Notes under the pieces: model-generated
What the model saw: only the letters and a program-made list of their open reading frames with translations
Told to the model about the DNA's origin: nothing
Database searches by the model: none
Assembly (NCBI RefSeq): GCF_964355755.1
Contig: NC_092680.1
Coordinates: 13,835,045 to 13,899,044, forward strand
Source: Antedon mediterranea
Taxonomy: Eukaryota > Animalia > Echinodermata
DNA: 64,000 bases
Direction of reading: 5' to 3'
Position numbers and translations under genes: made by a program
Shown: positions 1 to 64,000 of the stretch, piece after piece
How positions within the stretch are numbered: the stretch's first letter is position 1
How the letters are laid out: the number at the start of each line of letters is the position of its first letter

Positions 1-879
1 GTTCATGTTTAAAAGTATTTATTTAATGTGTCTGTAGTTCTAGTTAAATTGCTTTGCTTTGCAAAAAGCAGCATTGAGAAATATTTAGATTTTTTTTTTT
101 TCATTTCATTTCATTTATTTCAATATCATTATCGCAGCGTTAGCTGAATTACAAAGATATTTACATTTGTTCAATATTAAAATTTGTAAAAAAGTATAAA
201 ACCAATGATAAAAAAATATAAAAAAGGAGGAAATTTACACAAGAAATACAATACAGGAACATTCAAAAAGTTAGCTTATATTATAAACAACCACTAAAGT
301 ATTTATTCCTGTAAAAGGTCAGAAATCAAATTTCCCGCAAACTATTGTATAAAATCAGTGACCTATCTAATAGTAAATTGATTGGTTAATACCCAGTCAG
401 TGAGGACCTGATTGACAAGCAGTGCCTGTTTGCTATTGGTCATTGGTAAGATGAAGTTGAAAATGGACAGCAAGTTATTCTAACACTTGCAGTCTTAAAT
501 AAACACGCTGGCATTTTTATTACACCACAGAGTATTATTCCTGTCAACTTATACCACAATTGACATGTTGAGGGGATAGGTCATCCACTGATTCAGTGGA
601 TGCCAAACGTAACGCTAAAGTAGCCTGGTCCGCGTAATGAATACAGAACAGACACTGAGAAAAATATTAGCCGATATCAAGGTTCCCGGGCACGCTAACA
701 TTCAATTTATACATTGTCTACCAACAAATGGGAATAACCCCCAGTAGCCCATGGGCTGAAGGGGGTTACCGTGCATTCCCCACACAGTTAAACTTCTTTG
801 GTATCATTTTATTCCCACGGACATACATATAGAGTGAAAAAATCGATGTTAACAAGAAAAATATAGGGATGCATTGTAT

Positions 880-1985
880 GTACAATCATCAGTGTTTTAT
901 CTTCAAATATTTTTTGGGGTAGGGGGTGACATTTATCCTAATAATCCAAGAATCCAACATCTAATTAGTATTATCTTAGTAACATTGTGTAGCATACATC
1001 TTTTAAAATCTGTTAAAATTTAAATAAAATTAATCGGAAGATTATTAAGGTCAGTAGAGGTCAAAAGGTCGTTGACCTTTTGCAAAATGCAAATTTTTTC
1101 CAAAATATAGATAAATTTCAATATCGTATATACAATTTTCAATATTTTTTATCTTAATTGGGTTTTACTTGTGTTTACTGACATATTGAATAAGAAAATA
1201 TATGTTAACAAGATAAAAATTGCATTTCAATAAATACAAGTTGTTATTTTTTATTGTTAAAAATTGCAATAAAAATACATTTTTTGGGGTAGGGGGTAAC
1301 AATAATAGCAATAACCCAAGAATCAAACATCTAATTAGTATGATCTTGGTGTCGTTGTGTAGCATTCATGTATTTTAATCATATAAAATTTGAATAAAAT
1401 TAATCGAACCATTTTTAAGGTCAGTAGAGGTCAAAAGGTCACTGACCTTTTGCAAAATTTTAAATATTTGCCATAATGAGATACATTTCAATATCAAATC
1501 TCCAATTTTCAATATTTTTTATTTTAATTGTGTTTTACTTGTGTTTACTGACATATTGAATAACAAAATATGTGTTAACATGAAAAAAATTGCACTGCAT
1601 TAATATCATTGTCATGTAATTTTATTATTCTTCAAAATTGCAATAAAAAGACGTTTTTGGGGTAGGGGGTAGCATTAATACCAATAACCCAAGAATCTAA
1701 CATCTAATTAGTACGATCTTGGTATCGATGTGTAGCATATATGTTTTTGTAATCATGTAGAATTTAAATGAAATTAATCGAACGATTACTAAGGTCAGTA
1801 GAGGTCAAAAGGTCACTGACCTTTTGCAAAAATGTAATTTTTTGGCAAAATGAGATATATTTCAAAATCAGATCTCCAATTCTCGATATTTTTTTATTTG
1901 AATTGTCTTTTACTTGTGCTTACCTACATATTGAATAAGAAAATGTCTGTTAAGATAAAAAATTGCAGTACATTGTATAAAAATT
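880..1985. repeat. Tandem repeat, three ~370-bp units
   Basis: AAGGTCAGTAGAGGTCAAAAGGTC recurs at ~1047, ~1417 and ~1791 with similar flanks (TTTTTGGGGTAGGGGGT, CATCTAATTAGTA). Boundaries approximate. Confidence 0.85.
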
Positions 1986-2009
1986 GTGATTTGTGATTTT
2001 ACTTGTAAA

Positions 2010-2620
2010 ATGGAGTATCCCAGTGACAATTTTTCTATTTTGCACTTCAACAAACGTAGTTTCAACCAGAATCAGGAAGGTATAATGCATTTTCTTTCAA
2101 ATCTTAAACATGATTTCACTATTATTGCCCTCTCTGAAACGTGGTTTAATGTTAAACAAAGTAATTTAATACATATTGAGGATTACACGCTGTTTAACAC
2201 CCAACGTCGTGACTAACGATCATTCTGAATCGATATTTGTGGAAATCATTAATCCTGACTCTAAAAATATAATTGTTGGAAATGTGTACCGCGCACATAG
2301 GACAGACACAGACTTATTTATTTCAGATCTGATACATTATTAAAAGTAACAGAAGAGAACAAGAAATGCTATGTATCTGGGGACTTTAATTTTGATTTAC
2401 TTTGTGTTAATATGAATAAAACAATTAATTACTTTTTAAATATGTTCTACATGAACAATATGTTTCCCCTCATTTATAGACCAACACGAATAACGCATAT
2501 TCTTCAAGCCACTCTTCTTGACAATATCTTTACTAATGTAATCACACATCCTATCCGATGGTGTGTTTATATGGGATGTTACAGACCATTACCCTGTTTT
2601 TCAAATCACGAATTCCCTGA
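2010..2620 (+). pseudogene. Degraded LINE (CR1/L2-type) ORF2 apurinic endonuclease fragment
   Basis: APE motifs in order across broken frames: HFNKRS, IALSETW, GNVYR, GDFN, PTR, TLLDNIFTN, TDHYP; stops and frameshifts present. Confidence 0.8.
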
Positions 2621-2742
2621 AAATGATTGTATAGTTATCATACAGTATAGATTTAAATAATAATTACCATGATTTTTATTGTTTATTAATTTCTTCTGTA
2701 ATTTATCATTGTATAGAAAAAATGTAGTGCAGAGTAAAGGAA

Positions 2743-2944
2743 CCATGTCAAAATTATTATACTGCAGTAACTACAGTAACTACACTTTTATCCAATAATT
2801 TGTTTGGTTAATCATACACACATTGTTTAAAAAAAACTTTTAACCTAAACATAAACCAACATTGAAACAAACTGAAAGCATGCATTACTGCAGTAAACAA
2901 AATGTCGTTACTGCAGTAACTGCAGTAGAATAATTCCGACATGA
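2743..2944. mobile_element. Small MITE-like foldback
   Basis: CATGTCAAAATTATTATACTGCAGTAACTACAGTAAC is the imperfect reverse complement of GTTACTGCAGTAACTGCAGTAGAATAATTCCGACATG. No TSD confirmed. Confidence 0.5.
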
Positions 2945-3794
2945 TCCCCCTAAGTGTAATTGTTTAAACTATTTTATTTTGCGCTTTCTAATCCGATCAA
3001 AGATGATGGTATCTAAACATAGTATATATAACTTTTTTTTTATAGTTTTTTTAAAGTCGCCTCCATTTTACTTATTCAGGATGGATGCAGTATTATCATA
3101 CTACATGTATAAACATTTAGTACTACAAACACTACTGATTTCAATATGGTACTATATAAAAGAATAATTACAAAATATGATTTATAATTTTTCTTTCGGT
3201 AATAAAAAAAAAAGTGAAATAGATTGAATCATGGTTTTGGTATTTGCCTCTTATATATACAAATATATTTTATAAAAAAACAGTATAAGACGTATAAATG
3301 CATACACATTATGTTGACCATATTTTAGAAAATAATATAGCGATTATTAAATAATATGAAATTATGCTTTAAAAATGTATTATCCCCCAAAAACATGAAC
3401 AATGAAAATTACTAAAATCAAACTTTCCGTAGAAAGAAAAACTCCAAAACAATGTTTTCATTTATAAAAAGACAAAATAAACGGTTAAATTCAACCAAAA
3501 CCTGGCAACCAATTTGACTATTTTTGCTTTAAGTGTTTTCAAGTAAATTTTTTTTTCCGAGTATTAAAACATTTTTTTTTTCAGGGAGACAATATATCTT
3601 TAAATAATACGGTACTTTAACTTCAATCTTTAGATTCGATTGTGAACGGTATATGTAATATGATGCATTTATTTGTAAATGTGTTCTTTCATATTAATTT
3701 GTCTGGTTTTATTATATATTAACCAACCATATTATTATATTATGATTTTTATTCACTATTTGTGTACAATGACTGTAGCCAAATGATGTATATA

Positions 3795-4224
3795 AGTAGA
3801 GGTAGAGGGAATACAGTCCAAAATGGAAGGTCATACCCCCAGGGCAGGAGTATTCCAGACCCGAAAGGAATGTCATATCCCCAGGGCATATTTCATATTT
3901 TCTATTGTTTAATTTCCTGCTATTGTATTAATAATTAGTGAAAGGTTATTCTTTGTACCAGACCGGAAAGGAATGTCATATCCCCAGGGTATATATTATA
4001 TTTTCTATTGTTTAATTTCCTGTTATTGTAATATTAATTAGCGAAAGGTCATTCTTTGTTAGGGAAGGGGGTTTGTTATTTTGGCGGGGTTTTCGTTTTG
4101 GCCTGGGTTATAATTGTAGTTGGTGATGAATTTGTATTTTAAATATATTAGTGAAGGTAGTTCTTTGTTTGAGGATTGCTATTGTTATTTTTAGGCGGTT
4201 TGACCATTGCATAGGTCACCTTTG
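3795..4224 (+). repeat. Maverick left TIR (~430 bp, two ~102-bp internal units)
   Basis: Begins AGTAGAGGTAGAGGGAATACAGTCC; the first ~70 bp are the exact reverse complement of the right end; the match continues to TGACCATTGCATAGGTCACCTTTG (4201-4224). Confidence 0.93.
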
Positions 4225-4464
4225 AGTTTCCTAATTATTAAAGAGTGTTTGACCAATCATAATAGTGTAAAGCTCATTGGAAGGTTAAAAAATAATGTAA
4301 TTTGATTTTAATTAGTGAAGGTAATTCTTTGTTTGAGGAGTACTATTGTTATTATTTTGTCGACTTATCCACTACAATGGTCACCTTTGTGTAGTATTAA
4401 TTAATTAATCCGTTTCCTCCCTCAGTGTTTTCGGGTGAAGACTAAATCTACTGGTCACTATTGT

Positions 4465-4503
4465 GGGCGGGGTTTCCTAATTACTAAAGAATGTCTGACC
4501 AAT
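4465..4503 (+). promoter_or_regulatory. Putative pPolB promoter (GC box + CCAAT box)
   Basis: GGGCGGGG at 4465-4472 and CCAAT at 4499-4503, about 110-150 bp upstream of ATG 4614. Confidence 0.45.
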
Positions 4504-4613
4504 CGTAATCGTCGCGGGAAGGTTTTAATAACCGTGTGTTACTTGTTTAGTTCATCATTCATTTACTAATTCTTCAAAGTTTCGGTACCGATTTTTTTCT
4601 TCAAAGTTTTGCA

Positions 4614-7600
4614 ATGTCTCAATTCGCTTCTTCCTCAACTGATTCTAACGATAGTTTATTTATCGAGTGTCAAAGAGCTGTTGACGCTATAGTTAATCTA
4701 TCGCGCGCTAATTTATCTGACGATAATATCCCAGATGTGGGTTTACTAGAGGATTTTGTGTTTGGAGACCAGGACTTTGATTTACCGGTCAGTCAAAGTA
4801 TTTCTGAAACCGGTAGTCTTTCTCTTACGGATATATGTGATAACGCCATAGAGATTGTTCAAGATCTGTCTGAAAGTTTAATAATTGATCACGTAGAAGT
4901 AAGTGTTTTTTTGTTTAATATATTTTTAACGTAATCATTTTTTTTTAATTACCGTATATAACTCGTAGAGTAGCTTGTGTAAACGAACGTGTTTCTGTGT
5001 TTACAGTACCAACGCGTTTCCTTTCTAATTTTTTTTTAAATTTTTTTCTTTAGTATGGTATTGGTGCACACACCAAATGTTTGAAAATGAGGGAAAGTGT
5101 CGAGGATAGTGATTCTCAGGAGTCTTCGGTTATTGATGAGGTAACTATCATTTTATTTTCTTTACTATTGTTGTTGTATTAAAGCGCTTTATTTCTATTT
5201 CTTTACCGTTATACTTTTTTATTTCAGCCTGTACCGGTACAATACGGGAAAGGAGCCAACAGGAAAAGATCAAGGATAGCCGAAGAAGAAGAAGTTGACG
5301 ATAATGACAGCGATGAATTGAACCTTGACGAGGTAGATTTAAGTCATTTTTGTACAATAAATAAATTAGTCGATAGGTTTAATCAACGTTTTAACGCTAC
5401 TATTAGCGATTTTGTAGTTAATTTTTTTAATGTAGACCATTTAAGTTTAGAGGTGTTCCTGCCCACTCTTTATAGAATTTTCGAGCATGTCGTCGATAAT
5501 CTTTGCATTAACGTGCATGTCGACGATATGCTTCGGATAGTTATTCAGGCTGAGGGGTTGGATACACCTATCTCTATTCCTTTTGGACGGAGGGCCCATC
5601 TGACAGCTGATGTTATTTTTGCAGCCATCATGAAGGTCCTTCAGTCCAAAACTGATATATTTATTAATAAAAAATTTAAGTTTAACGTTCTCCATATGAG
5701 AATGCCTAGGGGTGGGGGCCATAGAAGAAACGGTATCGACAAACTGTTTAATTCTAGAAGTGTAATTAAGATTAAGAATGATGGTAACGAAACTATCTGC
5801 TGCGCACGCGCTATTGTTACGGGTATTTCCATGATCGAAGACAAAATTAACAACGTGACTAGGTGGAATAATGTTAGGAGAGGTCGAGGCCAACAAAAAA
5901 CAGCCGCCCTTCATTTACTTAGAGATTCGGGGGTTAGGGAGCAAGCTTGCGGCATCGAGGAATTAAAAAAGATGCAATCCAAATTACCAAATTATCAAAT
6001 TATTGTCCTTTCCAAAGACAATTTAAATTCTGTAATTTTTAGCGGCGATTATTGTAAGAAGCAGATTTATCTTTACCATCATGATAATCATTACGACTTC
6101 ATATCAACAATAACAGGTTTTTTAAAAGTAGATTATTACTGTGACAAATGTTTCAAGGGCTATAAGCACAAACATTCTCACAATTGCCAATATACGTGTG
6201 TGCTTTGTAAGCACAACGATTGTGACCCTTCCATTAACACACGTGTAAATAGTACTGTAGAGTGTAAAGAGTGCAATAGATTTTTTAAACACCAGCAATG
6301 TTTCACCAATCATAAAAAATCTCCTGATTCTAAAAAAGTTTCAGTATGTGACAAAATTAAAAATTGTACAACTTGTGATAGGATTATTCAAAAAGATCAC
6401 AATTGTCAAAACCGTTTTTGTAGAATTTGTCGGACTTTCGTTTCATACGATCATCAATGCTACATGGAACCGGTTGTAGCCCCTAAACATACTGAAAAAA
6501 AGTTTAAGAATCAGGAGGACCAAAAAAGGGCTGTCACTAAATATTTCTTTTTTGATTTTGAATGCACGCAAGAAACTGGCGAACACAAACCAAATTTATG
6601 CGTTCTTCAAAAAACTTGTCTTAATTGTATCGATGGTGCTAATGACTCTGACGAGTGCGACGTGTGTGGGGAGAAATCAATGACTTTTCACGGGGAGACT
6701 GCATGCGTAGATTTTTGCAATTACGTTTTTAACGAATACAAATATAATCATAACATTACGTGTATCGCTCACAACCTCCAGGGCTACGATAGTTACTTCG
6801 TGCTCGAGTACCTATACAAAAACTGTATTGTCCCAGATATTATTGCTCGCGGTGGTAAACCTATTTCAATTAAGGTTAAAGAAACGAGTATCCGATTCAT
6901 TGATTCCCTTTCATTTCTACCCATGTCTCTATCCAAATTACCCAAAACTTTTGGCATCGCCGAGCTAAAAAAAGGTTACTTTCCTCATTATTTCAATACT
7001 TTAGAAAATAAAAATTACGTAGGTCCTTATCCCGATTCTTCCACCTATTCCCCCGATAAAATGACTACTTCAGGCCGAGAATCATTCTTTAAATGGTATA
7101 ATCAGAAAATTGAAACTAATCAAATTTTCAATCTCCAAAAAGAACTCGTCGAGTATTGCATCAGCGATGTGGATATTCTCAGAAAGTGTTGTCTTACTTT
7201 TAGGCATCTTTTTTTGAAAGTAACTACATCGCCGAAAAACCCTCTACTCGGAGGCGTTGACCCCTTTTCAAATAATTTAATGACAATTGCCTCGGCGTGT
7301 AATCACGTCTTTTCTAGAAATTTTTTAAAACCATCCTCCATCGCTTTATTTCCACCATCAGGGTATATGACAACCGTTAACCATTCTCACTCTAGCATGG
7401 AATGGCTGTGCTACGAGTCGCATAAAAGGGGGGTCTTTATCCATCATGCGAGAAATGGAGGGGAAAAAATGTTTGGGCCTTACTTTGTCGACGGCGCATG
7501 TTTAGAAAACAAAATTATTTTTGAATTTATGGGCTGTTTGTTCCACGGGTGCCAAGAATGTTATAGATCCGATTCCATTAACCCCTTCACTAACGAAGCC

Positions 7601-9139
7601 ATGTTGGAATGCTTTGTCAAAACAAGCAAGAAAACACGGTTTCTGAAGGAGCAATTTCCAGATTTTGAGTACGTCGAAATTTGGGAACACGAATGGAAAC
7701 GGATCAAACAATCGCTGGCCCCTAACATTAAATCTATCGTCTCCAAAGTTCCTTTCATTAGGCAAACTTTGAATCCAAGAGACGCTTTTTTCGGTGGGAG
7801 GACTAATGCCAGTTGTTTGTTCTATAAGGTAAAACCGGGTGAAGAAATTAATTACATCGATTATACTTCATTGTACCCTTATGTAAATAAATACGGTACC
7901 TACCCCGTAGGACATCCTGAAATCGATGATCGCAAAGACATGTCCACAGATATCAACGAGTATTTCGGTTTGATAAAGTGTACTATCGAAGCGCCTAAAA
8001 ATTTATTCCATCCAGTCTTACCTTATAGATCAAACGGTAAATTAATGTTTGCTCTCTGTAGAACATGCGTCGATTCTCAACAACAAACCGCTTGCAATCA
8101 TTCTGGTACAGATAGAGAATTTACAGGTTCTTGGGCAACGATCGAGGTCGCTAAAGCCGTGGAGGTTGGGTACGAGATACGTAAAGTTCACGTAGTATGG
8201 CACTTTAAAAATAAAAGCGCGTACTCTGCAGATTCTCCCTCGTCCGGTCTATTTGCCTCTTACATTAACACATTTTTAAAATTGAAACAAGAAGCTTCGG
8301 GTTGGCCTGAATGGTGTAAAACGCCCGAAGATAAACAAAAATATATTTCGGACTATCGAACCGTAGAAGGTATCGACTTGAATCATGACGACATTGCGTA
8401 CAATCCTGGGCTTCGATCTCTGGCCAAATTAATGCTAAATAGTTTTTGGGGTAAATTTGGTCAGCGTGAAAATCTCACGAGAATTAAATATACGCAAGAT
8501 CCTAACGAGGTTTACGATATTTTATCGAACCCACGGGTAGTCGTTCATGATCTAAATTTTGTTAATGATGATTTGGCTGAAATAAAATACGAAGACGAGG
8601 AACAATTTGTTGAAGTTAACCGAAAGGTTAACGTTGTCATTGCCGCATTTACCACTGCGCTAGCGCGTTTAAAATTATACGAACTGTTGGAGAAATTACA
8701 GGAACGTGTCCTGTATTACGATACCGACAGCGTAATCTTCGTGTCAAAACCCGGGGTTTGGGACCCTCCCCTGGGCGACTACTTGGGTCAGTTAACGACC
8801 GAGGTCGACCCTAAAGACGGTAAGTACATCGAGTCCTTTGTTTCTGGGGGGCCTAAGAACTACGCCTATAAATTGGATACAGGGAAGACCGTTTGTAAAG
8901 TTAAAGGTTTTACCCTTAATTTTACAAACGCTCAGAAAATTAACTTTGACACCGTCTCCAATATGGTAAGAGGTATTGGTCCTAATACAATTAAGACAGT
9001 TGAGAAGAATCGTATAACGCGCAAGCCAAAAACACGTAAGATAGTCAACGAAACATCGACTAAAGACTATCGAATCGTGTACGATAAAAGAATTATTATC
9101 GAAAATTATCGTACAGTTCCTTACGGTTATGTTTGGTAA
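4614..9139 (+). CDS. Protein-primed family B DNA polymerase (pPolB), predicted join(4614..4898,5054..5140,5228..9139), 1427 aa; includes OTU-like, Cys-rich and Vsr-like nuclease modules
   Basis: ExoI FFDFEC, ExoII AHNLQGYD, ExoIII YCISDV, Pol A YIDYTSLYP, Pol B KLMLNSFWGKFGQ, Pol C YYDTDS. The ORF-track start at 5318 is TTG; two phase-0 GT-AG introns join it in frame to ATG 4614. Confidence 0.95.
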
Positions 9140-9259
9140 ATCACTGCAATAAATTTCATCTCTTTTTCTTTTAAAATATAACTTACTTTTTTTTTTATAT
9201 ATATAAATAATTAATTGTTACTTTTTATGTAATTTCATGCACTCAATTTCCTTTATAAA

Positions 9260-9645
9260 TTCGTTTCCTTTTTTGTAGCTTAAGCAAAATATATTTGTAG
9301 TTTTAATGTAAATATTTTTATACATGTTTTTAATCAAATTTTCTTTTAATTTTGTTTATAAAGTCGGTACCGTTTCTCTGTTAGTAGATTAAGTAAATAT
9401 ATTTTGTATTTTTAATTTAAATATTTTTTTACATTTGAATTCTTATGTCGTTACCGTTTCCTTTTTTGTAGTTTAAGCAAATTATATTTCAAGTTTTAAT
9501 GTAAATATTTTTTATACATTTTCAATTTTGTTTATAAAGTTTATAAAGTCGATACCGTTTCTATTTTTTTAAAGCAAATATATTTTGTAATTTTAATTTA
9601 AATATTTTTTCCTTTTGAATTCTTATATCGTTACCGTTTCAAATT
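9260..9645. repeat. AT-rich ~190-bp duplication (~95-bp subunits) between pPolB and the Bcl-2-like gene
   Basis: TTTTAATGTAAATATTTTTATACAT and TTTGAATTCTTAT.TCGTTACCGTTTC each occur twice about 185-190 bp apart. Confidence 0.6.
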
Positions 9646-9963
9646 TATTTTTGTAAATAATTATTTTCTTTATCATAATTTTGTTTTACGAGAAATAAAT
9701 GTATACACCGTACTTGTTTATAATATTATATACTTGTCTGTTTCTTAACGTAGACGACGACGATGACGACGACAACAACAACAACAAAAGACATGCGTAG
9801 TGTTGACTGTATTTTTATTTTATCCTATCCAATATAAATATTGTAATCTCTCCTCTTCCTTGTTTAAATATTTTATTTATCCAATGTCACCAAACAGTTT
9901 GTTCCAGCAAGGCTATACAAATACCTACTAGTCAGTCGATCAAGTACCATGCTCTGTTAATTC

Positions 9964-10443
9964 CTAGCTTCTTACTACACAGAACAAGTTCCTATAAAAA
10001 ATAATAATAATAATAATAAATAAAAGATAATATAAAAAACACTTAATTACTAAAATGAGAATAACAAGAAAAAGAAATTTACTTACCAAATCACTGTCGT
10101 TACAAAGTTCCAATAAAGAAAACTTTTCCTTCACAAATTCGCAGGATACGCGTTTAACGATTTCTAATTCTAAATCAGTATCACACTGCATCGCAACACG
10201 TGCGCACACTGAAATTCCTGTCACGAGTCTACCGACGTGTATATTTTGGTCTATCATCATTTCTTTCAACACACTATCCAACGTCTCCGTAATAATGTCT
10301 TTACACAAGGCAATCAAACCATACTTTTTCTCCACCTCGTTACAAAGGCGAATAGTACTATAAAGGATTGGGGAGTCCCACACAACTACCCCCGTTAATT
10401 TATATTCAATGTACGATAGAGTCAGTTTTTCCAAATCTGCCAT
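9964..10443 (-). CDS. Bcl-2-like protein carried by the Maverick (159 aa unspliced; possible 138-aa spliced form join(10443..10087,9991..9932))
   Basis: BH4-like LEKLTLSYIEYKL, BH3-like TIRLCNEVEKKY and BH1-like VLKEMMIDQNIHVGRLVTGISV in the correct order and spacing; hydrophobic C-terminus in the unspliced frame. Confidence 0.72.
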   Translation of the reverse strand: MADLEKLTLSYIEYKLTGVVVWDSPILYSTIRLCNEVEKKYGLIALCKDIITETLDSVLKEMMIDQNIHVGRLVTGISVCARVAMQCDTDLELEIVKRVSCEFVKEKFSLLELCNDSDLVSKFLFLVILILVIKCFLYYLLFIIIIIIFYRNLFCVVRS

Positions 10444-10631
10444 TTCTCTCTCTACTAGTATACAGACGCTAATGACGTTGGAATTGATTTTTTAGGTTTT
10501 GATATACAATCATTTGTTAACGTAATTATCATTATTAAGCTCCTATTGGTTTATAATATCGGCCCTCTCTCTCTCTTTCATTAGTTGACAGTTTTTAAAA
10601 TAGAGTGATGTGGATAAGGAACCCCCCTCGT

Positions 10632-10666
10632 TATAAAATACCGATATACAAAAGCTATGACTCATT
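10632..10666 (+). promoter_or_regulatory. TATA box + initiator of the ATPase gene
   Basis: TATAAAA at 10632-10638 and TCATT (Inr-like) at 10662-10666, about 30 bp apart and just upstream of ATG 10677. Confidence 0.55.
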
Positions 10667-10676
10667 GAAACTGAAG

Positions 10677-11312
10677 ATGACGTGTGTACTGGTAACCCCC
10701 TTCACCGCCGTAATTAGCGGACCGACCTCATCGGGAAAATCATATTTCGTGAAGCAGTTATTGGAAAGTAATTATTTCGACAAGCCGTTCGATGACATCA
10801 CGTGGTGTTATGGGGAATATCAGCCCCTTTTCACCAAACTGAGCGGGTCTATTAACAACATTCAATTTATAGAGGGGATACCTATGGATTCGATAGAAAC
10901 GATGGAACCGTCAAAAAACCATTTAGTAATCATCGATGATTTAATGACCGAGTGTAGCCGCGATAAAAGAGTAGTAAACATGTTTACAAAGGGATCGCAT
11001 CATAGAAACATTTCGGTTATATTCATTATGCAAAACTTTTTTTACGGTTCTAAAGAAATCCGCACCATTACTTTAAACGCTCACTACATAATACTATTTA
11101 AAAACCCTCGGGATAAATCACAAATAGCTAATCTATCTAAACAAATGTACCCCGGTAAAGGACGTTTTTTACAGGAGGCTTTTGAAGACGCTACCCGCGT
11201 ACCGTACGGTTTTCTTTTAATCGATCTAAAAGCAAATACCCCTGAGGAAATGAGGGTTAGAAGTAACTTATTTTCAAAAACCAATCACTTTGTTTACGTG
11301 CCTAGAATATAA
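10677..11312 (+). CDS. A32/FtsK-like genome packaging ATPase
   Basis: Walker A GPTSSGKS, Walker B LVIIDD, and KGSHHRNISVIFIMQN typical of Polinton ATPases; start set at the first ATG after the TATA/Inr. Confidence 0.93.
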   Translation: MTCVLVTPFTAVISGPTSSGKSYFVKQLLESNYFDKPFDDITWCYGEYQPLFTKLSGSINNIQFIEGIPMDSIETMEPSKNHLVIIDDLMTECSRDKRVVNMFTKGSHHRNISVIFIMQNFFYGSKEIRTITLNAHYIILFKNPRDKSQIANLSKQMYPGKGRFLQEAFEDATRVPYGFLLIDLKANTPEEMRVRSNLFSKTNHFVYVPRI

Positions 11313-11361
11313 AACGCAGCCTGTACCGTTCTATTTATTCATTTACCTATTTACCAACATC

Positions 11362-11688
11362 ATGTCGAAACGTATCAAAAAGAATGCTGAAACTATTCGT
11401 TTCCTAGCCCACTGTTCACCGCGTCAAAGAAAAATTATCTTGGAAAACGCGGACGATCAACTGGTGACGGCTTTGTGCGAATGCGCAATGAATGTTTTAA
11501 AAGGTCGAGTGCAAGTATCCAACGCTCACAAGAAGAAGTTGGTTCGGTACAAGAAACACATGCGTGATATTACCAATAAAAGCATTTCGCCTCTCAAGAG
11601 AAAACGTTTACTTATTCAAAAGGGCGGCTTCCTCGGTCTTATATTACAACCGATTCTACAAACATTGGGTAGTTTACTATTGAAATAA
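11362..11688 (+). CDS. Conserved small basic Maverick virion protein with a C-terminal amphipathic peptide after QKGG
   Basis: MSKRIKKN...LCECAMNVLKG...QKGG-FLGLILQPILQTLGSLLLK; typical position after the ATPase; its stop overlaps the next start (TAATG). Confidence 0.8.
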   Translation: MSKRIKKNAETIRFLAHCSPRQRKIILENADDQLVTALCECAMNVLKGRVQVSNAHKKKLVRYKKHMRDITNKSISPLKRKRLLIQKGGFLGLILQPILQTLGSLLLK

Positions 11689-12458
11689 TGCAGCATACCA
11701 AGAAAATGGTATTGATACCTCAGGAACTGGCAAATACGACTTTGTACAGTAAACGTTACGAGAAAAATCACGAGACAATCACTTCTGGTTTAGATAATTC
11801 TATGAAGGGTATACTCGAAAGGGATGACTTGCACGATTACGATAAAATTACCATGTACAATCAAGTACTTCAACGATATTTAAATAAAGAGAAACCCGTA
11901 AATAACCCTTCACCTATGAGCTTGAACGTACAACAAACGGGGAACGTTGAAATAAACGAAAATGGCGCAGAATCTAAAGAAGATTATACGGACTCTATAT
12001 CTAAAGAAATACTACAAAGTATGCCCTCATCGTTGAAATCCAAAACAAAAACATTTCTGGACCGACTAGACCGTTACCGGAAGATGGGAGTAATTGATTG
12101 GTCAAGATACGGTGAACTACTAATCGAAGGACAAATGGTAAAGGGGAGTAATTTACTAGATTTGACTAAAGATATAATACAAGAAAAGAAAGGATTTGAG
12201 CCTATAGGCTGGAGGGATTTTATAACGGTATTGGCGAAATTGAACACCCCAGAAAGTTTGATTGGAAATCCGACGAGACGTCGTACCTTACAAAGAATTA
12301 AATCGAGCGGTACACCTCCTCACGCACTACCTAAACGAAAGAATGAGGAGGATTATGACCTCGATGACGATGATGATGAGGATGAAAAACTTACCTTTCG
12401 AGCGCCTGCCAAGAGGCGTTCAACTAGACAACCTAAACCTAAATGGTTAAATTTTTAA
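11688..12458 (+). CDS. Conserved Maverick protein of unknown function (PZ/PW-class; name uncertain)
   Basis: 256-aa ORF with KKMVLIP, K..MY.QVLQRYL, W...GEL.I.G....GSNL.DL, P.GW..F...L...N.P...IGN motifs seen in Maverick core proteins; acidic/basic tail. Confidence 0.75.
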   Translation: MQHTKKMVLIPQELANTTLYSKRYEKNHETITSGLDNSMKGILERDDLHDYDKITMYNQVLQRYLNKEKPVNNPSPMSLNVQQTGNVEINENGAESKEDYTDSISKEILQSMPSSLKSKTKTFLDRLDRYRKMGVIDWSRYGELLIEGQMVKGSNLLDLTKDIIQEKKGFEPIGWRDFITVLAKLNTPESLIGNPTRRRTLQRIKSSGTPPHALPKRKNEEDYDLDDDDDEDEKLTFRAPAKRRSTRQPKPKWLNF

Positions 12459-12597
12459 AAAACATTAATCTTTATGTACTATAATGAGGAAAGGAGTTGA
12501 ATAAAAAAAGAAATAAACTCTAATTTGTTGTTGTAGTCGTTCGATAAATAAAACGTCCAAAACATATCCATTTAAAAAAAAAAACAATTTTTATTTA

Positions 12598-13122
12598 CTA
12601 CGCATTCAATAACATTTTGACAAATTGTACTTTAATATATTCACTATCGTATACGGGTAAGTTAACATCGTATCGACGTTTTACAAAATCATTGACGAAC
12701 CAATCATTGGATGGTTTATCTTTACCAAACATATTTACTATCGTGGACGTATCCACTCTTCTACATTTATGAAGAATATAAAAAATACAATACTGTCCGC
12801 ATACCGTAGACAAGGGCGCTTGTAACGCTTTATCGTTAAATGTCCAACTTTCTACAGAGTTATCGAGAAAATTAACAAAATGATTACTATAGTAATTTGG
12901 GGGGTTCCCAAAAGAATCGAAAAATTCACCTTTGTTTAAGTTGTTAAAAAAGAAAGCTACCCAATGCGAACCGTTTTGATTGCTAGGCTCAACGTTTGCT
13001 ATGTAAGCTCTAGGATATCCCGTATGCCCTAAAGGTAACAAGTCAGACGGGTACACCCCTCGAAAGTATCCACTAGCCAACGGATCTGATTTAATTAACC
13101 TCAATAGTTGTATCGTGTTCAT
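12598..13122 (-). CDS. Adenain-like cysteine maturation protease
   Basis: GSHWVAF (His), FFDSFG (Asp), LQ...STVCGQYC (Gln/Cys); AATAAA directly after the stop. Confidence 0.93.
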   Translation of the reverse strand: MNTIQLLRLIKSDPLASGYFRGVYPSDLLPLGHTGYPRAYIANVEPSNQNGSHWVAFFFNNLNKGEFFDSFGNPPNYYSNHFVNFLDNSVESWTFNDKALQAPLSTVCGQYCIFYILHKCRRVDTSTIVNMFGKDKPSNDWFVNDFVKRRYDVNLPVYDSEYIKVQFVKMLLNA

Positions 13123-13124
13123 AA

Positions 13125-14447
13125 TTAAAAATCTATAATTACGTTACGAGACTTGTCAATTTCTATGATTGAATCAAATTCTGAATAAACTAAAATGTTG
13201 ATGGTCTCGGTCAAAGCCGTAGAAAACTGAATTTCTAAACGTATATTTCCTTGCCGAATTAGATTAAAATGTCCGGCATTTGCCAAATCGGGAGTCAGGT
13301 CAAAAGCAAACAACGAATAGCCTTTAGGATAATCGTCTCTAGAAATCTGATTTCCGGTATCCTGGAACAACGTGTTAGAACCCGAAAATAGACTCTGATA
13401 CGCCAGCATGTAGTTGCCTCCGTCTTCGAACGTTGGTTTTAACGGTTTCCACGGTACTTGCTCACCGTCAATATATAGAGCCAGGAAATTGGTGTTGAAA
13501 TGTTGAAAATTGTAGGGGTTCTTCTCGTAGCTACCGTTGAATGCTTCGGTGGTCACCAGTCCTACAACCAGACGTTTCGGTAGATTACCGTTGTACAGCG
13601 ATTCCCTCGTAAACGATAGATTCCCGCGCGGTATAGTTAATGTCTTGACCTCAACGCGACGCAGCGGGTATTTGGCCGGACCGCGTTCCAGAGCTTTTGC
13701 GTGGGCTAGCGCGATAGACGGGTTCAGTCGGACCTTGCGAACAAACAAGGACGCGTCTTCCAGGCGGATCTTAAAACCGGCCGCGGCATCTGAAGACATG
13801 AGACTAAATGCGTTTTTACTTCGATGCAGTTTAATTTTGACATCTACACCGTTGAGCATCATCCGATCTTGGAAAAATATATCGCAATGAATAGGTCCAA
13901 TCAAGTCGACAAAACGACTACCGCCAATGTATTGAGCCCGTTTTTTAAGACCTTTATTCACCGCATTTTCGGCTAGCGTAGGGTCAGCTACATCCATTTT
14001 ACCGGCCGTGTCTTTATGAAACAACCCACCCGTGAGGTGTGTATTCTTGGCATCGGATCCATAAGTCAGTAATGTTTCAATTAATGCCCTATACGAATAA
14101 GTATTTGTCGAAGGGGTAATCAATCTCTCGTTCAAAGAAACGTCAACTTCGCTAAACAATGATTGCAAAAGTAAATTGGCAGGGCCTACCGGATCGGCGG
14201 GCTGGAGATCGGTTCCGTCTTGTTTAGTAATTTTTAGTTTAACATTAAGCATCGTCTGCGACAAATCCATGTATTCCTCGCTGGACCCTTGTATGTTGAA
14301 TTGCAAGGGGCCCACGTCGGTGATGCTGTTGAAAGGGTGATATTGCACCCATTGTCCTTTGGTTATACTAGTTTGTGTCGGCGGTACAGAAAACAAGTCC
14401 AATTCCGATTTTAAACACTCGCACGAGTGATTGTGTACAAAAGCCAT
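13125..14447 (-). CDS. Double jelly-roll major capsid protein
   Basis: 440 aa; KSELDLFSVPPTQTSI N-terminus, YSYRALIETLL, NPYNFQHF and FAFDLTPD motifs typical of Polinton MCP. Confidence 0.93.
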   Translation of the reverse strand: MAFVHNHSCECLKSELDLFSVPPTQTSITKGQWVQYHPFNSITDVGPLQFNIQGSSEEYMDLSQTMLNVKLKITKQDGTDLQPADPVGPANLLLQSLFSEVDVSLNERLITPSTNTYSYRALIETLLTYGSDAKNTHLTGGLFHKDTAGKMDVADPTLAENAVNKGLKKRAQYIGGSRFVDLIGPIHCDIFFQDRMMLNGVDVKIKLHRSKNAFSLMSSDAAAGFKIRLEDASLFVRKVRLNPSIALAHAKALERGPAKYPLRRVEVKTLTIPRGNLSFTRESLYNGNLPKRLVVGLVTTEAFNGSYEKNPYNFQHFNTNFLALYIDGEQVPWKPLKPTFEDGGNYMLAYQSLFSGSNTLFQDTGNQISRDDYPKGYSLFAFDLTPDLANAGHFNLIRQGNIRLEIQFSTALTETINILVYSEFDSIIEIDKSRNVIIDF

Positions 14448-14450
14448 TTT

Positions 14451-14837
14451 TTAGATATCGAATATATCGGAGGATCTTCTTACTCTCTTTGCGTTCGATC
14501 GACTGATGCCTTTACGCTTACGTTTTCTCTTTTTATTCACCCTACCGTTACCATTTTGGGAAACGATACGTTGACCCGCCTGAGTAAATCTGCGTTTTGC
14601 AGCTTGTTTAACGTTTTTACCGCTCAGAACATCTCCCACTAATTCGCCACCCGTGCGCAATGCTTGTTTTCCGAGAGCCTTTGCACCTTTCTTTAGCAGC
14701 GGTACAGCCTGTTTAAAGAGACCGGACAAGATACCTCCCAACCCGAACCCTCTTTGATTGTACGACCCTTGGAACACCGGTATATCGATACCTCCAGCCT
14801 GTCTGACGTAGTAATCTTCGTAATCATCTGCCCCCAT
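14451..14837 (-). CDS. Basic core/membrane-penetration precursor protein (adenovirus pVI/pVII-analogous)
   Basis: YEDYYVRQAGG, QRGFG-LGGILSGLFKQAVPLLKKG amphipathic helix, and a K/R-rich tail; lies between mCP and MCP. Confidence 0.78.
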   Translation of the reverse strand: MGADDYEDYYVRQAGGIDIPVFQGSYNQRGFGLGGILSGLFKQAVPLLKKGAKALGKQALRTGGELVGDVLSGKNVKQAAKRRFTQAGQRIVSQNGNGRVNKKRKRKRKGISRSNAKRVRRSSDIFDI

Positions 14838-14861
14838 CTTTATTTATTTGTTGTTGTTTTT

Positions 14862-15638
14862 TTAAACGAGGTACGACGATCTGGCCTGTCTGAAATGTAG
14901 TTTAGCGAGAACCCTTCCTCGTTGAAATGATACCTTTTCTCCCGTGTCGTTTCTTATATCTATAAGGATGGTATCGATATCTTTTTTCACCACCCTTTTG
15001 TATTGAGGACTAGCAAACGTATGTCCGACATTTTTCTTCATGTTTGATTCTCTGGTTTGTAGCGCTTTCAAAATAGGGACGCTCGCGTCTCCAACTCGTT
15101 GAGATTCGATTATATCGGTGTACAAAAACAACGTCGGCACTCTGTGATGAATGTACGCGGGTCTAGAACCGTGTGTAATAGATCCTCGGGGAATCGATGA
15201 TTCGTCCATACCGAGTAATATGGGTAATCCATTTAATAGCGTAACTGATGCTTCTTTGGCGGTTTCCACGTTAATCACTTCTTTAATTGAGCTGAACCGA
15301 AATCTCACTTTGGACTGTAACGACTTTGAAACCAAAACCTCGTTAAGAGCATCAATCACTTTACCTCCGGTTGAATAAAACCCTGGGGCTATAGCTATTT
15401 CGATCGACGAGTCTTCTTCTTCTAATTCGTTATCTCTTATATTCACCAGCAATTTATTGTTGGTATCGTCGACGTTATACCAAGTGTGGGGATAATAAAT
15501 TTCACTTAAACCAACCTCCCATTCACCGTACAAATGAATAGGCTCCGCCAGCTTGGTCGTGTATCTCGTAAGAGTATTTTCGGGAAAACAGTTCATGGAA
15601 CTGTTGCTAGGTAAGAGGACGTAAAACTGAGCCGTCAT
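14862..15638 (-). CDS. Minor capsid (penton) protein
   Basis: FYVLLPSNSS...FPENT, L.GEWEVGLSEI.YP, YTDII..Q.VGD and LHFR motifs; start set at ATG 15638. Confidence 0.9.
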   Translation of the reverse strand: MTAQFYVLLPSNSSMNCFPENTLTRYTTKLAEPIHLYGEWEVGLSEIYYPHTWYNVDDTNNKLLVNIRDNELEEEDSSIEIAIAPGFYSTGGKVIDALNEVLVSKSLQSKVRFRFSSIKEVINVETAKEASVTLLNGLPILLGMDESSIPRGSITHGSRPAYIHHRVPTLFLYTDIIESQRVGDASVPILKALQTRESNMKKNVGHTFASPQYKRVVKKDIDTILIDIRNDTGEKVSFQRGRVLAKLHFRQARSSYLV

Positions 15639-15643
15639 GATGT

Positions 15644-16702
15644 TTACCGGGCAATATTCTGAACCCAACTGTTGAACTTGGCCGGATAACCTAACCACTT
15701 AACGAAATATTCCGTTTTCCCTCCTCGTTTTCTTTTCTTTATTACTTCTTCCACGCGATACGTATCCTTGTCGCTTTTGGATACTTTTTGCAATTCCTTT
15801 TCGTAAAAAGTACCTTCTATGATTTCGCCGTCCCAATCCTCCAGTTTATATGTGGGAACGGTCGAACCGGTACGCTTACGTATCCTAAATATCTCCTCCG
15901 TCCAGTTTGCCAGGTAACCTTTCTCGAAAGGCATTTTGTATCTACTTATTCGTACTTTATTACCCTCTTTGAACTTGGGCCGAACTTGTTTCTTTTGCTT
16001 CATTTTATACAGATTTTCCCAAACTTCATGTTCGTTATCTTTTGTAACCTGTGAGGGCGCCATACCGATTGATCTGTGTTTAGAATTATTGTAACTCGAT
16101 ACCAATTTTGGAAGTACGTCTATATATTTTCGCGTAGCTTTTGATGTAAAGTATCTCCACATCCTAGTTTTCAACGATCTATTGAATCTTTCCACGACGC
16201 TAGCTTTTGTTTCGTTATTGGTAGTGAAAAAATGTATATTCAACGATTTTAGGAGCGCTTGAACTTTACGATTAGTAAACTCTGTACCTTTATCAGTGTG
16301 AATTTTTAATGGCTTTCTTTTTCCAGATAATAGTTTTTTCATAGCAGTAAGCATAGAATCGGCAGATTTATTCTTTATAGGTAAAACCCATGCATATTTA
16401 CTTAGTACGTCTATACACGTAATAAGAAACGTGTTTTGTTTATTATACTTTTTTAAAGAAGACAAGTCAACGAGATCCAATTCCCACTGCTCGTCAATAG
16501 CTGTAACAAACACCCTGTTTCTCTGAAAACGTCTTTGAATAGGTTTATGAAGAGTGTACGTATCTTGTTTTTCTAACCAGTCTTGAACGTCAGTCTTTGA
16601 AATATTAGAGTCATTTTTCACGTTTGTATAAAGTCGATCGACAACCCCGAAACTACCAGGGTTTTTTGGGTCGTAGTACGTAGAACTTAATAGTCTGTCC
16701 AT
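15644..16702 (-). CDS. Retroviral-like DDE integrase with C-terminal chromodomain
   Basis: ELDLVD, HTDKGTEF and VERFNR triad; chromodomain YRVEEVIK...YFVKWLGYPAKFNSWV. An alternative in-frame ATG lies at 16738. Confidence 0.95.
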   Translation of the reverse strand: MDRLLSSTYYDPKNPGSFGVVDRLYTNVKNDSNISKTDVQDWLEKQDTYTLHKPIQRRFQRNRVFVTAIDEQWELDLVDLSSLKKYNKQNTFLITCIDVLSKYAWVLPIKNKSADSMLTAMKKLLSGKRKPLKIHTDKGTEFTNRKVQALLKSLNIHFFTTNNETKASVVERFNRSLKTRMWRYFTSKATRKYIDVLPKLVSSYNNSKHRSIGMAPSQVTKDNEHEVWENLYKMKQKKQVRPKFKEGNKVRISRYKMPFEKGYLANWTEEIFRIRKRTGSTVPTYKLEDWDGEIIEGTFYEKELQKVSKSDKDTYRVEEVIKKRKRGGKTEYFVKWLGYPAKFNSWVQNIAR

Positions 16703-16988
16703 AACTCTCCCACTCGTTGAAATGAAACACTCACACATAAAACATTACTTTTTAAAAAAGAACAACAACATTTTTTTTTTGTAAATTACCAAACAATATT
16801 TTTTATTAACACACCGCACGAATCAAATATAGTACAATTGGAAATATAGTTTACATACATTTGGTTTACTAATACTTTTTAAAATAATTGCAAGTAATTA
16901 GAATAATCGTGAAAATAAAAGAATACAAATAAATTGTAAATGGCGTCGGTAAACAAATAATTTGATTTATAGTTCATTGTTAAGAAAG

Positions 16989-17804
16989 TTATTTCAACAT
17001 TGATGTAGGCCTGCGTCCTCCGTTATCGTTTTCGTCAACACCACCGTCGACGGTAACTGCTTTATCAACCTCTTCAATCATCTTTTGTATTTCACCGTGT
17101 TGTTCGATTAACTTGTACCACTGTTTTTTTGGAAGGTTTATACCCTTTTTGCCGGGTTTAAACTCGCCTCCTTCTTCGGCCTGGTAACAACGGCGAATAC
17201 ATACAAACTGCTCTTCTTTCCAGTTACTAACTATCACATGTATTATAGGTGTGTCCGAAAGAGGGATTCTTACTGCCTCCACCAAGTTAATGTCTCTTTG
17301 CAAATCGTCTAGGGCTTGAAGAATTAAATCAATATTGGTAAAAAGTTTTTGCCACAACAGAACGGGTAAATTAATACCTACAGGCCCAGGTTTGAAGGCA
17401 CCATTTTCTTCCGTTTGATAAAATTCTCTGAGGCAAACATAAACAACTTCACCCCAACGCTGGGCCACTACATGGCGTTTTTCAGACAGAAAAATCCTGT
17501 TTGTTGAGGTTATTGTAATCTTTGGTTCAGCACCGGTCATTTCGGCATAATCCTTGGCGCTCATTCCTGAGGCAGAGTGAAATGTTTTTTTACTTGTTGA
17601 CGGCTTCGTTGCTTTACTCAAATCGTTAGATTGACCGTTGAAAAATTTTCTAGGATCCAATAATTTCGAGGAGTTAGAAGTCATCGTTGGTACTTTAAAA
17701 CTGCTACACTCGTCAGTTTTGGAGTTCCCCATAACTCTTTTCATAGTCCTACGAGCCTTCTCACCAATTGCTAATTTTGGAGCAGGTACGTTTTTGAAAC
17801 TCAT
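16989..17804 (-). CDS. Protein with two tandem PC4/Sub1-like ssDNA-binding domains
   Basis: Two repeats, VCLREFYQTEENGAFKPGPVGINLPVLLW and VCIRRCYQAEEGGEFKPGKKGINLPKKQW, match the PC4 pattern IDIREYW...GEMKPGRKGISL...QW; S/T/K-rich N-terminus. Confidence 0.82.
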   Translation of the reverse strand: MSFKNVPAPKLAIGEKARRTMKRVMGNSKTDECSSFKVPTMTSNSSKLLDPRKFFNGQSNDLSKATKPSTSKKTFHSASGMSAKDYAEMTGAEPKITITSTNRIFLSEKRHVVAQRWGEVVYVCLREFYQTEENGAFKPGPVGINLPVLLWQKLFTNIDLILQALDDLQRDINLVEAVRIPLSDTPIIHVIVSNWKEEQFVCIRRCYQAEEGGEFKPGKKGINLPKKQWYKLIEQHGEIQKMIEEVDKAVTVDGGVDENDNGGRRPTSMLK

Positions 17805-18060
17805 GTTGAGCGATTGTATGTAGAGTGATGTACAGAGAGAGTAAAACGAATGATGGTTGATAGTTCTGAATGATTTCGTTTGAATCAGGTCCGATATATA
17901 TACAGTTGAGTACGGAAGTACTTTTTTAAAAGTAATTAGCCTAAAGCGTTGTTAATTGTTTTTCCTATCAATTGTCTCCCTACAACACGTGCGGCTTAAA
18001 GCATTGTTAATTGTTTGTTTTCCGGTCAATCGTTTTTCCGTGGCACGTGCGAAACACGTT

Positions 18061-18612
18061 TTAGATATCCTCACACAATAACTTATACAGGTTCTCTGAA
18101 TTAGTCAAGGTATTTACGAGAAAGTAAACAAAATGTCTATACCGTGGTAATGAATATTCCTCGTACTTATTCAGCTCGCTGTATACGGTATCGTCTGTAA
18201 CATACTCTTTATCCAGAACCTCCCGATAAAAATAGTCAATCTGTTCTTCTGGAGATTTCATTAAACAAAAGTCATGATCTTTTTGACCAGGCCTATCAAA
18301 TTCGCAACCATAACAAGCCGCTTTACTTAACATCCAGCACATGTTTAACACTTGAGAAACAAACACTTCTCTGGCTAAATATTCCAATTTCAATAAAAAT
18401 TCTCTCTCTACCTCATCTACGTACGTAAATATACAACTTGTAGCCCGGCTACCCCTCTCAACTCCTTCATCAACACCGGCGGGTACACCCTCATTGGTCC
18501 GCATGTACCGATCACCGATATCGCTACCTGTAACAACAGTCTCCTCATCATCGCTAATAATTATAACTGTATCTACACAGCTACCTAACGAAAAATCTAT
18601 ACTTCCAGACAT
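18061..18612 (-). CDS. Acidic Maverick accessory protein with SIM-like motif and C-x2-C-x9-H-x2-C motif
   Basis: 183-aa ORF starting at ATG next to the right TIR; VIIISDDEE and CYGCEFDRPGQKDHDFC. Confidence 0.7.
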   Translation of the reverse strand: MSGSIDFSLGSCVDTVIIISDDEETVVTGSDIGDRYMRTNEGVPAGVDEGVERGSRATSCIFTYVDEVEREFLLKLEYLAREVFVSQVLNMCWMLSKAACYGCEFDRPGQKDHDFCLMKSPEEQIDYFYREVLDKEYVTDDTVYSELNKYEEYSLPRYRHFVYFLVNTLTNSENLYKLLCEDI

Positions 18613-18780
18613 AGCGAAATACTGTAACTCTACGATAAAATAGACGAAATAACTGGAAAGGTCACAAAAAGCAGTCCCTCTTCATACAATGTCTAAAAAG
18701 AAACGGCTCTAAAATATAAAAACAAAACTATTGTACCAAACAAAAAGAACAATGAACAAAAGAAATTAGGAAATACTAAA

Positions 18781-19414
18781 CAAAGGTGACCTATGCAATG
18801 GTCAAACCGCCTAAAAATAACAATAGCAATCCTCAAACAAAGAACTGCCTTCACTAGTATATTTAAAATACAAATTCATCACCAGCTACAATTATAACCC
18901 CAGGCCAAAACAAAAACCCCGCCAAAATAACAAACCCCCTTCTCTAACAAAGAATGACCTTTCGCTAATTAATATTACAATAACAGGAAATTAAACAATA
19001 GAAAATAAATTATATACCCTGAGGATATGACATTCCTTTCCGGCCTGGTACAAATAATGACCTTTCACTAATTATTATTACAATACCTGGAAATTAAACA
19101 ATAGAAATATGAAATATACCCTGGGGGTATGACATTCCATTCGGGTCTGGTACAAAGAGTGACCTTTCACTAATTATTATTACAATACCTGGAAATTAAA
19201 CAATAGAAATATGAAATATACCCTGGGGGTATGACATTCCATTCGGGTCTGGTACAAAGAGTGACCTTTCACTAATTATTATTACAATACCTGGAAATTA
19301 AACAATAGAAATATGAAATATGCCCTAGGGGTATGACATTCCATTCGGGTCTGGAATACTCCTGCCCTGGGGGTATGACCTTCCATTTTGGACTGTATTC
19401 CCTCTACCTCTACT
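18781..19414 (-). repeat. Maverick right TIR (~634 bp, four ~102-bp internal units)
   Basis: Reverse complement of 3795-4224 plus two extra 102-bp units; ends CCCTCTACCTCTACT. Confidence 0.93.
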
Positions 19415-19514
19415 TATATAGTATTGGTGCTCTTTCTTTGGCTACGGTACCCTAGGGGGGAAAGAGCGTTTTAGACCAGCCACAAACACATATACACAAG
19501 GCTGTGGTAGGCGT

Positions 19515-19890
19515 AAGTTGATTGGTGGAATGTCAATATTTATTACGTTTAATCATGTGACACGTCATCATAACGAGGCGAGACACATTATAATGTGTGC
19601 GCATTGTCCGCGTTCGTTTAAAAGGTGCGGACATTGACTATGTAGGCCAATAGAATGTGGATTTCCGTAAGTTGATTGGTGGAATGTTTGTGAATATTTG
19701 AAGACGTTTGTCATGTGACACGTCTTCATAATGAGGCTATCATTCATAGGCGTATACGTACGCAGTGACGGTGTGCGTTTATACACATCAACAAGTGTAT
19801 ACGTACGGATATTGAATGTGTAGGCCGATCGGATTGGTTTGTGAATATTTTACTGTGTTTGTCATGTGACACGTTTTCATAACCAGGCTG
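19515..19890. repeat. Degenerate ~155-bp tandem repeat (3 copies)
   Basis: GATTGGT...TCATGTGACACGT recurs (TCATGTGACACGT at ~19553, ~19712, ~19862). Confidence 0.65.
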
Positions 19891-21009
19891 TCATCACAAT
19901 GTGTACGCAATGACATACACGTGAGAATGTGTGTATACGCTTAAGCCTACTACATACAGAAAATGTGTAATATTTTATATTATACAATTATTGCAGGTTT
20001 CAGATGATGTATTATTTCTTAAAATGACTTCCAATGAATTGTAATAAAAGTTTTTACGAGATAATAAAAGATGAGAATTGATGAATTATTATTTTAAAAG
20101 TATTTTTACATCGATTAAGCATATTTGAATACCTACCGGTATGGTACCATACATGTTCGACAATACAGTGTCGTTTATCTCTCTTTAAAAAAAAACAATA
20201 TTCATAAAAAAAAATATTCTTTGAGGTTCGAACCCCAGCCGATAGCACTCAAAACTGTGCATTATCCGTTACGCCACCAAGTACATGACTGAAAAGCTGA
20301 TTTATTTTAAACAGTTTGGTATGCCGTGCGTTGTTATGCAAATGAGTTTGTGCAGGTGTAATGGAGAAGATGGTATTGTTAGTCCTACGCGGTGAACACG
20401 CGACACTAATTAAATTTAAAAGTTAAATTTTGATTTTGTTAATCTTTATTAGAAATTCAAATCATGTAAAGATACAATTTTCCGGACGGGAATCTAGAAG
20501 CTCCCCTTCTTTAGTTTGCAAAAGTAATCTTGAAAAAAACCCCATGCGGAAAAGAAGCTTACCCGTTAAAAAGAAGCCAACCTTCCCAAGAGTACTAAAA
20601 ATGAGGAACACATGGGCTCTTTTTGGGGTTTTATGGTGTCTATTTAATGGAAAAGTGAATGCCATACAAAATTTAAAAAAAAAACCAAACAATATTCATA
20701 AAAAAATATCCGTCGAGGTTTGAACCCCAGCTGATAGCACTCAAAACTGAGCATTACCCGTTGCACCACAAACTGAAACATGACTGAACAGTTGATAATA
20801 GTCTATTTATACGTGTATTACGTAATTGATTAAGCATATTTGAATACCTACCGGTATGGTACCATACGTGTTCGACAATACAGTGTCACATATCTCTCTT
20901 TAAAAAAAAAACAATGTTCATAAAAAAAAAATATTCGTCGATGTTTGAACCCCAGCCGATAGCACTCAAAACGGAGCATTACCCGTTGCGCCACTACATG
21001 ACTGAAAAG

Positions 21010-21769
21010 TTCAGTTCAGATAATATTTATTTAGATAATAATGAATGAATATATACAAAATAGAAAAAAGATATTAAAGTGAACATAGATAAAGCAGTAA
21101 TTGGTAGTCATTATTATCATGGATCCCTTCTAGAAGTTAAAAACTTGTCTCATAGGGACCCACAACAAAACACATTACTAAAAAAATGAAAATAACCTAG
21201 AATATAAAATTATATAATTTAGGATAAAAAATTACAGTATAATAACATAACTAACATCTTCTTTATAAAAATTGTTTAAATTATATTTCAATAGTTTCAT
21301 GATAATTATAAATGAAATAACTACCGATATTGGTAAATGAAAAAAAAAAAAATATGTATACATAAATTATAATTCCAGTATATATAGTATATACTATATA
21401 TACATTATATATAGTATAGATTAAAGATTGCAATAATAAACAACAACTAATATTTTGTGTAAGACATAAATAGTATACGAGTATAAATAATGATAATAAG
21501 CATATTAACTAAGCAGTATAATATTTAGATATATAATGATTCTTTAACTTTTTTCGGAAAGTAAATAATGATATTGACGTTTTGATATTTGGTGGGATAT
21601 GATTCCACAAATTAGGACCTGATATAGTTATAAAAAATTTAGTTTTAGTAAGTCTAGCAAAAGGAATGTTTAAATGAGAAGTTCTTAAATTGTAATTGTG
21701 AAATTTGGTACGTTTACAGAGCATATCAATCATAGAAATAGGAAGTTGGTTTTTAAAATAATTAAACAT
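21010..21769 (-). mobile_element. 5'-truncated LINE 3' end inserted in the repeat array
   Basis: ORF2 C-terminal motifs HNYNLR and GPNLWN..P..IK; (CTGAA)n-type tail; interrupts the array consensus ACTGAA.AG.TGATAATA with a probable short AAAAG TSD. Confidence 0.7.
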
Positions 21770-21856
21770 AAAAGCTGATAATATTCTATTTATACGTGTA
21801 TTACGTAATTGATCATTACGTAATAAATATCCTATTAAACTTGCTAAAACAAATAT

Positions 21857-21929
21857 GATCAGTTAGCTCAGTCGTCTGAGCGGCGTGTTAACAACACGTA
21901 TGTCGTGGGTTCAATTCCCACGCTCGTCG
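21857..21929 (+). pseudogene. tRNA-derived sequence (tRNA-Ile-like body, AAC in loop); SINE head or tRNA pseudogene
   Basis: A box TAGCTCAGTCG, anticodon-like arm CGTG-TTAACAA-CACG, B box GGTTCAATTCC; acceptor stem imperfect. Confidence 0.6.
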
Positions 21930-23629
21930 GTGGAATAGAGTTAAGGCTATGCGAGCCACTGTGTTTGGGGTTCACAGATCATACGTCCCCCTTTCCACCA
22001 CACATCATGAGGCGACAACATCAATGCATCTGGTTATGTGGTGGAAATGACCCCAAAAGGCTGTGGCAGGGCCTTAGTGCTGAGGCAGGGAGAGCACATT
22101 TACCATCTTTTTTTTTTTTTTTGGCTTTCGCAAACTGCTTTGGTGGTTTAAATTTTATGTTTAGCGCCCTCAATTTATTTTAATGTAAAAAAAGGGGAAT
22201 TAATTCTCTTCGTTATGTGTTTAGAAGAGAATTAATTTTATCTCATCGTAGTTTGGTATGCCGTGCGTTTGTTATGCAAATGAGTGTGCACATGTGCTGT
22301 GGGAAAGATGGTATTGTTAGTAATTCGCGATAAACACACAACACTGTTCAATTTTTATTTTGTTAATCTTTTAGGCCTACATTAGAATTGTAATTCTACC
22401 GTTACACATTATAGTGTACTTTTAAATATCCGTTTCATGCAAGATATTGTATTGTAGGCCTACAAATACATTGTGAATAAAAGTTTATGGCAGAATAAAT
22501 AAATAAATAAATATGTTTTAAGCAGATCTTCAAAATTGAAGCATATATGAAGTCGAGATTTTTTAAAACCCAACCTAAAATTCGCATCTGGATAGTTGAA
22601 ATTGAACATTATAATTATCAAAGGTGATATGATAAATCTAATTGTTTTCTAAATTATACAAATATTAAAATTAGTAAGTAGGCTTTTGTGTGCTAGCTCT
22701 GTTTGTATTTCATAATTTTGTTTTGTTGAATTACCGTCACGGCCGCGTGCATTGCATGTCTCACACTTGGGAAACAATCACCATTGTATGGCTGGTCCTG
22801 AAGACTTTTATATTTCGTTTCATAATTTCCGGGGACTAGCTTTCATTCTTAGCTCTGCCCCAACCATGGTGAGCTTAACTGGAGATTTAATATTTAATTT
22901 CATATTTCAATAAATATTTTTTTCAAAATTGTCTTTGCTCAGCCCCAATCATGGTGGGGTAGTGAAGACTCTTATATATAATGTTTCAAAATACTGTAGT
23001 ATAGGTGTCATTTCTGAGGACCTTGTAGTTATTTTAAACAGTTTGGTATGCCTTCGTTGTTATGCAAATGAGTTTTTGCAGGTGTAATGGAGAAGATGGT
23101 ATTGTTAGTCCTACGCGGCGGTGAACACGCCACAAAATTAAATTTAAAAGTTTAGAAATTCAAATCATGTAAAGATACAATTTTCCGGGCGGGAATCTAG
23201 AAACTCCCTTCATTTAGTTTACCAAAGTAATCTTGAAAAGAACCCCATGTGGAAAAGAAGCTTATCCCTTGAAAAGAAGCCACCGTACCTAAGAGTACTA
23301 AAAGATGAGGAATATTCGAGGTGTTATGGTGTCCATTTAATGAAAAAAATTAATGCCATACACTTTTGTTTATGATTTAAGGTCCACTTGCCTAGGCCTG
23401 ACATTTTTAAACCTCCAAATATCTCTCTTTCCAAAAAAAAACCAATATTCATTAAAAAAAAATATCTGTAGAGGTTCGGACCCCAGCTAATACCACTCAA
23501 AACTGAGCATTACCCATTGTACCACAAACTGAAACATGACTGAACAGCTGATAATTGTCTATTTATACGTGTATTACGTAATTCATCATTACATCATAAA
23601 TATCCTATTAACCTTGATAAAACCAAAAT

Positions 23630-23702
23630 GATCAGTTCGCTCAGTCGCCTGAGCGTCGTGTTGACAACATGTATTTCGTGGGTTCGATTCCCACGGTGGG
23701 CG
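23630..23702 (+). pseudogene. Second tRNA-derived copy
   Basis: GATCAGTTCGCTCAGTCG...GGGTTCGATTCCCAC; paralog of 21857-21929. Confidence 0.55.
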
Positions 23703-24279
23703 ATGGAATAGAGTTAAAGGTATGCGACCACTGTGTTTGGGGTTCATAGAATTATACGTCCCCCTTTCCACCACACATCTTGAGAAGGCCTAGCAATGCA
23801 TCTGGTAATGATGTGGTGGAAACGAACCCAAGGCTGCTGCAGGGCCTTAGTGCTGAGGCAAGGAGAGCACAATTTTTACTCTTTTTTTTTTTGGCTTTCG
23901 CTACATGTATTTGATCTCGTAAATTTTATGTTTAGCGGCCTCAATTTTGTAAAAAAAGAATTAATTATCTTCTTATCTTCGTTACGCGTTACGTGTTGAG
24001 AAGAGAATGTATCTCTCATCATAGTTTGGTATGCCGTGCCGTTCGTTGTTATACAAATGAGTTTGTGCAGGTGTAGTGGGAAAGATGGTATTGTTAGTCA
24101 TATATATATATATATATATGGCTCTGTAATAGATCAGAGCAAAGAACTTAAGAATATACAACAAATAACATTAATGTACGATCCAGTTTAACACTGTTCT
24201 CAACTATAGTCATTTTGGTATACTTGAGCACAGTGATAACGAATAGAATAAACTTAACAATATAAATATAGGCCTATAT

Positions 24280-24570
24280 TGATATAATTGACTTCGAAAA
24301 GTTAAATAACACTGATTTGTAAATGAATATGATGTGGACAAGTACATTTATTGATGAGTATATTGATAAATCGACTTTAAAAGTGAAATAACACTAACAT
24401 TTGTAGATGAATATAACGTGGACACATGTTGATGAGTATTTTGATATAAATCGACTTTTAAAAGTGAAATAACACTATTGATTGTAGATGAATAAGGCGT
24501 GAATTGCACGTACATGTTGATGAGTATATTAATATAAATCGACTTTTAAAAGTGAAATAAAACTATCTTG
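24280..24570. repeat. ~80-90-bp tandem repeat
   Basis: TTGATGAGTAT.TT.ATATAAATCGACTTT.AAAAGTGAAATAA.ACT recurs three to four times; a further partial unit occurs near 26230. Confidence 0.7.
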
Positions 24571-24584
24571 TCCAAACACCTTCA

Positions 24585-26043
24585 CTTAGGGACATATTGA
24601 GGGATAGGCAAAGCAAAGGGGAAAAAGACTTGGTAATTAGAAGGGGGAAAATAACTCGGTTTCGTTCCCAAAGCACTACCCAATCGGAAGAGAACACTGC
24701 CTAACAATGTAAGTTCTACGCAGTCAGAAGATGTTAATGATTTTTTTAATGTGTTTCATACAAATTGTGATTCCCTTCTAAATAAGAAGAATGAGCTTCT
24801 GTTGCGTTTATCTTCAGAGAAAGTTGATATCATTGCTTTGACTGAGATTCTACCAAAGAAGTACTTTTTTGAATTGTCTATAGAAGAGTTTCATATCCCT
24901 GGTTTTCAGATGTTTTTGCCAAATGAAAAGCTTTCATCTGGTAGAGGAGTTGTTATTTATGTTCGAAATGGGATGTCTGCCACTCCTGTTTTGTTTAAAG
25001 ATAATTTGTTTGAGGAATCCATGTTTGTTGAGATTAGAGTCAAAGATCGCACCTTTTTAATTGGATGTGTGTATAGAAGTGACGCCGGATCTAGTGTCAA
25101 TAATTCTGCTTTGTGTTCTCTGTTTAGAAAAGTAGCATCCTTTTCTTGTTCTGATTTTATTATAGTTGGAGATTTCAATTATAGGAGTATTAATTGGGAG
25201 CTAGGATATGTGACTGGTGAAGATGGTAAAAACAGTCAAAAATGTTTCGACACCATTAATGACTTATTTTTAGCTCAGCATGTACGAGACCCAACCCGTT
25301 ACAGAATAGGAGAACAGGCCAATGTTCTGGACCTGGTACTTACATCTAATGAGGATTCTATTAGTGAGGTCCTTCAAGCTCCACCATTAGGTAAGAGTGA
25401 TCATATGGTACTTCGATTTAAAATTCCAGTTAATTTAATCAAAGATGAGGTGGTAGAGGTCAGAAATTATTTCCATGTTGATTATGATAAGTTTCGTGGT
25501 TTTCTTAATGGTGTCGATTGGGACACTGAGTTATTGGATAAGGACGGGTTACACTCGCACGGTTCTTTTGATGAGACTTATCTAGAGGTATGGAACAGTT
25601 TGTTCCAAAGTGTAAGAAACACTTGTCCGGAAATTTTAAGAGACCTTTGTGGTTTACTAAGGATTAAACAGAAGAATAAATGCTGGAAACAGTATATCAA
25701 AGTAAAACGTAAAGGGCATGACTGTGCTAGTGTCAAATGGAACACGTTTATTAGAGTAAGGAATGATACTGTCAATTTGATTAAGAGTTCTAAAAGCATC
25801 TTCGAAAATAAGATTGCAAATGAGGTTAAAGTCAATGAAAAGTCTTTTTGGCGCTATGTAAATTCTCAGTTAAACACCAGATCTGGTATTCCTACTCTTA
25901 GAAATTTTGAAGGTAAACTTGTTGTAGATAACCAAGATAAAGCCGAGTCTTTTAATTCTTTTTTTAGCAATGTCTTTTGTAAGGAGAACCAGGGAAGAGT
26001 TAACTCTTCCCTGGGAGAACCTATCCAATGTTCCGAATCTTGA
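24585..26043 (+). mobile_element. CR1-type LINE fragment: ORF1 tail and ORF2 endonuclease, truncated before RT
   Basis: ORF1-like RQSKGEKDLVIRRGKI; ORF2 HTNCDSL, IALTE, GRGVVIYV, GCVYR, GDFNY, PTR, LDLVLT, SDH, K.FWRY, KAESFN.FF. Confidence 0.88.
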
Positions 26044-28206
26044 TAAAAAGATTTAAACTTTGACCCCAGTTGGCTTGTGCTATTTAAATTAGTTGTTTTA
26101 AATTTTATTCATTGTACTTGATAATGACCCCATGATGGAGTCGAAACGTCGTTCTTTTTTAAGCGTTATTTTTATATTATGTATTAGATATAAATATAGT
26201 TGCAATAAATACTATCATTAAATCGTATACATGTTGATGAGTATTGTTAATTATAAATTGATGTCTAACTAACTAACTAATTAAAAACACATGAACAATA
26301 ATGATATGATAATAATTATGATTGCGCACCACTAAACATTAATTACCACATTATTTTAAAAGGTATAACCGAAATATTAAACATTGAATGTGGACCACAA
26401 TTAAAGCATAGGGTTTATACCTCCAGGAAGGTATAACAACCGTTCTTGATGATTCTAAGGTTATATGTAATGTGTATTTTTGGATTTCAAAAAAAATAAA
26501 TTCTTCAGAAACATAAGCAACATATACAATATAACGTTTTTATTTTTCTTCATTTTGTTTTTGCATTAGTAGCAGTTATGTTATGTCTGAAAGTACAATG
26601 TTAAACTAACATGAAACACTAACATGAAACACATTTTTAATCAATTTCATTTAAACTCTGTTTTTAATACTATACGTGATGAGAGATCATTTACCTCATG
26701 AAAACTATTTCCAGGGTTTGCTGTCACATCATGAATAATCATGTATGGATTCCGGACTTCTATAGTTTCTGCCTTAACCTACTAGGGAAAAAAGTGCCAA
26801 CTAGACTAGGTGCCATTTTATCATAAATTTTATGTGCGAGAGTACAATTTCAGACTATCTAGGGGTGTCATTTACCTAAAATCGCTTTGCCACAGGCCCC
26901 ATCTCCTTAAAAACCTTGACCCCCAGTTCAAAATATCGTTCCCGCGCCACTGCTCACAGTAAGAAATGTTAGCTTCAAATGGCGACCAAAATGGTTTATG
27001 TATTTATTGTCATAATTTATTATACTTATAACTTACTATTGCAATACTATTTTTTCATTCATTTTATTTCATTTCATTTATTTCAAATATCGTCATCGCA
27101 GCCAAATCTGAATTACAAGGATATATACATATTCTAAATATTATTATTCATTTACAAGCAAGATAAGGTATGTGACTGCACTTTTTCTATATCTTTCAGC
27201 TCTGCATTTAGGTTGTAGATACTTTACACGTCTTTATTCAGAAATAAATTAGATTATGCTTATTATTGCTTAAATACGGAGGTTCGGCAAGCATGATATA
27301 ACTTCTCAACGACCTGAAATATGGAATTCTCTACCAGAAGAACTCTTTATTAATTATACATCTTGTTTTAAATTTAAATTATATGAATACCTTGTTTCTA
27401 CTATTATTGTTTAAGTTAATATATCTGTTTTAAGTTAAATTATAACTGCATTTGTTAAGTTAAATGCCTTCTTTGTTCATTATCATATTGTTTTTTTACA
27501 TGTTTCTTACCTACCTTACTTAAATATGTTGCCTGGACCTCACATTTTAATGCTTAAGCTTGCAGTGGGTTACCCTTTTCTCATTTATTATCTATTATTT
27601 TAGAAAATGTTTTCTGTACTTTGTTTTATTTGAGAAATAAATTTATTATTGATATTATATACAGTATTATATTATGATTTATATCTACTATTAAAATGTA
27701 GACTTGGTTTTAAGTGTATCCCTGATCAGAAACAGAGTTTCATTGGGTGGTTAAAATCAGTACCAAAAATATGAACCAAACTTTATATACGATCAAGTCA
27801 AAATTCTAAAAGCAACGCATGATTTACCAAATTTTATCCTTACATAAATTTATATTAGATATTAAATAATTTCTAATACAGTATGTAGCGATATAACTTT
27901 TTTTTCTTTTTCAAAAACTTTTATTTTTTCATACAGTATATCTATCTTATCTAAATAAATCTATCTTATCTTATATAGATATAACTTCTATGTTTAGATA
28001 GAGTAGGCCTTCTACTATTTGTAAATTCTGCTGTTCATAAAGTATTAGTTTATTCTATCAACATTGTACTACTTTTACTATTTACATTGGCATATACTGG
28101 CCGTATCATTTGGCTTTTCCTTTCCTTTCATTTTTCTTAATTAGTCCTCCATCTGAATCTGAACTTAATTGCAATGAATATTAAATCAGCAGATGAATTA
28201 TTCCAA

Positions 28207-31200
28207 TTAGAAATCAACACAACGTCCTTTTCGCTCCCAGTCTCCATATCGAGTTGGTTCTGGACCTTTTGGTCCACCTCTTTCTCCGGTTATTGGATTC
28301 ACATCATTAGGAAAAGCCTCCAATGGTTCTTTTTCCATATTTGGATGTTTCTCTGACTTGTCCCATTTGCCAACTGGAGTATTTGGCTTTTTCAATGTCT
28401 TGCTAATATCATCAGAGGCCAGCCTGGTTGTGCTGAAATTATAACTTTTTCTGTTTTGACCTAAATGAAAAGAACGAAAGTTATATTGATAATTGTTGTA
28501 TGTTGAGCTTCAATGAAACTTGATCGGCCGGAGACAACACTACAATGTGTGTCTTTGCATCATTATCCAGCCTAATCCAAATTGTTTATGAAAGGGTGAA
28601 ACAAGTAAGTTTAGACCAACAATAAATACAACCAAAATATTTTACATGGGCAATATCAAGAAACATTTGGTCAACAGAATTCTTTTAGCCGATAGGACCT
28701 TTTGCTGACACGACATTTCGGCGACAAGACATTTCGCCGACAACTATTTCGCCGACAGACAATTGACCGACCCAGGAAATTTTACCGACAGACATTTTAC
28801 CAATCAATTTTGATTAGCATCTCTGCGGTTGCCCTAAACACACTAGCTCACTACGGGGAACCCCTGTAATTACTCCGCCATGGTCACACTATATACAACG
28901 CACTAGCTCAAGAAGTGGAAACCCCGACGTAGTCACTCCAATTTTTCCACGATTATTTATCATTATTAATTAAAATTTTTATTTTACAGATCTAGAAGAA
29001 AGATGTGTACCTTTAAAAATGACAATTTGTAACAATAAATATAGTTTAAGATTATACTATTCGGCATAATGTTATTTAACAGTACATAATGATTTAAATG
29101 TGAACTATTTTATAAGGAATGTAGGCTATGTCTGTGTCTTTTATATGCAATAAATTACATAAAAAAACAAATTATTATTATTATTATCGTCGGATGAGTC
29201 TACTAATTATTTATTCATAATCTCGAAACCGGTCATTCATAATGGTCAAGTTTGGTCTTATTTTGAAGAGAAGAAATAGGTTCTGCTGAAGACATATATA
29301 GTTTTTAGACTTGCCCCAAATCTGTATTGTTTTTTATTTTTTATTTATTTGTTTTTATTTCGACCGCGATTTTTGTCTGAAAATACAGACTTGTGAAACA
29401 CGTATAGAAATCGATTTGCAGACCGCAAACATCCAATAAGAATGACGTAGGTTATCATACCGTATTTGGCTATATGGGGCGGGCGGTATGTAAATATGGA
29501 TTTCGAATCAACCAATGATCATTTTGTTTCAAAATGAAAAAGATCGAGTACGTGTACGATCGAGACTGTTGAAATATGAAATCGTGTTGCCAAGTTGTTT
29601 TGTTTATTAATTGTTTAGTCCTTAGCCTAGGCCTCCTTTGTAGGTCCTACTCAACTCGCACGTATGACCTGCCAAATAAAACGCAAATAAGGTCGGCCTA
29701 CATACCACCACTGGCACACAACAGGATTCACACACAAAGACAGGGCTACACCACTACACAGGACAGGGTCTGGGTGGGAATTAAATCAAATTATTTCCGC
29801 GTAATATTAAATGATCCATTCAATGTTTGATTTGCGGAGAAGCAAGACGAGTTTTCTTGGGAAAAATCCCATCAAATGTTTACCAGACTACTACTAGGTA
29901 AAAAAATCCTTTCTAGCCTTCAGAAACTTTCATATGTACCCAAGTACACATTGTCTAAACGTAACATAGCGCATGCGTACCATCTTAGTTGTTGAGTCTT
30001 TGAAATTCTGAAATATGAATATTAAAACAGAGTAGCCAATCGCATGCAGCTGAAACTAGTCAACCGGATAATCTATGCACCAAGAATTCTTGGTGTCAAA
30101 CCACGTGACTTTTGCGTGTTTCCCCAGACAGAGTATCCAAACTCAAGTAATACACGTATGAAACGCCATATGTTCAAAAATATTTATATTTTTACTAATA
30201 TTAAGAAAAAACTCCGTCTGGAGCCCAGACTAATATAGTTTTATTCATGAATTATTTAGCAATTTCATGCATTTGGTAGTCAAAGATAAATTAAAAAAGT
30301 TTCCTAAAATATTTATAAAATTTGCATAATCCATATTCCGCCAATATAAGTTGTAACACAAATTTGAAAACATATTTGAAAAGAAATGTCCTTAGTATTA
30401 TTCAAATTTTTTGAATTTCTGTCTAATTAATTATGTGACATGCTTTTAGAAAAATAAACTTAGGGGTCTGTCACGACAAATATGGTCCGGGGCCAAAATC
30501 GGTCCGGCCGGACCAGTTTTGGCTCTAAAGTTGTGGCCAAAAGCAGTCCGCCACTGCCAAAATCGGTCCGGGTTTTTTTTCTGTCGATTTTAATTGAATT
30601 ACTAGGCCTATGATGCTGTTTTAAGTTGTTTATGGCTAGAAAAATATCCCATGATATATATAAGTAAGTTATCTTGTCGGATAAATACTATAAATAAATG
30701 TATTTTATCTAAAAACATGACTTAGGTGTTCACTAATATTTCAGCCTGCCACACACTCACATGAACGGGTATGAGACGCTGATATTGCCAGCCAGATTTT
30801 ATTTTATGATTGAGGCCTTTTTCCTTCCTCAGTCTAATCAATATTGGATAATTGTTTTATAATGATTGTACTGAATTGATATTGATTGATTAACCATAAA
30901 TTAGTAATAAATTAAATTGTTTTTAACATCATAGGGAAACGAAGATGTTAAAAAAACAAAAGAACAAAATGGATTAAAAACAGGCAGAGAATTAATTGTA
31001 CACAAAAAACCTAAAAATTAGTACTAATTATTGATGAGTGGTAATAGTAATAATGATGATAAAAAAAACAGGCTTAATTTATAATATTAAAATAACAAAT
31101 AAAACCCTGTAGTTTTCAATATAATGACTAATCATGGCCTTTTTAAATGATATATACATTATGACTCATTTTGCGCACCATATATTTGCAAGATCGGACC

Positions 31201-34200
31201 ATATTTGGCGGCCAAAAACAGTCCTTAAAGGTCACATCATTATGAAAGAATGTCTCCTCAATGATTGCATCGGACCTGTTTTTCACAGTATTTTATTTAT
31301 GTACCATAAAAAATTGGCTACGCTGAATCTGATTAAAACGGCCTCAAAATTACACTAGAACGCGTTGCTTCCGGGGACTTCATCCCATGGTCCCTTGGTG
31401 GCCCCTGTGGAGCCGTGAAATGTGCAAAAAGTCACATTTGTGCAAACAACCACATTTGTGCAAACATTTTACCTTCAAATGTGCAAATCTGTTAAAATTC
31501 ATAACCCGCAAATGTGCAAACATCACGCCGTTAAATGTAAAAACGATCAGTTTTGACGTTAAATGTGCAAAAGGTATTCTACAAATGTGCAAAGCATTCT
31601 TCAACCAAGCTCCTATTCCATTTTATATTTTTGGTTCGTAGGTCTTTCAGAGTAGAAATAACAATAGGAAAAAGAGTATAAGAAAATGTTCAATATCATA
31701 ACTAATTATACTGTTGTATTTTATTATAATCAAAGGCTCCAAATCGCCTCGGCTAAATTCAAGTCGGCCCCAAGTCAACTCGCCCTGAAGTCAACTCGGC
31801 CTCAAGTCAACTCGGCCAAAAACTAATCGGTCAACTAACATTCATATTCATTCTAATATTCATCCCTATAACATGCGCACTTCGTTTTTATTATTTTTCT
31901 TCTGTTCAGTAGACTTATTTTGTCCCATTCATTTGCACTTTTTGCGTTTCATACTTTAAAGTGGCCTAGTTGACGTGAGGCCGAGTTGACTTCAGGGCGA
32001 GTTGACTTGTGGGCGAGTTGACTTGGGGTCGACTTGAATTTGACTTAGACGGGTTAAAGCCTTTGATCATAATTAAATACAACAGTATAATTAGCCTAGT
32101 TATTATGATATTGAGCATTTTAAATTTATTAGACTCTTTTACCTATTGTTATTTCTACTCTGAAAGACCTACGAACCAAAAATATAAAATGTAATAGGAA
32201 TTTGACTGAATAAATGATTTGTACATTTGTAGAATACCTTTTGCACATTTAACGTCAAAACGGATCGTTTTTACATTTAACGTCGTGATGTTTGCACATT
32301 TGCAGGTTATACATTTTTACAGATTTGCACATTTGAAGGTAAAATGTTTGCACAAATGTGGTTGTTTGCACATTTGAAGGTAAAATGTTTGCACAAATGT
32401 GGTTGTTTGCACAAATGTGACTTTTTGCACATTTCACGGCTCCACAGCCCCCCTCAGCCTAATGATGCTCGCATAGCCAATAAAATAATGTGCCACATTT
32501 CATTCCTAGTGCTAAGTGCTTTAGTGTCAACAAGCTTTTCTTGCGTGAATTTTAAAGACCCCTTTCCCTGCAATTTTGGACGTTTTTTGGAAAATAATAT
32601 ATATACAGTATATCACTTTAAAAACATTAAACCATGTCATTCCTTGTCTTAAATGTACGTTTTATGGTAAATTATGATAAAAAGTGAGAAACAATGCACT
32701 ACCTAAGTAGCTCGCGGCGATCGACCTCTCGTGGACGGTCTTAGGCCTAGCCTAGCTAGGCTTAGTTTTGTAGGCCTAGCTGGTAAACATCGATAACGTA
32801 CGAACATCGTACGCTAGCTATATACCTAGCCTGACGTTGTATAGTTGCTGCATTAATTGTCTTTCTATTTTTGCCAAACTCCGTTGATACAAATTGGGGA
32901 AAACCCGGTATTTTCGCTGAAAAGTTAGGAGTCTTCCATTTGTTTTGGCTTCACGATCGATCGAAAAGTGGGCGAATTACAGGTGAAAAACAAAAATATC
33001 AATCCGCGCGCAATGCATTTTGGGATTTATAGCGGGCCGCTATAATTATTAGAATCGATTTATTTTTCACATTTTTAACCATTTAAAGACGAAAAAAGTT
33101 ATCCCAATAGGACCATATAGTATTATTTTTACATTAAATATAGTTTGTGATCTTAAATTAGATCTAAAAAACGTAGGGAATGGGGCTTTAATTAAAAAAG
33201 TTAATTAGATTTTTCTGATTTTATCGTAATTTTCCCCTAATTTAATTAACGCCGTGGTTAGGATTCCGGCACCGGAACTCAACTGCTCACCGGTAGGGAA
33301 TCCGACACGCTATTGCGCATGCCCAGAGCTCTGGGAAGTGAATTAGCTTGCACTAATAATACAGTAGTGCCACACACCACACACCACCACCGAGAGTCGG
33401 AGTGTTATAATAGGGATTTACTGTAGCCTCGATAGTCGTTGCGCGAGCGAGAGATGGATGAAACTTGGCCTATGCCATGCATGAATTAATAATTAGAATA
33501 CGACTACGCCACGCGTTAAAATAATTATAATGATATTAATAAGAATCAGTATCTATCTAAGAATCGTAATGCTGTTTTTAGCGTTGCGACCCCGAATTTC
33601 CGAACAGTTTTTTCACATCCACGCGGTGGCTGCCGTCAACAAATCAACTTATGATTGCATGTTTATGTACAGTATAATGCGTTATGAAAAATCAAAAAAA
33701 CTAGTCATGTAATTACTGTATATAGTTTATATATGAATGAAGCAACAACTTTTTAATTACAAAATAAATAGGCCCACTGATCACGTCTAACTGGTAGCCC
33801 TAGCCTAGATTATTGGATCCCGTATTAGTATGCATGTAGGCTAGTTCGCCGTGTGGCAGTGGCGTAACAGGCGGGGGGGGGGCAGGGGGGCGGAATACCC
33901 CCCTGGCGGATTTTACCGGGTTGAGAAGCGTTCGATCGGGCTGGGTAACAAGTAAAAAAAATAAAATAAAATACAAAGAAGGGATAGAAGAAAGAAAATA
34001 TAAGATAAGAATAAAATATACGATATATGATATGGCTTCAAATGAGTCACAGTACAGTATGATATCATATGATATTCAAGTAAGATGACGCACTGCTTAT
34101 CAGTACATTAACAAGCGGTCAGTTGACTGTGGTTTTTGGCGTCTTTTATCTAAGCCGCCATCGCGGGCATCTCATACACAATTGTGACGCTGTGCTGTGC

Positions 34201-35958
34201 GTCCGTGTGAGGCCACCTTAAAAAAATACACTCCTACTAATCGTATGTAACGCGCTAGCGATCAGCAAAATGAACGTACTTTCGTGGTTGGCTGTCACTC
34301 CAATACTCAATCTTTCACAGGCATACTAACACAACACTACGATTGTTTACTACAGGTCTAGTCAAGCCTTAATAAATTTAATTAATATAAATCGACATAA
34401 GAATATAAAGTATATTTTAACTAAAATATAAAAACCTAACACTACATTTACAAGATAAATTCTATTTGATAACTGCTGAACATCGTGGCACAGAGCATAG
34501 TTGTTTGCTTGACATAAAAGGGTATTCCCCTACACAGGTCTCTGCGTGCGTGTGACGTGCCCAGCCAGCTGCTTGATAGTATAGAGAGAAAGCATGCAGC
34601 TCACGCAAGTGCAAGATGCAATGGTTGAGTGAATTCAGGGATCACCTTAATTCCATGGTTTGTTACCTAAACACCACATGATGGTGAATATGCCTGTTAA
34701 AGTCTCAATGATACGATCCCTTAATGTACCATGTTGTTGTTAGGAGGCTTAAAGGGAGGAGGGATCTAGCCTAGTTTCGGTCGGCAAGAGAATGCCTTCC
34801 TCTGACAATTTAAGGTCGGCAATAAGGTCGGCAATTGAAATTCGTGGGCTGGAAATTTCACCAAATTATATAGTTCATAAACAAAAGAGTTTAGCCGGAA
34901 ATGCGATTTGCGGCCATACATAGGCCTATAGAGAAAAAATTCGAGGGTATGTTTCCACTAAACAATTTAACGATCCACCCCGCCGTCAAACCTGGTTACG
35001 GCCCTGTTTCAGTCTTCTAACCGGAAAAATTACTACCTTTGCCAGGTGCGGATCCAATGTTAGATTGGGTTTTCACATGTTCAAATGTTATGTCACCTGA
35101 GTTTTTAACGGTGGAAAATGTACGATCATTTTGCTGATTGCTGTGCAATAAATGGGAGTGTTATTTCCAGGCCAACTACTACTAGTTAGGCGCCATTTAT
35201 CATGAATTTTATGTGCGAGAGTACCATTTCCGACGATCTAGGGGTGTCATTTACCAAAATTCGCTTCGCCACAGCCCCCACCATGGGGGAGCTGTGGCTC
35301 AAGTACTTGGTGTCTGGAAAGATTTTCCCCTCTTTGCCCCCCCTGACAAGACCCCCTTGTTACGCGGCTGCCGTGTGGGCGCCATGATCCATCGCGCGCT
35401 GTTATTAGAGGAGAGTCGCCGATTACCTCGCTCTGGGCATGCGCAATAGCGTGTCGGATTCCCTAACGCTGGGCAGTTGAGTTCCGGTGCCGGAATCCTA
35501 ACCACGGCGTTTAACTAAACACTACTGGTGTTAAGAATTTCTTACCCGATCGTCTTTCACCCTTGATGGACACGATCGTCTCACGATTTGGGCCCGATCG
35601 TCTCACGATTTGGGCCCGATCGTCTCACGATTTGGGCCCGATCGTCTTGAAGTGGTCACGATCGTCTGATAACCCACTTGTCACTACTCACTACATATTG
35701 GCCTAGCTAGCTAGTACGTAGGCGCGGCGCGCCGCGCCTAGAACTAGCCTAGGGCCTAACTAGGCTACATCACGCCCCAATACAATTGATTGACAATTCT
35801 TAACATAGGCTTAGGCCTAGCGTAATATTAAAACATTATTGAATAGGCCTAGCTGTTTTTATATCATAATATTATGTTGTTAAGCCTTATTTACCACAAT
35901 AATAGAGTAAACCTTTCGTCTTTAGGCCTTTTGATAAACGTTGTATGGAGGCTGCCAT
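28207..35958 (-). CDS. SDHAF4: Succinate dehydrogenase assembly factor 4, join(35958..35895,28460..28207), 105 aa
   Basis: C-terminal [30 protein letters not shown] signature; exon 1 AAAATGGCA...TG/GTAAAT (64 nt, phase 1) matches acceptor TTTAG/GT, giving a basic mitochondrial presequence. Confidence 0.9.
31406..32446. mobile_element. Non-autonomous foldback element with TGT...ACA ends (Ginger-like), 5-bp TSD GCCCC
   Basis: TGTGGAGCCGTGAAATGTGCAAAAAG...CTTTTTGCACATTTCACGGCTCCACA; arms of ~400 bp; GCCCC at 31401-31405 and 32447-32451. Confidence 0.75.
32556..33187. mobile_element. TTAA-flanked MITE (Kolobok/piggyBac-like)
   Basis: TTAA|AGACCCCTTTCCCTGC ... GTAGGGAATGGGGCT|TTAA; imperfect short TIRs. 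Confidence 0.5.
33249..35510. mobile_element. MITE with ~80-bp TIRs and TTA TSD (PIF/Harbinger-like), interrupted by a hAT element
   Basis: ACGCCGTGGTTAGGATTCCGGCACCGGAACTCAACTG...GCCCAGAGC is inverted at ~35430-35510; TTA on both flanks. Confidence 0.75.
33857..35370. mobile_element. Non-autonomous hAT-type element, 8-bp TSD CCGTGTGG
   Basis: CAGTGGCGTAACAGG ... CCTTGTTACGCGGCTG; CCGTGTGG at 33849-33856 and 35371-35378. Confidence 0.8.
35573..35647. repeat. 22-bp minisatellite CGATCGTCTCACGATTTGGGCC x3.4 (MITE subterminal repeats)
   Basis: Three exact units plus a partial unit. Confidence 0.85.
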
Positions 35959-36330
35959 TTTGGTAAGTTCTTCACCACCTTTTTCAATAATTTCAAAACA
36001 GTTAATATTTCATACACAGTATGTGATAAAATTAATATAGTAAAATTGGATTTGAAAAATAGTAATTACTTTCATATTTATTAGCAGAATGAAAAATCTT
36101 TCTTTAAAAAAAATAGATAAAATAACCGAAAACTGAAAATTAATTATTAGAGGAAGTCTCAACCACTCGACTTTTTCTTACAACTTTTAACCCGCGTCGA
36201 TCGTCGACGCCGCTCTCTGCATGCTGTGTCGTGTGTGAAGACATTTGTATTGTTTCTAAACAGACACGCTAGGATATGTTGAAGTTTTGATTTTATAAAA
36301 AATAAGTTGAGTTGTTTTATTCTAAAGAAA
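35959..36330. promoter_or_regulatory. Bidirectional promoter region shared by SDHAF4 and NCBP1
   Basis: 372 bp separate the divergent ATGs; CpG-containing patch at ~36190-36235; YY1-like CAAAATGGC at the SDHAF4 start. Confidence 0.7.
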
Positions 36331-39300
36331 ATGTCTGCTAAAAGAAGAAAGTATAGTGGGGATGATGGTGACGCTGGTAAGTAAATTTATAAAAATCAGT
36401 CATCTGATTTACCAGATGGTTAGCCTCTAGGCCTAGGCCTAGGCCTAGCCTACTACTAGGCTAGGCCTAGCTAGAGTAGGCCCCTCGGTCGGCCTAGTAG
36501 TAGTAGGCCTAGCCTAGCCTTAGGTAGCCTAGATAGTAAGAGAGGTTAGGCTAAGGGTGGCCTAGGCGCTACGCCTAAGCCTAGCCTGGCTAGGGTGGTA
36601 GAGGTAGTGGGACGATTAAACCCGGGACGATTCGGCACTGAAACAGTTCCAGGACGATTTGGCCCTGAGACGATTCAGCCCGGGACTATTCGGCCCACGT
36701 TTGGTGGGACGATTCGGCTCACTTTTGTTTTGGGCCAACATCCCAAATAAATGACCAAATTCATATTCATTTTTTTTAGTATTTATCAAGTTTTTAAAGG
36801 TATGGATACCGCATGGAGGTATAAAAATAGAAGGAGAGAGCTCCCAAGATAAGCCTTTGTAGTACTGTAGTCCGCCGCCTCATAAAATTAATTGATGTCC
36901 TCCATATAGCACAGCCTGTTACGTATATGTTTTAATCCCGTCCTTCAGTCTGCATAATGCGGTCACTTCCGGCGTAGTCGCTTCCGGGTCGCGTTCTGTG
37001 TCGTTGCGCATGCTCTGCCGATCAACGTGCTATTGTTTAATGCTAAGAGATGCGTAAAATGGCTGCTTACAGCATGGATGATTTTTATATTGGCGGAGAT
37101 CTCAGCAATTTAAGCGATTTTGAAGAACTTCTAGATAACATAGAAGATACAGAAAATAATGATGATGATGATGATGATGTTTGTATTTGTGGGCAATTAG
37201 GCACAATGGAAATGATCCTGTGTGAAAATACATCGTGTTCTGTCAAGTGGTTCCATTATGAGTGTGTTTCTCTCACAAAGAAAACCATACCGAAAGGCAA
37301 GTGGTATTGCAAAAACTGTACGGAAGGTAAGGTACTTGCGAATATTAAGTATACCTGGGTGGTTGTTGATAAAACAGACCACCAAGTTACTATAGTAGCT
37401 AGGAATTATTAACCCCATTGACTTATGAAAAGGCCCAGGAATATACTGTAACTTTTATTATTAACACTGGGCTAGCTAGGCCTAGCTGGTGGACTACAAA
37501 CTGGCGGAGTAGCGTCAGCTAGGCAAGACAGTACGAGAGGCCAATAGTACAAATCAAGTGATATTATTTTCAAAATTACAGGTAAAGAAGTATGTACTAA
37601 AGAGAAAAATAAAGGAAAAAAATCAAAAGAAAAGACAGAAGAAACTGGGCACAAGAAAACTGATCTTACAAAAAAAACCAAAAAACAAAAAAAAGGTATT
37701 GTCGTGTACTACTACTATGCCATGGACAAGACAATTATAATTACAGTTGTTTTTTTTATTTATAGAAAACATATATTATTTTTATCTTGTTTTTAATTGA
37801 AACTAATTAAAATCTCTCATTTTATTGTTTAGTCTTGCGTCCCCCATCCTGCTTCCTTAAAGACATGGCACTCGGCAAGGCAGTGGATTTTGTCATTACG
37901 ACACTTAAAGACATACCAAATAAGCCAATTTACAAGCTGCAATTGCAAAATACAAAGGAGATAAGACGTATAGCTTCTATACTATTTGAAAAACAGGGAG
38001 ATACAAAATTTAAGCGTTTCAGTGAAACGACTATAGGAAAGCTGTGGAACTGCATCGAGTTCAGCCGCACAAAGTATTTATCAGTAGAAGCAGACAATGA
38101 AATGTGGCGCTCTTTTCATTTTGTGAAAATTAGTACAATCGATTCCTGGCATGTATTACTTGCAGAAATGGAAATCCAATTTACAACCATACCAGCTAAT
38201 ATTTTATACCAAGAGCTTCTTTTAGATCTCATGAAATTACTTATATCGGAAAGTAACAGGGTCAACAACACCAGTGATGATGTTGCTGCAAGTCCTATAA
38301 TTTTGACAAAAGATGAAGAGGAAATTTTGAGGTACCTTGCCGGGTATATTCCACATGCACTATTGAAACGCTACAGAAAATTACCAAACAATATTACAGC
38401 ATCAGCTTTTACAACAGAATTATTAATGTGGAAAGAGCAGAAAGAAATTGAGTCAACTTCATTTTATGCATACACTCATGCTTGGATCAGTAAACAGAAT
38501 CGTGGTGGACTGTTTCAAGTAAACGACAAAGTGTTCCTACTATTTCGAGAACTGGAGGTTGTGTTCCAAGAACATGTTACAGGAAAGACTTTGTCCCAAA
38601 TGAAAGGTGTAAATTTGAATAATCTATTAATGGGCAAACTACAGCAGAACAGAAAAGTTGATAGATGTTGGTGTGCAGTTATTAATGGAAGATTGCAAGA
38701 AAGACTATCTTTAGAATTGCAACAAAAAGTATATAGGTACTGGATAAAGATTAGGAGTAAAGCTTTTGTTAAAGTCTATCTAGACCTACAGAAAAAGAAA
38801 GATGCATCATCAGTATCTGGCAAATGTGAAAAAGCACTTCGTAAAACATTGCATAAAAACTAGTACTGTATTTATTTAGAACCTTTGATCAAAGTGGTAA
38901 TAAACATTACACATTTATAATATTCTGTATACCCCATAACATCAATACCAGCCTACTCCAGAGTTACTGCAATTTTTTTTTGTATAATCATATAAAGTAA
39001 TTAAAAATAAAAAGTTCAATAAATAAATAGTAATGCGATTCATTTCTGTCCTTTGTGTAGTGGCGTTGAATCTAAATAGTTATTACTACTTGTTGATGAT
39101 TTGCAGTTGGCCTTTTTGGAGGCACGTACACAATTACCAGCAACATGAAGTACCATCATGTTGTGGCCAAACTGTTCAATAGTTGGATTATCGTATGATC
39201 GACCTACTCCTCTCTGTTTGCTGAAATACTCTTCAAGTGGGTCTTGATTGAGTTTTTCGCTTAAGATGTACTTTGCCCCGGAACACAGCAACTGCCGACT

Positions 39301-42300
39301 CAGTTGGACAAATGAACGAACTAGAAGATAACAATTTATTGTAACATGATTATATATTAATTTATAAGACAAGATCTGATAACATTTTACTTATGCAATC
39401 ACAATCATGATTAGCTGTTTTTATGAAACTCACCTGTCATGCGTATACCATAAACAGTCGCATCGCTAAGACACATCTTCTTCTTTTGTGCATTTGATAC
39501 ATATGGCAGCGTTCTTACTTCCTCTTCCCATTCATCAAAGAATGAAAGAAATTCCCCCTCGAGCCACTAAATAAATAGAGTTTTTATAGACAAAACAGGT
39601 TACATTATACCACATAATCATGCTGTAGGTTGGTCAATTTGATTCAATATCCCTTGAAAATAACTTACCTCAAATCTCCAATCATCAACGGATGTATATG
39701 GTACAAGAGTTGGCTTAACACTTTTGGTAGGGTTCCATGGCTTAGAAACATTCAAGCAGTCAAAAAACCGATCAAGGAAGCGTACAAATTTTTGTGTTGA
39801 TTTTGTGTCAGTTCTGCCCTGTGCTTCTAAAGCATTAGCTACTGATGTACTCAAAACCTGTTAAAATTACAATAAAATAAGGATATGTTGACATAAAGAT
39901 TTCCAACCAGAACCGCATTTTTCCAGATTGACAGTTGTAGAAAGTTACTGTACCTGTACTGCCATGTGCACTTTCATTCGATGAGAAGAAGACAGGTGTA
40001 GATGCTCATAAGTAATTTTGTTTAACCGCCTTAGTCCAATACTATTCCGCTTGTCTAATCCTGTGTCCCATTCATACAGTTTTAGTAGCTGCGTCCATGT
40101 AATATCCTGTTTGTTAAACTGAGAGGTAAAATTGTAATGTATTAATCAATTGTTCATTTGTGAGTTCTATCTATATTTTGATTATGTCTGGTCAATCCTG
40201 ATTGTCAAATAATAATTTAATAATAACAGGTTGTTATTAATTAATTTTTTTTGGAGTAAAAACACTTACATGTAGATTTCTTGTCTTGTTATGATAGTTG
40301 GAGTTCTCCCAATTATTTCTAGCCGTTTTCATCAGATGTGGTGCATCACTGATAAAAAACAGTCGTCGGTGAGGATCAACAGGATGTGTTGTATAGAAAG
40401 TCACTCCATCAGTGCATACTTCAGTGCTTGAATGCAAAGTGAAGAACTTTCTATTTGGAGCGGCTCCATCACAAACAAATGCTTGGACACGTAATCCCAA
40501 TGCTTCCAATACATTAACTGCTTCACTTATGATGGGATACAAGGACCTACTACCAATACCTTCTGTTGGGTAATAGGATATTGGTGTAAGCAGTGACCCA
40601 CAAATGCTTCTCGCCATTAACACCAAAACATGTGTGGCTAGACTAGCATCATTGCTGCCATTGCAACGTGCCTCAAAGTCTGCAATGTCATTCGATATGT
40701 CCCCAACATCTGTGTAGCCAACTAGCTGTCCGCTTCCAACATTGAACACTAGACCGGACTTCACCTTCATCTCATCAAATAATATCGAAACATCACGTTC
40801 ATAATCAGAGATTTGCTCAATCCGCAAGTCACTAAATACTCTATTTAAAAATTCATCACTGATCCCAGCGATAGGTGTTGCAAAGTGGGTGTATTTTTTT
40901 AATGTTTTTAAATGTGGTAATTTCAAAAAACCACTGTCTCTTAGCAACTCATAACCAGATGTGGATTTTGAACTTAATGCAATACACCACCGAATTATTG
41001 CTGGATGCCAACGCATTTGTTTGTTTTTTTCATAAGCCTCTTTTTGTTGTTTCCACAACAACTGAGCTGCTGGTTTATCTTCCAGTAGTTTTTCAGCAGA
41101 TTGAAAGCGAGTTAATGTCTCACCTAGCAACTTGGCCTGAGTTTCTGTGATTGCGGTCGCCTCCTTACTGATGACATCACATATTTTGTCTTGTAGAAGA
41201 TTGCTTCGCCTTTTCAGACTTTTGTTTTGCTGTTTTAACAGATGTGCCTTGCGACTAAGTTCGCACTTTGATAGGAGATCATTTCTTACAGATGATGACA
41301 ATACATCACTAACACTGGAACTTGCTCTTTGTTTGTTAACCAAAGACATCAAATCACTGCGATGCACTTTACAAGGAAAGCAACGGCCCTCACTTTCAAT
41401 CAATACATGACAATTTATATGCCTTGTATTAGTCTTGCTTACCAAATCTATGTCTGTGTTTCCAGCACAATAGGTCATATTTGACACAGCGCATATCAAC
41501 TTAACAATATCTTCAGAATTCAAATTCTTGCCAAAGCTCTGAAGATGACCCTTCTTACTCACTGGCTTTTCATAGGCGTATACTTCCCAACAACCCTCAT
41601 CACTTACAGAAATACATTTGCTAGCTTGACCGCACTTATTGACAATTGCAAAAACATGGAAATTCTCATCAATACAACTACCAAACCCAAGTTTTGCTGC
41701 ATACATTTGGACTTCACTCCAGTTGATTTTTAACTCTGGGCTGCCATTATCTTTAAACTCGGCAAGCTGAATGTTTAATAAAACCTTTTTGTTCCGCTTG
41801 GCTTTATCCCACCACCTTCTTAAAGATCGAACACAAATCTCACATATGAATTCTGGAAAACAATCATTGTCATCACTGATGTCAATATTGAAAGCACGTT
41901 GAATTTGCAATTGAAATCTACCTTTCTTGTAGGCATCGGTTTGTGTTACTCTGCTAACACCACAAAGCCTGCAACAATTATTCATATCTTTTTCTTTCTG
42001 TTTCCTAAGTCAAAAAGAAAAATAATTAATTAAATTACTGTACTGAATGTATGCATATTTAATAATATAAAACTGCATGAATAAGTTAATGTATGCCTGG
42101 CCATACATTATAATCATTATATTAGACCTATGAGTATTTAAACATTTAATAATATTACATTATTATTAATAATATTAAGCTATTTTATATGCCTAGCCTA
42201 AATAAATTTTAAAACAAATCATAAATTTAATTGCCTGGTCCTAATTAATGATAATAAAATAAGTCTGTGTACTGTGTAGGCCTAACTACCTGGGAATATG

Positions 42301-45300
42301 ATATAGCCTAGACTATGCTTATAAATAATAATTAATAATATAGGCCTAGCCTTAGTAGAGTAGCCTAGCTACTAAGCTAGCCTGTCTCTTTTATTAGTAG
42401 TGAAACTAGGCCTCTAAAGAGAGAATAGTAATAGTATAATAAATTCTAGGCATATAGTTAGGGCCTAGCCTAGATTTTATATTCATTATGCTACCCCGAC
42501 CCTAGCCTAAAAACCTAAATATGCTAGGCCTAATCACTGTTTTGTAATCGAATACCCCCACATTCATTCTTAACAAACCCGCGAAAAAGCCTTCTTTATT
42601 TTCGTCAATATCTTTGGACGGTCATCGTTGGCAGCCCAGCGACTAACGTAAAAGTATAAAGCAATAACCATACCTTATTCACACAAAATGACAGCTGTCT
42701 GACGGCGTATATTAATATTTTATCGTAAAAATATATATTGCATAAACAGCAATAAAATATCAATGATAATTATAATAGAAACTTGATAAAATTCGCTTAA
42801 AATGTCGTACGTAATCGTGTTTGGTATCAATATTTAGGTAATTTTAAGCGGGAAACGAAAATGTTGATTGCGCAATAATTATATCACAAACAATAGCACT
42901 GCGCATGCCAAAAGTATATGTGTTTGTTTGTGTTTATTCGAGGCTCTGACCTCCTCTACAATAGAGGGCTGAACTAGAGCGGCGGCTAACCTTGGTGAGA
43001 AAGGGCTTCCTGCTACCGCCGCGGGCTGTCGGTACAAGGCTTCGGCTTTGAAAATATCATATCGCACATCCTGTTAATTGGATTAAGCAGATTACATACA
43101 TTCGAGCTCTCTCCTTCTATTTTTATACCTCCATGGATACCGAGAGCTGACTCCATTTTCATTACCACGATTAAACAGAGCGCACGTTACTATGCGCGCA
43201 ATGTCAATGTCAATGTGTTTTTCTACTTTGGTAAACACTTTTTATTAGTTTGGGCCTAGGTCATTATTCTGAAAATAAATTAATTATGAAAATATCCTTT
43301 TGAGTGAATATTTATTTACCTTCGAGGCTCACTCACTCCATGGTTCTGGTGGTAGAACGAGTCTTCTCGGATTAGGACTAAAACCGTAGGTCCAGTGTAC
43401 ACATCTAGCTCGTGTGCACTTTAAAGAACCTAGTACATCTTTCGAGACGAGTAGGGGGTTACCCCGGTGTATTAGTACATCACAGCCACTGATCACCAAC
43501 TGGGCCCTCTGGGAGACCAGCCTTTGACTGAAGAGGTTACCCAGTATAAATATAAACTTCAATTCAATTCAATTCAACCTATTATTCTATAAGATCAAGT
43601 ATTTTTTATTTCCATTTCATTCAACCAAACATGAGAATATAGCCTAGTGGTTAAAAGATCATCATCGTCTAGCGAAACCATCGGAAGGCTGAATGACCTA
43701 CCATTTTCAACCTTGTTTTTGTAGTTGAGACTCTTATGACCTAAAAATGTTTTTCTTCCTACACCAAGATAATATAGTTCCACATACCATGTGCTTGTTT
43801 TAAGTGCTAAAAAAACCGGTTTTATCCCGATATGAGGCCTTTATGATTCGAATATTTCATAGTAACAACCAATATACCATGAAAAATAATTTTTGGAAAA
43901 TTCCAAGGGGCTCAACTACAAAAACGCCATTTTGTGGTATGATGTCATCGTAAGCCAATCAAACCTCCGCTTTCGACCGCTTCGCAGGGCTCACGCTTGA
44001 ACAATTTTGGATTCCCGCCCTTTGATTGGTTGACGCGAATCAACACACAGCGGAGAAATTTTCCCGCGAGTGCCGTGAAGTCACGTGGGCTCAGGTCTGT
44101 CCAATTACACCGGAAAATAATGCATTGAAATTCTTCGAATGAGGTTAAAATATAGTCATTTACCGGTATATATTTTAATTAATTGTATTTGTGGATTTTA
44201 ACATCGAAATCAATCATCTTTGTATATACAATGTAAACTATATCAAGTTATGGTACCTGTTTTTAACAATGTATCATAAATTAGCGAAAAAACATGTTTA
44301 ACCGATTCACCACGATAAGTGCTTAAAGCGCTCATGAGGTTAAAAGTCAAGGTCATTGTAAACAAATTATCAACAAATAAAAAGTAAATCGAATTTACAT
44401 GTGCAGTGTGATGTGCATGATTCGTGACAATAAATTATACAAAATACTCACAACAACAGTACAGTACAGTTTTGTTCCTCTCACTGATGCCAGTCGCATC
44501 CAAGAGGCAGTCTTCTCTATCATCCGAATATATGCTTGGTCCGACTGTTAAGGGTTTCCTTGACTGGGTTAGCTTTTTAGCTTGACTAGGATCGCACTGG
44601 AGGAGATTGCTTAATTTAATCCAGGGGTCACGATAGTATGGTTTTCGGGCTTGTGCAAAGAGCATTCGTTTTGTTAATGAGTTACTTGGTTCTTGACAGA
44701 TATAGGCTATGTACTTCAGGTAGTGAAAATATGCTTCTAAATATATAAAAACAATTGTTGAAGTTATGGGCATGAAATATTTTTCAAACTCTGCGCAAAG
44801 GTCAGTTTGTTGAAGTATAACTTTTGATAAACATTTTGATACCAAACTTGTTTTGGTTTCATAAGTTTCCGATGCATTTTCATCTAATTTTCTGCAAGCT
44901 ACACATCTAAAATAGCGGACTAAGGCTATGTTTAGACCCATGGCGTTAGACCGTTTTACCGTACATTGTTACGGGCAAGGTAATCGAATAAAATCAATCA
45001 ATATTATACGTCTTATTTTATTGAATTTTAAATATTTCCCCTGCCTACAGTACTGTCTCATCTTCTGATGATTGAATATGATAGTAATAAGTTATTTATA
45101 TAAAGTAATTGATGTAATTTTATTTATCGATAGGGCCATTTAGTAAACGAAGGAAATCTGTCCATGATGAAATTGAAGAAAGACTTGAATCGCTCATCAC
45201 AAGGGTTGGCGAGAAGGTAAAAATAGTTTTTTCTTAAAGTATTTGATATCAATAAATTTAATATTTAATTTGTGAATTGTACTAAAGCTATTTATTATTG

Positions 45301-48300
45301 AAAAAAAAATGTTGGTTTATGACAGCCAAAAGGCATCAGTCGTTGCAGGGTTCGTACGCAACCTTAAATTCCGTAAAAGTCATGGAAAAATAAATTACTT
45401 TTTTAAGTACTGGAAAGTCCTTGAAATTTGTCCTTGAATGTCCTAAAAATTGTTAACTACAGAAATGTAATATGAATTCTTTGTAATAATGTTTTAAAAA
45501 CACTGAATAAGTGTTGCTTAATTTTGTTGAATGACACCCCATAGATGGCCGGAATGATACTCGTGCATGTAAAATTTGCTGGAAATGATACTTCATTGCG
45601 AACAGCAAAACGATCGTTGCCACCTCTGTCCGTGATTGACGATGATCAGGCCCATCAGCGCAACTGTGTGGACGTTTGGGCCCAACTATGTGGATGATCG
45701 GGGCCCATTCTAAAAATAAAGGAAAGCCGATTGGTCCACGAAAATGAAGTGGATTTATAATTTGTCCACCATAAATTATTTTTGGGTAGGGTATGATCAA
45801 AAATAAAATATGGGTCTCATAATTTCATCTATATAACATAATACAGTGTACTCTGTAAATATTGTTAAACTTTAATATCAGTAAATAGGTACAATTAGCA
45901 CTGTAAACATATTTAATTCATGTCATAGGATGGCATAATAATTTTCACTGTTCACATTTTATGTGGATTTTGCGCTTCAGCGGATAACCCGAACTCGTCA
46001 CGGTGACAAGTTTAAATCTTTAAAAATAAACTGAATGTTTTGTGCTAATTATTACCCATGCTTGCATGTCCCTATCAACAAGGGTGTTGCTGCTTACATA
46101 AACCATGTCCCAACAAGAGGAGTATCGCTATTTACATAAACCATGTTCAAACAAGAGGAGTGTTGCTGCTTGCAAAATCTGCTGTAGTTAGCAGCAATTA
46201 ATAACAGCTTTGTTTCAGATTAAGAAGTTATTAAACAAATCGCTATAACAGTATTATAACAATGATAAATTCTTTCATGCTACACATTCAGTATATATTA
46301 CATTTACTAACTATTACATTGAAACAGAGTACATCTTCATTGGAGAGTAACTTAGAAGGTCTCGCTGGTGTTCTAGAAGCTGACGTACCAAACTACAAGA
46401 ACAAAATCATTGATATATTATCTGTTTGGTTAGTACTTTATATCTTTAGTAGAAACTAAATGTAAGGCTATACAATAATATGAAGAATGACATTTACTGC
46501 TTTAAAAATGCCTACATATGATATGTATGCACATGCCTTTGCCAACAAGTTACTGTGATGAAAGTATTGGTCTAGTAACCCTAATCAATCTGCTGTTAAT
46601 TAAAAATTACACAGAACTTTTCCGACGAAGTATCTTCGTAGATAGAACGTAGGGTACGTTGTTGGCTTCGTAGGTTACATTATTTGGCTTCGTAACCTCA
46701 ATAAACAACTATCAATGAACAACGTTCTAAACTTCGTAAGGAGTTTGTAACCTTAATTAAACAACCCTACGATGTCCTTTGAGAAGTAACATGGTGTGAA
46801 AATTAATGTCTTAATTTTGACTGGTGGAGGACCAAGTTTTAAATAATACCAAAAAATATGCACCTTTGCGTAAAAAATGTGGCTTACCTTTAGGTGACCA
46901 TTACGCATCCATGAGGCCAGATTTGCATTGTATGGTGGGAATTGACCCTAGATACCATTTACCAGCTTTGTATCTTAATTTTAAACAATTAATTTTGAAC
47001 AATTTGACACCAAAATTATCTCACTATGTCCAGTATTTCCATGATATAGCATGTTTGTATGGAAATAGCAGCCATTTTGTTGATGCTAATTATGCAAATT
47101 GCTCGATGCTGACAGCCATCCAGAGTAAAAAAATCTTCATTTTGATGGTATCTAGAATCTTAATCCATAAAAAAAAACTATAAAAAAACATTGCAAGGTT
47201 ATGGAAAAAATAGGCATTTGGCTGCTGGACTAAATACTGAACTGTATATTGTGTGTTTTGTTTGTAATTTTGATCTTTTATTGCAGTGCATCAGATTTAC
47301 CAGAGAAGGTTACAGTTTATACTACTCTTGTTGGCCTGCTAAATACAAAGAACTACAACTGTGGTAGAGAGGTAACAGTATTAAGTTGCTAGATACAAAT
47401 ATCAATTAGTAATTACTGTATAAATATGTTCACAATTTTACATTTTTTAAAACTATTTTGCGACCTTTTAGTTTCTCGATTTTGAGTTACTTGTGTAATT
47501 GGATGAACCAAATTGGCAAATGTATTTCGCCTCCGCAATAAACGTAAAAAAATGACCACGATTGTCTTTGGCACAATTGTCTGTTCACCCCCACAAGCTA
47601 GGCTTACGCAAGTAATTTCCTGTATGGACACATTACAACTTATATGATTTAATGGACAAAGGATTCGTCAAGCAAGTACACTATACATTTCAAAAAAAAT
47701 TGTGAAGAGGAATTTCATCATTGTTTTGGGCGAGACAGCGCAGGCTGAGTAGGGCCTAGCTAGCATTTTCGTTCGGTTGCAATTTCTTTTAATGTTTTAA
47801 TTACACTTGAACAAATAATAATCGGTTTCGTAAATTTTTCAAAGAATACACAATTTAGAAGTTAATTGTAACTATTTTTTTTCCATTTTTTCCATATTTA
47901 GGCTAGGGCCTAGGCCTGGCCAACTAAGCCTAGGCTAGGCCTGATCGACTGTAAAAAACATCTTTGGAAATTATTTTCACAATCTTGTTGTTTGTTGTTA
48001 AATTGTAAAAAAATAACACTGTTTATGTAATAAATTACTAAAAATGATGACGTCATTAGTCATTTTATGCGTACGTAAAATCAGGATACGTAAAACGGAG
48101 ATTCTACTTTATATTATTTATTTACTACAGTATTAAGTGTTTTTTATTTTTGCTCTTTGTTAGTTTGTAGAAAATTTGTTACGAAAACTGAAAGAAACTC
48201 TAAAAAATAGTGATTGGATTCGAGCTCATACCATAACACGTTTCATGGGTGATCTTGTCAACTGCCACGTGGTCGATCATGCGTCCATTATTGGTATGTA

Positions 48301-51300
48301 TGAGACTTTTCTAAGCACGTTGAAAGAAGATAAAGTTCCACAAGTACGAACCGATTGGTATGTTTATGCTGTGTTATCATCTCTACCATGGGTAAGCTAT
48401 TTATACATTTTGCTGGCTACACTGTCACAAGAAAAGACAACATTGAAATAGCACAGTTGGATTAACTGTTGGTAGCCACTGTGTTGTGCGCTGAACCGTG
48501 AAAGACCATGGTCCATGGATCGAATCCAATTGCCTTTGGTCCTGTGTGCAACATGGCTCATGGCTCACACAGTACACCACCAAAATTACCCCAGCGGAAA
48601 AAAATCTATGGACTTACTAGTATATCCTTGATTGTTTGATTTGTAACATGTAGCATGGTATTATTGCTATTATTTTGTTCCATTTTTACTGAAAATGTAT
48701 GTGTGCTCAGGAGCCAATATCTGAAGACGACCTTTTTTAAAGGGTCGTGTTCATTCATTACAGTATATTTGTTTAATAATCGATATACTTATTGTTTTTG
48801 TAGTCAGCACATGAACTTCATGATAAGAAACCTCAAGAATTTAATAGAATATTAAGCACAATAGAAAAATATATTGGGTAAGATTACAAATGTTTATAGA
48901 TTTAACATAATTATTATAATGATGTTATAGTAATAAAAAAAATTATGAATTTTATCATATTTTGATGTTTTTTTCAGTCAGCGTAAACATAATCACATGG
49001 CAATGCTGAGGGTCTGGTCGTTAGATGTTCCACATCAGCAAGAAGATGTAAGAAATTAATATGCATTTCAGCTTTTTTATTACAGTGTTAGATTATAAAT
49101 AGACAGCAGGAAATGAAGATGGGTTTTATTCAGCTCTGAAATTTGTCAGACCATTTTTTTGATACCATTTTAGAACGCCGATTGCAAATATATATGTTAT
49201 ATGGACTGTATATTGTGTTTTCGAGAAAAATGATCTTTTGTGACAAATTTTTGTCATTGATCACATGATCACAATAATGATATGCGCCATTTCTGCTTTT
49301 GTCAAAAAATTATAAGCCTGATAATAATTAACTATATTTCAATGTATTACCACACACTATATACTATTTTATTACTATATTCAATTTAAACATTAAAATC
49401 TGCTCCCCCAATCAAAATAACTACACCCTCAATCTGATAATAATTCAGGCAATAAACACTAAGTATCTTCAAAGATATAAATAAGTCACGTAATGAAGTT
49501 ATAGTATTTATAACTAATGTTAACAAAATGATTTTGTTTTTTTTATTTTGTTTTTCTGCTGTATTTGTATTTGCAGTTTTAGTTTGAAATAAAATTTAAT
49601 GAAAGGTATTTTCTTACTAGAATACATGCTTGGTTCATGGACCATCAGTTGTTCTTCATCCTACCAATGATAACAACTTTTAGTGATATAAAAAATATAT
49701 TTTCGATGAATGCCGTATCCGGTGCTGTGATTGGCCAATTGTGCTCACATGGCTTTAAAGCTCATGACTGCGCATGCTCACAATGTCGTAGCTGTCAAAA
49801 TTTTACCAACGTGTGCAGTGGTTTGGAGGAGAAAGCAGAACACAACGCGAGAGCAGTATAACTGAGATTTTGCATGTCTGAGAGTAATATAAAAACAAAA
49901 TAATTTTGGAATTTTATTAACATCTGATATTCTAGAACAATAATAAAAGCGTGTTCTCTGTGTCCTCTTTTCCGTTGCTAGAGCATTCAGCCTCGCTGTT
50001 CAGGGAAGGCCACCGCGGCCCAGCAGCGCGTCAATAAACTTTGAACGCATATTTCTCCAAAACATAATCCAGAGAGTTCCAACACATACATGTTTTAAAT
50101 TTCACATATATCTTTGTAAGTAAAAGTCGAATTACAATAATTTTTTTACCATTATAAAACAGATAATTAGCTGCATAATAATATATTATCTCAAAATTTT
50201 GCGACATGCGACTGATCTGGCTTGTCCCTGCCACATATACATTTGGAATCACCGTCCTAAAATGTTGTATCAAAATATGGTCCGACAAATTGCCGAGCCG
50301 GATGATTGATTTCCTCCTGATCTAACTTTCACAAAACGCAATCATTGTTTACCATAGCTACTGATGCCTAAAAAAGTAGCACCCTCTATGTTTGGGTTTT
50401 TTAAAATCTCCCAATATTTCATTTAACCAAGTTGGCTTTTGGGGTTTTTTCCAGGTATTTAGACCTATTGAATTTCATTTTCCTTTTTTTTTTAGTACAT
50501 TGATTCACTTTGGGCACAAATAAACAAAATGCGTCGAGATAAATGGCAGGAAAGAATTCTACAAAGACCCTACTTGGCATTTGATGGCGTCATGTCAGAG
50601 GCCCTTCAGCATACGTTACCCAAGTTTACCCTGCCTCCACACTCGCCAGACATTTTATATCAGCCCCCTAAAGTGGTCTACAGGATGTTTGATTACACTG
50701 ATGTTCCAGAGGTAAGTCTTCTATTGAAATTATTTCATCTCAGTTAAGTTAACTCTGTTTACATAACGTTTATATCACAGGTAGCTTAATATCCCAAAAG
50801 AAAACGTTTTTGCACAATGCAGGGTGGGAAAGAATTGGTGGAAAAATGTCAATAGTAAATGTTTCTCCCCATTAGTGTGAAAACCAATAAAGCTCCAGGT
50901 CCAGATGACGTATTGAGAGGCCTCTCACGATAGGCTATATCACTTTCCTGAATTTTAAGGATAAACACTAACAAAAAGACAAGAAATAACAGTAATTTGA
51001 CATGTTTCGTAAATTGTTATGTCGCACATCATCTACGCAACCTCTGTTGTAGCAAAAGAGTTACCAAACCTCACGCAAATAGCAAATGTATAATGGGTAA
51101 CAAATCTCTCACACAAACAAATTGCAAAATACCAAATCCATTAAAATAATATAGTGGGTCATACAATTTTACAAGTGCATAACAAATAAAAATGCCAATC
51201 CACAAAAACCTCTGCAAATGCTTTGATCTAGCTAGTGCAGCCAATACACAATGCACCAAGCCATCGCTCTACATGCTGCTGTGATGCATTTGAAATCAGC

Positions 51301-54300
51301 ACTGCTGACTCTTATGGCAGCCCCTGCATCTAGTATCTGCCTCATACGTATTGGCTTATGCCTTTCGTCTGGTCAAGGTGGGCACTGGACGAGAGAAGCC
51401 CTTGATCAATGTTAGGACCAATCAAGGTGCTTTAAACAGTCCTGACTTTATTTGTATCAAACATATTGGTGGCGGTAATTATCGCTGTTAGTTTCGAATA
51501 AATAAAATCAAATCAAATCAAAAAGAAAAAGTGATAAATAAGCCTCAATTTAATTTCTGTGATACATTCTGATAATACAGATTTATTCTGAATTGTAAGA
51601 TTTTAAAAAAGCCTGTGACTGAGCAGGGAATATTTTCATTCCAAATTTTTGCATAGCCATAATTACAAATTGGTTTGTATCTATATATAAATTTAAGTAA
51701 GGGCAAAATTTGGTAAGTCGCGCGTTAATTCCTTTTTACTCAATAGTATATAAAGTTTGTTCATACTTTCGGTAACCACCTAATGTAAAACTGTTTACTA
51801 ATTAAGTTGATTTAGATAATAATTTATTGACAATTTAAAGAATTTTTCAACTATTTGCCCCAAATAGGGGTGTTTTCCGATCGTTGTATACAACGCAAGC
51901 CATCTGTGGGCCATCCGTGGGCACACAAGCATGCCGTCTAAATAAATAAATTGATACTGATTTCGTTACTGTGCTTTGGTTTAGTTTTAAATCTGTCGCA
52001 AAACAATTTGTATAAACAATTTAAAACAGTTTAATTAACATTTAATCAGTAGCATTTCAATTGGATGAGATTATCGCTTATCTTCACATCATATCCCAAA
52101 TTATTGTATATCCCCGTCATAGACAGGCAGATCCCAGAAGGTTTAAGGAATTGGCACAGTCCATCACAAATAATTGTACTAAGAGTGGGCGGAAGTATAG
52201 ACTTATTAGCCCAAAGACGCATATTCGATGCAATCATGTCAGCTTGCCAGTTCTCCCATAATTGTTCTTTAAAATAACATGACCTCAGGTGGAAAATTCA
52301 GGTTGAATGGAGCTAGGTGTAAAACAGGCTGGGTGGCAAATGGCCAGGTGGCAACAGGGTGGAAATGACCTAGGTGGCTAAAGACTGGGTGGCTTGAAGC
52401 CAAGTGGCAAAGGGTCGGGTGGCAACAGGCTATGTGGCAAAAGTTTGGGTGGCAATGGGCCTAATTTGATTTAACATAATTCACATGGTTTCATATCCCT
52501 GACTAATCTCCACAAACTATCCGTATCTACACATATTTGTTTTCTCCTAGTCAGTTTATGGATAATACCAAATGAGATTGACCTAATTGAGTTTTTAGCC
52601 TGATCATATTCCTTGTCTCCTAATAATGTGCTAAGCTTCAATATGTGTCTTAGTTTCACCAGTGCAAAACTGATGAGACACTGGAGCTTAGTAGGTTTAG
52701 AAGCTAGGCCCTATATTATTTTCTAAATTTGAAATGAAATCAAAATACCTGATAGCAAAACACTAGATTTATCAATGTTACTTTTAGTGTCCATATTACC
52801 CTCAACATCTGAACGGTAAAATATCTTGTCCTCGAGGTTGCCATCTTCAGAGTTCCAACTTCTGTCGAGCACTATTAAATACCTGAAACATTTCCATCCG
52901 ACAATCCTCCATCCATGTTTCAGTGTACGCAAATTCCTCATCCTTCTCTATCAATGCTACAAATGCTTCATGAAAGTTCTCAAGTTCCTCAACTTATTTT
53001 TCCAATTTTTTGATTAGCTTTATTATTTATTCAGCATTTAAATTTATAATATTGGATGTTCTTATCTTTTTCTTTCCTCTATTACAAGTTTTCCAACAGC
53101 CTTTGTACATCACATTTCCAGTAAACAAAATTTCTCATACAGATTCATGTTTTATTTTTAACCTCGCTATGCTACCATTTTTTTTCTCAAAAACAATGTT
53201 GTTAAATTCAACTCAAAACAAATAGCAACAATCACAAATCATTAAAAAAAGACAGGCTTCATTTGGTGTTGGTTTAATTTTTTTAAATTTTGTAGTATGG
53301 CCATTACAAACTGCCTGTTCCAAACAACAAAAATAATTGAAACTGCCCCACCCCACGCCATGAATACAGTTTTGTTGTATAGTAATTTACATAAAGGTGT
53401 TCAACAATTTAAGAATAGAATTAATGCAACAATGAACTATTCTTTTAAAAAATGATCTTAAAATACTGTATTTGACTTGTTATTAGGGCTCTCCCACATT
53501 GCCAGGTATACATTCTGTTGAGAGGTATTTAGTAGAGGATCACCTGGGAATCATCATAGATAACTTTTGGAAAGAAAGAAAAGAATGGTATGTACATCTT
53601 GCATTTCAGACACAAAATTGGATTTTCAAATTTTGAAGGAAATTATAACAATATTTATAGCCTAATATTAAACGGAAGTTTATCCAGTAATTACAGTCAA
53701 TATATGAATAAAAACACTAATGAAATGATGTTTCTCCAGTTGAATGTGTTTATGTTTTATTCATTCATTAATTTATACACTTTAGTAAACTAGTCTAATT
53801 TCAGAATAAATTATATACAAATAAAACTAAATCATATTTTGCAACAATTACCAGTAATCTCATTATTATTTTGTTTTTGCAGTGCTGCCCAGTTAGTGAG
53901 CTTTCATGCCAAACACAAGGTACCACTCAACTACATGATAGTAGAAGCTATATTCTCACATTTCTTCAGGTTGCCAGCCTCACCACGCATTGAAATATTC
54001 TATACCTCTTTATTCCTGGAGCTTTGCAAGCTGCAGCCAAGCTCCTTACCTCAAGTTGTATCCTTTTCTGCTAATCTAACAAGTAATCTTGCCATTGTTC
54101 CTGATCTATAAGTTGCATAAATAAACTATATCATTATACTTTAGTTCTATTATAAATGAAATCATTTTTAGAAGCTCATTTTTTGAAGTAGAAATATGTA
54201 ATAAAAGACAAATTGTGGTTTCAATAAATTGGTAATAATACATAACACATTAATTTGAAACGATAAATAAAAGATGAGGAAATCTGAGAATGAGACTAGT

Positions 54301-57300
54301 GCTTTTCCGCTATACCACGGCAAGTGTGTTAAGAGTAGCTATCCAGTCGAGTTTGAACAACACCATGACAGCCTCAGTGGTTTAATGGTTAGTACATCTG
54401 CATATTCAAGAAGAAGGTTCCAGATTCGAATTTCAGTTGGGGAAACTTTTTCTTAGTCTCACAGATTTTTTCATCTTTATCGTCTAAAATTTGTTCTGTG
54501 CCTGTGATGTTTATGTATCATACATTGTTATAATTGGTCAATTTTGAACTTTTACCCTTTTTATCCAATAAACACTGCTGTTGGTTATTGTTTTAATGAT
54601 TTATTAGCTTGCTCAAGCAGCTGAGATGATGTATGATCGTCTTGACTCCATGAACCTCAGTATTATGGATCGTTTTACTAACTGGTTTGCTCATCATCTT
54701 AGTAACTTTCAGTTCAGATGGAGTTGGGATGAATGGTAAGTATTATTCAGCTATCGGCCACGACAAGTGGTTTCTTGCAAAACACAGTTGCTTTATATAT
54801 AGAACACCATACCATCTGATAACAAAAAAGAAGAAATTCAGATACTTGTTCAATAGATAATAATAATAATAATAATAATAAGCTTTATTTAATCACGGAT
54901 ACTTAACTCAACTAAAAGTTGTTTTTCAGTAAGACCGTGCTCAAAGGAAAACACCAACAAAAATAAATGTAAAAAGCAAATATATATATGTAATAATGTT
55001 ACATGGATATCTCCCTAGATAATCCTGCTTATGCTATGTAACAGAATCATTAGAAAAATATGTGCAGATACTGCTGTTATGTTGGGCACAAAGTTAGTTT
55101 GCTTTTCAATATAGTTCACATGCTATTAAAGCAGCTTTAGTCTGAGCCCATACACATTTTGAAATGTTATAAATTCTGTTTAAATGAATTGACTGAATAT
55201 TTTAATATTAGAAATATATTTTTATAATTCCTAACAGGACTGATTGCTTGAACTCTGATCCTGAACTACCTAAGCCCAAGTTCATTAAGGAAGTTTTGAA
55301 AAAATGTATGCGACTGTCATACCACCAGCGAATTCTGGACAATATTCCTGACAGCTTTTCCTCTCTTATCCCAAAGGAACCCAAGCCAGTTTATAAGTAC
55401 AAACTAGAAGGAGCAAGTAAGTACTGTTTGTGGTTTAATAACATTTTTTGTTTTATTTGATGTATAAAACAACCAAAATGTTCATCATTGTGGAATTAAA
55501 TATTATATTTATACTTTTTCAAAATATTATTGCCTCCGAACACATACAAAACTGAGATACATTCTGTTGTGGAAATAATTCAGGTGCTATGTGCCTAAAA
55601 TTCTGTGCACTTTGTAGTTTAATGTGTATACACACAGCAGGGATTCCATTAACAATAAAGTCTAATGCCATGCATCTGTACTGTTACTAACTTTAAGTAA
55701 ATGTTTGTATTTTTTTCAGTCAGTATATGTATCTTAAATTCCCTATATTGATCTAGTTAATTAAAATAGTTTTTGAATGAAAAAAATCGGTGCCGTATTA
55801 AGCATTTTACAAAGTAGGCTGTTTTTTGTATCAAGCTTGAAAAACACAAGCTTTTAAAATGTTTTTAACGATGCAATCATGTTCTGATAATGTTTATGTG
55901 AAATTAATTATGTATAGCCAGAGTTGCTTATCTAAGAGATTATCATAACATTATGCCATCAATAGCTTAATGACTTAAACACATGTAATCTTCCTAATCC
56001 CTTTTTTCCACAACGGACTGTATCTCAGTTTCCCATGAGTTATTTTTGTTTGATAATGTTTTAACCTAAAAAACAAAGCCCAAGTTTTTCCAAAAGGACT
56101 GTTTCTCATATGATTAAATAACTGGTCAAATGCATCATTATCTGAATAAAAATTATTCCATTTCCATGGCAGCAGAAATTAGTAAAATAACAGTTAGAAC
56201 ATCCATTCGACTGACCGACATAGAACATTGGGTTGACCTTTGCAAAGTCTTGTCCATTTGAATGCAGAAACTAATTCATATATTGTCTTTAGGTCAATTA
56301 CCAGGCAATATGATGGCTCATAGATTGATCGATGCATTCAAATCGAGAGCTACACCTGAAGATGTAACCAAGTTATTAAAAGACACGCCCAATCCAAACA
56401 AAGATGAATATGCATTTGATGGTTAGTTTGTTCTTTATGTAAAAGTAATTATTTTTATTTTTAAAACCAAAAACAGCAGAAACCATAATCCAGAACCATA
56501 AATGTAAATGGGGGAATAACCTGCAACTTGCAGCCTACTAGGCTGAATTGCACGCAGGTGTGGACGACACCAAAGAACTTATAACACAAGAATCTCCTGT
56601 TCTTCAATTTGCATTCAAAACACAGTATCGGAAGTACAGGGTTAAAAGGTCAAACTGGGCGACGCCATTTCACAGCATGGAGCAGTGCCCCCTCCAAACT
56701 AGGAAGTCAATTACTCTACCCCCCCCCCCCCCTAGAGTATTAGCAGATCCCCTCTATGATTTTGACTTACTAATTTGATGCGGGCGCCCTACTCCTCAGT
56801 CAATTACTCTATCCCCTCTAGAGCATTAGCAGATCCCCTCTATGATTTTGACTTTCTAATTTGATGCGGGCGCCCTACTCCATGGCTCACAATGGCGCCA
56901 CCCATTGCTCTATTCTATCCCACAATGCCTTTCGAAATTGTTACGCGCTTCGGACGAACAGGAGATTCTTGTGTTATAAGTTCTTTGACGAAACATGCTA
57001 CAACTTTCTACTCCCCTAAGGGTTCCTTCATGTCGAGTGCTGTGACCAAACGGCACCCGTTTGTCCGTCAACAACGACAGGGGCGGAATGCACCAGTACA
57101 CCAGGGTAACCCCCTACTCTTTCGAAAAATGTACTGGGTTCATAATATTGTCAAGGGTTTGAGGCTCACTTCATGATTCTGGTGGTATAAAACGTCTTTA
57201 AGAAAAGGACTATAAACCGTAGCTCCAGTGTACAGACATTACTTATGTGCACTTTAAAGAACCTAGTGCATCTTTCAAGACTAGTAGGGGGTTACCCTGC

Positions 57301-60300
57301 TGTACTAGATCCCACACAGCCACTGTAGTGGACAAATTTTGGAGCGCCTTAAAGTGGCTGCAATGGCATGACCCTTAGAAGAGAAGCATTTTGACAACAA
57401 TACATTTTTTAAAGTTTTAAAATATTAAACATAGTTTTAGATAGTTCTGAAATAGTTTTAACAATGTTTTATATGTTATTTTATCATGAACCTTTTACTT
57501 GTTATATGTGCAACTGTGATTTTTACTAAATAAATTAATGTATAGCATGTAGTTGAAAAGTGTATCATCATCATCCACAGCACCATGAGCAATGATCCAT
57601 TTGTTGAAATTTGGCAAGAACTTGTATATTATACTCTTAATATTTTTCTTCTCCATTTTACACATTGTACTTATTGTTCATGTAGATGATTCAGGATTTA
57701 ATCCTGTAAAGATTGACATCTTTGTGCAAACATTGTTTCACTTGGGCAGTAAATCATTCTCGCATTCATTCAGTGCACTTGCAAAGTAAGTATTTCTTGC
57801 AGAACGGTATCCATGTGGTAGAATAAATCTTGTTAAATCTGTGGTAGACCTTAAAGCATGGATTCTAGCTAGAGAAGTCCAGGGGTGGTTATCAAAAAGT
57901 TATAGGTGGGTGGAAAATTAGGCTGAGTGGAGTGGAAACCTAAGCTATAGACTTGGTAGGTAGTTATTCACCATGCAAAGCTTTAACCAAAGTACTTTCA
58001 TCCACCTCCACCTAGCACAATGACATCCATGAGAGTAAAGCTCAACTGTTTGGTGCTTTAAAAACTAATGGGATAATATTTTTTAATGAAAAAATTGGTA
58101 TTAAAGATAGAAATGATGAAGAATAAAACTCTGAAAGAAAATAAATTAATAAATAATAGTTAATTTTTATATTTTTTTCAAAAATGTTGAATAGATTTCA
58201 CTCAGTGTTGAAATCATTAGCAGATTGTGCTGAAGCTCAAGTATATATTTTGCGTATGGTACATGAACTTTGGCGAAATCATGAACAGGTAAGAAGTGAA
58301 GAAAATTAATTATTCTGCTTATAAAATAATCAACATAAATAGTTCACAAATTACATTTCCACAAATGGCCTATTTTCAATTATTGTTTTAGGAAACCATA
58401 TATTTTTACAATTACCAAGCCTACCCCTATTTTTGATAAATTCTTGATCTAAATTTGGCATTTGGGTACAAGCCCACCATTAATTATTAGATCAGAGTGC
58501 AGAGTAAAACGTTGTTTAATTGCTGTTGTAAGCTAGATTAGGGAGGCCTAGAGTTGAATTTGTTCCAAAATCTACTGTATATTGCCATTTTGGTATTTAG
58601 TATAAGTATTACAGTAAATAAATAATTATGAAAACTTTAAAGACACTGACCTATTTCTTTTACCTAATTTAAAGGTCACACAATACATGTTATGTAAACA
58701 TAAATACTATATGGACCTATTTCGATAATTGTTTTAAATTTTTAACAGTTGAAATTGTGAAAAATAAGTTTATTTTATACATTTAAGTGACCTGCTATAA
58801 ATCCCAATATGCATCGCGTGTGGATTGATATTTTCATATTGTGATGTGATGCACCCACTTAAAAAACGTAAACAGATAAAAGAATCGTAACTTCTCAGAG
58901 AAATACTAGGTCTTCCCCATCCCCCAAACGGATTCTGCCAAAAAAAGAAAGGACAATAGAGTAGAGAGGTTTCACAATGCTATAAATAGGATAACGAAAC
59001 TATCACTGCCATAGTCGATTGAAATAGTAAAGTACATGTAACGATACACCACTACGACGTTTTTATTTGTTGTAATTAGTAATTAATACAAATGTTTAGA
59101 AGCAACTGTCAGTAATAAAGTTTATTTTTATATGTGTTTATATATCTAACAGTACCCACCCTTACAGTAAAAAATTTCAAATGACGACCAAAAATGGTTT
59201 ATGTATTTATTGTCAACATTTGTTATACACTACTTATAACAATTACAGTATTGCAATACTATATCTACTATTAGACCTCTAACTGTCAAAGGGCCCATAA
59301 ATTTACAAAAAAAATTATAATCGCCAATCAATACGTTTGTAGAAATGTATATCAAATCTATTAAAATAGTATTTTTTTAAGAAATTTGGTTTGTCTTCAA
59401 CATTATGATGCTTATCGTAGGAGGAGATAGGTAAATGCGAAGTGTTCTTGTATTATTGTGTGCGGGTATTTTTCAAGATGGACATCCATTAGACAGTGTA
59501 TACAATGATCGTAAAACACCCTATTTGGGCCAAATCGTTGAACCTAAATTTGTTTTAATTGTCAATAACTAATTATCTAGCTCAACTTAATTAGTAAACA
59601 GGGTTACATCAGGTGGTTAAAATCAGTACCGAAAGTATAAACCAACTTCATATAAAATTTCTAGAAGTAACACGCGATTTACCTAACTTTGCCCCTATGT
59701 AAATTTATATATAGATGCATTTTACGTCAAAAATTGCAGGTCTTTAATTTTTTTTTCAACTATGGGATCTAGACCATCTAAAATATTGCACCCTTTGCAC
59801 CAATTATAAACTAAATAGATTTCGCAAATTTGATGATCTAGCCAACATTTTCCTTATCGGCAACTTATTTTTCTTGTGTTTTAGATGATAATTGTACTGG
59901 TTGATAAAATGCTACGAACCCAGATAGTTGAGTGCGCCTCTGTAATCAACTGGCTGTTTTCAGTGGAAATGCGAGATCAGTTCACATGTTTATATATGTG
60001 GGAAATTTTACATGCAACCATTCGTATTATGAGCAATCATGTGAATAAGCTAGAGTCAGAAGTTGAGTCAGCACTTAAAAAACAGAAGAGAGGCAACAAG
60101 GTAAAAATGTTGAGCAACAAAGCCCTGATTACATATATTTAATAATATAAACAAATTCTAAACTGCTTGGTGATATACTGACTTTTTTTTTATTAATTTG
60201 AAACTATAAAGATGAGGAAATCTGTGAGAATAAGAAAAAGTCCCCCAACCAAGATTCGAACTGAGAACTTTCTGCTTGTTATGTACTAGATCACTGGGGC

Positions 60301-63300
60301 TTTCATGATATTGTTTAAACTCGATTGGATATTGACTCTTTAATGATATATTGGATTCATGGTAAGGGAGAGTGAAAGTCCCTGTCATCTAATAGGACAC
60401 TATTATTATCTACAATACTATCCAAATTACATCTACCCTTGCATGCATACTGGCCGCGGAAAATATTTAGAAAAAAAGTGTGTTAATATTCCGCGATTAT
60501 GTAACTGTTAGCAGCTACTTCGAATCGGACCTCACGTACAGCATGCTCCAGTGATCTTCGAAGATGTGTTGAACAAAAGGTCATGGAGCTAGATCATTAT
60601 GTAAACCTTGACACGCCCATTCATTCATAATTTAAAACAAAAGATTCCAACTGTATTATTTGATAAACAATAATTGCGCTGGAGCATGCTGTACGTGAGG
60701 TCCAATTCGAAGTGGATGGTTATTTTAGGTAATTAATATATTGATATAACACAATCATACATTTCTATTCCTTTGACTGTATTTGAATATCAATCTTTAA
60801 AAGAAGCCCAGCGGGCTTGATTCGAGACTCAAGATTACTTTTTGCAAACTAGACCTCAAGATAGGTTTTACTGTACGGTATACTAAATATACTTGTTATA
60901 TTGATCAATGTTGTTATATTGTTTAATATATAGGACTCTGATATTAGTGACAGTGAAGAAGATATGGATGCCACAGAAACCCATCTGGAGGGTCTGCAGG
61001 AAAGCTTAGAATCTGCTCAGAGTGACCAGAAGAATATGTTTCTTATTATATTTCAGGTTAGTCATTTTTACTAATCTAATTGCAAATTGTTAGCACAGTA
61101 GTTCAATCTCTGGAATTTTACTTCTTGTTGTATGTGTCCCCGACAAAAGGCTAAAGAATGAGTGAATACCATTAAGCCTGGTTTCTACTAGCCAAATTTA
61201 GTCTGTGAATCCAGTGTTTTTGCAGGAAGCAAATTTGCCCTTTTTACCACAAGAACGATAGCTGCAATCTTTGTGTCTGCGGAGCTTTATGATTTGCATA
61301 AGTACTCATGAACACATAACTCATTTCCTGAGTTCTTATTGGTTTGCAAAATTGTTCACTTTGAAAAGTAGAAATATCAAGTTCTCTGAAGCAAACAACT
61401 CAAGTAACTAGAATTCATCAAGAGAAATTGATAATGGAAGATGAAAATATGAATTTGCTCGGTCTGAGCTGGAATCTTCCATTCGTCTTGTGGAATACAG
61501 GAGCAATTTAGAATGTTTAGATGAGATGGAAACTATGCCCACTTTGTATAATTACTTACCCGTTAGTACCACCGAGCAGCATAATTACTTACCCGTTAGT
61601 ACCACCGAGCAGCATAATTACTTACCCGTTAGTACCACCGAGCAGCATAATTACTTACCCGTTAGTACCACCGAGCAGCATAATTACTTACCCGTTAGTA
61701 CCACCGAGCAGCATAATTACTTACCCGTTAGTACCACCGAGCAGCATAATTACTTACCCGTTAGTACCACCGAGCAGCATAATTACTTACCCGTTAGTAC
61801 CACCGAGCAGCATAATTACTTACCCGTTAGTACCACCGAGCAGCATAATTACTTACCCGTTAGTACCACCGAGCAGCATAATTACTTACCCGTTAGTACC
61901 ACCAAGCAGCATAATTACTTACCCGTTAGTACCACCGAGCAGCATAATTACTTACCCGTTAGTACCACCGAGCAGCATAATTACTTACCCGTTAGTACCA
62001 CCAAGCAGCATAATTACTTACCCGTTAGTACCACCGAGCAGCATAATTACTTACCCGTTAGTACCACCGAGCAGCATAATTACTTACCCGTTAGTACCAC
62101 CAAGCAGCATAATTACTTACCCGTTAGTACCACCAAGCAGCATAATTACTTACCCGTTAGTACCACCGAGCAGCATAATTACTTACCCGTTAGTACCACC
62201 GAGCACCATAATTACTTACCCGTTAGTACCACCGAGCAGCATAATTACTTACCCGTTAGTACCACCGAGCAGCATAATTACTTACCCGTTAGTACCACCG
62301 AGCAGCATAATTACTTACCCGTTAGTACCACCGAGCAGCATAATTACTTACCCGTTAGTACCACCGAGCAGCATAATTACTTACCCGTTAGTACCACCGA
62401 GCAGCATAATTACTTACCCGTTAGTACCACCGAGCAGCATAATTACTTACCCGTTAGTACCACCGAGCAGCATAATTACTTACCCGTTAGTACCACCGAG
62501 CAGCATAATTACTTACCCGTTAGTACCACCGAGCAGCATAATTACTTACCCGTTAGTACCACCGAGCAATTCATGTGTAGATTTCTTTGTATTCATTCAT
62601 TTTGTTTTGTTTGTATGTGTTCTGTAATATTTTTATATTTTAGTAATGTCCATTGAAATGCTCCTTGATTGTGTCTAAGTATTTTTTTCTCGGACGTCCT
62701 TTCTTTTTTTTTCCATTAATTTATTGCTGTTAAACGTAACTCTTCTCATTACATGGCCGAGAATCTAAGTTGTCTTCGCTGTACACTGTTTATTAATTTT
62801 CTTGTTGTAGTTCTTTGCAACACTTTTATATTATTTTGCTGGTGATCAATTATGTTAACTCCACCTTTCTTAGGTGGATTCTGATTATTTGTTTGTTTTG
62901 TTGCTTACCTTCTTGGTGTTAATTTTATCAAATTTGTTATATGTCTTAATAGAGAATTGAATTGATCATTTGAAATATGTGCAAACCAATGAGGAATCTT
63001 CAGAACTCTCCTTAAAAACTACATCTCTGCTGCTTCTAACCTATTTCTTATGGCATTGCTTATTGTCCATGTTTCACAACTATACAGTAAGGTTGTCCAC
63101 ACATACGTTTTTAACACACAGTCTAATTTACATGAAAATCTTTTCACATTTTAAAATACTCTTTCGTTTTTTGTATGCATTCTTTGCAATGGCAATTATG
63201 GCCATAATTACTGTATTACACTTTCCGCCGGCTGTGTTAATGCGTCAAAGGTATTTGGTACTTTGAACTCTACTCCTTCCATCAACTATAATATCATAAT

Positions 63301-63459
63301 ATAAGTAGTACATATATTAATGTAATTATACTTCTTTTGTTTTAGCGTTTCATCATGACATTGTCAGAACATATTGTTCAGTGTGAAAACAGAAATGTTC
63401 CATTTCGTACTCCTTGGTTCAATTATGCCATACAGCGATTAGCTGAAATGTTCACAATG
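36331..63459 (+). CDS. NCBP1: Nuclear cap-binding protein subunit 1 (CBP80), 3'-partial; exons 36331-36376, 45134-45216, 46328-46428, 47287-47371, 48164-48391, 48804-48877, 48978-49047, 50496-50711, 53487-53587, 53883-54057, 54608-54735, 55238-55416, 56293-56421, 57686-57785, 58195-58288, 59885-60100, 60934-61056, 63346-63459
   Basis: All introns are GT-AG with consistent phases. Peptides [83 protein letters not shown] and [17 protein letters not shown] match CBP80. Confidence 0.95.
37050..38863 (+). CDS. Transposon partner protein: acidic N-terminus, ING-type PHD finger, Lys-rich linker, helical region and P-transposase C-terminal-like domain; join(37050..37326,37582..37695,37833..38863), 473 aa
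   Basis: [32 protein letters not shown]...WYCKNC; two phase-1 GT-AG introns keep the frame open; C-terminal [11 protein letters not shown]...[14 protein letters not shown]...RELEVVF...YWIKIRSK. Confidence 0.85.
39040..41985 (-). CDS. P-element-family transposase without THAP, join(41985..40270,40118..39954,39857..39669,39566..39434,39320..39040), 827 aa
   Basis: Catalytic LFDEMK, VCDGA and QDPLEEYF, plus DAPHLMK and [12 protein letters not shown]; four GT-AG introns with compatible phases and no stop. An acceptor at 42005 suggests a further 5' exon. Confidence 0.92.
43325..43578 (+). mobile_element. SINE body (Deu/Nin-domain-like) with (TTCAA)n tail
   Basis: AAACCGTAGGTCC...GCACTTTAAAGAACC...GAGTAGGGGGTTACCCCGG followed by TTCAA repeats; paralog at 57161-57325. 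Confidence 0.6.
57161..57325 (+). mobile_element. Second, truncated copy of the same SINE
   Basis: GAGGCTCACT...GTGCACTTTAAAGAACCTAGT...CACAGCCACTG matches 43325-43490. Confidence 0.6.
60517..60713. mobile_element. Small MITE-like hairpin
   Basis: ACTTCGAATCGGACCTCACGTACAGCATGCTCCAG is inverted as CTGGAGCATGCTGTACGTGAGGTCCAATTCGAAGT (one mismatch). Confidence 0.65.
61548..62568. repeat. 33-bp minisatellite ATAATTACTTACCCGTTAGTACCACCGAGCAGC x~31 in NCBP1 intron 17
   Basis: Near-perfect head-to-tail units with only occasional single substitutions and no spacers. Confidence 0.97.
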
Positions 63460-64000
63460 GTAAGTACTGATTGAAAAAATGAATTGATTGCCTGGATTAT
63501 TATAAATGCTATCGTTTATTATGTGAGTGTGCATCTAATGGAAAAGTTTTCTATAGACACAGTTGACTATACTTATTCAAATTAGTATTTTCTATAGGTT
63601 TACTTTGCCAATAGTCATTAAATTTTCAGCTGTGCCAATAGAAAACTTTACATTTTAAAGCATGGTCAACTGTATTCACGGTCTATTGTGTTGATAGTCA
63701 GTACCTAGATAACGTTATATTATTGCACTGTTAGCTATTTACTAACTAGGCAATCGCATGATAGTGATAATTATATAGATAAATTTGATTAATATAAAAA
63801 ATATATTTTAACCTTTGCCTCTAAAGCTTACCAATGGTATTTGTTAAAAGTTGTATTTTAAAGATATTAACACCATATACAGGGATGTCACCAGCATTTC
63901 ATGAGTGGTTGTCAGCCATCCCCCCTCCCCCCCCCCAACAAAAAATCGGGGGGGGGGGGGGGTTGACCGGCTACTCCGCCAAACCCATGCATTTCATAAT

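Follow-up and report, generated by a model that had tools for sequence, protein, structure and literature searches.

Textbooks present the P transposase as an enzyme of one polypeptide chain, and the question raised by this locus of Antedon mediterranea is what a second gene, encoding a PHD-finger protein, does between the ends of an element with a P-type transposase. The window is the whole stretch of DNA that was analysed, 64,000 nucleotides in length, and positions are counted from its first letter.

Ends, genes and transcripts

The two 32-nt terminal inverted repeats (TIRs) are 100% complementary, with the outermost letters CATGGAG (Table 1), and among the 25 longest exact inverted-repeat pairs listed for the window they are the sole pair with a flanking direct repeat longer than 3 bp. 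This target site duplication (TSD) was GATACCG on both sides and 7 bp was the only matching length among those tried (6-10), so an 8-bp TSD was dropped. Perfect TIRs, an intact 7-bp TSD and two convergent, spliced, stop-free genes had been claimed in an initial annotation of the window, and all were borne out by the repeats, the open frames and the splice joints in the public run X8. The tentative 12-bp subterminal repeat and its inverted copy match each other between the two element ends with a blastn-short E of 0.003. The window holds one full copy of the element and no empty insertion site was seen there, and a near-identical copy filed under a second organism label differs in 3 of 2,679 letters. 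The perfect ends and the open frames support an intact two-gene element of the P superfamily, young in appearance.

Table 1 Features of the element, with positions in the window
Feature	Position	Strand	Remarks
Left TSD	36805..36811		7 bp, GATACCG
Left TIR	36812..36843	+	32 bp, begins CAT
Candidate subterminal repeat	37027..37038	+	12 bp; inverted copy 42888-42899; tentative
Partner exon 1	37059..37326	+	acidic N-terminus (16 D/E in 41 aa) and PHD
ING-type PHD finger	37182..37319	+	aa 42-87; cage Met and Trp kept, Val at Tyr position
Partner exon 2	37582..37695	+	lysine-rich linker, likely nuclear-localising
Partner exon 3	37833..38863	+	helical domain (aa ~129-280), P-type CTD, basic tail
P-transposase CTD homolog	38297..38800	+	partner aa 283-450; 6p5a_B fold match
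Transposase last exon	39040..39320	-	catalytic E764, then 63 aa to stop; no CTD
Transposase coding exon 4	39434..39566	-	
Transposase coding exon 3	39669..39857	-	GTP-binding insertion domain
Transposase coding exon 2	39954..40118	-	GTP-binding insertion domain
Transposase coding exon 1	40270..41985	-	ZAD-fold finger, mixed alpha/beta domain, coiled coil, HTH, RNase H
ZAD-fold zinc finger	41796..41976	-	replaces THAP; corresponds to ZFa half of RAG1 NZD; second-zinc ligands missing here
Transposase 5'-UTR intron	42005..42673	-	669 nt, X8 joint; non-coding exon upstream from 42674
Right TIR	43104..43135	-	32 bp
Right TSD	43136..43142		7 bp, GATACCG

Joints for five of the six coding introns of the two genes were seen in X8. 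The transposase gene, on the minus strand, has five coding exons and encodes 827 aa with no internal stop, and X8 has canonical joints for all four of its coding introns as well as for the 669-nt intron of the 5'-UTR, none of which is present in X7 or X9. The partner gene, on the plus strand, has three exons, the first two of which encode only 128 aa. The joint of its intron 1 is present in X8 (donor 37327, acceptor 37581), and that of intron 2, absent from the listing, was deduced from the exactly 114 letters between the listed X8 contig pieces; because of this joint and this count, the partner is assigned the 470-aa form. The same 114 letters rule out skipping of exon 2. For the three exons of the partner, six ways of splicing leave the frame open, and the 473-aa protein proposed initially is one of them; like an 824-aa model and a 380-aa database model, it has open frames, yet is not a form backed by X8 joints. 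One X8 contig links the 3' end of the partner to the last transposase exons, which does not prove a single transcript. Little of the element was covered by X10.

The transposase

The P-type DDE transposase named in the initial annotation was confirmed. The RNase H core matched PF21787 (E 4.9e-24) and PF21789 (E 1.3e-5), the GTP-binding insertion domain matched PF21788 on two exons (E 8.2e-6 and 0.0013), and the transposase profile matched 6p5a_A (E 6.2e-17). The catalytic residues are D404, D506, D547-x-x-H550 and E764, and all eight of the GTP-site residues named in section 6 of PMC7776569 were matched when the alignments were compared by eye. As read from the sequence, the transposase keeps both its DDE and its GTP-site residues. 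The polypeptide ends 63 residues past E764 and has no C-terminal domain (CTD); related transposases end 57-85 aa past the same Glu motif at 11 of the 12 loci listed, the twelfth being broken. The alpha/beta domain (aa ~84-170) gave only middling fold matches, with Z up to 6.1 (Mediator, Knl1).

The Pfam search of the transposase found no match to THAP and a match to zf-AD instead (E 1.9e-5), and the N-terminus of the predicted model resembles ZADs (7po9, Z 7.8, rmsd 2.0, 63 aligned). The transposase family profile matched the RAG1 NZD (21wb_A, E 0.0048), RAG1 aligning solely to profile positions 4-98, and the NZD/Chapa-type finger PF12560 was above cut-off in the relative P0033. Only the four ZFa cysteines are retained in this copy, and the N-terminal His and the C-terminal Cys pair are kept, in RAG1 register as aligned by eye, in L007, P0028, P0031 and P0033. 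The structure 21wb was not among the fold-search lists for this finger, which come from libraries that may lack it. These comparisons support an N-terminal zinc finger of RAG1 NZD/ZAD type in the transposase family, a point overlooked by the initial annotation and on which its parallel with RAG becomes stronger. The relative L010, which has a partner gene, does carry THAP; since the transposase tree has one long outgroup and cannot be rooted, no order is claimed for the change from THAP to ZAD. The finger would likely aid dimerisation, with end recognition then left mostly to the HTH.

The partner protein

Exon 3 of the partner gave nothing at E≤10 in a single-sequence PDB search. Its predicted model is all-helical (pLDDT 84.7), and the top match by Foldseek among 350,542 chains was the P transposase CTD, 6p5a_B (probability 0.99, TM 0.68 by target, E 0.56). 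VIA-align placed 118 of 118 residues on 6p5a_B at 2.4 Å rmsd with Z 12.1, slightly short of the caution line for helical folds (~13), and the next row had Z 6.3. Sequence profiles, which are independent of the fold, pointed to the same structure: the best PDB match of a 133-member partner profile was 6p5a_B (E 0.0013), and PF12596 (Tnp_P_element_C) was the commonest family, in 10 of the 133 members at E≤0.1. The partner profile also matched the cis CTD of L028 (probability 88.6, E 2.6e-6), which itself matches 6p5a_B at E 2.9e-16; the cis CTD of P0034 was matched only weakly (E 0.047). The CTD family was absent from a Pfam search of the first 25 partners, and among longer fused forms (938-2,675 aa) there was none at E≤0.1, which is weak evidence. 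The collinear CTD motifs are retained, and 12 K/R among the final 40 residues make the tail basic.

The last 170 residues of the partner have the P CTD fold and the transposase has no CTD, and therefore the pair represents a split P transposase. The conserved core of the partner is, by profile match and predicted fold, the transposase's own CTD relocated to a separate gene. The initial view of the partner as an independent chromatin-reading subunit in the style of RAG2 is not sustained by this result; its other view, of an origin independent of RAG, holds in that the partner does not descend from RAG2: the CTD is of P type and the model has no kelch propeller. The helical domain of about 150 residues before the CTD did not clearly resemble any fold (Z 5.8 at best), and Ku80 and other weak helical matches were dropped (E≥0.12).

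Recurrence of the pair

The partner is not a one-off captured passenger. In Acanthaster planci and in Anneissia japonica, transposase and partner share a scaffold and have accessions that follow one another, so that the pair recurs in sea stars and crinoids, and a convergent partner was found at 6 of the 12 metagenome loci with at least 600 nt downstream and at 5 of the 7 with at least 1 kb. The two genes also diverge together: the identity matrices of 11 pairs, which are not independent and 4 of which were matched by scaffold length or accession rather than DNA, gave a Spearman correlation of 0.76 (permutation p 1e-4), with the same two groups in both trees. At E≤0.001 the partner family counts 4,934 representatives, and the top 150 are stand-alone proteins of 171-535 aa. 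Several diverged partner genes occur within one species (Anneissia and Patiria have three each). Scans for the partner in viral and prokaryote contigs found nothing, and the ESM Atlas search gave no usable match. A PF22824 label on P0009 failed to reappear in a later search and was set aside.

Proposed mechanism and alternatives

The CTD-less P transposase and its convergent PHD-CTD partner likely assemble on the element ends as a GTP-dependent cut-and-paste enzyme, a reading to which we assign a probability of roughly 0.7. The two proteins would function as one split enzyme. By analogy with the Drosophila structure, the partner CTD would lie flanked by one subunit's RNase H domain and the other subunit's GTP-binding domain, and its basic last helix would grip both transposon and target DNA; given this position and grip, the partner would be required for transposition. 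The fly CTD is already carried on a disordered linker, and therefore splitting there costs little. Less firmly, the freed N-terminus of the CTD protein may be a place where tethering modules can be attached (PHD, C2H2 or none), and the PHD may make the complex favour H3K4-methylated chromatin.

The alternative that survives best, though we consider it unlikely, is that the transposase is active by itself without a CTD, the CTD protein serving as a regulator (a repressor or dominant-negative, or a dosage switch) and not as an obligate subunit. Partner and cis CTD are both absent at 5 of the 12 informative loci (L006, L013, L016, L021 and L026), including L013 with 4.3 kb of downstream sequence, and the X8 contig across both 3' ends would fit overlapping 3' ends and antisense control. 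P elements do make a repressor from part of their transposase (PMC7776569, in part), but the known P repressor is an N-terminal portion and not the CTD. The regulator reading is also at odds with the extensive contacts of the CTD with donor and target DNA in the fly structure (PMC7776569, in part), and with the retention of the motifs and basic tail by the partner.

A split enzyme is also favoured over the possibility that the partner is a RAG2-like accessory, acquired independently and serving mainly to read chromatin through its PHD, which we judge improbable. The PHD protein on the plus strand, as first annotated, was confirmed (PF00628, E 1.6e-6), and in the PDB exon 1 matched PHDs of ING proteins best (E 5.5e-15). 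The ING-type PHD, which reads H3K4me3, has a Tyr-Met-Trp cage. The aromatic, Met and Trp positions of the cage are all kept in 4 of 10 parsed PHDs of the family, and this copy is without the cage tyrosine; the relative P0018 has a full cage. The convergent layout, the acidic stretch adjoining the PHD and the occurrence of PHD-bearing partners in crinoids, sea stars, sea urchins and a hemichordate would suit such an accessory; however, the conserved core is a P CTD and no foreign domain, and the model is all-helical. The PHD is also inconstant: N-terminally extended relatives (n=29) carry a PHD in 12 cases, a C2H2 finger in 8 (backed by Pfam in 7 of them at E≤0.1) and neither in 9, and no PHD was detected at the six partner-bearing metagenome loci, some of which are incomplete. 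As judged by these domain matches, the PHD is an exchangeable N-terminal add-on, optional among relatives.

It is very improbable that the host has domesticated the pair as a locus of its own, or that the element is dead and carries a passenger gene: the single full copy and the missing empty site in the window would agree with such a reading, but it is opposed by the perfect TIRs and TSD, the intact frames, the near-identical copy under the second label, the several diverged partner genes per species and the internally deleted derivatives seen as joints in X7 (37086->42556, 40996->42479).

Comparison with known systems

Canonical P elements and THAP9 depend on GTP and cleave with a 17-nt stagger. 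The element shares with Drosophila P transposase (PDB 6P5A/6PE2) and vertebrate THAP9 the HTH, the RNase H DDE domain, the GTP-binding insertion and the CTD fold; it differs from both in that the CTD is encoded by a convergent gene of its own, together with an added PHD and a helical domain of ~150 aa, and in that a ZAD/NZD-type finger replaces THAP. TIRs of ~31-32 bp beginning CAT are shared with the Drosophila P element (PMC7776569, in part), whose TSD is 8 bp instead of 7. A 7-bp TSD is found in Galileo and 1360/Hoppel of the same superfamily; compared by description only, these are intronless, and the extract of PMC3698922 that describes them mentions no second gene. A split P element of this form was not described in the papers searched. 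This is a large lineage of thousands of protein clusters with the CTD as its own gene, which makes the role of the CTD in end processing and target capture testable in trans. The natural module swaps on the CTD protein (PHD, C2H2, none) likewise make chromatin targeting testable and suggest an integration tool that has two parts and can be switched. There is a benefit for annotation too, as many marine-invertebrate genes with a PHD or C2H2 finger that are labelled 'uncharacterized' encode subunits of transposons.

Kolobok elements (KolX, KolobokP) and other two-gene DNA transposons also carry a second gene inside, sometimes on the complementary strand, and have lineage-specific accessory domains (PMC9587614, in part); their second proteins are unrelated accessories and not a split-off part of the transposase, and the Kolobok TSD is TTAA. 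Chapaev transposases (Chapa domain) share the NZD-like N-terminal zinc finger (bioRxiv 10.64898/2026.01.24.700457, in part), whereas their catalytic core differs; 'P element' and 'THAP' have 0 occurrences in the main text of that preprint. An NZD/ZAD finger on a P core widens the known range of a RAG1 domain.

The layout parallels the RAG recombinase, the partner is no relative of RAG2, and the second part may read chromatin. Like RAG-like transposons (ProtoRAG, RAG1L-RAG2L), the element has two convergent genes between TIRs, a second gene with a PHD and an acidic stretch, and a transposase N-terminal zinc finger related to the RAG1 NZD. Unlike them, it has a P-type instead of a Transib-type core, a partner that is the enzyme's own CTD instead of a six-bladed kelch propeller followed by a PHD, an ING-like PHD at the N-terminus, a 7-bp instead of a 5-bp TSD and no RSS-like heptamer at the TIR (PMC7204232, in part). 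It is a tentative idea, and one we hold to be rather doubtful, that an ambulacrarian P lineage rebuilt the RAG design: fission of the transposase would have yielded an obligate second subunit, this subunit would have gained an acidic stretch and an insertion-steering, H3K4me-reading PHD, and the catalytic subunit would have taken the N-terminal zinc finger of RAG1. If true, the lineage would be a living parallel to a one-gene transposase becoming a two-subunit, chromatin-guided recombinase, and the third home of the RAG1 NZD, after RAG1L and Chapaev.

Results

The P-superfamily element ends on both sides in a 32-bp inverted repeat without mismatch and is bordered by a 7-bp duplication, GATACCG, both of which the initial annotation had described and both of which were verified in the sequence. 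Alternative duplication lengths of 6, 8, 9 and 10 gave no match at these ends, and in the list of the window's 25 longest exact inverted repeats no other pair had a flanking direct repeat of more than 3 bp. A near-identical copy under a second organism label shows 3 differences in 2,679 letters, and X7, a public run compared with the window, contains the joints 37086 to 42556 and 40996 to 42479, which are internally deleted, non-autonomous derivatives, the shortest retaining the ends only. The perfect ends, the close copy and the deleted derivatives suggest that the element is young; neither an empty site nor a second full copy was seen in the window.

Features of the window, with the P element and its neighbours
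Feature	Position	Strand	Remark
Polinton/Maverick-like element	~3789-19420		bounded by long inverted repeats
Protein-primed DNA polymerase B	5183-9136		in Polinton/Maverick-like element
A32-type ATPase	10599-11309		in Polinton/Maverick-like element
Adenovirus-type protease	12601-13143		in Polinton/Maverick-like element
441-aa ORF	13128-14450		in Polinton/Maverick-like element; no Pfam match
rve integrase + chromodomain	15647-16744		in Polinton/Maverick-like element
PC4-domain ORF	16992-17951		in Polinton/Maverick-like element
Endonuclease ORF, non-LTR retrotransposon type	24655-26040	+	PF14529
Foldback-like element	31405-32447		perfect 83-bp arms, nested inverted repeats
Element with inverted arms of 39 bp and 36 bp	33248-35511		1.3 kb left of P element
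P element	36812-43135
Stop codons of both P-element genes	38863-39040		176 nt apart
Alpha/beta domain of transposase	~41476-41736	-	aa ~84-170
Very high-copy short repeat	~43321-43552		close to right end of P element; 81% match at 57165-57281
Long open frame, tandem 13-codon repeat	61445-62653	+

The transposase gene is an 827-aa frame of five exons with canonical introns on the minus strand, and the convergent partner gene on the plus strand allows six open three-exon splice choices of 467-475 aa. In the public run X8 each of the four coding introns of the transposase is spanned by a joint, as are its 669-nt 5'-UTR intron and the first intron of the partner; none of these joints was present in X7 or a third run, X9, so X8 looks transcript-derived. 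Exactly 114 letters, the length of exon 2, separate partner exons 1 and 3 in an X8 contig, and the partner is therefore 470 aa long; the two convergent, spliced, stop-free genes first annotated stand, with the transposase length unchanged and the partner corrected from 473 aa. A named record of the crinoid Antedon mediterranea matches the partner at 100% identity, with 83% of the exon-3 query covered. A single X8 contig spans partner exon 1 through the last three transposase exons, and there is a hint that the 3' ends of the two genes overlap.

In the transposase, Pfam matched both halves of the P-type RNase H domain and the GTP-binding insertion and gave a weak hit to an HTH, and the catalytic residues D404, D506, D547-x-x-H550 and E764 are all kept. 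The eight GTP-site residues tabulated in section 6 of PMC7776569 all have a counterpart (8/8) in alignments read by eye. At the N-terminus the Pfam search found no THAP domain and instead a zf-AD match (E 1.9e-5, weaker than the curated cut-off); the model of this region matches ZAD zinc fingers (7po9, probability 0.99, rmsd 1.7 in the fold search; Z 7.8 in a second comparison). Behind the zinc finger and ahead of the coiled coil lies an alpha/beta domain whose matches to Mediator and Knl1 domains are middling (Z 6.1), followed by family-wide conserved cysteines. The chain stops 63 residues past E764, without the P transposase C-terminal domain (CTD), and in relatives the frame ends 57-85 residues beyond the E764 motif in 11 of the 12 loci listed.

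Partner exon 3 gave no match in Pfam or in a single-sequence PDB search. For an AlphaFold model of the partner built from 27 sequences (pLDDT 84.7), the Drosophila P CTD, 6p5a_B, ranked first among 350,542 chains (probability 0.99, E 0.56), and VIA-align superposed 118/118 residues on it at rmsd 2.4 Å with Z 12.1 (runner-up 6.3). Independent sequence evidence carries weight here, because helical folds can reach VIA-align scores of about 13 by chance. The top PDB match of a 133-member partner profile was again 6p5a_B (E 0.0013), 10 of the 133 members matched Tnp_P_element_C (E<=0.1), and the partner profile met the CTD carried within the transposase chain (cis CTD) of L028, a metagenome locus with a canonical P element, at probability 88.6; this L028 ORF itself matches 6p5a_B at E 2.9e-16. 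As counter-evidence, a second cis CTD, in the related protein P0034, reached only E 0.047 against a smaller partner profile. Four CTD motifs of 6p5a_B occur in the same order in the partner, and the ~150 residues ahead are modelled as a helical domain to which no fold clearly corresponds. Profiles and model together identify the partner as the predicted CTD that is missing from the transposase.

At E<=0.001 the partner profile retrieved 4,934 cluster representatives, and lengths among the 150 best-scoring ones were 171-535 aa. Both genes lie on one scaffold with consecutive accessions in Acanthaster planci and Anneissia japonica (pairing by accession order), and genes from Patiria and one ENA contig were paired solely via equal-sized contigs. 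In 12 of 42 metagenome loci the end of the transposase could be placed and the sequence ran on for 600 nt or more: six of these carry a convergent partner, one a cis CTD and five neither, and with at least 1 kb past the transposase end the partner is found in 5 of 7. Co-occurrence across species, a check proposed initially, is thus seen in both named species and these six loci. The clearest exception is L013, with 4.3 kb downstream of the transposase and no partner detected. Over 11 pairs, identities among the transposases track those among the partners (Spearman 0.76 between the two matrices, p 1e-4), and the two trees agree on the same two groups, with weakly supported inner branches; because the pairs are related, this shows co-inheritance and not interface co-evolution. 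Judged by sequence, the pairing appears old and general. The P transposases of L013 (688-3939, a 1,084-aa frame) and L016 lack a CTD, and no partner was detected for either; a 197-aa ORF downstream in L013 has a weak hydrolase match (E 0.017); this type is possibly a different solution or a domestication.

The PHD finger first annotated on the partner was verified as ING-like, its top PDB matches being ING PHDs (E 5.5e-15). The ING2 cage, which we take to be Tyr, Met and Trp, is retained here as Met and Trp with Val in place of Tyr, and is complete in 4 of 10 family PHDs parsed. A home-made profile placed a PHD in 13 of 169 partner proteins, one of its 14 rows being excluded as a match confined to the acidic start; single-exon gene calls make up most of the 169 and are uninformative. 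The PHD is not general to the family: 29 partners with an N-terminal extension of at least 50 aa comprise 12 with a PHD, eight with a C2H2 finger and nine with neither. Named records of the PHD type come from crinoids, sea stars, sea urchins and a hemichordate, and those of the C2H2 type from hemichordates, amphioxus and a sea anemone. In L010 a THAP-bearing transposase accompanies a partner, so the transposase N-terminus swaps too. The PHD thus appears real but optional.

Discussion

The simplest account of the two-gene anatomy would be a split of the P transposase at the linker before the CTD, after which the partner would supply the CTD in trans. We give a probability of about 0.72 to the reading that this trans-acting CTD is required for transposition. 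PHD-guided targeting in this lineage, as an addition to the trans-CTD reading, is a tentative suggestion. That the partner is instead a regulator seems unlikely. The initial proposal of a RAG2-like, chromatin-reading second subunit is not supported, as the C-terminal part matches the P CTD and the PHD is optional, and a foreign accessory of that kind is improbable. Domestication of the pair is the least credible reading, with very little probability.

Among the papers listed by full-text searches, no title or abstract start described a two-gene or split P element; Repbase, Dfam and most subscription journals lay outside this scope and may hold an entry. Comparisons drew on passages of PMC7776569, PMC3698922, PMC9587614 and PMC7204232.

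A link to RAG1 that the initial annotation did not make lies in the transposase: the family profile matches the RAG1 N-terminal zinc domain (NZD; 21wb_A) at E 0.0048 across its first 98 positions, the related protein P0033 scores above the cut-off for PF12560 (RAG1_imp_bd), and metagenome locus L007 comes near it (E 8.5e-5). The NZD is known from RAG1, RAG1L and Chapaev according to the main text of preprint 10.64898/2026.01.24.700457, which mentions neither P elements nor THAP; its supplementary structural-hit table could list such proteins as 'uncharacterized'. Read by eye, the second-zinc ligands are kept in RAG1 register in several relatives and lost in the element's own copy. By profile, the N-terminal zinc finger of the transposase family appears related to the RAG1 NZD.

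Follow-up and report, generated by a model that had tools for sequence, protein, structure and literature searches.

P elements are usually described as single-gene transposons, and P and THAP9 transposases end in a C-terminal domain (CTD) marked by the motifs Y(I)AGY(V)..KL, (R/H)GGL..PS and ELE..F and a final ..IR.K helix. In a 64-kb stretch of Antedon mediterranea DNA (NC_092680.1; the window, to which all positions refer), a P-type transposase stops soon after its catalytic motif, and an earlier note proposed that its CTD is carried by a convergent partner gene. This locus raises the question whether the CTD has indeed become a separate protein, whether the arrangement is an accident or the trait of a lineage, and what the partner contributes to transposition.

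The locus is an intact P-superfamily transposon of 6.3 kb (36812-43135), in which two spliced genes converge between perfect 32-bp terminal inverted repeats (TIRs; Table 1). These TIRs and a target site duplication (TSD) of 7 bp, a length also found in five distinct relatives, are ends of the P-superfamily kind, and further copies with dissimilar flanks stop at the same point, 36812. The window contains one full-length copy, and no empty insertion site was found among the contig joints listed.

Table 1 Features of the two-gene element, in order of position in the window
Feature	Position	Strand	Evidence
Left 7-bp TSD, GATACCG	36805..36811		Same 7-mer at both flanks
Left TIR, 32 bp, starting CATGGAGG	36812..36843	+	100% complementary to 43104-43135
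Partner exon 1: acidic leader and ING-type PHD finger (about 37182-37319)	37059..37326	+	Pfam PHD E 1.6e-6
Partner exon 2: Lys-rich linker, likely NLS	37582..37695	+	GT..AG borders; 114-nt block fits sum of X8 contig
Partner exon 3, 5' half: helical middle domain	37833..38296	+	Kept across partner family; high pLDDT
Partner exon 3, 3' half: P-transposase CTD homolog, basic C-terminal end, stop	38297..38863	+	Profile, fold, hhalign
Gap between convergent stops, 176 bp; 3' UTR overlap likely	38864..39039		AATAAA on both strands; bridged by X8 contig
Transposase last exon: Glu764 (about 39232-39234), 63-aa tail, stop	39040..39320	-	TNP-like_RNaseH_C; intron 4 skipped in X8
Transposase exon 4	39434..39566	-	X8 contig skips introns on both sides
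Transposase exon 3: GTP-binding insertion domain	39669..39857	-	TNP-like_GBD (PF21788) E 8.2e-6, over cut-off
Transposase exon 2: GTP-binding insertion domain	39954..40118	-	TNP-like_GBD E 0.0013; splice sites from sequence
Transposase exon 1: zf-AD-like finger, HTH, N-half of RNase H (D404, D506, DxxH)	40270..41985	-	Pfam, phmmer
Right TIR, 32 bp	43104..43135	-	Complement of left TIR
Right 7-bp TSD	43136..43142		Identical to left 7-mer

The transposase is encoded on the minus strand by five coding exons (ATG at 41985; 828 aa). Both halves of its RNase H domain match Pfam over the cut-off (TNP-like_RNaseH_N, PF21787, E 4.9e-24; TNP-like_RNaseH_C, PF21789, E 1.3e-5), exon 1 matches Tnp_P_element at E 0.023, phmmer retrieves PDB 6p5a_A at E 1.3e-5, and the spliced protein contains the P-type DDE and DxxH residues (D404, D506, D547xxH and E764). 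By sequence it also has the GTP-binding insertion domain of the P superfamily, the use of GTP being putative. Its N-terminus resembles a zf-AD finger (Pfam E 1.9e-5, below the curated cut-off) and has no Pfam match to a THAP domain, which some relatives within the lineage carry (PF05485 in P0056 and P0059). A further upstream exon, ending at 42556, is possible and would contribute 10 residues. The database gene model P0001 disagrees with the one derived here.

Splicing is supported by a single 2053-nt contig from a single run, X8, of unrecorded kind. It lacks intron 1 of the partner (GT..AG) and introns 3 and 4 of the transposase (CT..AC), and the predicted exon pieces add up to exactly its length (44+133+1488+114+274 = 2053). 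To the base it agrees with the models of both genes, and it contains no extra transposase exon. The two stops, at 38863 and 39040, have AATAAA in or near the gap on each strand, and both 3' ends are spanned by genomic contigs of two studies. The early end of the transposase, put at about 65 aa past QDPLE in the earlier note, was found as described (QDPLE at residues 760-764, 63 aa beyond the Glu). No downstream exon that could provide a CTD was seen, the X8 contig running unbroken through the stop, and the 64-kb window has no other CTD-like frame (best other E 1.1).

The partner gene on the plus strand has three exons, which when spliced encode 471 aa rather than the 473 first counted. All of the motifs quoted for it lie in the expected order in the open reading frame 37811-38863, namely LTKDEEE at residue 285 (nt 38303), YLAGY at 295, RGGL at 351, RELE at 366 and IKIRSK at 432, and the tail of about 190 aa is borne out (187 aa from L285 to the end). 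Its proposed identity with the P CTD is upheld by profile and fold. A CTD-only profile had a single match among 177,635 PDB sequences, chain 6p5a_B of the Drosophila P transposase (E 3.7e-5), with three motif blocks in order, and an AF2 model of the region was aligned with residues 617-734 of this chain over 118/118 residues (rmsd 2.2 Å) at a Z of 12.7, a value near the caution level of the structure tool for helical folds; the runner-up among 48,161 chains compared reached 7.2. Foldseek, a check named in the earlier note, likewise placed 6p5a_B first (prob 0.99, E 0.12), the Foldseek E-values of 0.44 and 0.12 each being not significant alone. By hhalign, the partner CTD matched the CTD carried in cis by a single-gene P fragment at 92.7% (E 4e-7), and the CTD consensus blocks given in a preprint (ALEYIAGYVARKL, SRGGLIKPS..LE and KTRIHFRVK; 10.64898/2026.08.31.747927) occur in the partner in unchanged order. 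The Pfam CTD models gave no match to the window partner protein; PF12596 reached E <=0.05 in 9 of 130 members of its family (best 0.0019), and a precomputed PF22824 annotation exists for one relative (P0008). 6p5a_B was found neither by a single-sequence CTD search of PDB nor with an 8-sequence profile, and the ESM Atlas returned unnamed clusters only, with low recognition. As judged from profiles and the modelled fold, the C-terminal ~185 aa of the partner are homologous to the P-transposase CTD.

The portions constant among partners are this CTD and the helical middle domain of ~150 aa. The latter, modelled together with other parts of the partner, resembled no identified fold (best VIA Z 5.5 among Foldseek's top chains) and showed no match to what follows the catalytic core in four single-gene P fragments; an internal repeat of middle domain and CTD was ruled out (hhalign prob 3.6%). 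The C-terminal end is basic (14 K/R vs 4 D/E within the last 50 aa), and R336 and L339 of its motif are kept in at least 90% of 130 sequences. The N-terminal part is variable. In the window copy it is a Cys4-His-Cys3 PHD finger, whose top 20 PDB matches are of the ING/YNG type and which matches the ING1-5 PHDs at E about 1e-15; Met and Trp positions are retained, and Val replaces the Tyr preceding the first Cys. We take these three positions to be those of the aromatic methyl-lysine cage of ING PHDs. The fusion of the CTD to a PHD finger thus holds for the window copy but is no general rule: among 27 long partners (>=390 aa), six have a PHD pattern, three more look by eye like an interrupted PHD, eight have a C2H2 finger and ten show neither, so that the PHD form is a sub-type.

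The two-gene layout is a trait of a lineage, not the mark of one defective copy. The CTD motif is missing from all 33 related transposases whose catalytic end is complete, their tails past the catalytic Glu measuring 41-77 aa (59-77 in 32/33), vs YxAGY at 126-128 aa past the Glu in single-gene P fragments (n=2); conversely, a catalytic core is absent from all 150 best partner-family matches (max 535 aa), and no longer fused form was found among proteins of 938-2675 aa. A tail-to-tail partner is present at 18 of the 22 loci with at least 1.5 kb downstream (same-strand, 0), or in 12 of the 14 clusters formed at 70% identity, and the matches recur with a profile built without those loci. No partner was seen at the other four (L026, L055, L061 and L078), two of which group with partner-bearing elements and two apart; at the locus L005 the partner lies upstream, head-to-head. 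CAT(A/G)GA TIRs and exact 7-bp TSDs enclose both genes in L017, L081, L082, L085 and L087. The partner evolves under purifying selection (dN/dS 0.12-0.20 in three diverged pairs with computable partner dS; near-identical pairs, with very few changes, give values near or above 1). Transposase and partner identities co-vary across 17 elements (rho 0.46, 0/5000 permutations), as linkage alone would lead one to expect. The group is diverse, with core identities as low as 32% and, at E <=0.001, 3379 cluster representatives of the partner family, whose members with a source name are labelled 'uncharacterized'. Partner-based DNA scans gave no matches, relatives were not found in viral contigs, and a PF12596 search of four genomes was without a match, as were its controls. 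One relative was found three times inside (TTAGGG)n arrays, a placement that hints that target choice may differ across the lineage.

How the arrangement came about, and whether it might be accidental, can be weighed on the same observations. An assembly error, a truncation or a nested, inverted piece of a different P element could be suspected from the one full copy in the window and the differing database model; it is ruled out, with a probability close to nil, by the linkage across loci in 12/14 clusters, the intact TIR and TSD of this element and its relatives, the contigs of two studies across the 3' ends and the spliced contig. The earlier note had the ancestral gene 'split and inverted'. 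Most likely a single-gene P element underwent fission, and did so once; this history is the more parsimonious one, argued from an unrooted transposase tree, the outgroup of which consists of five long-branched fragments. The depth and diversity of the two-gene group and the lack of a root would also suit an ancestral two-gene state, with single-gene P/THAP9 as later fusions, or the capture of the partner from a second, inverted P element, histories that would leave the mechanism unchanged; we consider them rather unlikely, since a cis CTD occurs in two very distant single-gene types (THAP9_C-bearing and Tnp_P_element_C-like) and most root positions therefore favour loss from the transposase.

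As to function, we regard it as probable that this widespread lineage combines a CTD-less transposase with a convergent partner whose CTD homolog docks in trans as an accessory subunit engaging target DNA. The CTD of P itself touches both transposon and target DNA in the complex and aims a basic helix at the target (PMC7776569). By analogy, the transposase would bind the TIRs and catalyse via its DDE and GTP-binding domains as P does, the partner, which would bind the transposase, would fill the cis-CTD site between RNase H and GTP-binding domains of the Drosophila strand-transfer complex, and its basic end would touch transposon and target DNA. The helical middle domain is likely the docking surface substituting for the lost covalent tether, and the swappable N-terminal finger (ING-type PHD, C2H2 or none) may bias target choice or regulation. 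A complex prediction without alignments for an intronless pair (core and partner of L004) scored 0.00 with an uncertain partner fold and is neutral as evidence.

The earlier note made the partner an obligatory component that couples chromatin reading to the transpososome; in its strong form, this view has the PHD finger tie H3K4me reading to each transposition event. The near-universal linkage, the ING-type PHD of the window copy and several relatives, and the possibility that a lineage long apart from single-gene P has grown partner-dependent speak for it; we hold it to be improbable, given that most long partners lack a PHD, that Tyr is changed to Val at the start of this one, and that the CTD is dispensable in two single-gene enzymes. 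According to a 2026 preprint, which calls the CTD functionally uncharacterised and found it dispensable, Drosophila transposase without its CTD still reaches the wild-type level of integration in HEK293 cells, human THAP9 without it integrates about 60% better, and excision persists for both (10.64898/2026.08.31.747927). The CTD is perhaps dispensable or inhibitory because these deleted enzymes integrate, which speaks against 'obligatory'; a stimulatory or targeting partner is more likely than one strictly needed for catalysis. The gain of THAP9 would equally suit an element-encoded regulator, such as a repressor or chromatin protector, whose CTD fold binds DNA or damps the transposase outside the productive transpososome, and an own promoter with overlapping 3' ends, permitting separate control, and an acidic leader and finger like those of a chromatin factor are compatible with it. 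This is nevertheless unlikely, as the partner contains precisely the one domain that the transposase lacks, and this strict complementarity, like the conservation of the C-terminal basic motif, fits a structural role better.

Known systems share parts of this design. With Drosophila P (6P5A/6PE2) and THAP9, the element has in common HTH, a split RNase H DDE domain with GTP-binding insertion, DxxH, CA..TG ends, TIRs of about 31 bp and the CTD fold; it differs in placing the CTD in a separate convergent gene, in its zf-AD-like N-terminus without THAP match, in the middle domain and variable finger added to the partner and, from Drosophila P, in a TSD of 7 instead of 8 bp. 1360/Hoppel/ProtoP and Galileo, compared by description only, likewise have 7-bp TSDs and a P-type catalytic core but are described as intronless, and the available part of their description mentions no second gene (PMC3698922). 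RAGL/ProtoRAG transposons, which occur in echinoderms, molluscs and cnidarians, also have a convergent tail-to-tail pair inside TIRs and a partner with acidic stretch and PHD, as far as the accessible text describes them (PMC7204232). However, RAG1L is a Transib-type transposase with a 5-bp TSD and RAG2L a kelch-propeller protein unrelated to it, whereas the window element has a P-type core, a 7-bp TSD and an all-helical partner with a domain from the transposase's own family; the resemblance is one of analogy rather than homology. The accessory proteins of Harbinger and Kolobok transposons include Myb/SANT proteins. Both kinds carry an additional gene, frequently encoded by the other strand, but belong to other superfamilies, and their accessories are nucleases, helicases and KolX, not a detached transposase domain (PMC12477816; PMC9587614).

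No description of two-gene P elements was found in the literature searched, Repbase and Dfam entries lying outside that search. The finding gives an identity to a partner family of thousands of cluster representatives, adds a second convergent layout of transposase and acidic/PHD partner, unrelated to RAG, and reveals a large lineage that keeps the CTD under selection yet separate, in which its role is testable by adding or omitting one protein. We tentatively propose a two-subunit P transposase of an ancient animal lineage, with a free target-contacting CTD, a newly gained docking domain and an interchangeable reader that sets insertion preference. If this is true, the RAG1-RAG2 design would have been invented independently, from within one enzyme, and there would be a plug-in handle by which a cut-and-paste transposase could be retargeted. 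Should insertion be steered by the N-terminal finger, the partner would be a natural modular targeting subunit, useful for transposon tools.

The transposase gene (minus strand) comprises five coding exons and encodes 828 aa with a zf-AD-like finger, an HTH domain, the N-terminal half of an RNase H domain, a GTP-binding insertion and the C-terminal RNase H half; in sequence searches this core is similar to Drosophila P transposase, and the protein stops 63 aa past the Glu of its QDPLE motif. The convergent partner gene (plus strand) has three exons and encodes 471 aa arranged as an acidic leader, a PHD finger, a Lys-rich linker, a helical middle domain and, from near L285, the C-terminal domain (CTD). 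One contig of X8, a sequencing run of unrecorded kind, lacks intron 1 of the partner as well as introns 3 and 4 of the transposase, and its 2053 letters equal the summed lengths of the predicted exon pieces; the intron-skipping joints were not seen in three other runs compared. Because introns are removed on both strands, the preferred reading of the contig is that the assembler joined two spliced transcripts that overlap. It crosses the transposase stop without any joint, and no second CTD-like reading frame occurs anywhere in the window, which argues against an unnoticed downstream exon supplying the transposase with a CTD.

The 3' ends of both genes are bridged by contigs from two studies and the element ends were seen in many other flanks in sequencing runs; an assembly error as the source of the layout is therefore ruled out. 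The recurrence of the ends in these flanks, and in short copies with internal deletions, shows past mobility of the family. The last partner exon matches an NCBI-named Antedon mediterranea protein (100% identity over 85% of its length), followed by matches from the crinoid Anneissia japonica; this eukaryotic window is thus likely to come from a feather star.

Features of the window with their coordinates
Feature	Position	Strand	Remarks
P-superfamily element, 6324 bp	36812-43135		perfect 32-bp inverted repeats, exact 7-bp duplication
zf-AD-like finger, transposase N-terminus	41812-41976	-	
High-copy interspersed repeats	36600-36760 and 43321-43500		on both sides of the element
Polinton/Maverick-like element	about 3790-19420		bounded on either side by long inverted repeats; protein-primed DNA polymerase B, A32-like ATPase, adenovirus-type protease, chromodomain-bearing integrase, PC4 protein
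430-aa ORF	24751-26043		non-LTR retrotransposon-type endonuclease domain
Long nested palindrome	31405-32447		foldback or MITE-like
Inverted repeat pair, 82 bp	33248-33329 and 35430-35511		arms 96% complementary and separated by 2.1 kb; probably a non-autonomous element of its own
Tandem array, 33-bp unit	61416-62672	+	at least 31 copies, open in frames

The partner's C-terminal end is a P-transposase CTD, as the earlier note had proposed. Single-sequence searches of Pfam and PDB gave no CTD match for the window partner; 6P5A chain B of the Drosophila complex was the best natural match of a 130-sequence family profile (E 0.03) and the sole match of a 30-sequence CTD-only profile (E 3.7e-5), whose alignment takes in the helix with YxAGY and the RGGL..LE block, and weakly also the KIR helix at the end. 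AF2 models of the partner (pLDDT 91.7 and 87.9) superpose on this chain with Z 12.7 and 2.2 A over 118/118 residues, the next chains reaching Z 6.2 and 7.2, and Foldseek gave a probability of 0.99-1.00 but an E of 0.12-0.44, which by itself is not significant. The partner profile also recognised the cis CTDs (those on the same polypeptide as the catalytic core) in four fragments of single-gene P elements (E 4e-7 to 8e-5; of the shuffles reported, one attained a score as high for one fragment, and none did so for the remaining three), and hhalign of the partner CTD with one such cis CTD gave 92.7%. The CTD consensus blocks given in a 2026 preprint (10.64898/2026.08.31.747927) occur in the partner in the same order, and the CTD fold and basic C-terminal end are retained.

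Among 69 transposase relatives collected, the catalytic Glu motif is present in 33; the remaining 36, mostly N-terminal pieces, were left out of the tail count. The tail past this motif measures 41-77 aa in 33/33 and 59-77 aa in 32/33, is mostly of the GN...PLPKR type and contains a CTD motif in none of the 33; a looser pattern gave one false match. Short-tail transposases come from named hosts such as starfish, sea cucumbers, sea urchins, one mussel and one jellyfish, and thrips fragments are nested among them in the tree. The partner family comprises 3379 representatives (E 0.001 or better), and the best 150 of these are all at most 535 aa long and contain no catalytic core. Of 80 metagenome loci with the transposase, 47 reach the tail and 22 extend at least 1.5 kb past it; 18 of these 22 (12 of 14 clusters at 70% identity) have an opposite-strand partner facing the transposase and none a same-strand CTD, the count resting on a profile partly built from the same loci, with a profile built without them hitting the same places. 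The exceptions without a visible partner are L026, L055, L061 and L078. At a further locus (L005:4371-8617; element ends not found) the partner lies upstream and head-to-head, so that this gene pair also exists in another arrangement. In five distinct relatives both genes lie inside CAT(A/G)GA TIRs with exact 7-bp TSDs, and two further relatives have TIRs and no exact TSD. By our tally, the eukaryote-like contigs in four genome bins contain 17 partner sites, 13 of them facing a transposase piece; of the other four, one is at a contig end, one is a solo fragment, and two were viewed across just 1.5 kb to either side.

These bins (G001-G004; loci L081-L089 and L139-L151), filed as bacterial or archaeal, contain P elements with introns as well as telomere-type repeats, and their P-bearing contigs are likely eukaryotic host DNA. 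One two-gene relative therein (L143/L085 on G002:C52; 5762 bp, intronless catalytic core) is present in three same-orientation copies in a (TTAGGG)n-rich contig, with the TSD GTTAGGG at the copy checked, which may reflect telomere-repeat targeting or one tandemly duplicated insertion; a literature search turned up nothing on such telomere-repeat insertion. An Apostichopus partner (P0005) and an Apostichopus short-tail transposase (P0025) may be neighbours, both listing a longest contig of 37,207,079 bases.

Fusion of the CTD to a PHD finger, also claimed in the earlier note, applies to this copy and does not extend to the lineage as a rule. Among 27 partners of at least 390 aa, six have the PHD pattern, eight a C2H2 finger and ten neither (some of the ten probably incomplete), and three more look by eye like interrupted PHDs, a distribution which shows that the finger is exchangeable. 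The N-terminal DNA-binding module of the transposase is likewise exchangeable, being zf-AD-like in some members and THAP in others; the finger of some relatives (L004:112-1206) weakly matches 'RAG1 importin binding' (PF12560). The window PHD is of the ING type with Val replacing the Tyr ahead of the first Cys, a residue which we take to be part of the methyl-lysine cage, so that reading of H3K4me3 is uncertain. The constant addition in partners is a middle domain of about 150 aa, which matched none of the post-catalytic regions of single-gene P fragments; sequence comparison led us to reject it as a repeat of the CTD.

We consider it fairly probable that the partner would enter the transpososome in trans at the site between the RNase H and GTP-binding domains taken by the cis CTD in the Drosophila complex, where that domain touches both transposon and target DNA and directs a basic helix at the target (PMC7776569), and would act there as an accessory subunit engaging the target, with the middle domain as the likely dock and the finger likely biasing toward target or chromatin; its binding steps are all inferred. 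A strictly obligatory, PHD-dependent subunit, as originally proposed, is quite improbable: the finger varies, the window PHD has Val at the Tyr position, and according to the preprint (10.64898/2026.08.31.747927), in HEK293 overexpression, Drosophila transposase without its CTD integrates like wild type and THAP9 without its CTD about 60% better, with which "obligatory" conflicts as an overstatement. A purely regulatory partner is rather unlikely.

As to history, 32 short-tail transposases and five cis-CTD fragments fall on opposite sides of one branch (SH-aLRT 84) in an unrooted tree whose set was picked by likeness to the query and whose outgroup is gappy and long-branched. Since both of two distant single-gene P types have a cis CTD, fission is the more parsimonious origin, though not a proven one. 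The element has the P-superfamily features tested and lacks the THAP domain and cis CTD of the canonical P/THAP9 family; it would work like the P element, and its gene layout resembles that of the unrelated RAGL transposons (PMC7204232). Neither two-gene P elements nor a free P CTD were described in the literature listings searched, which lay outside Repbase and most subscription journals, or in passages of PMC3698922, PMC10983969, PMC10824691, PMC9587614 and PMC12477816; families of this kind may have had second ORFs recorded by repeat curators.

For the three diverged pairs that yielded a partner dS, partner dN/dS is 0.12-0.20, near that of the transposase (0.07-0.15), and partner and transposase identities co-vary (rho 0.46). 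These results show that the two genes form a stable partnership under selection, which is not the same as binding, and the two-gene P arrangement is a lineage.
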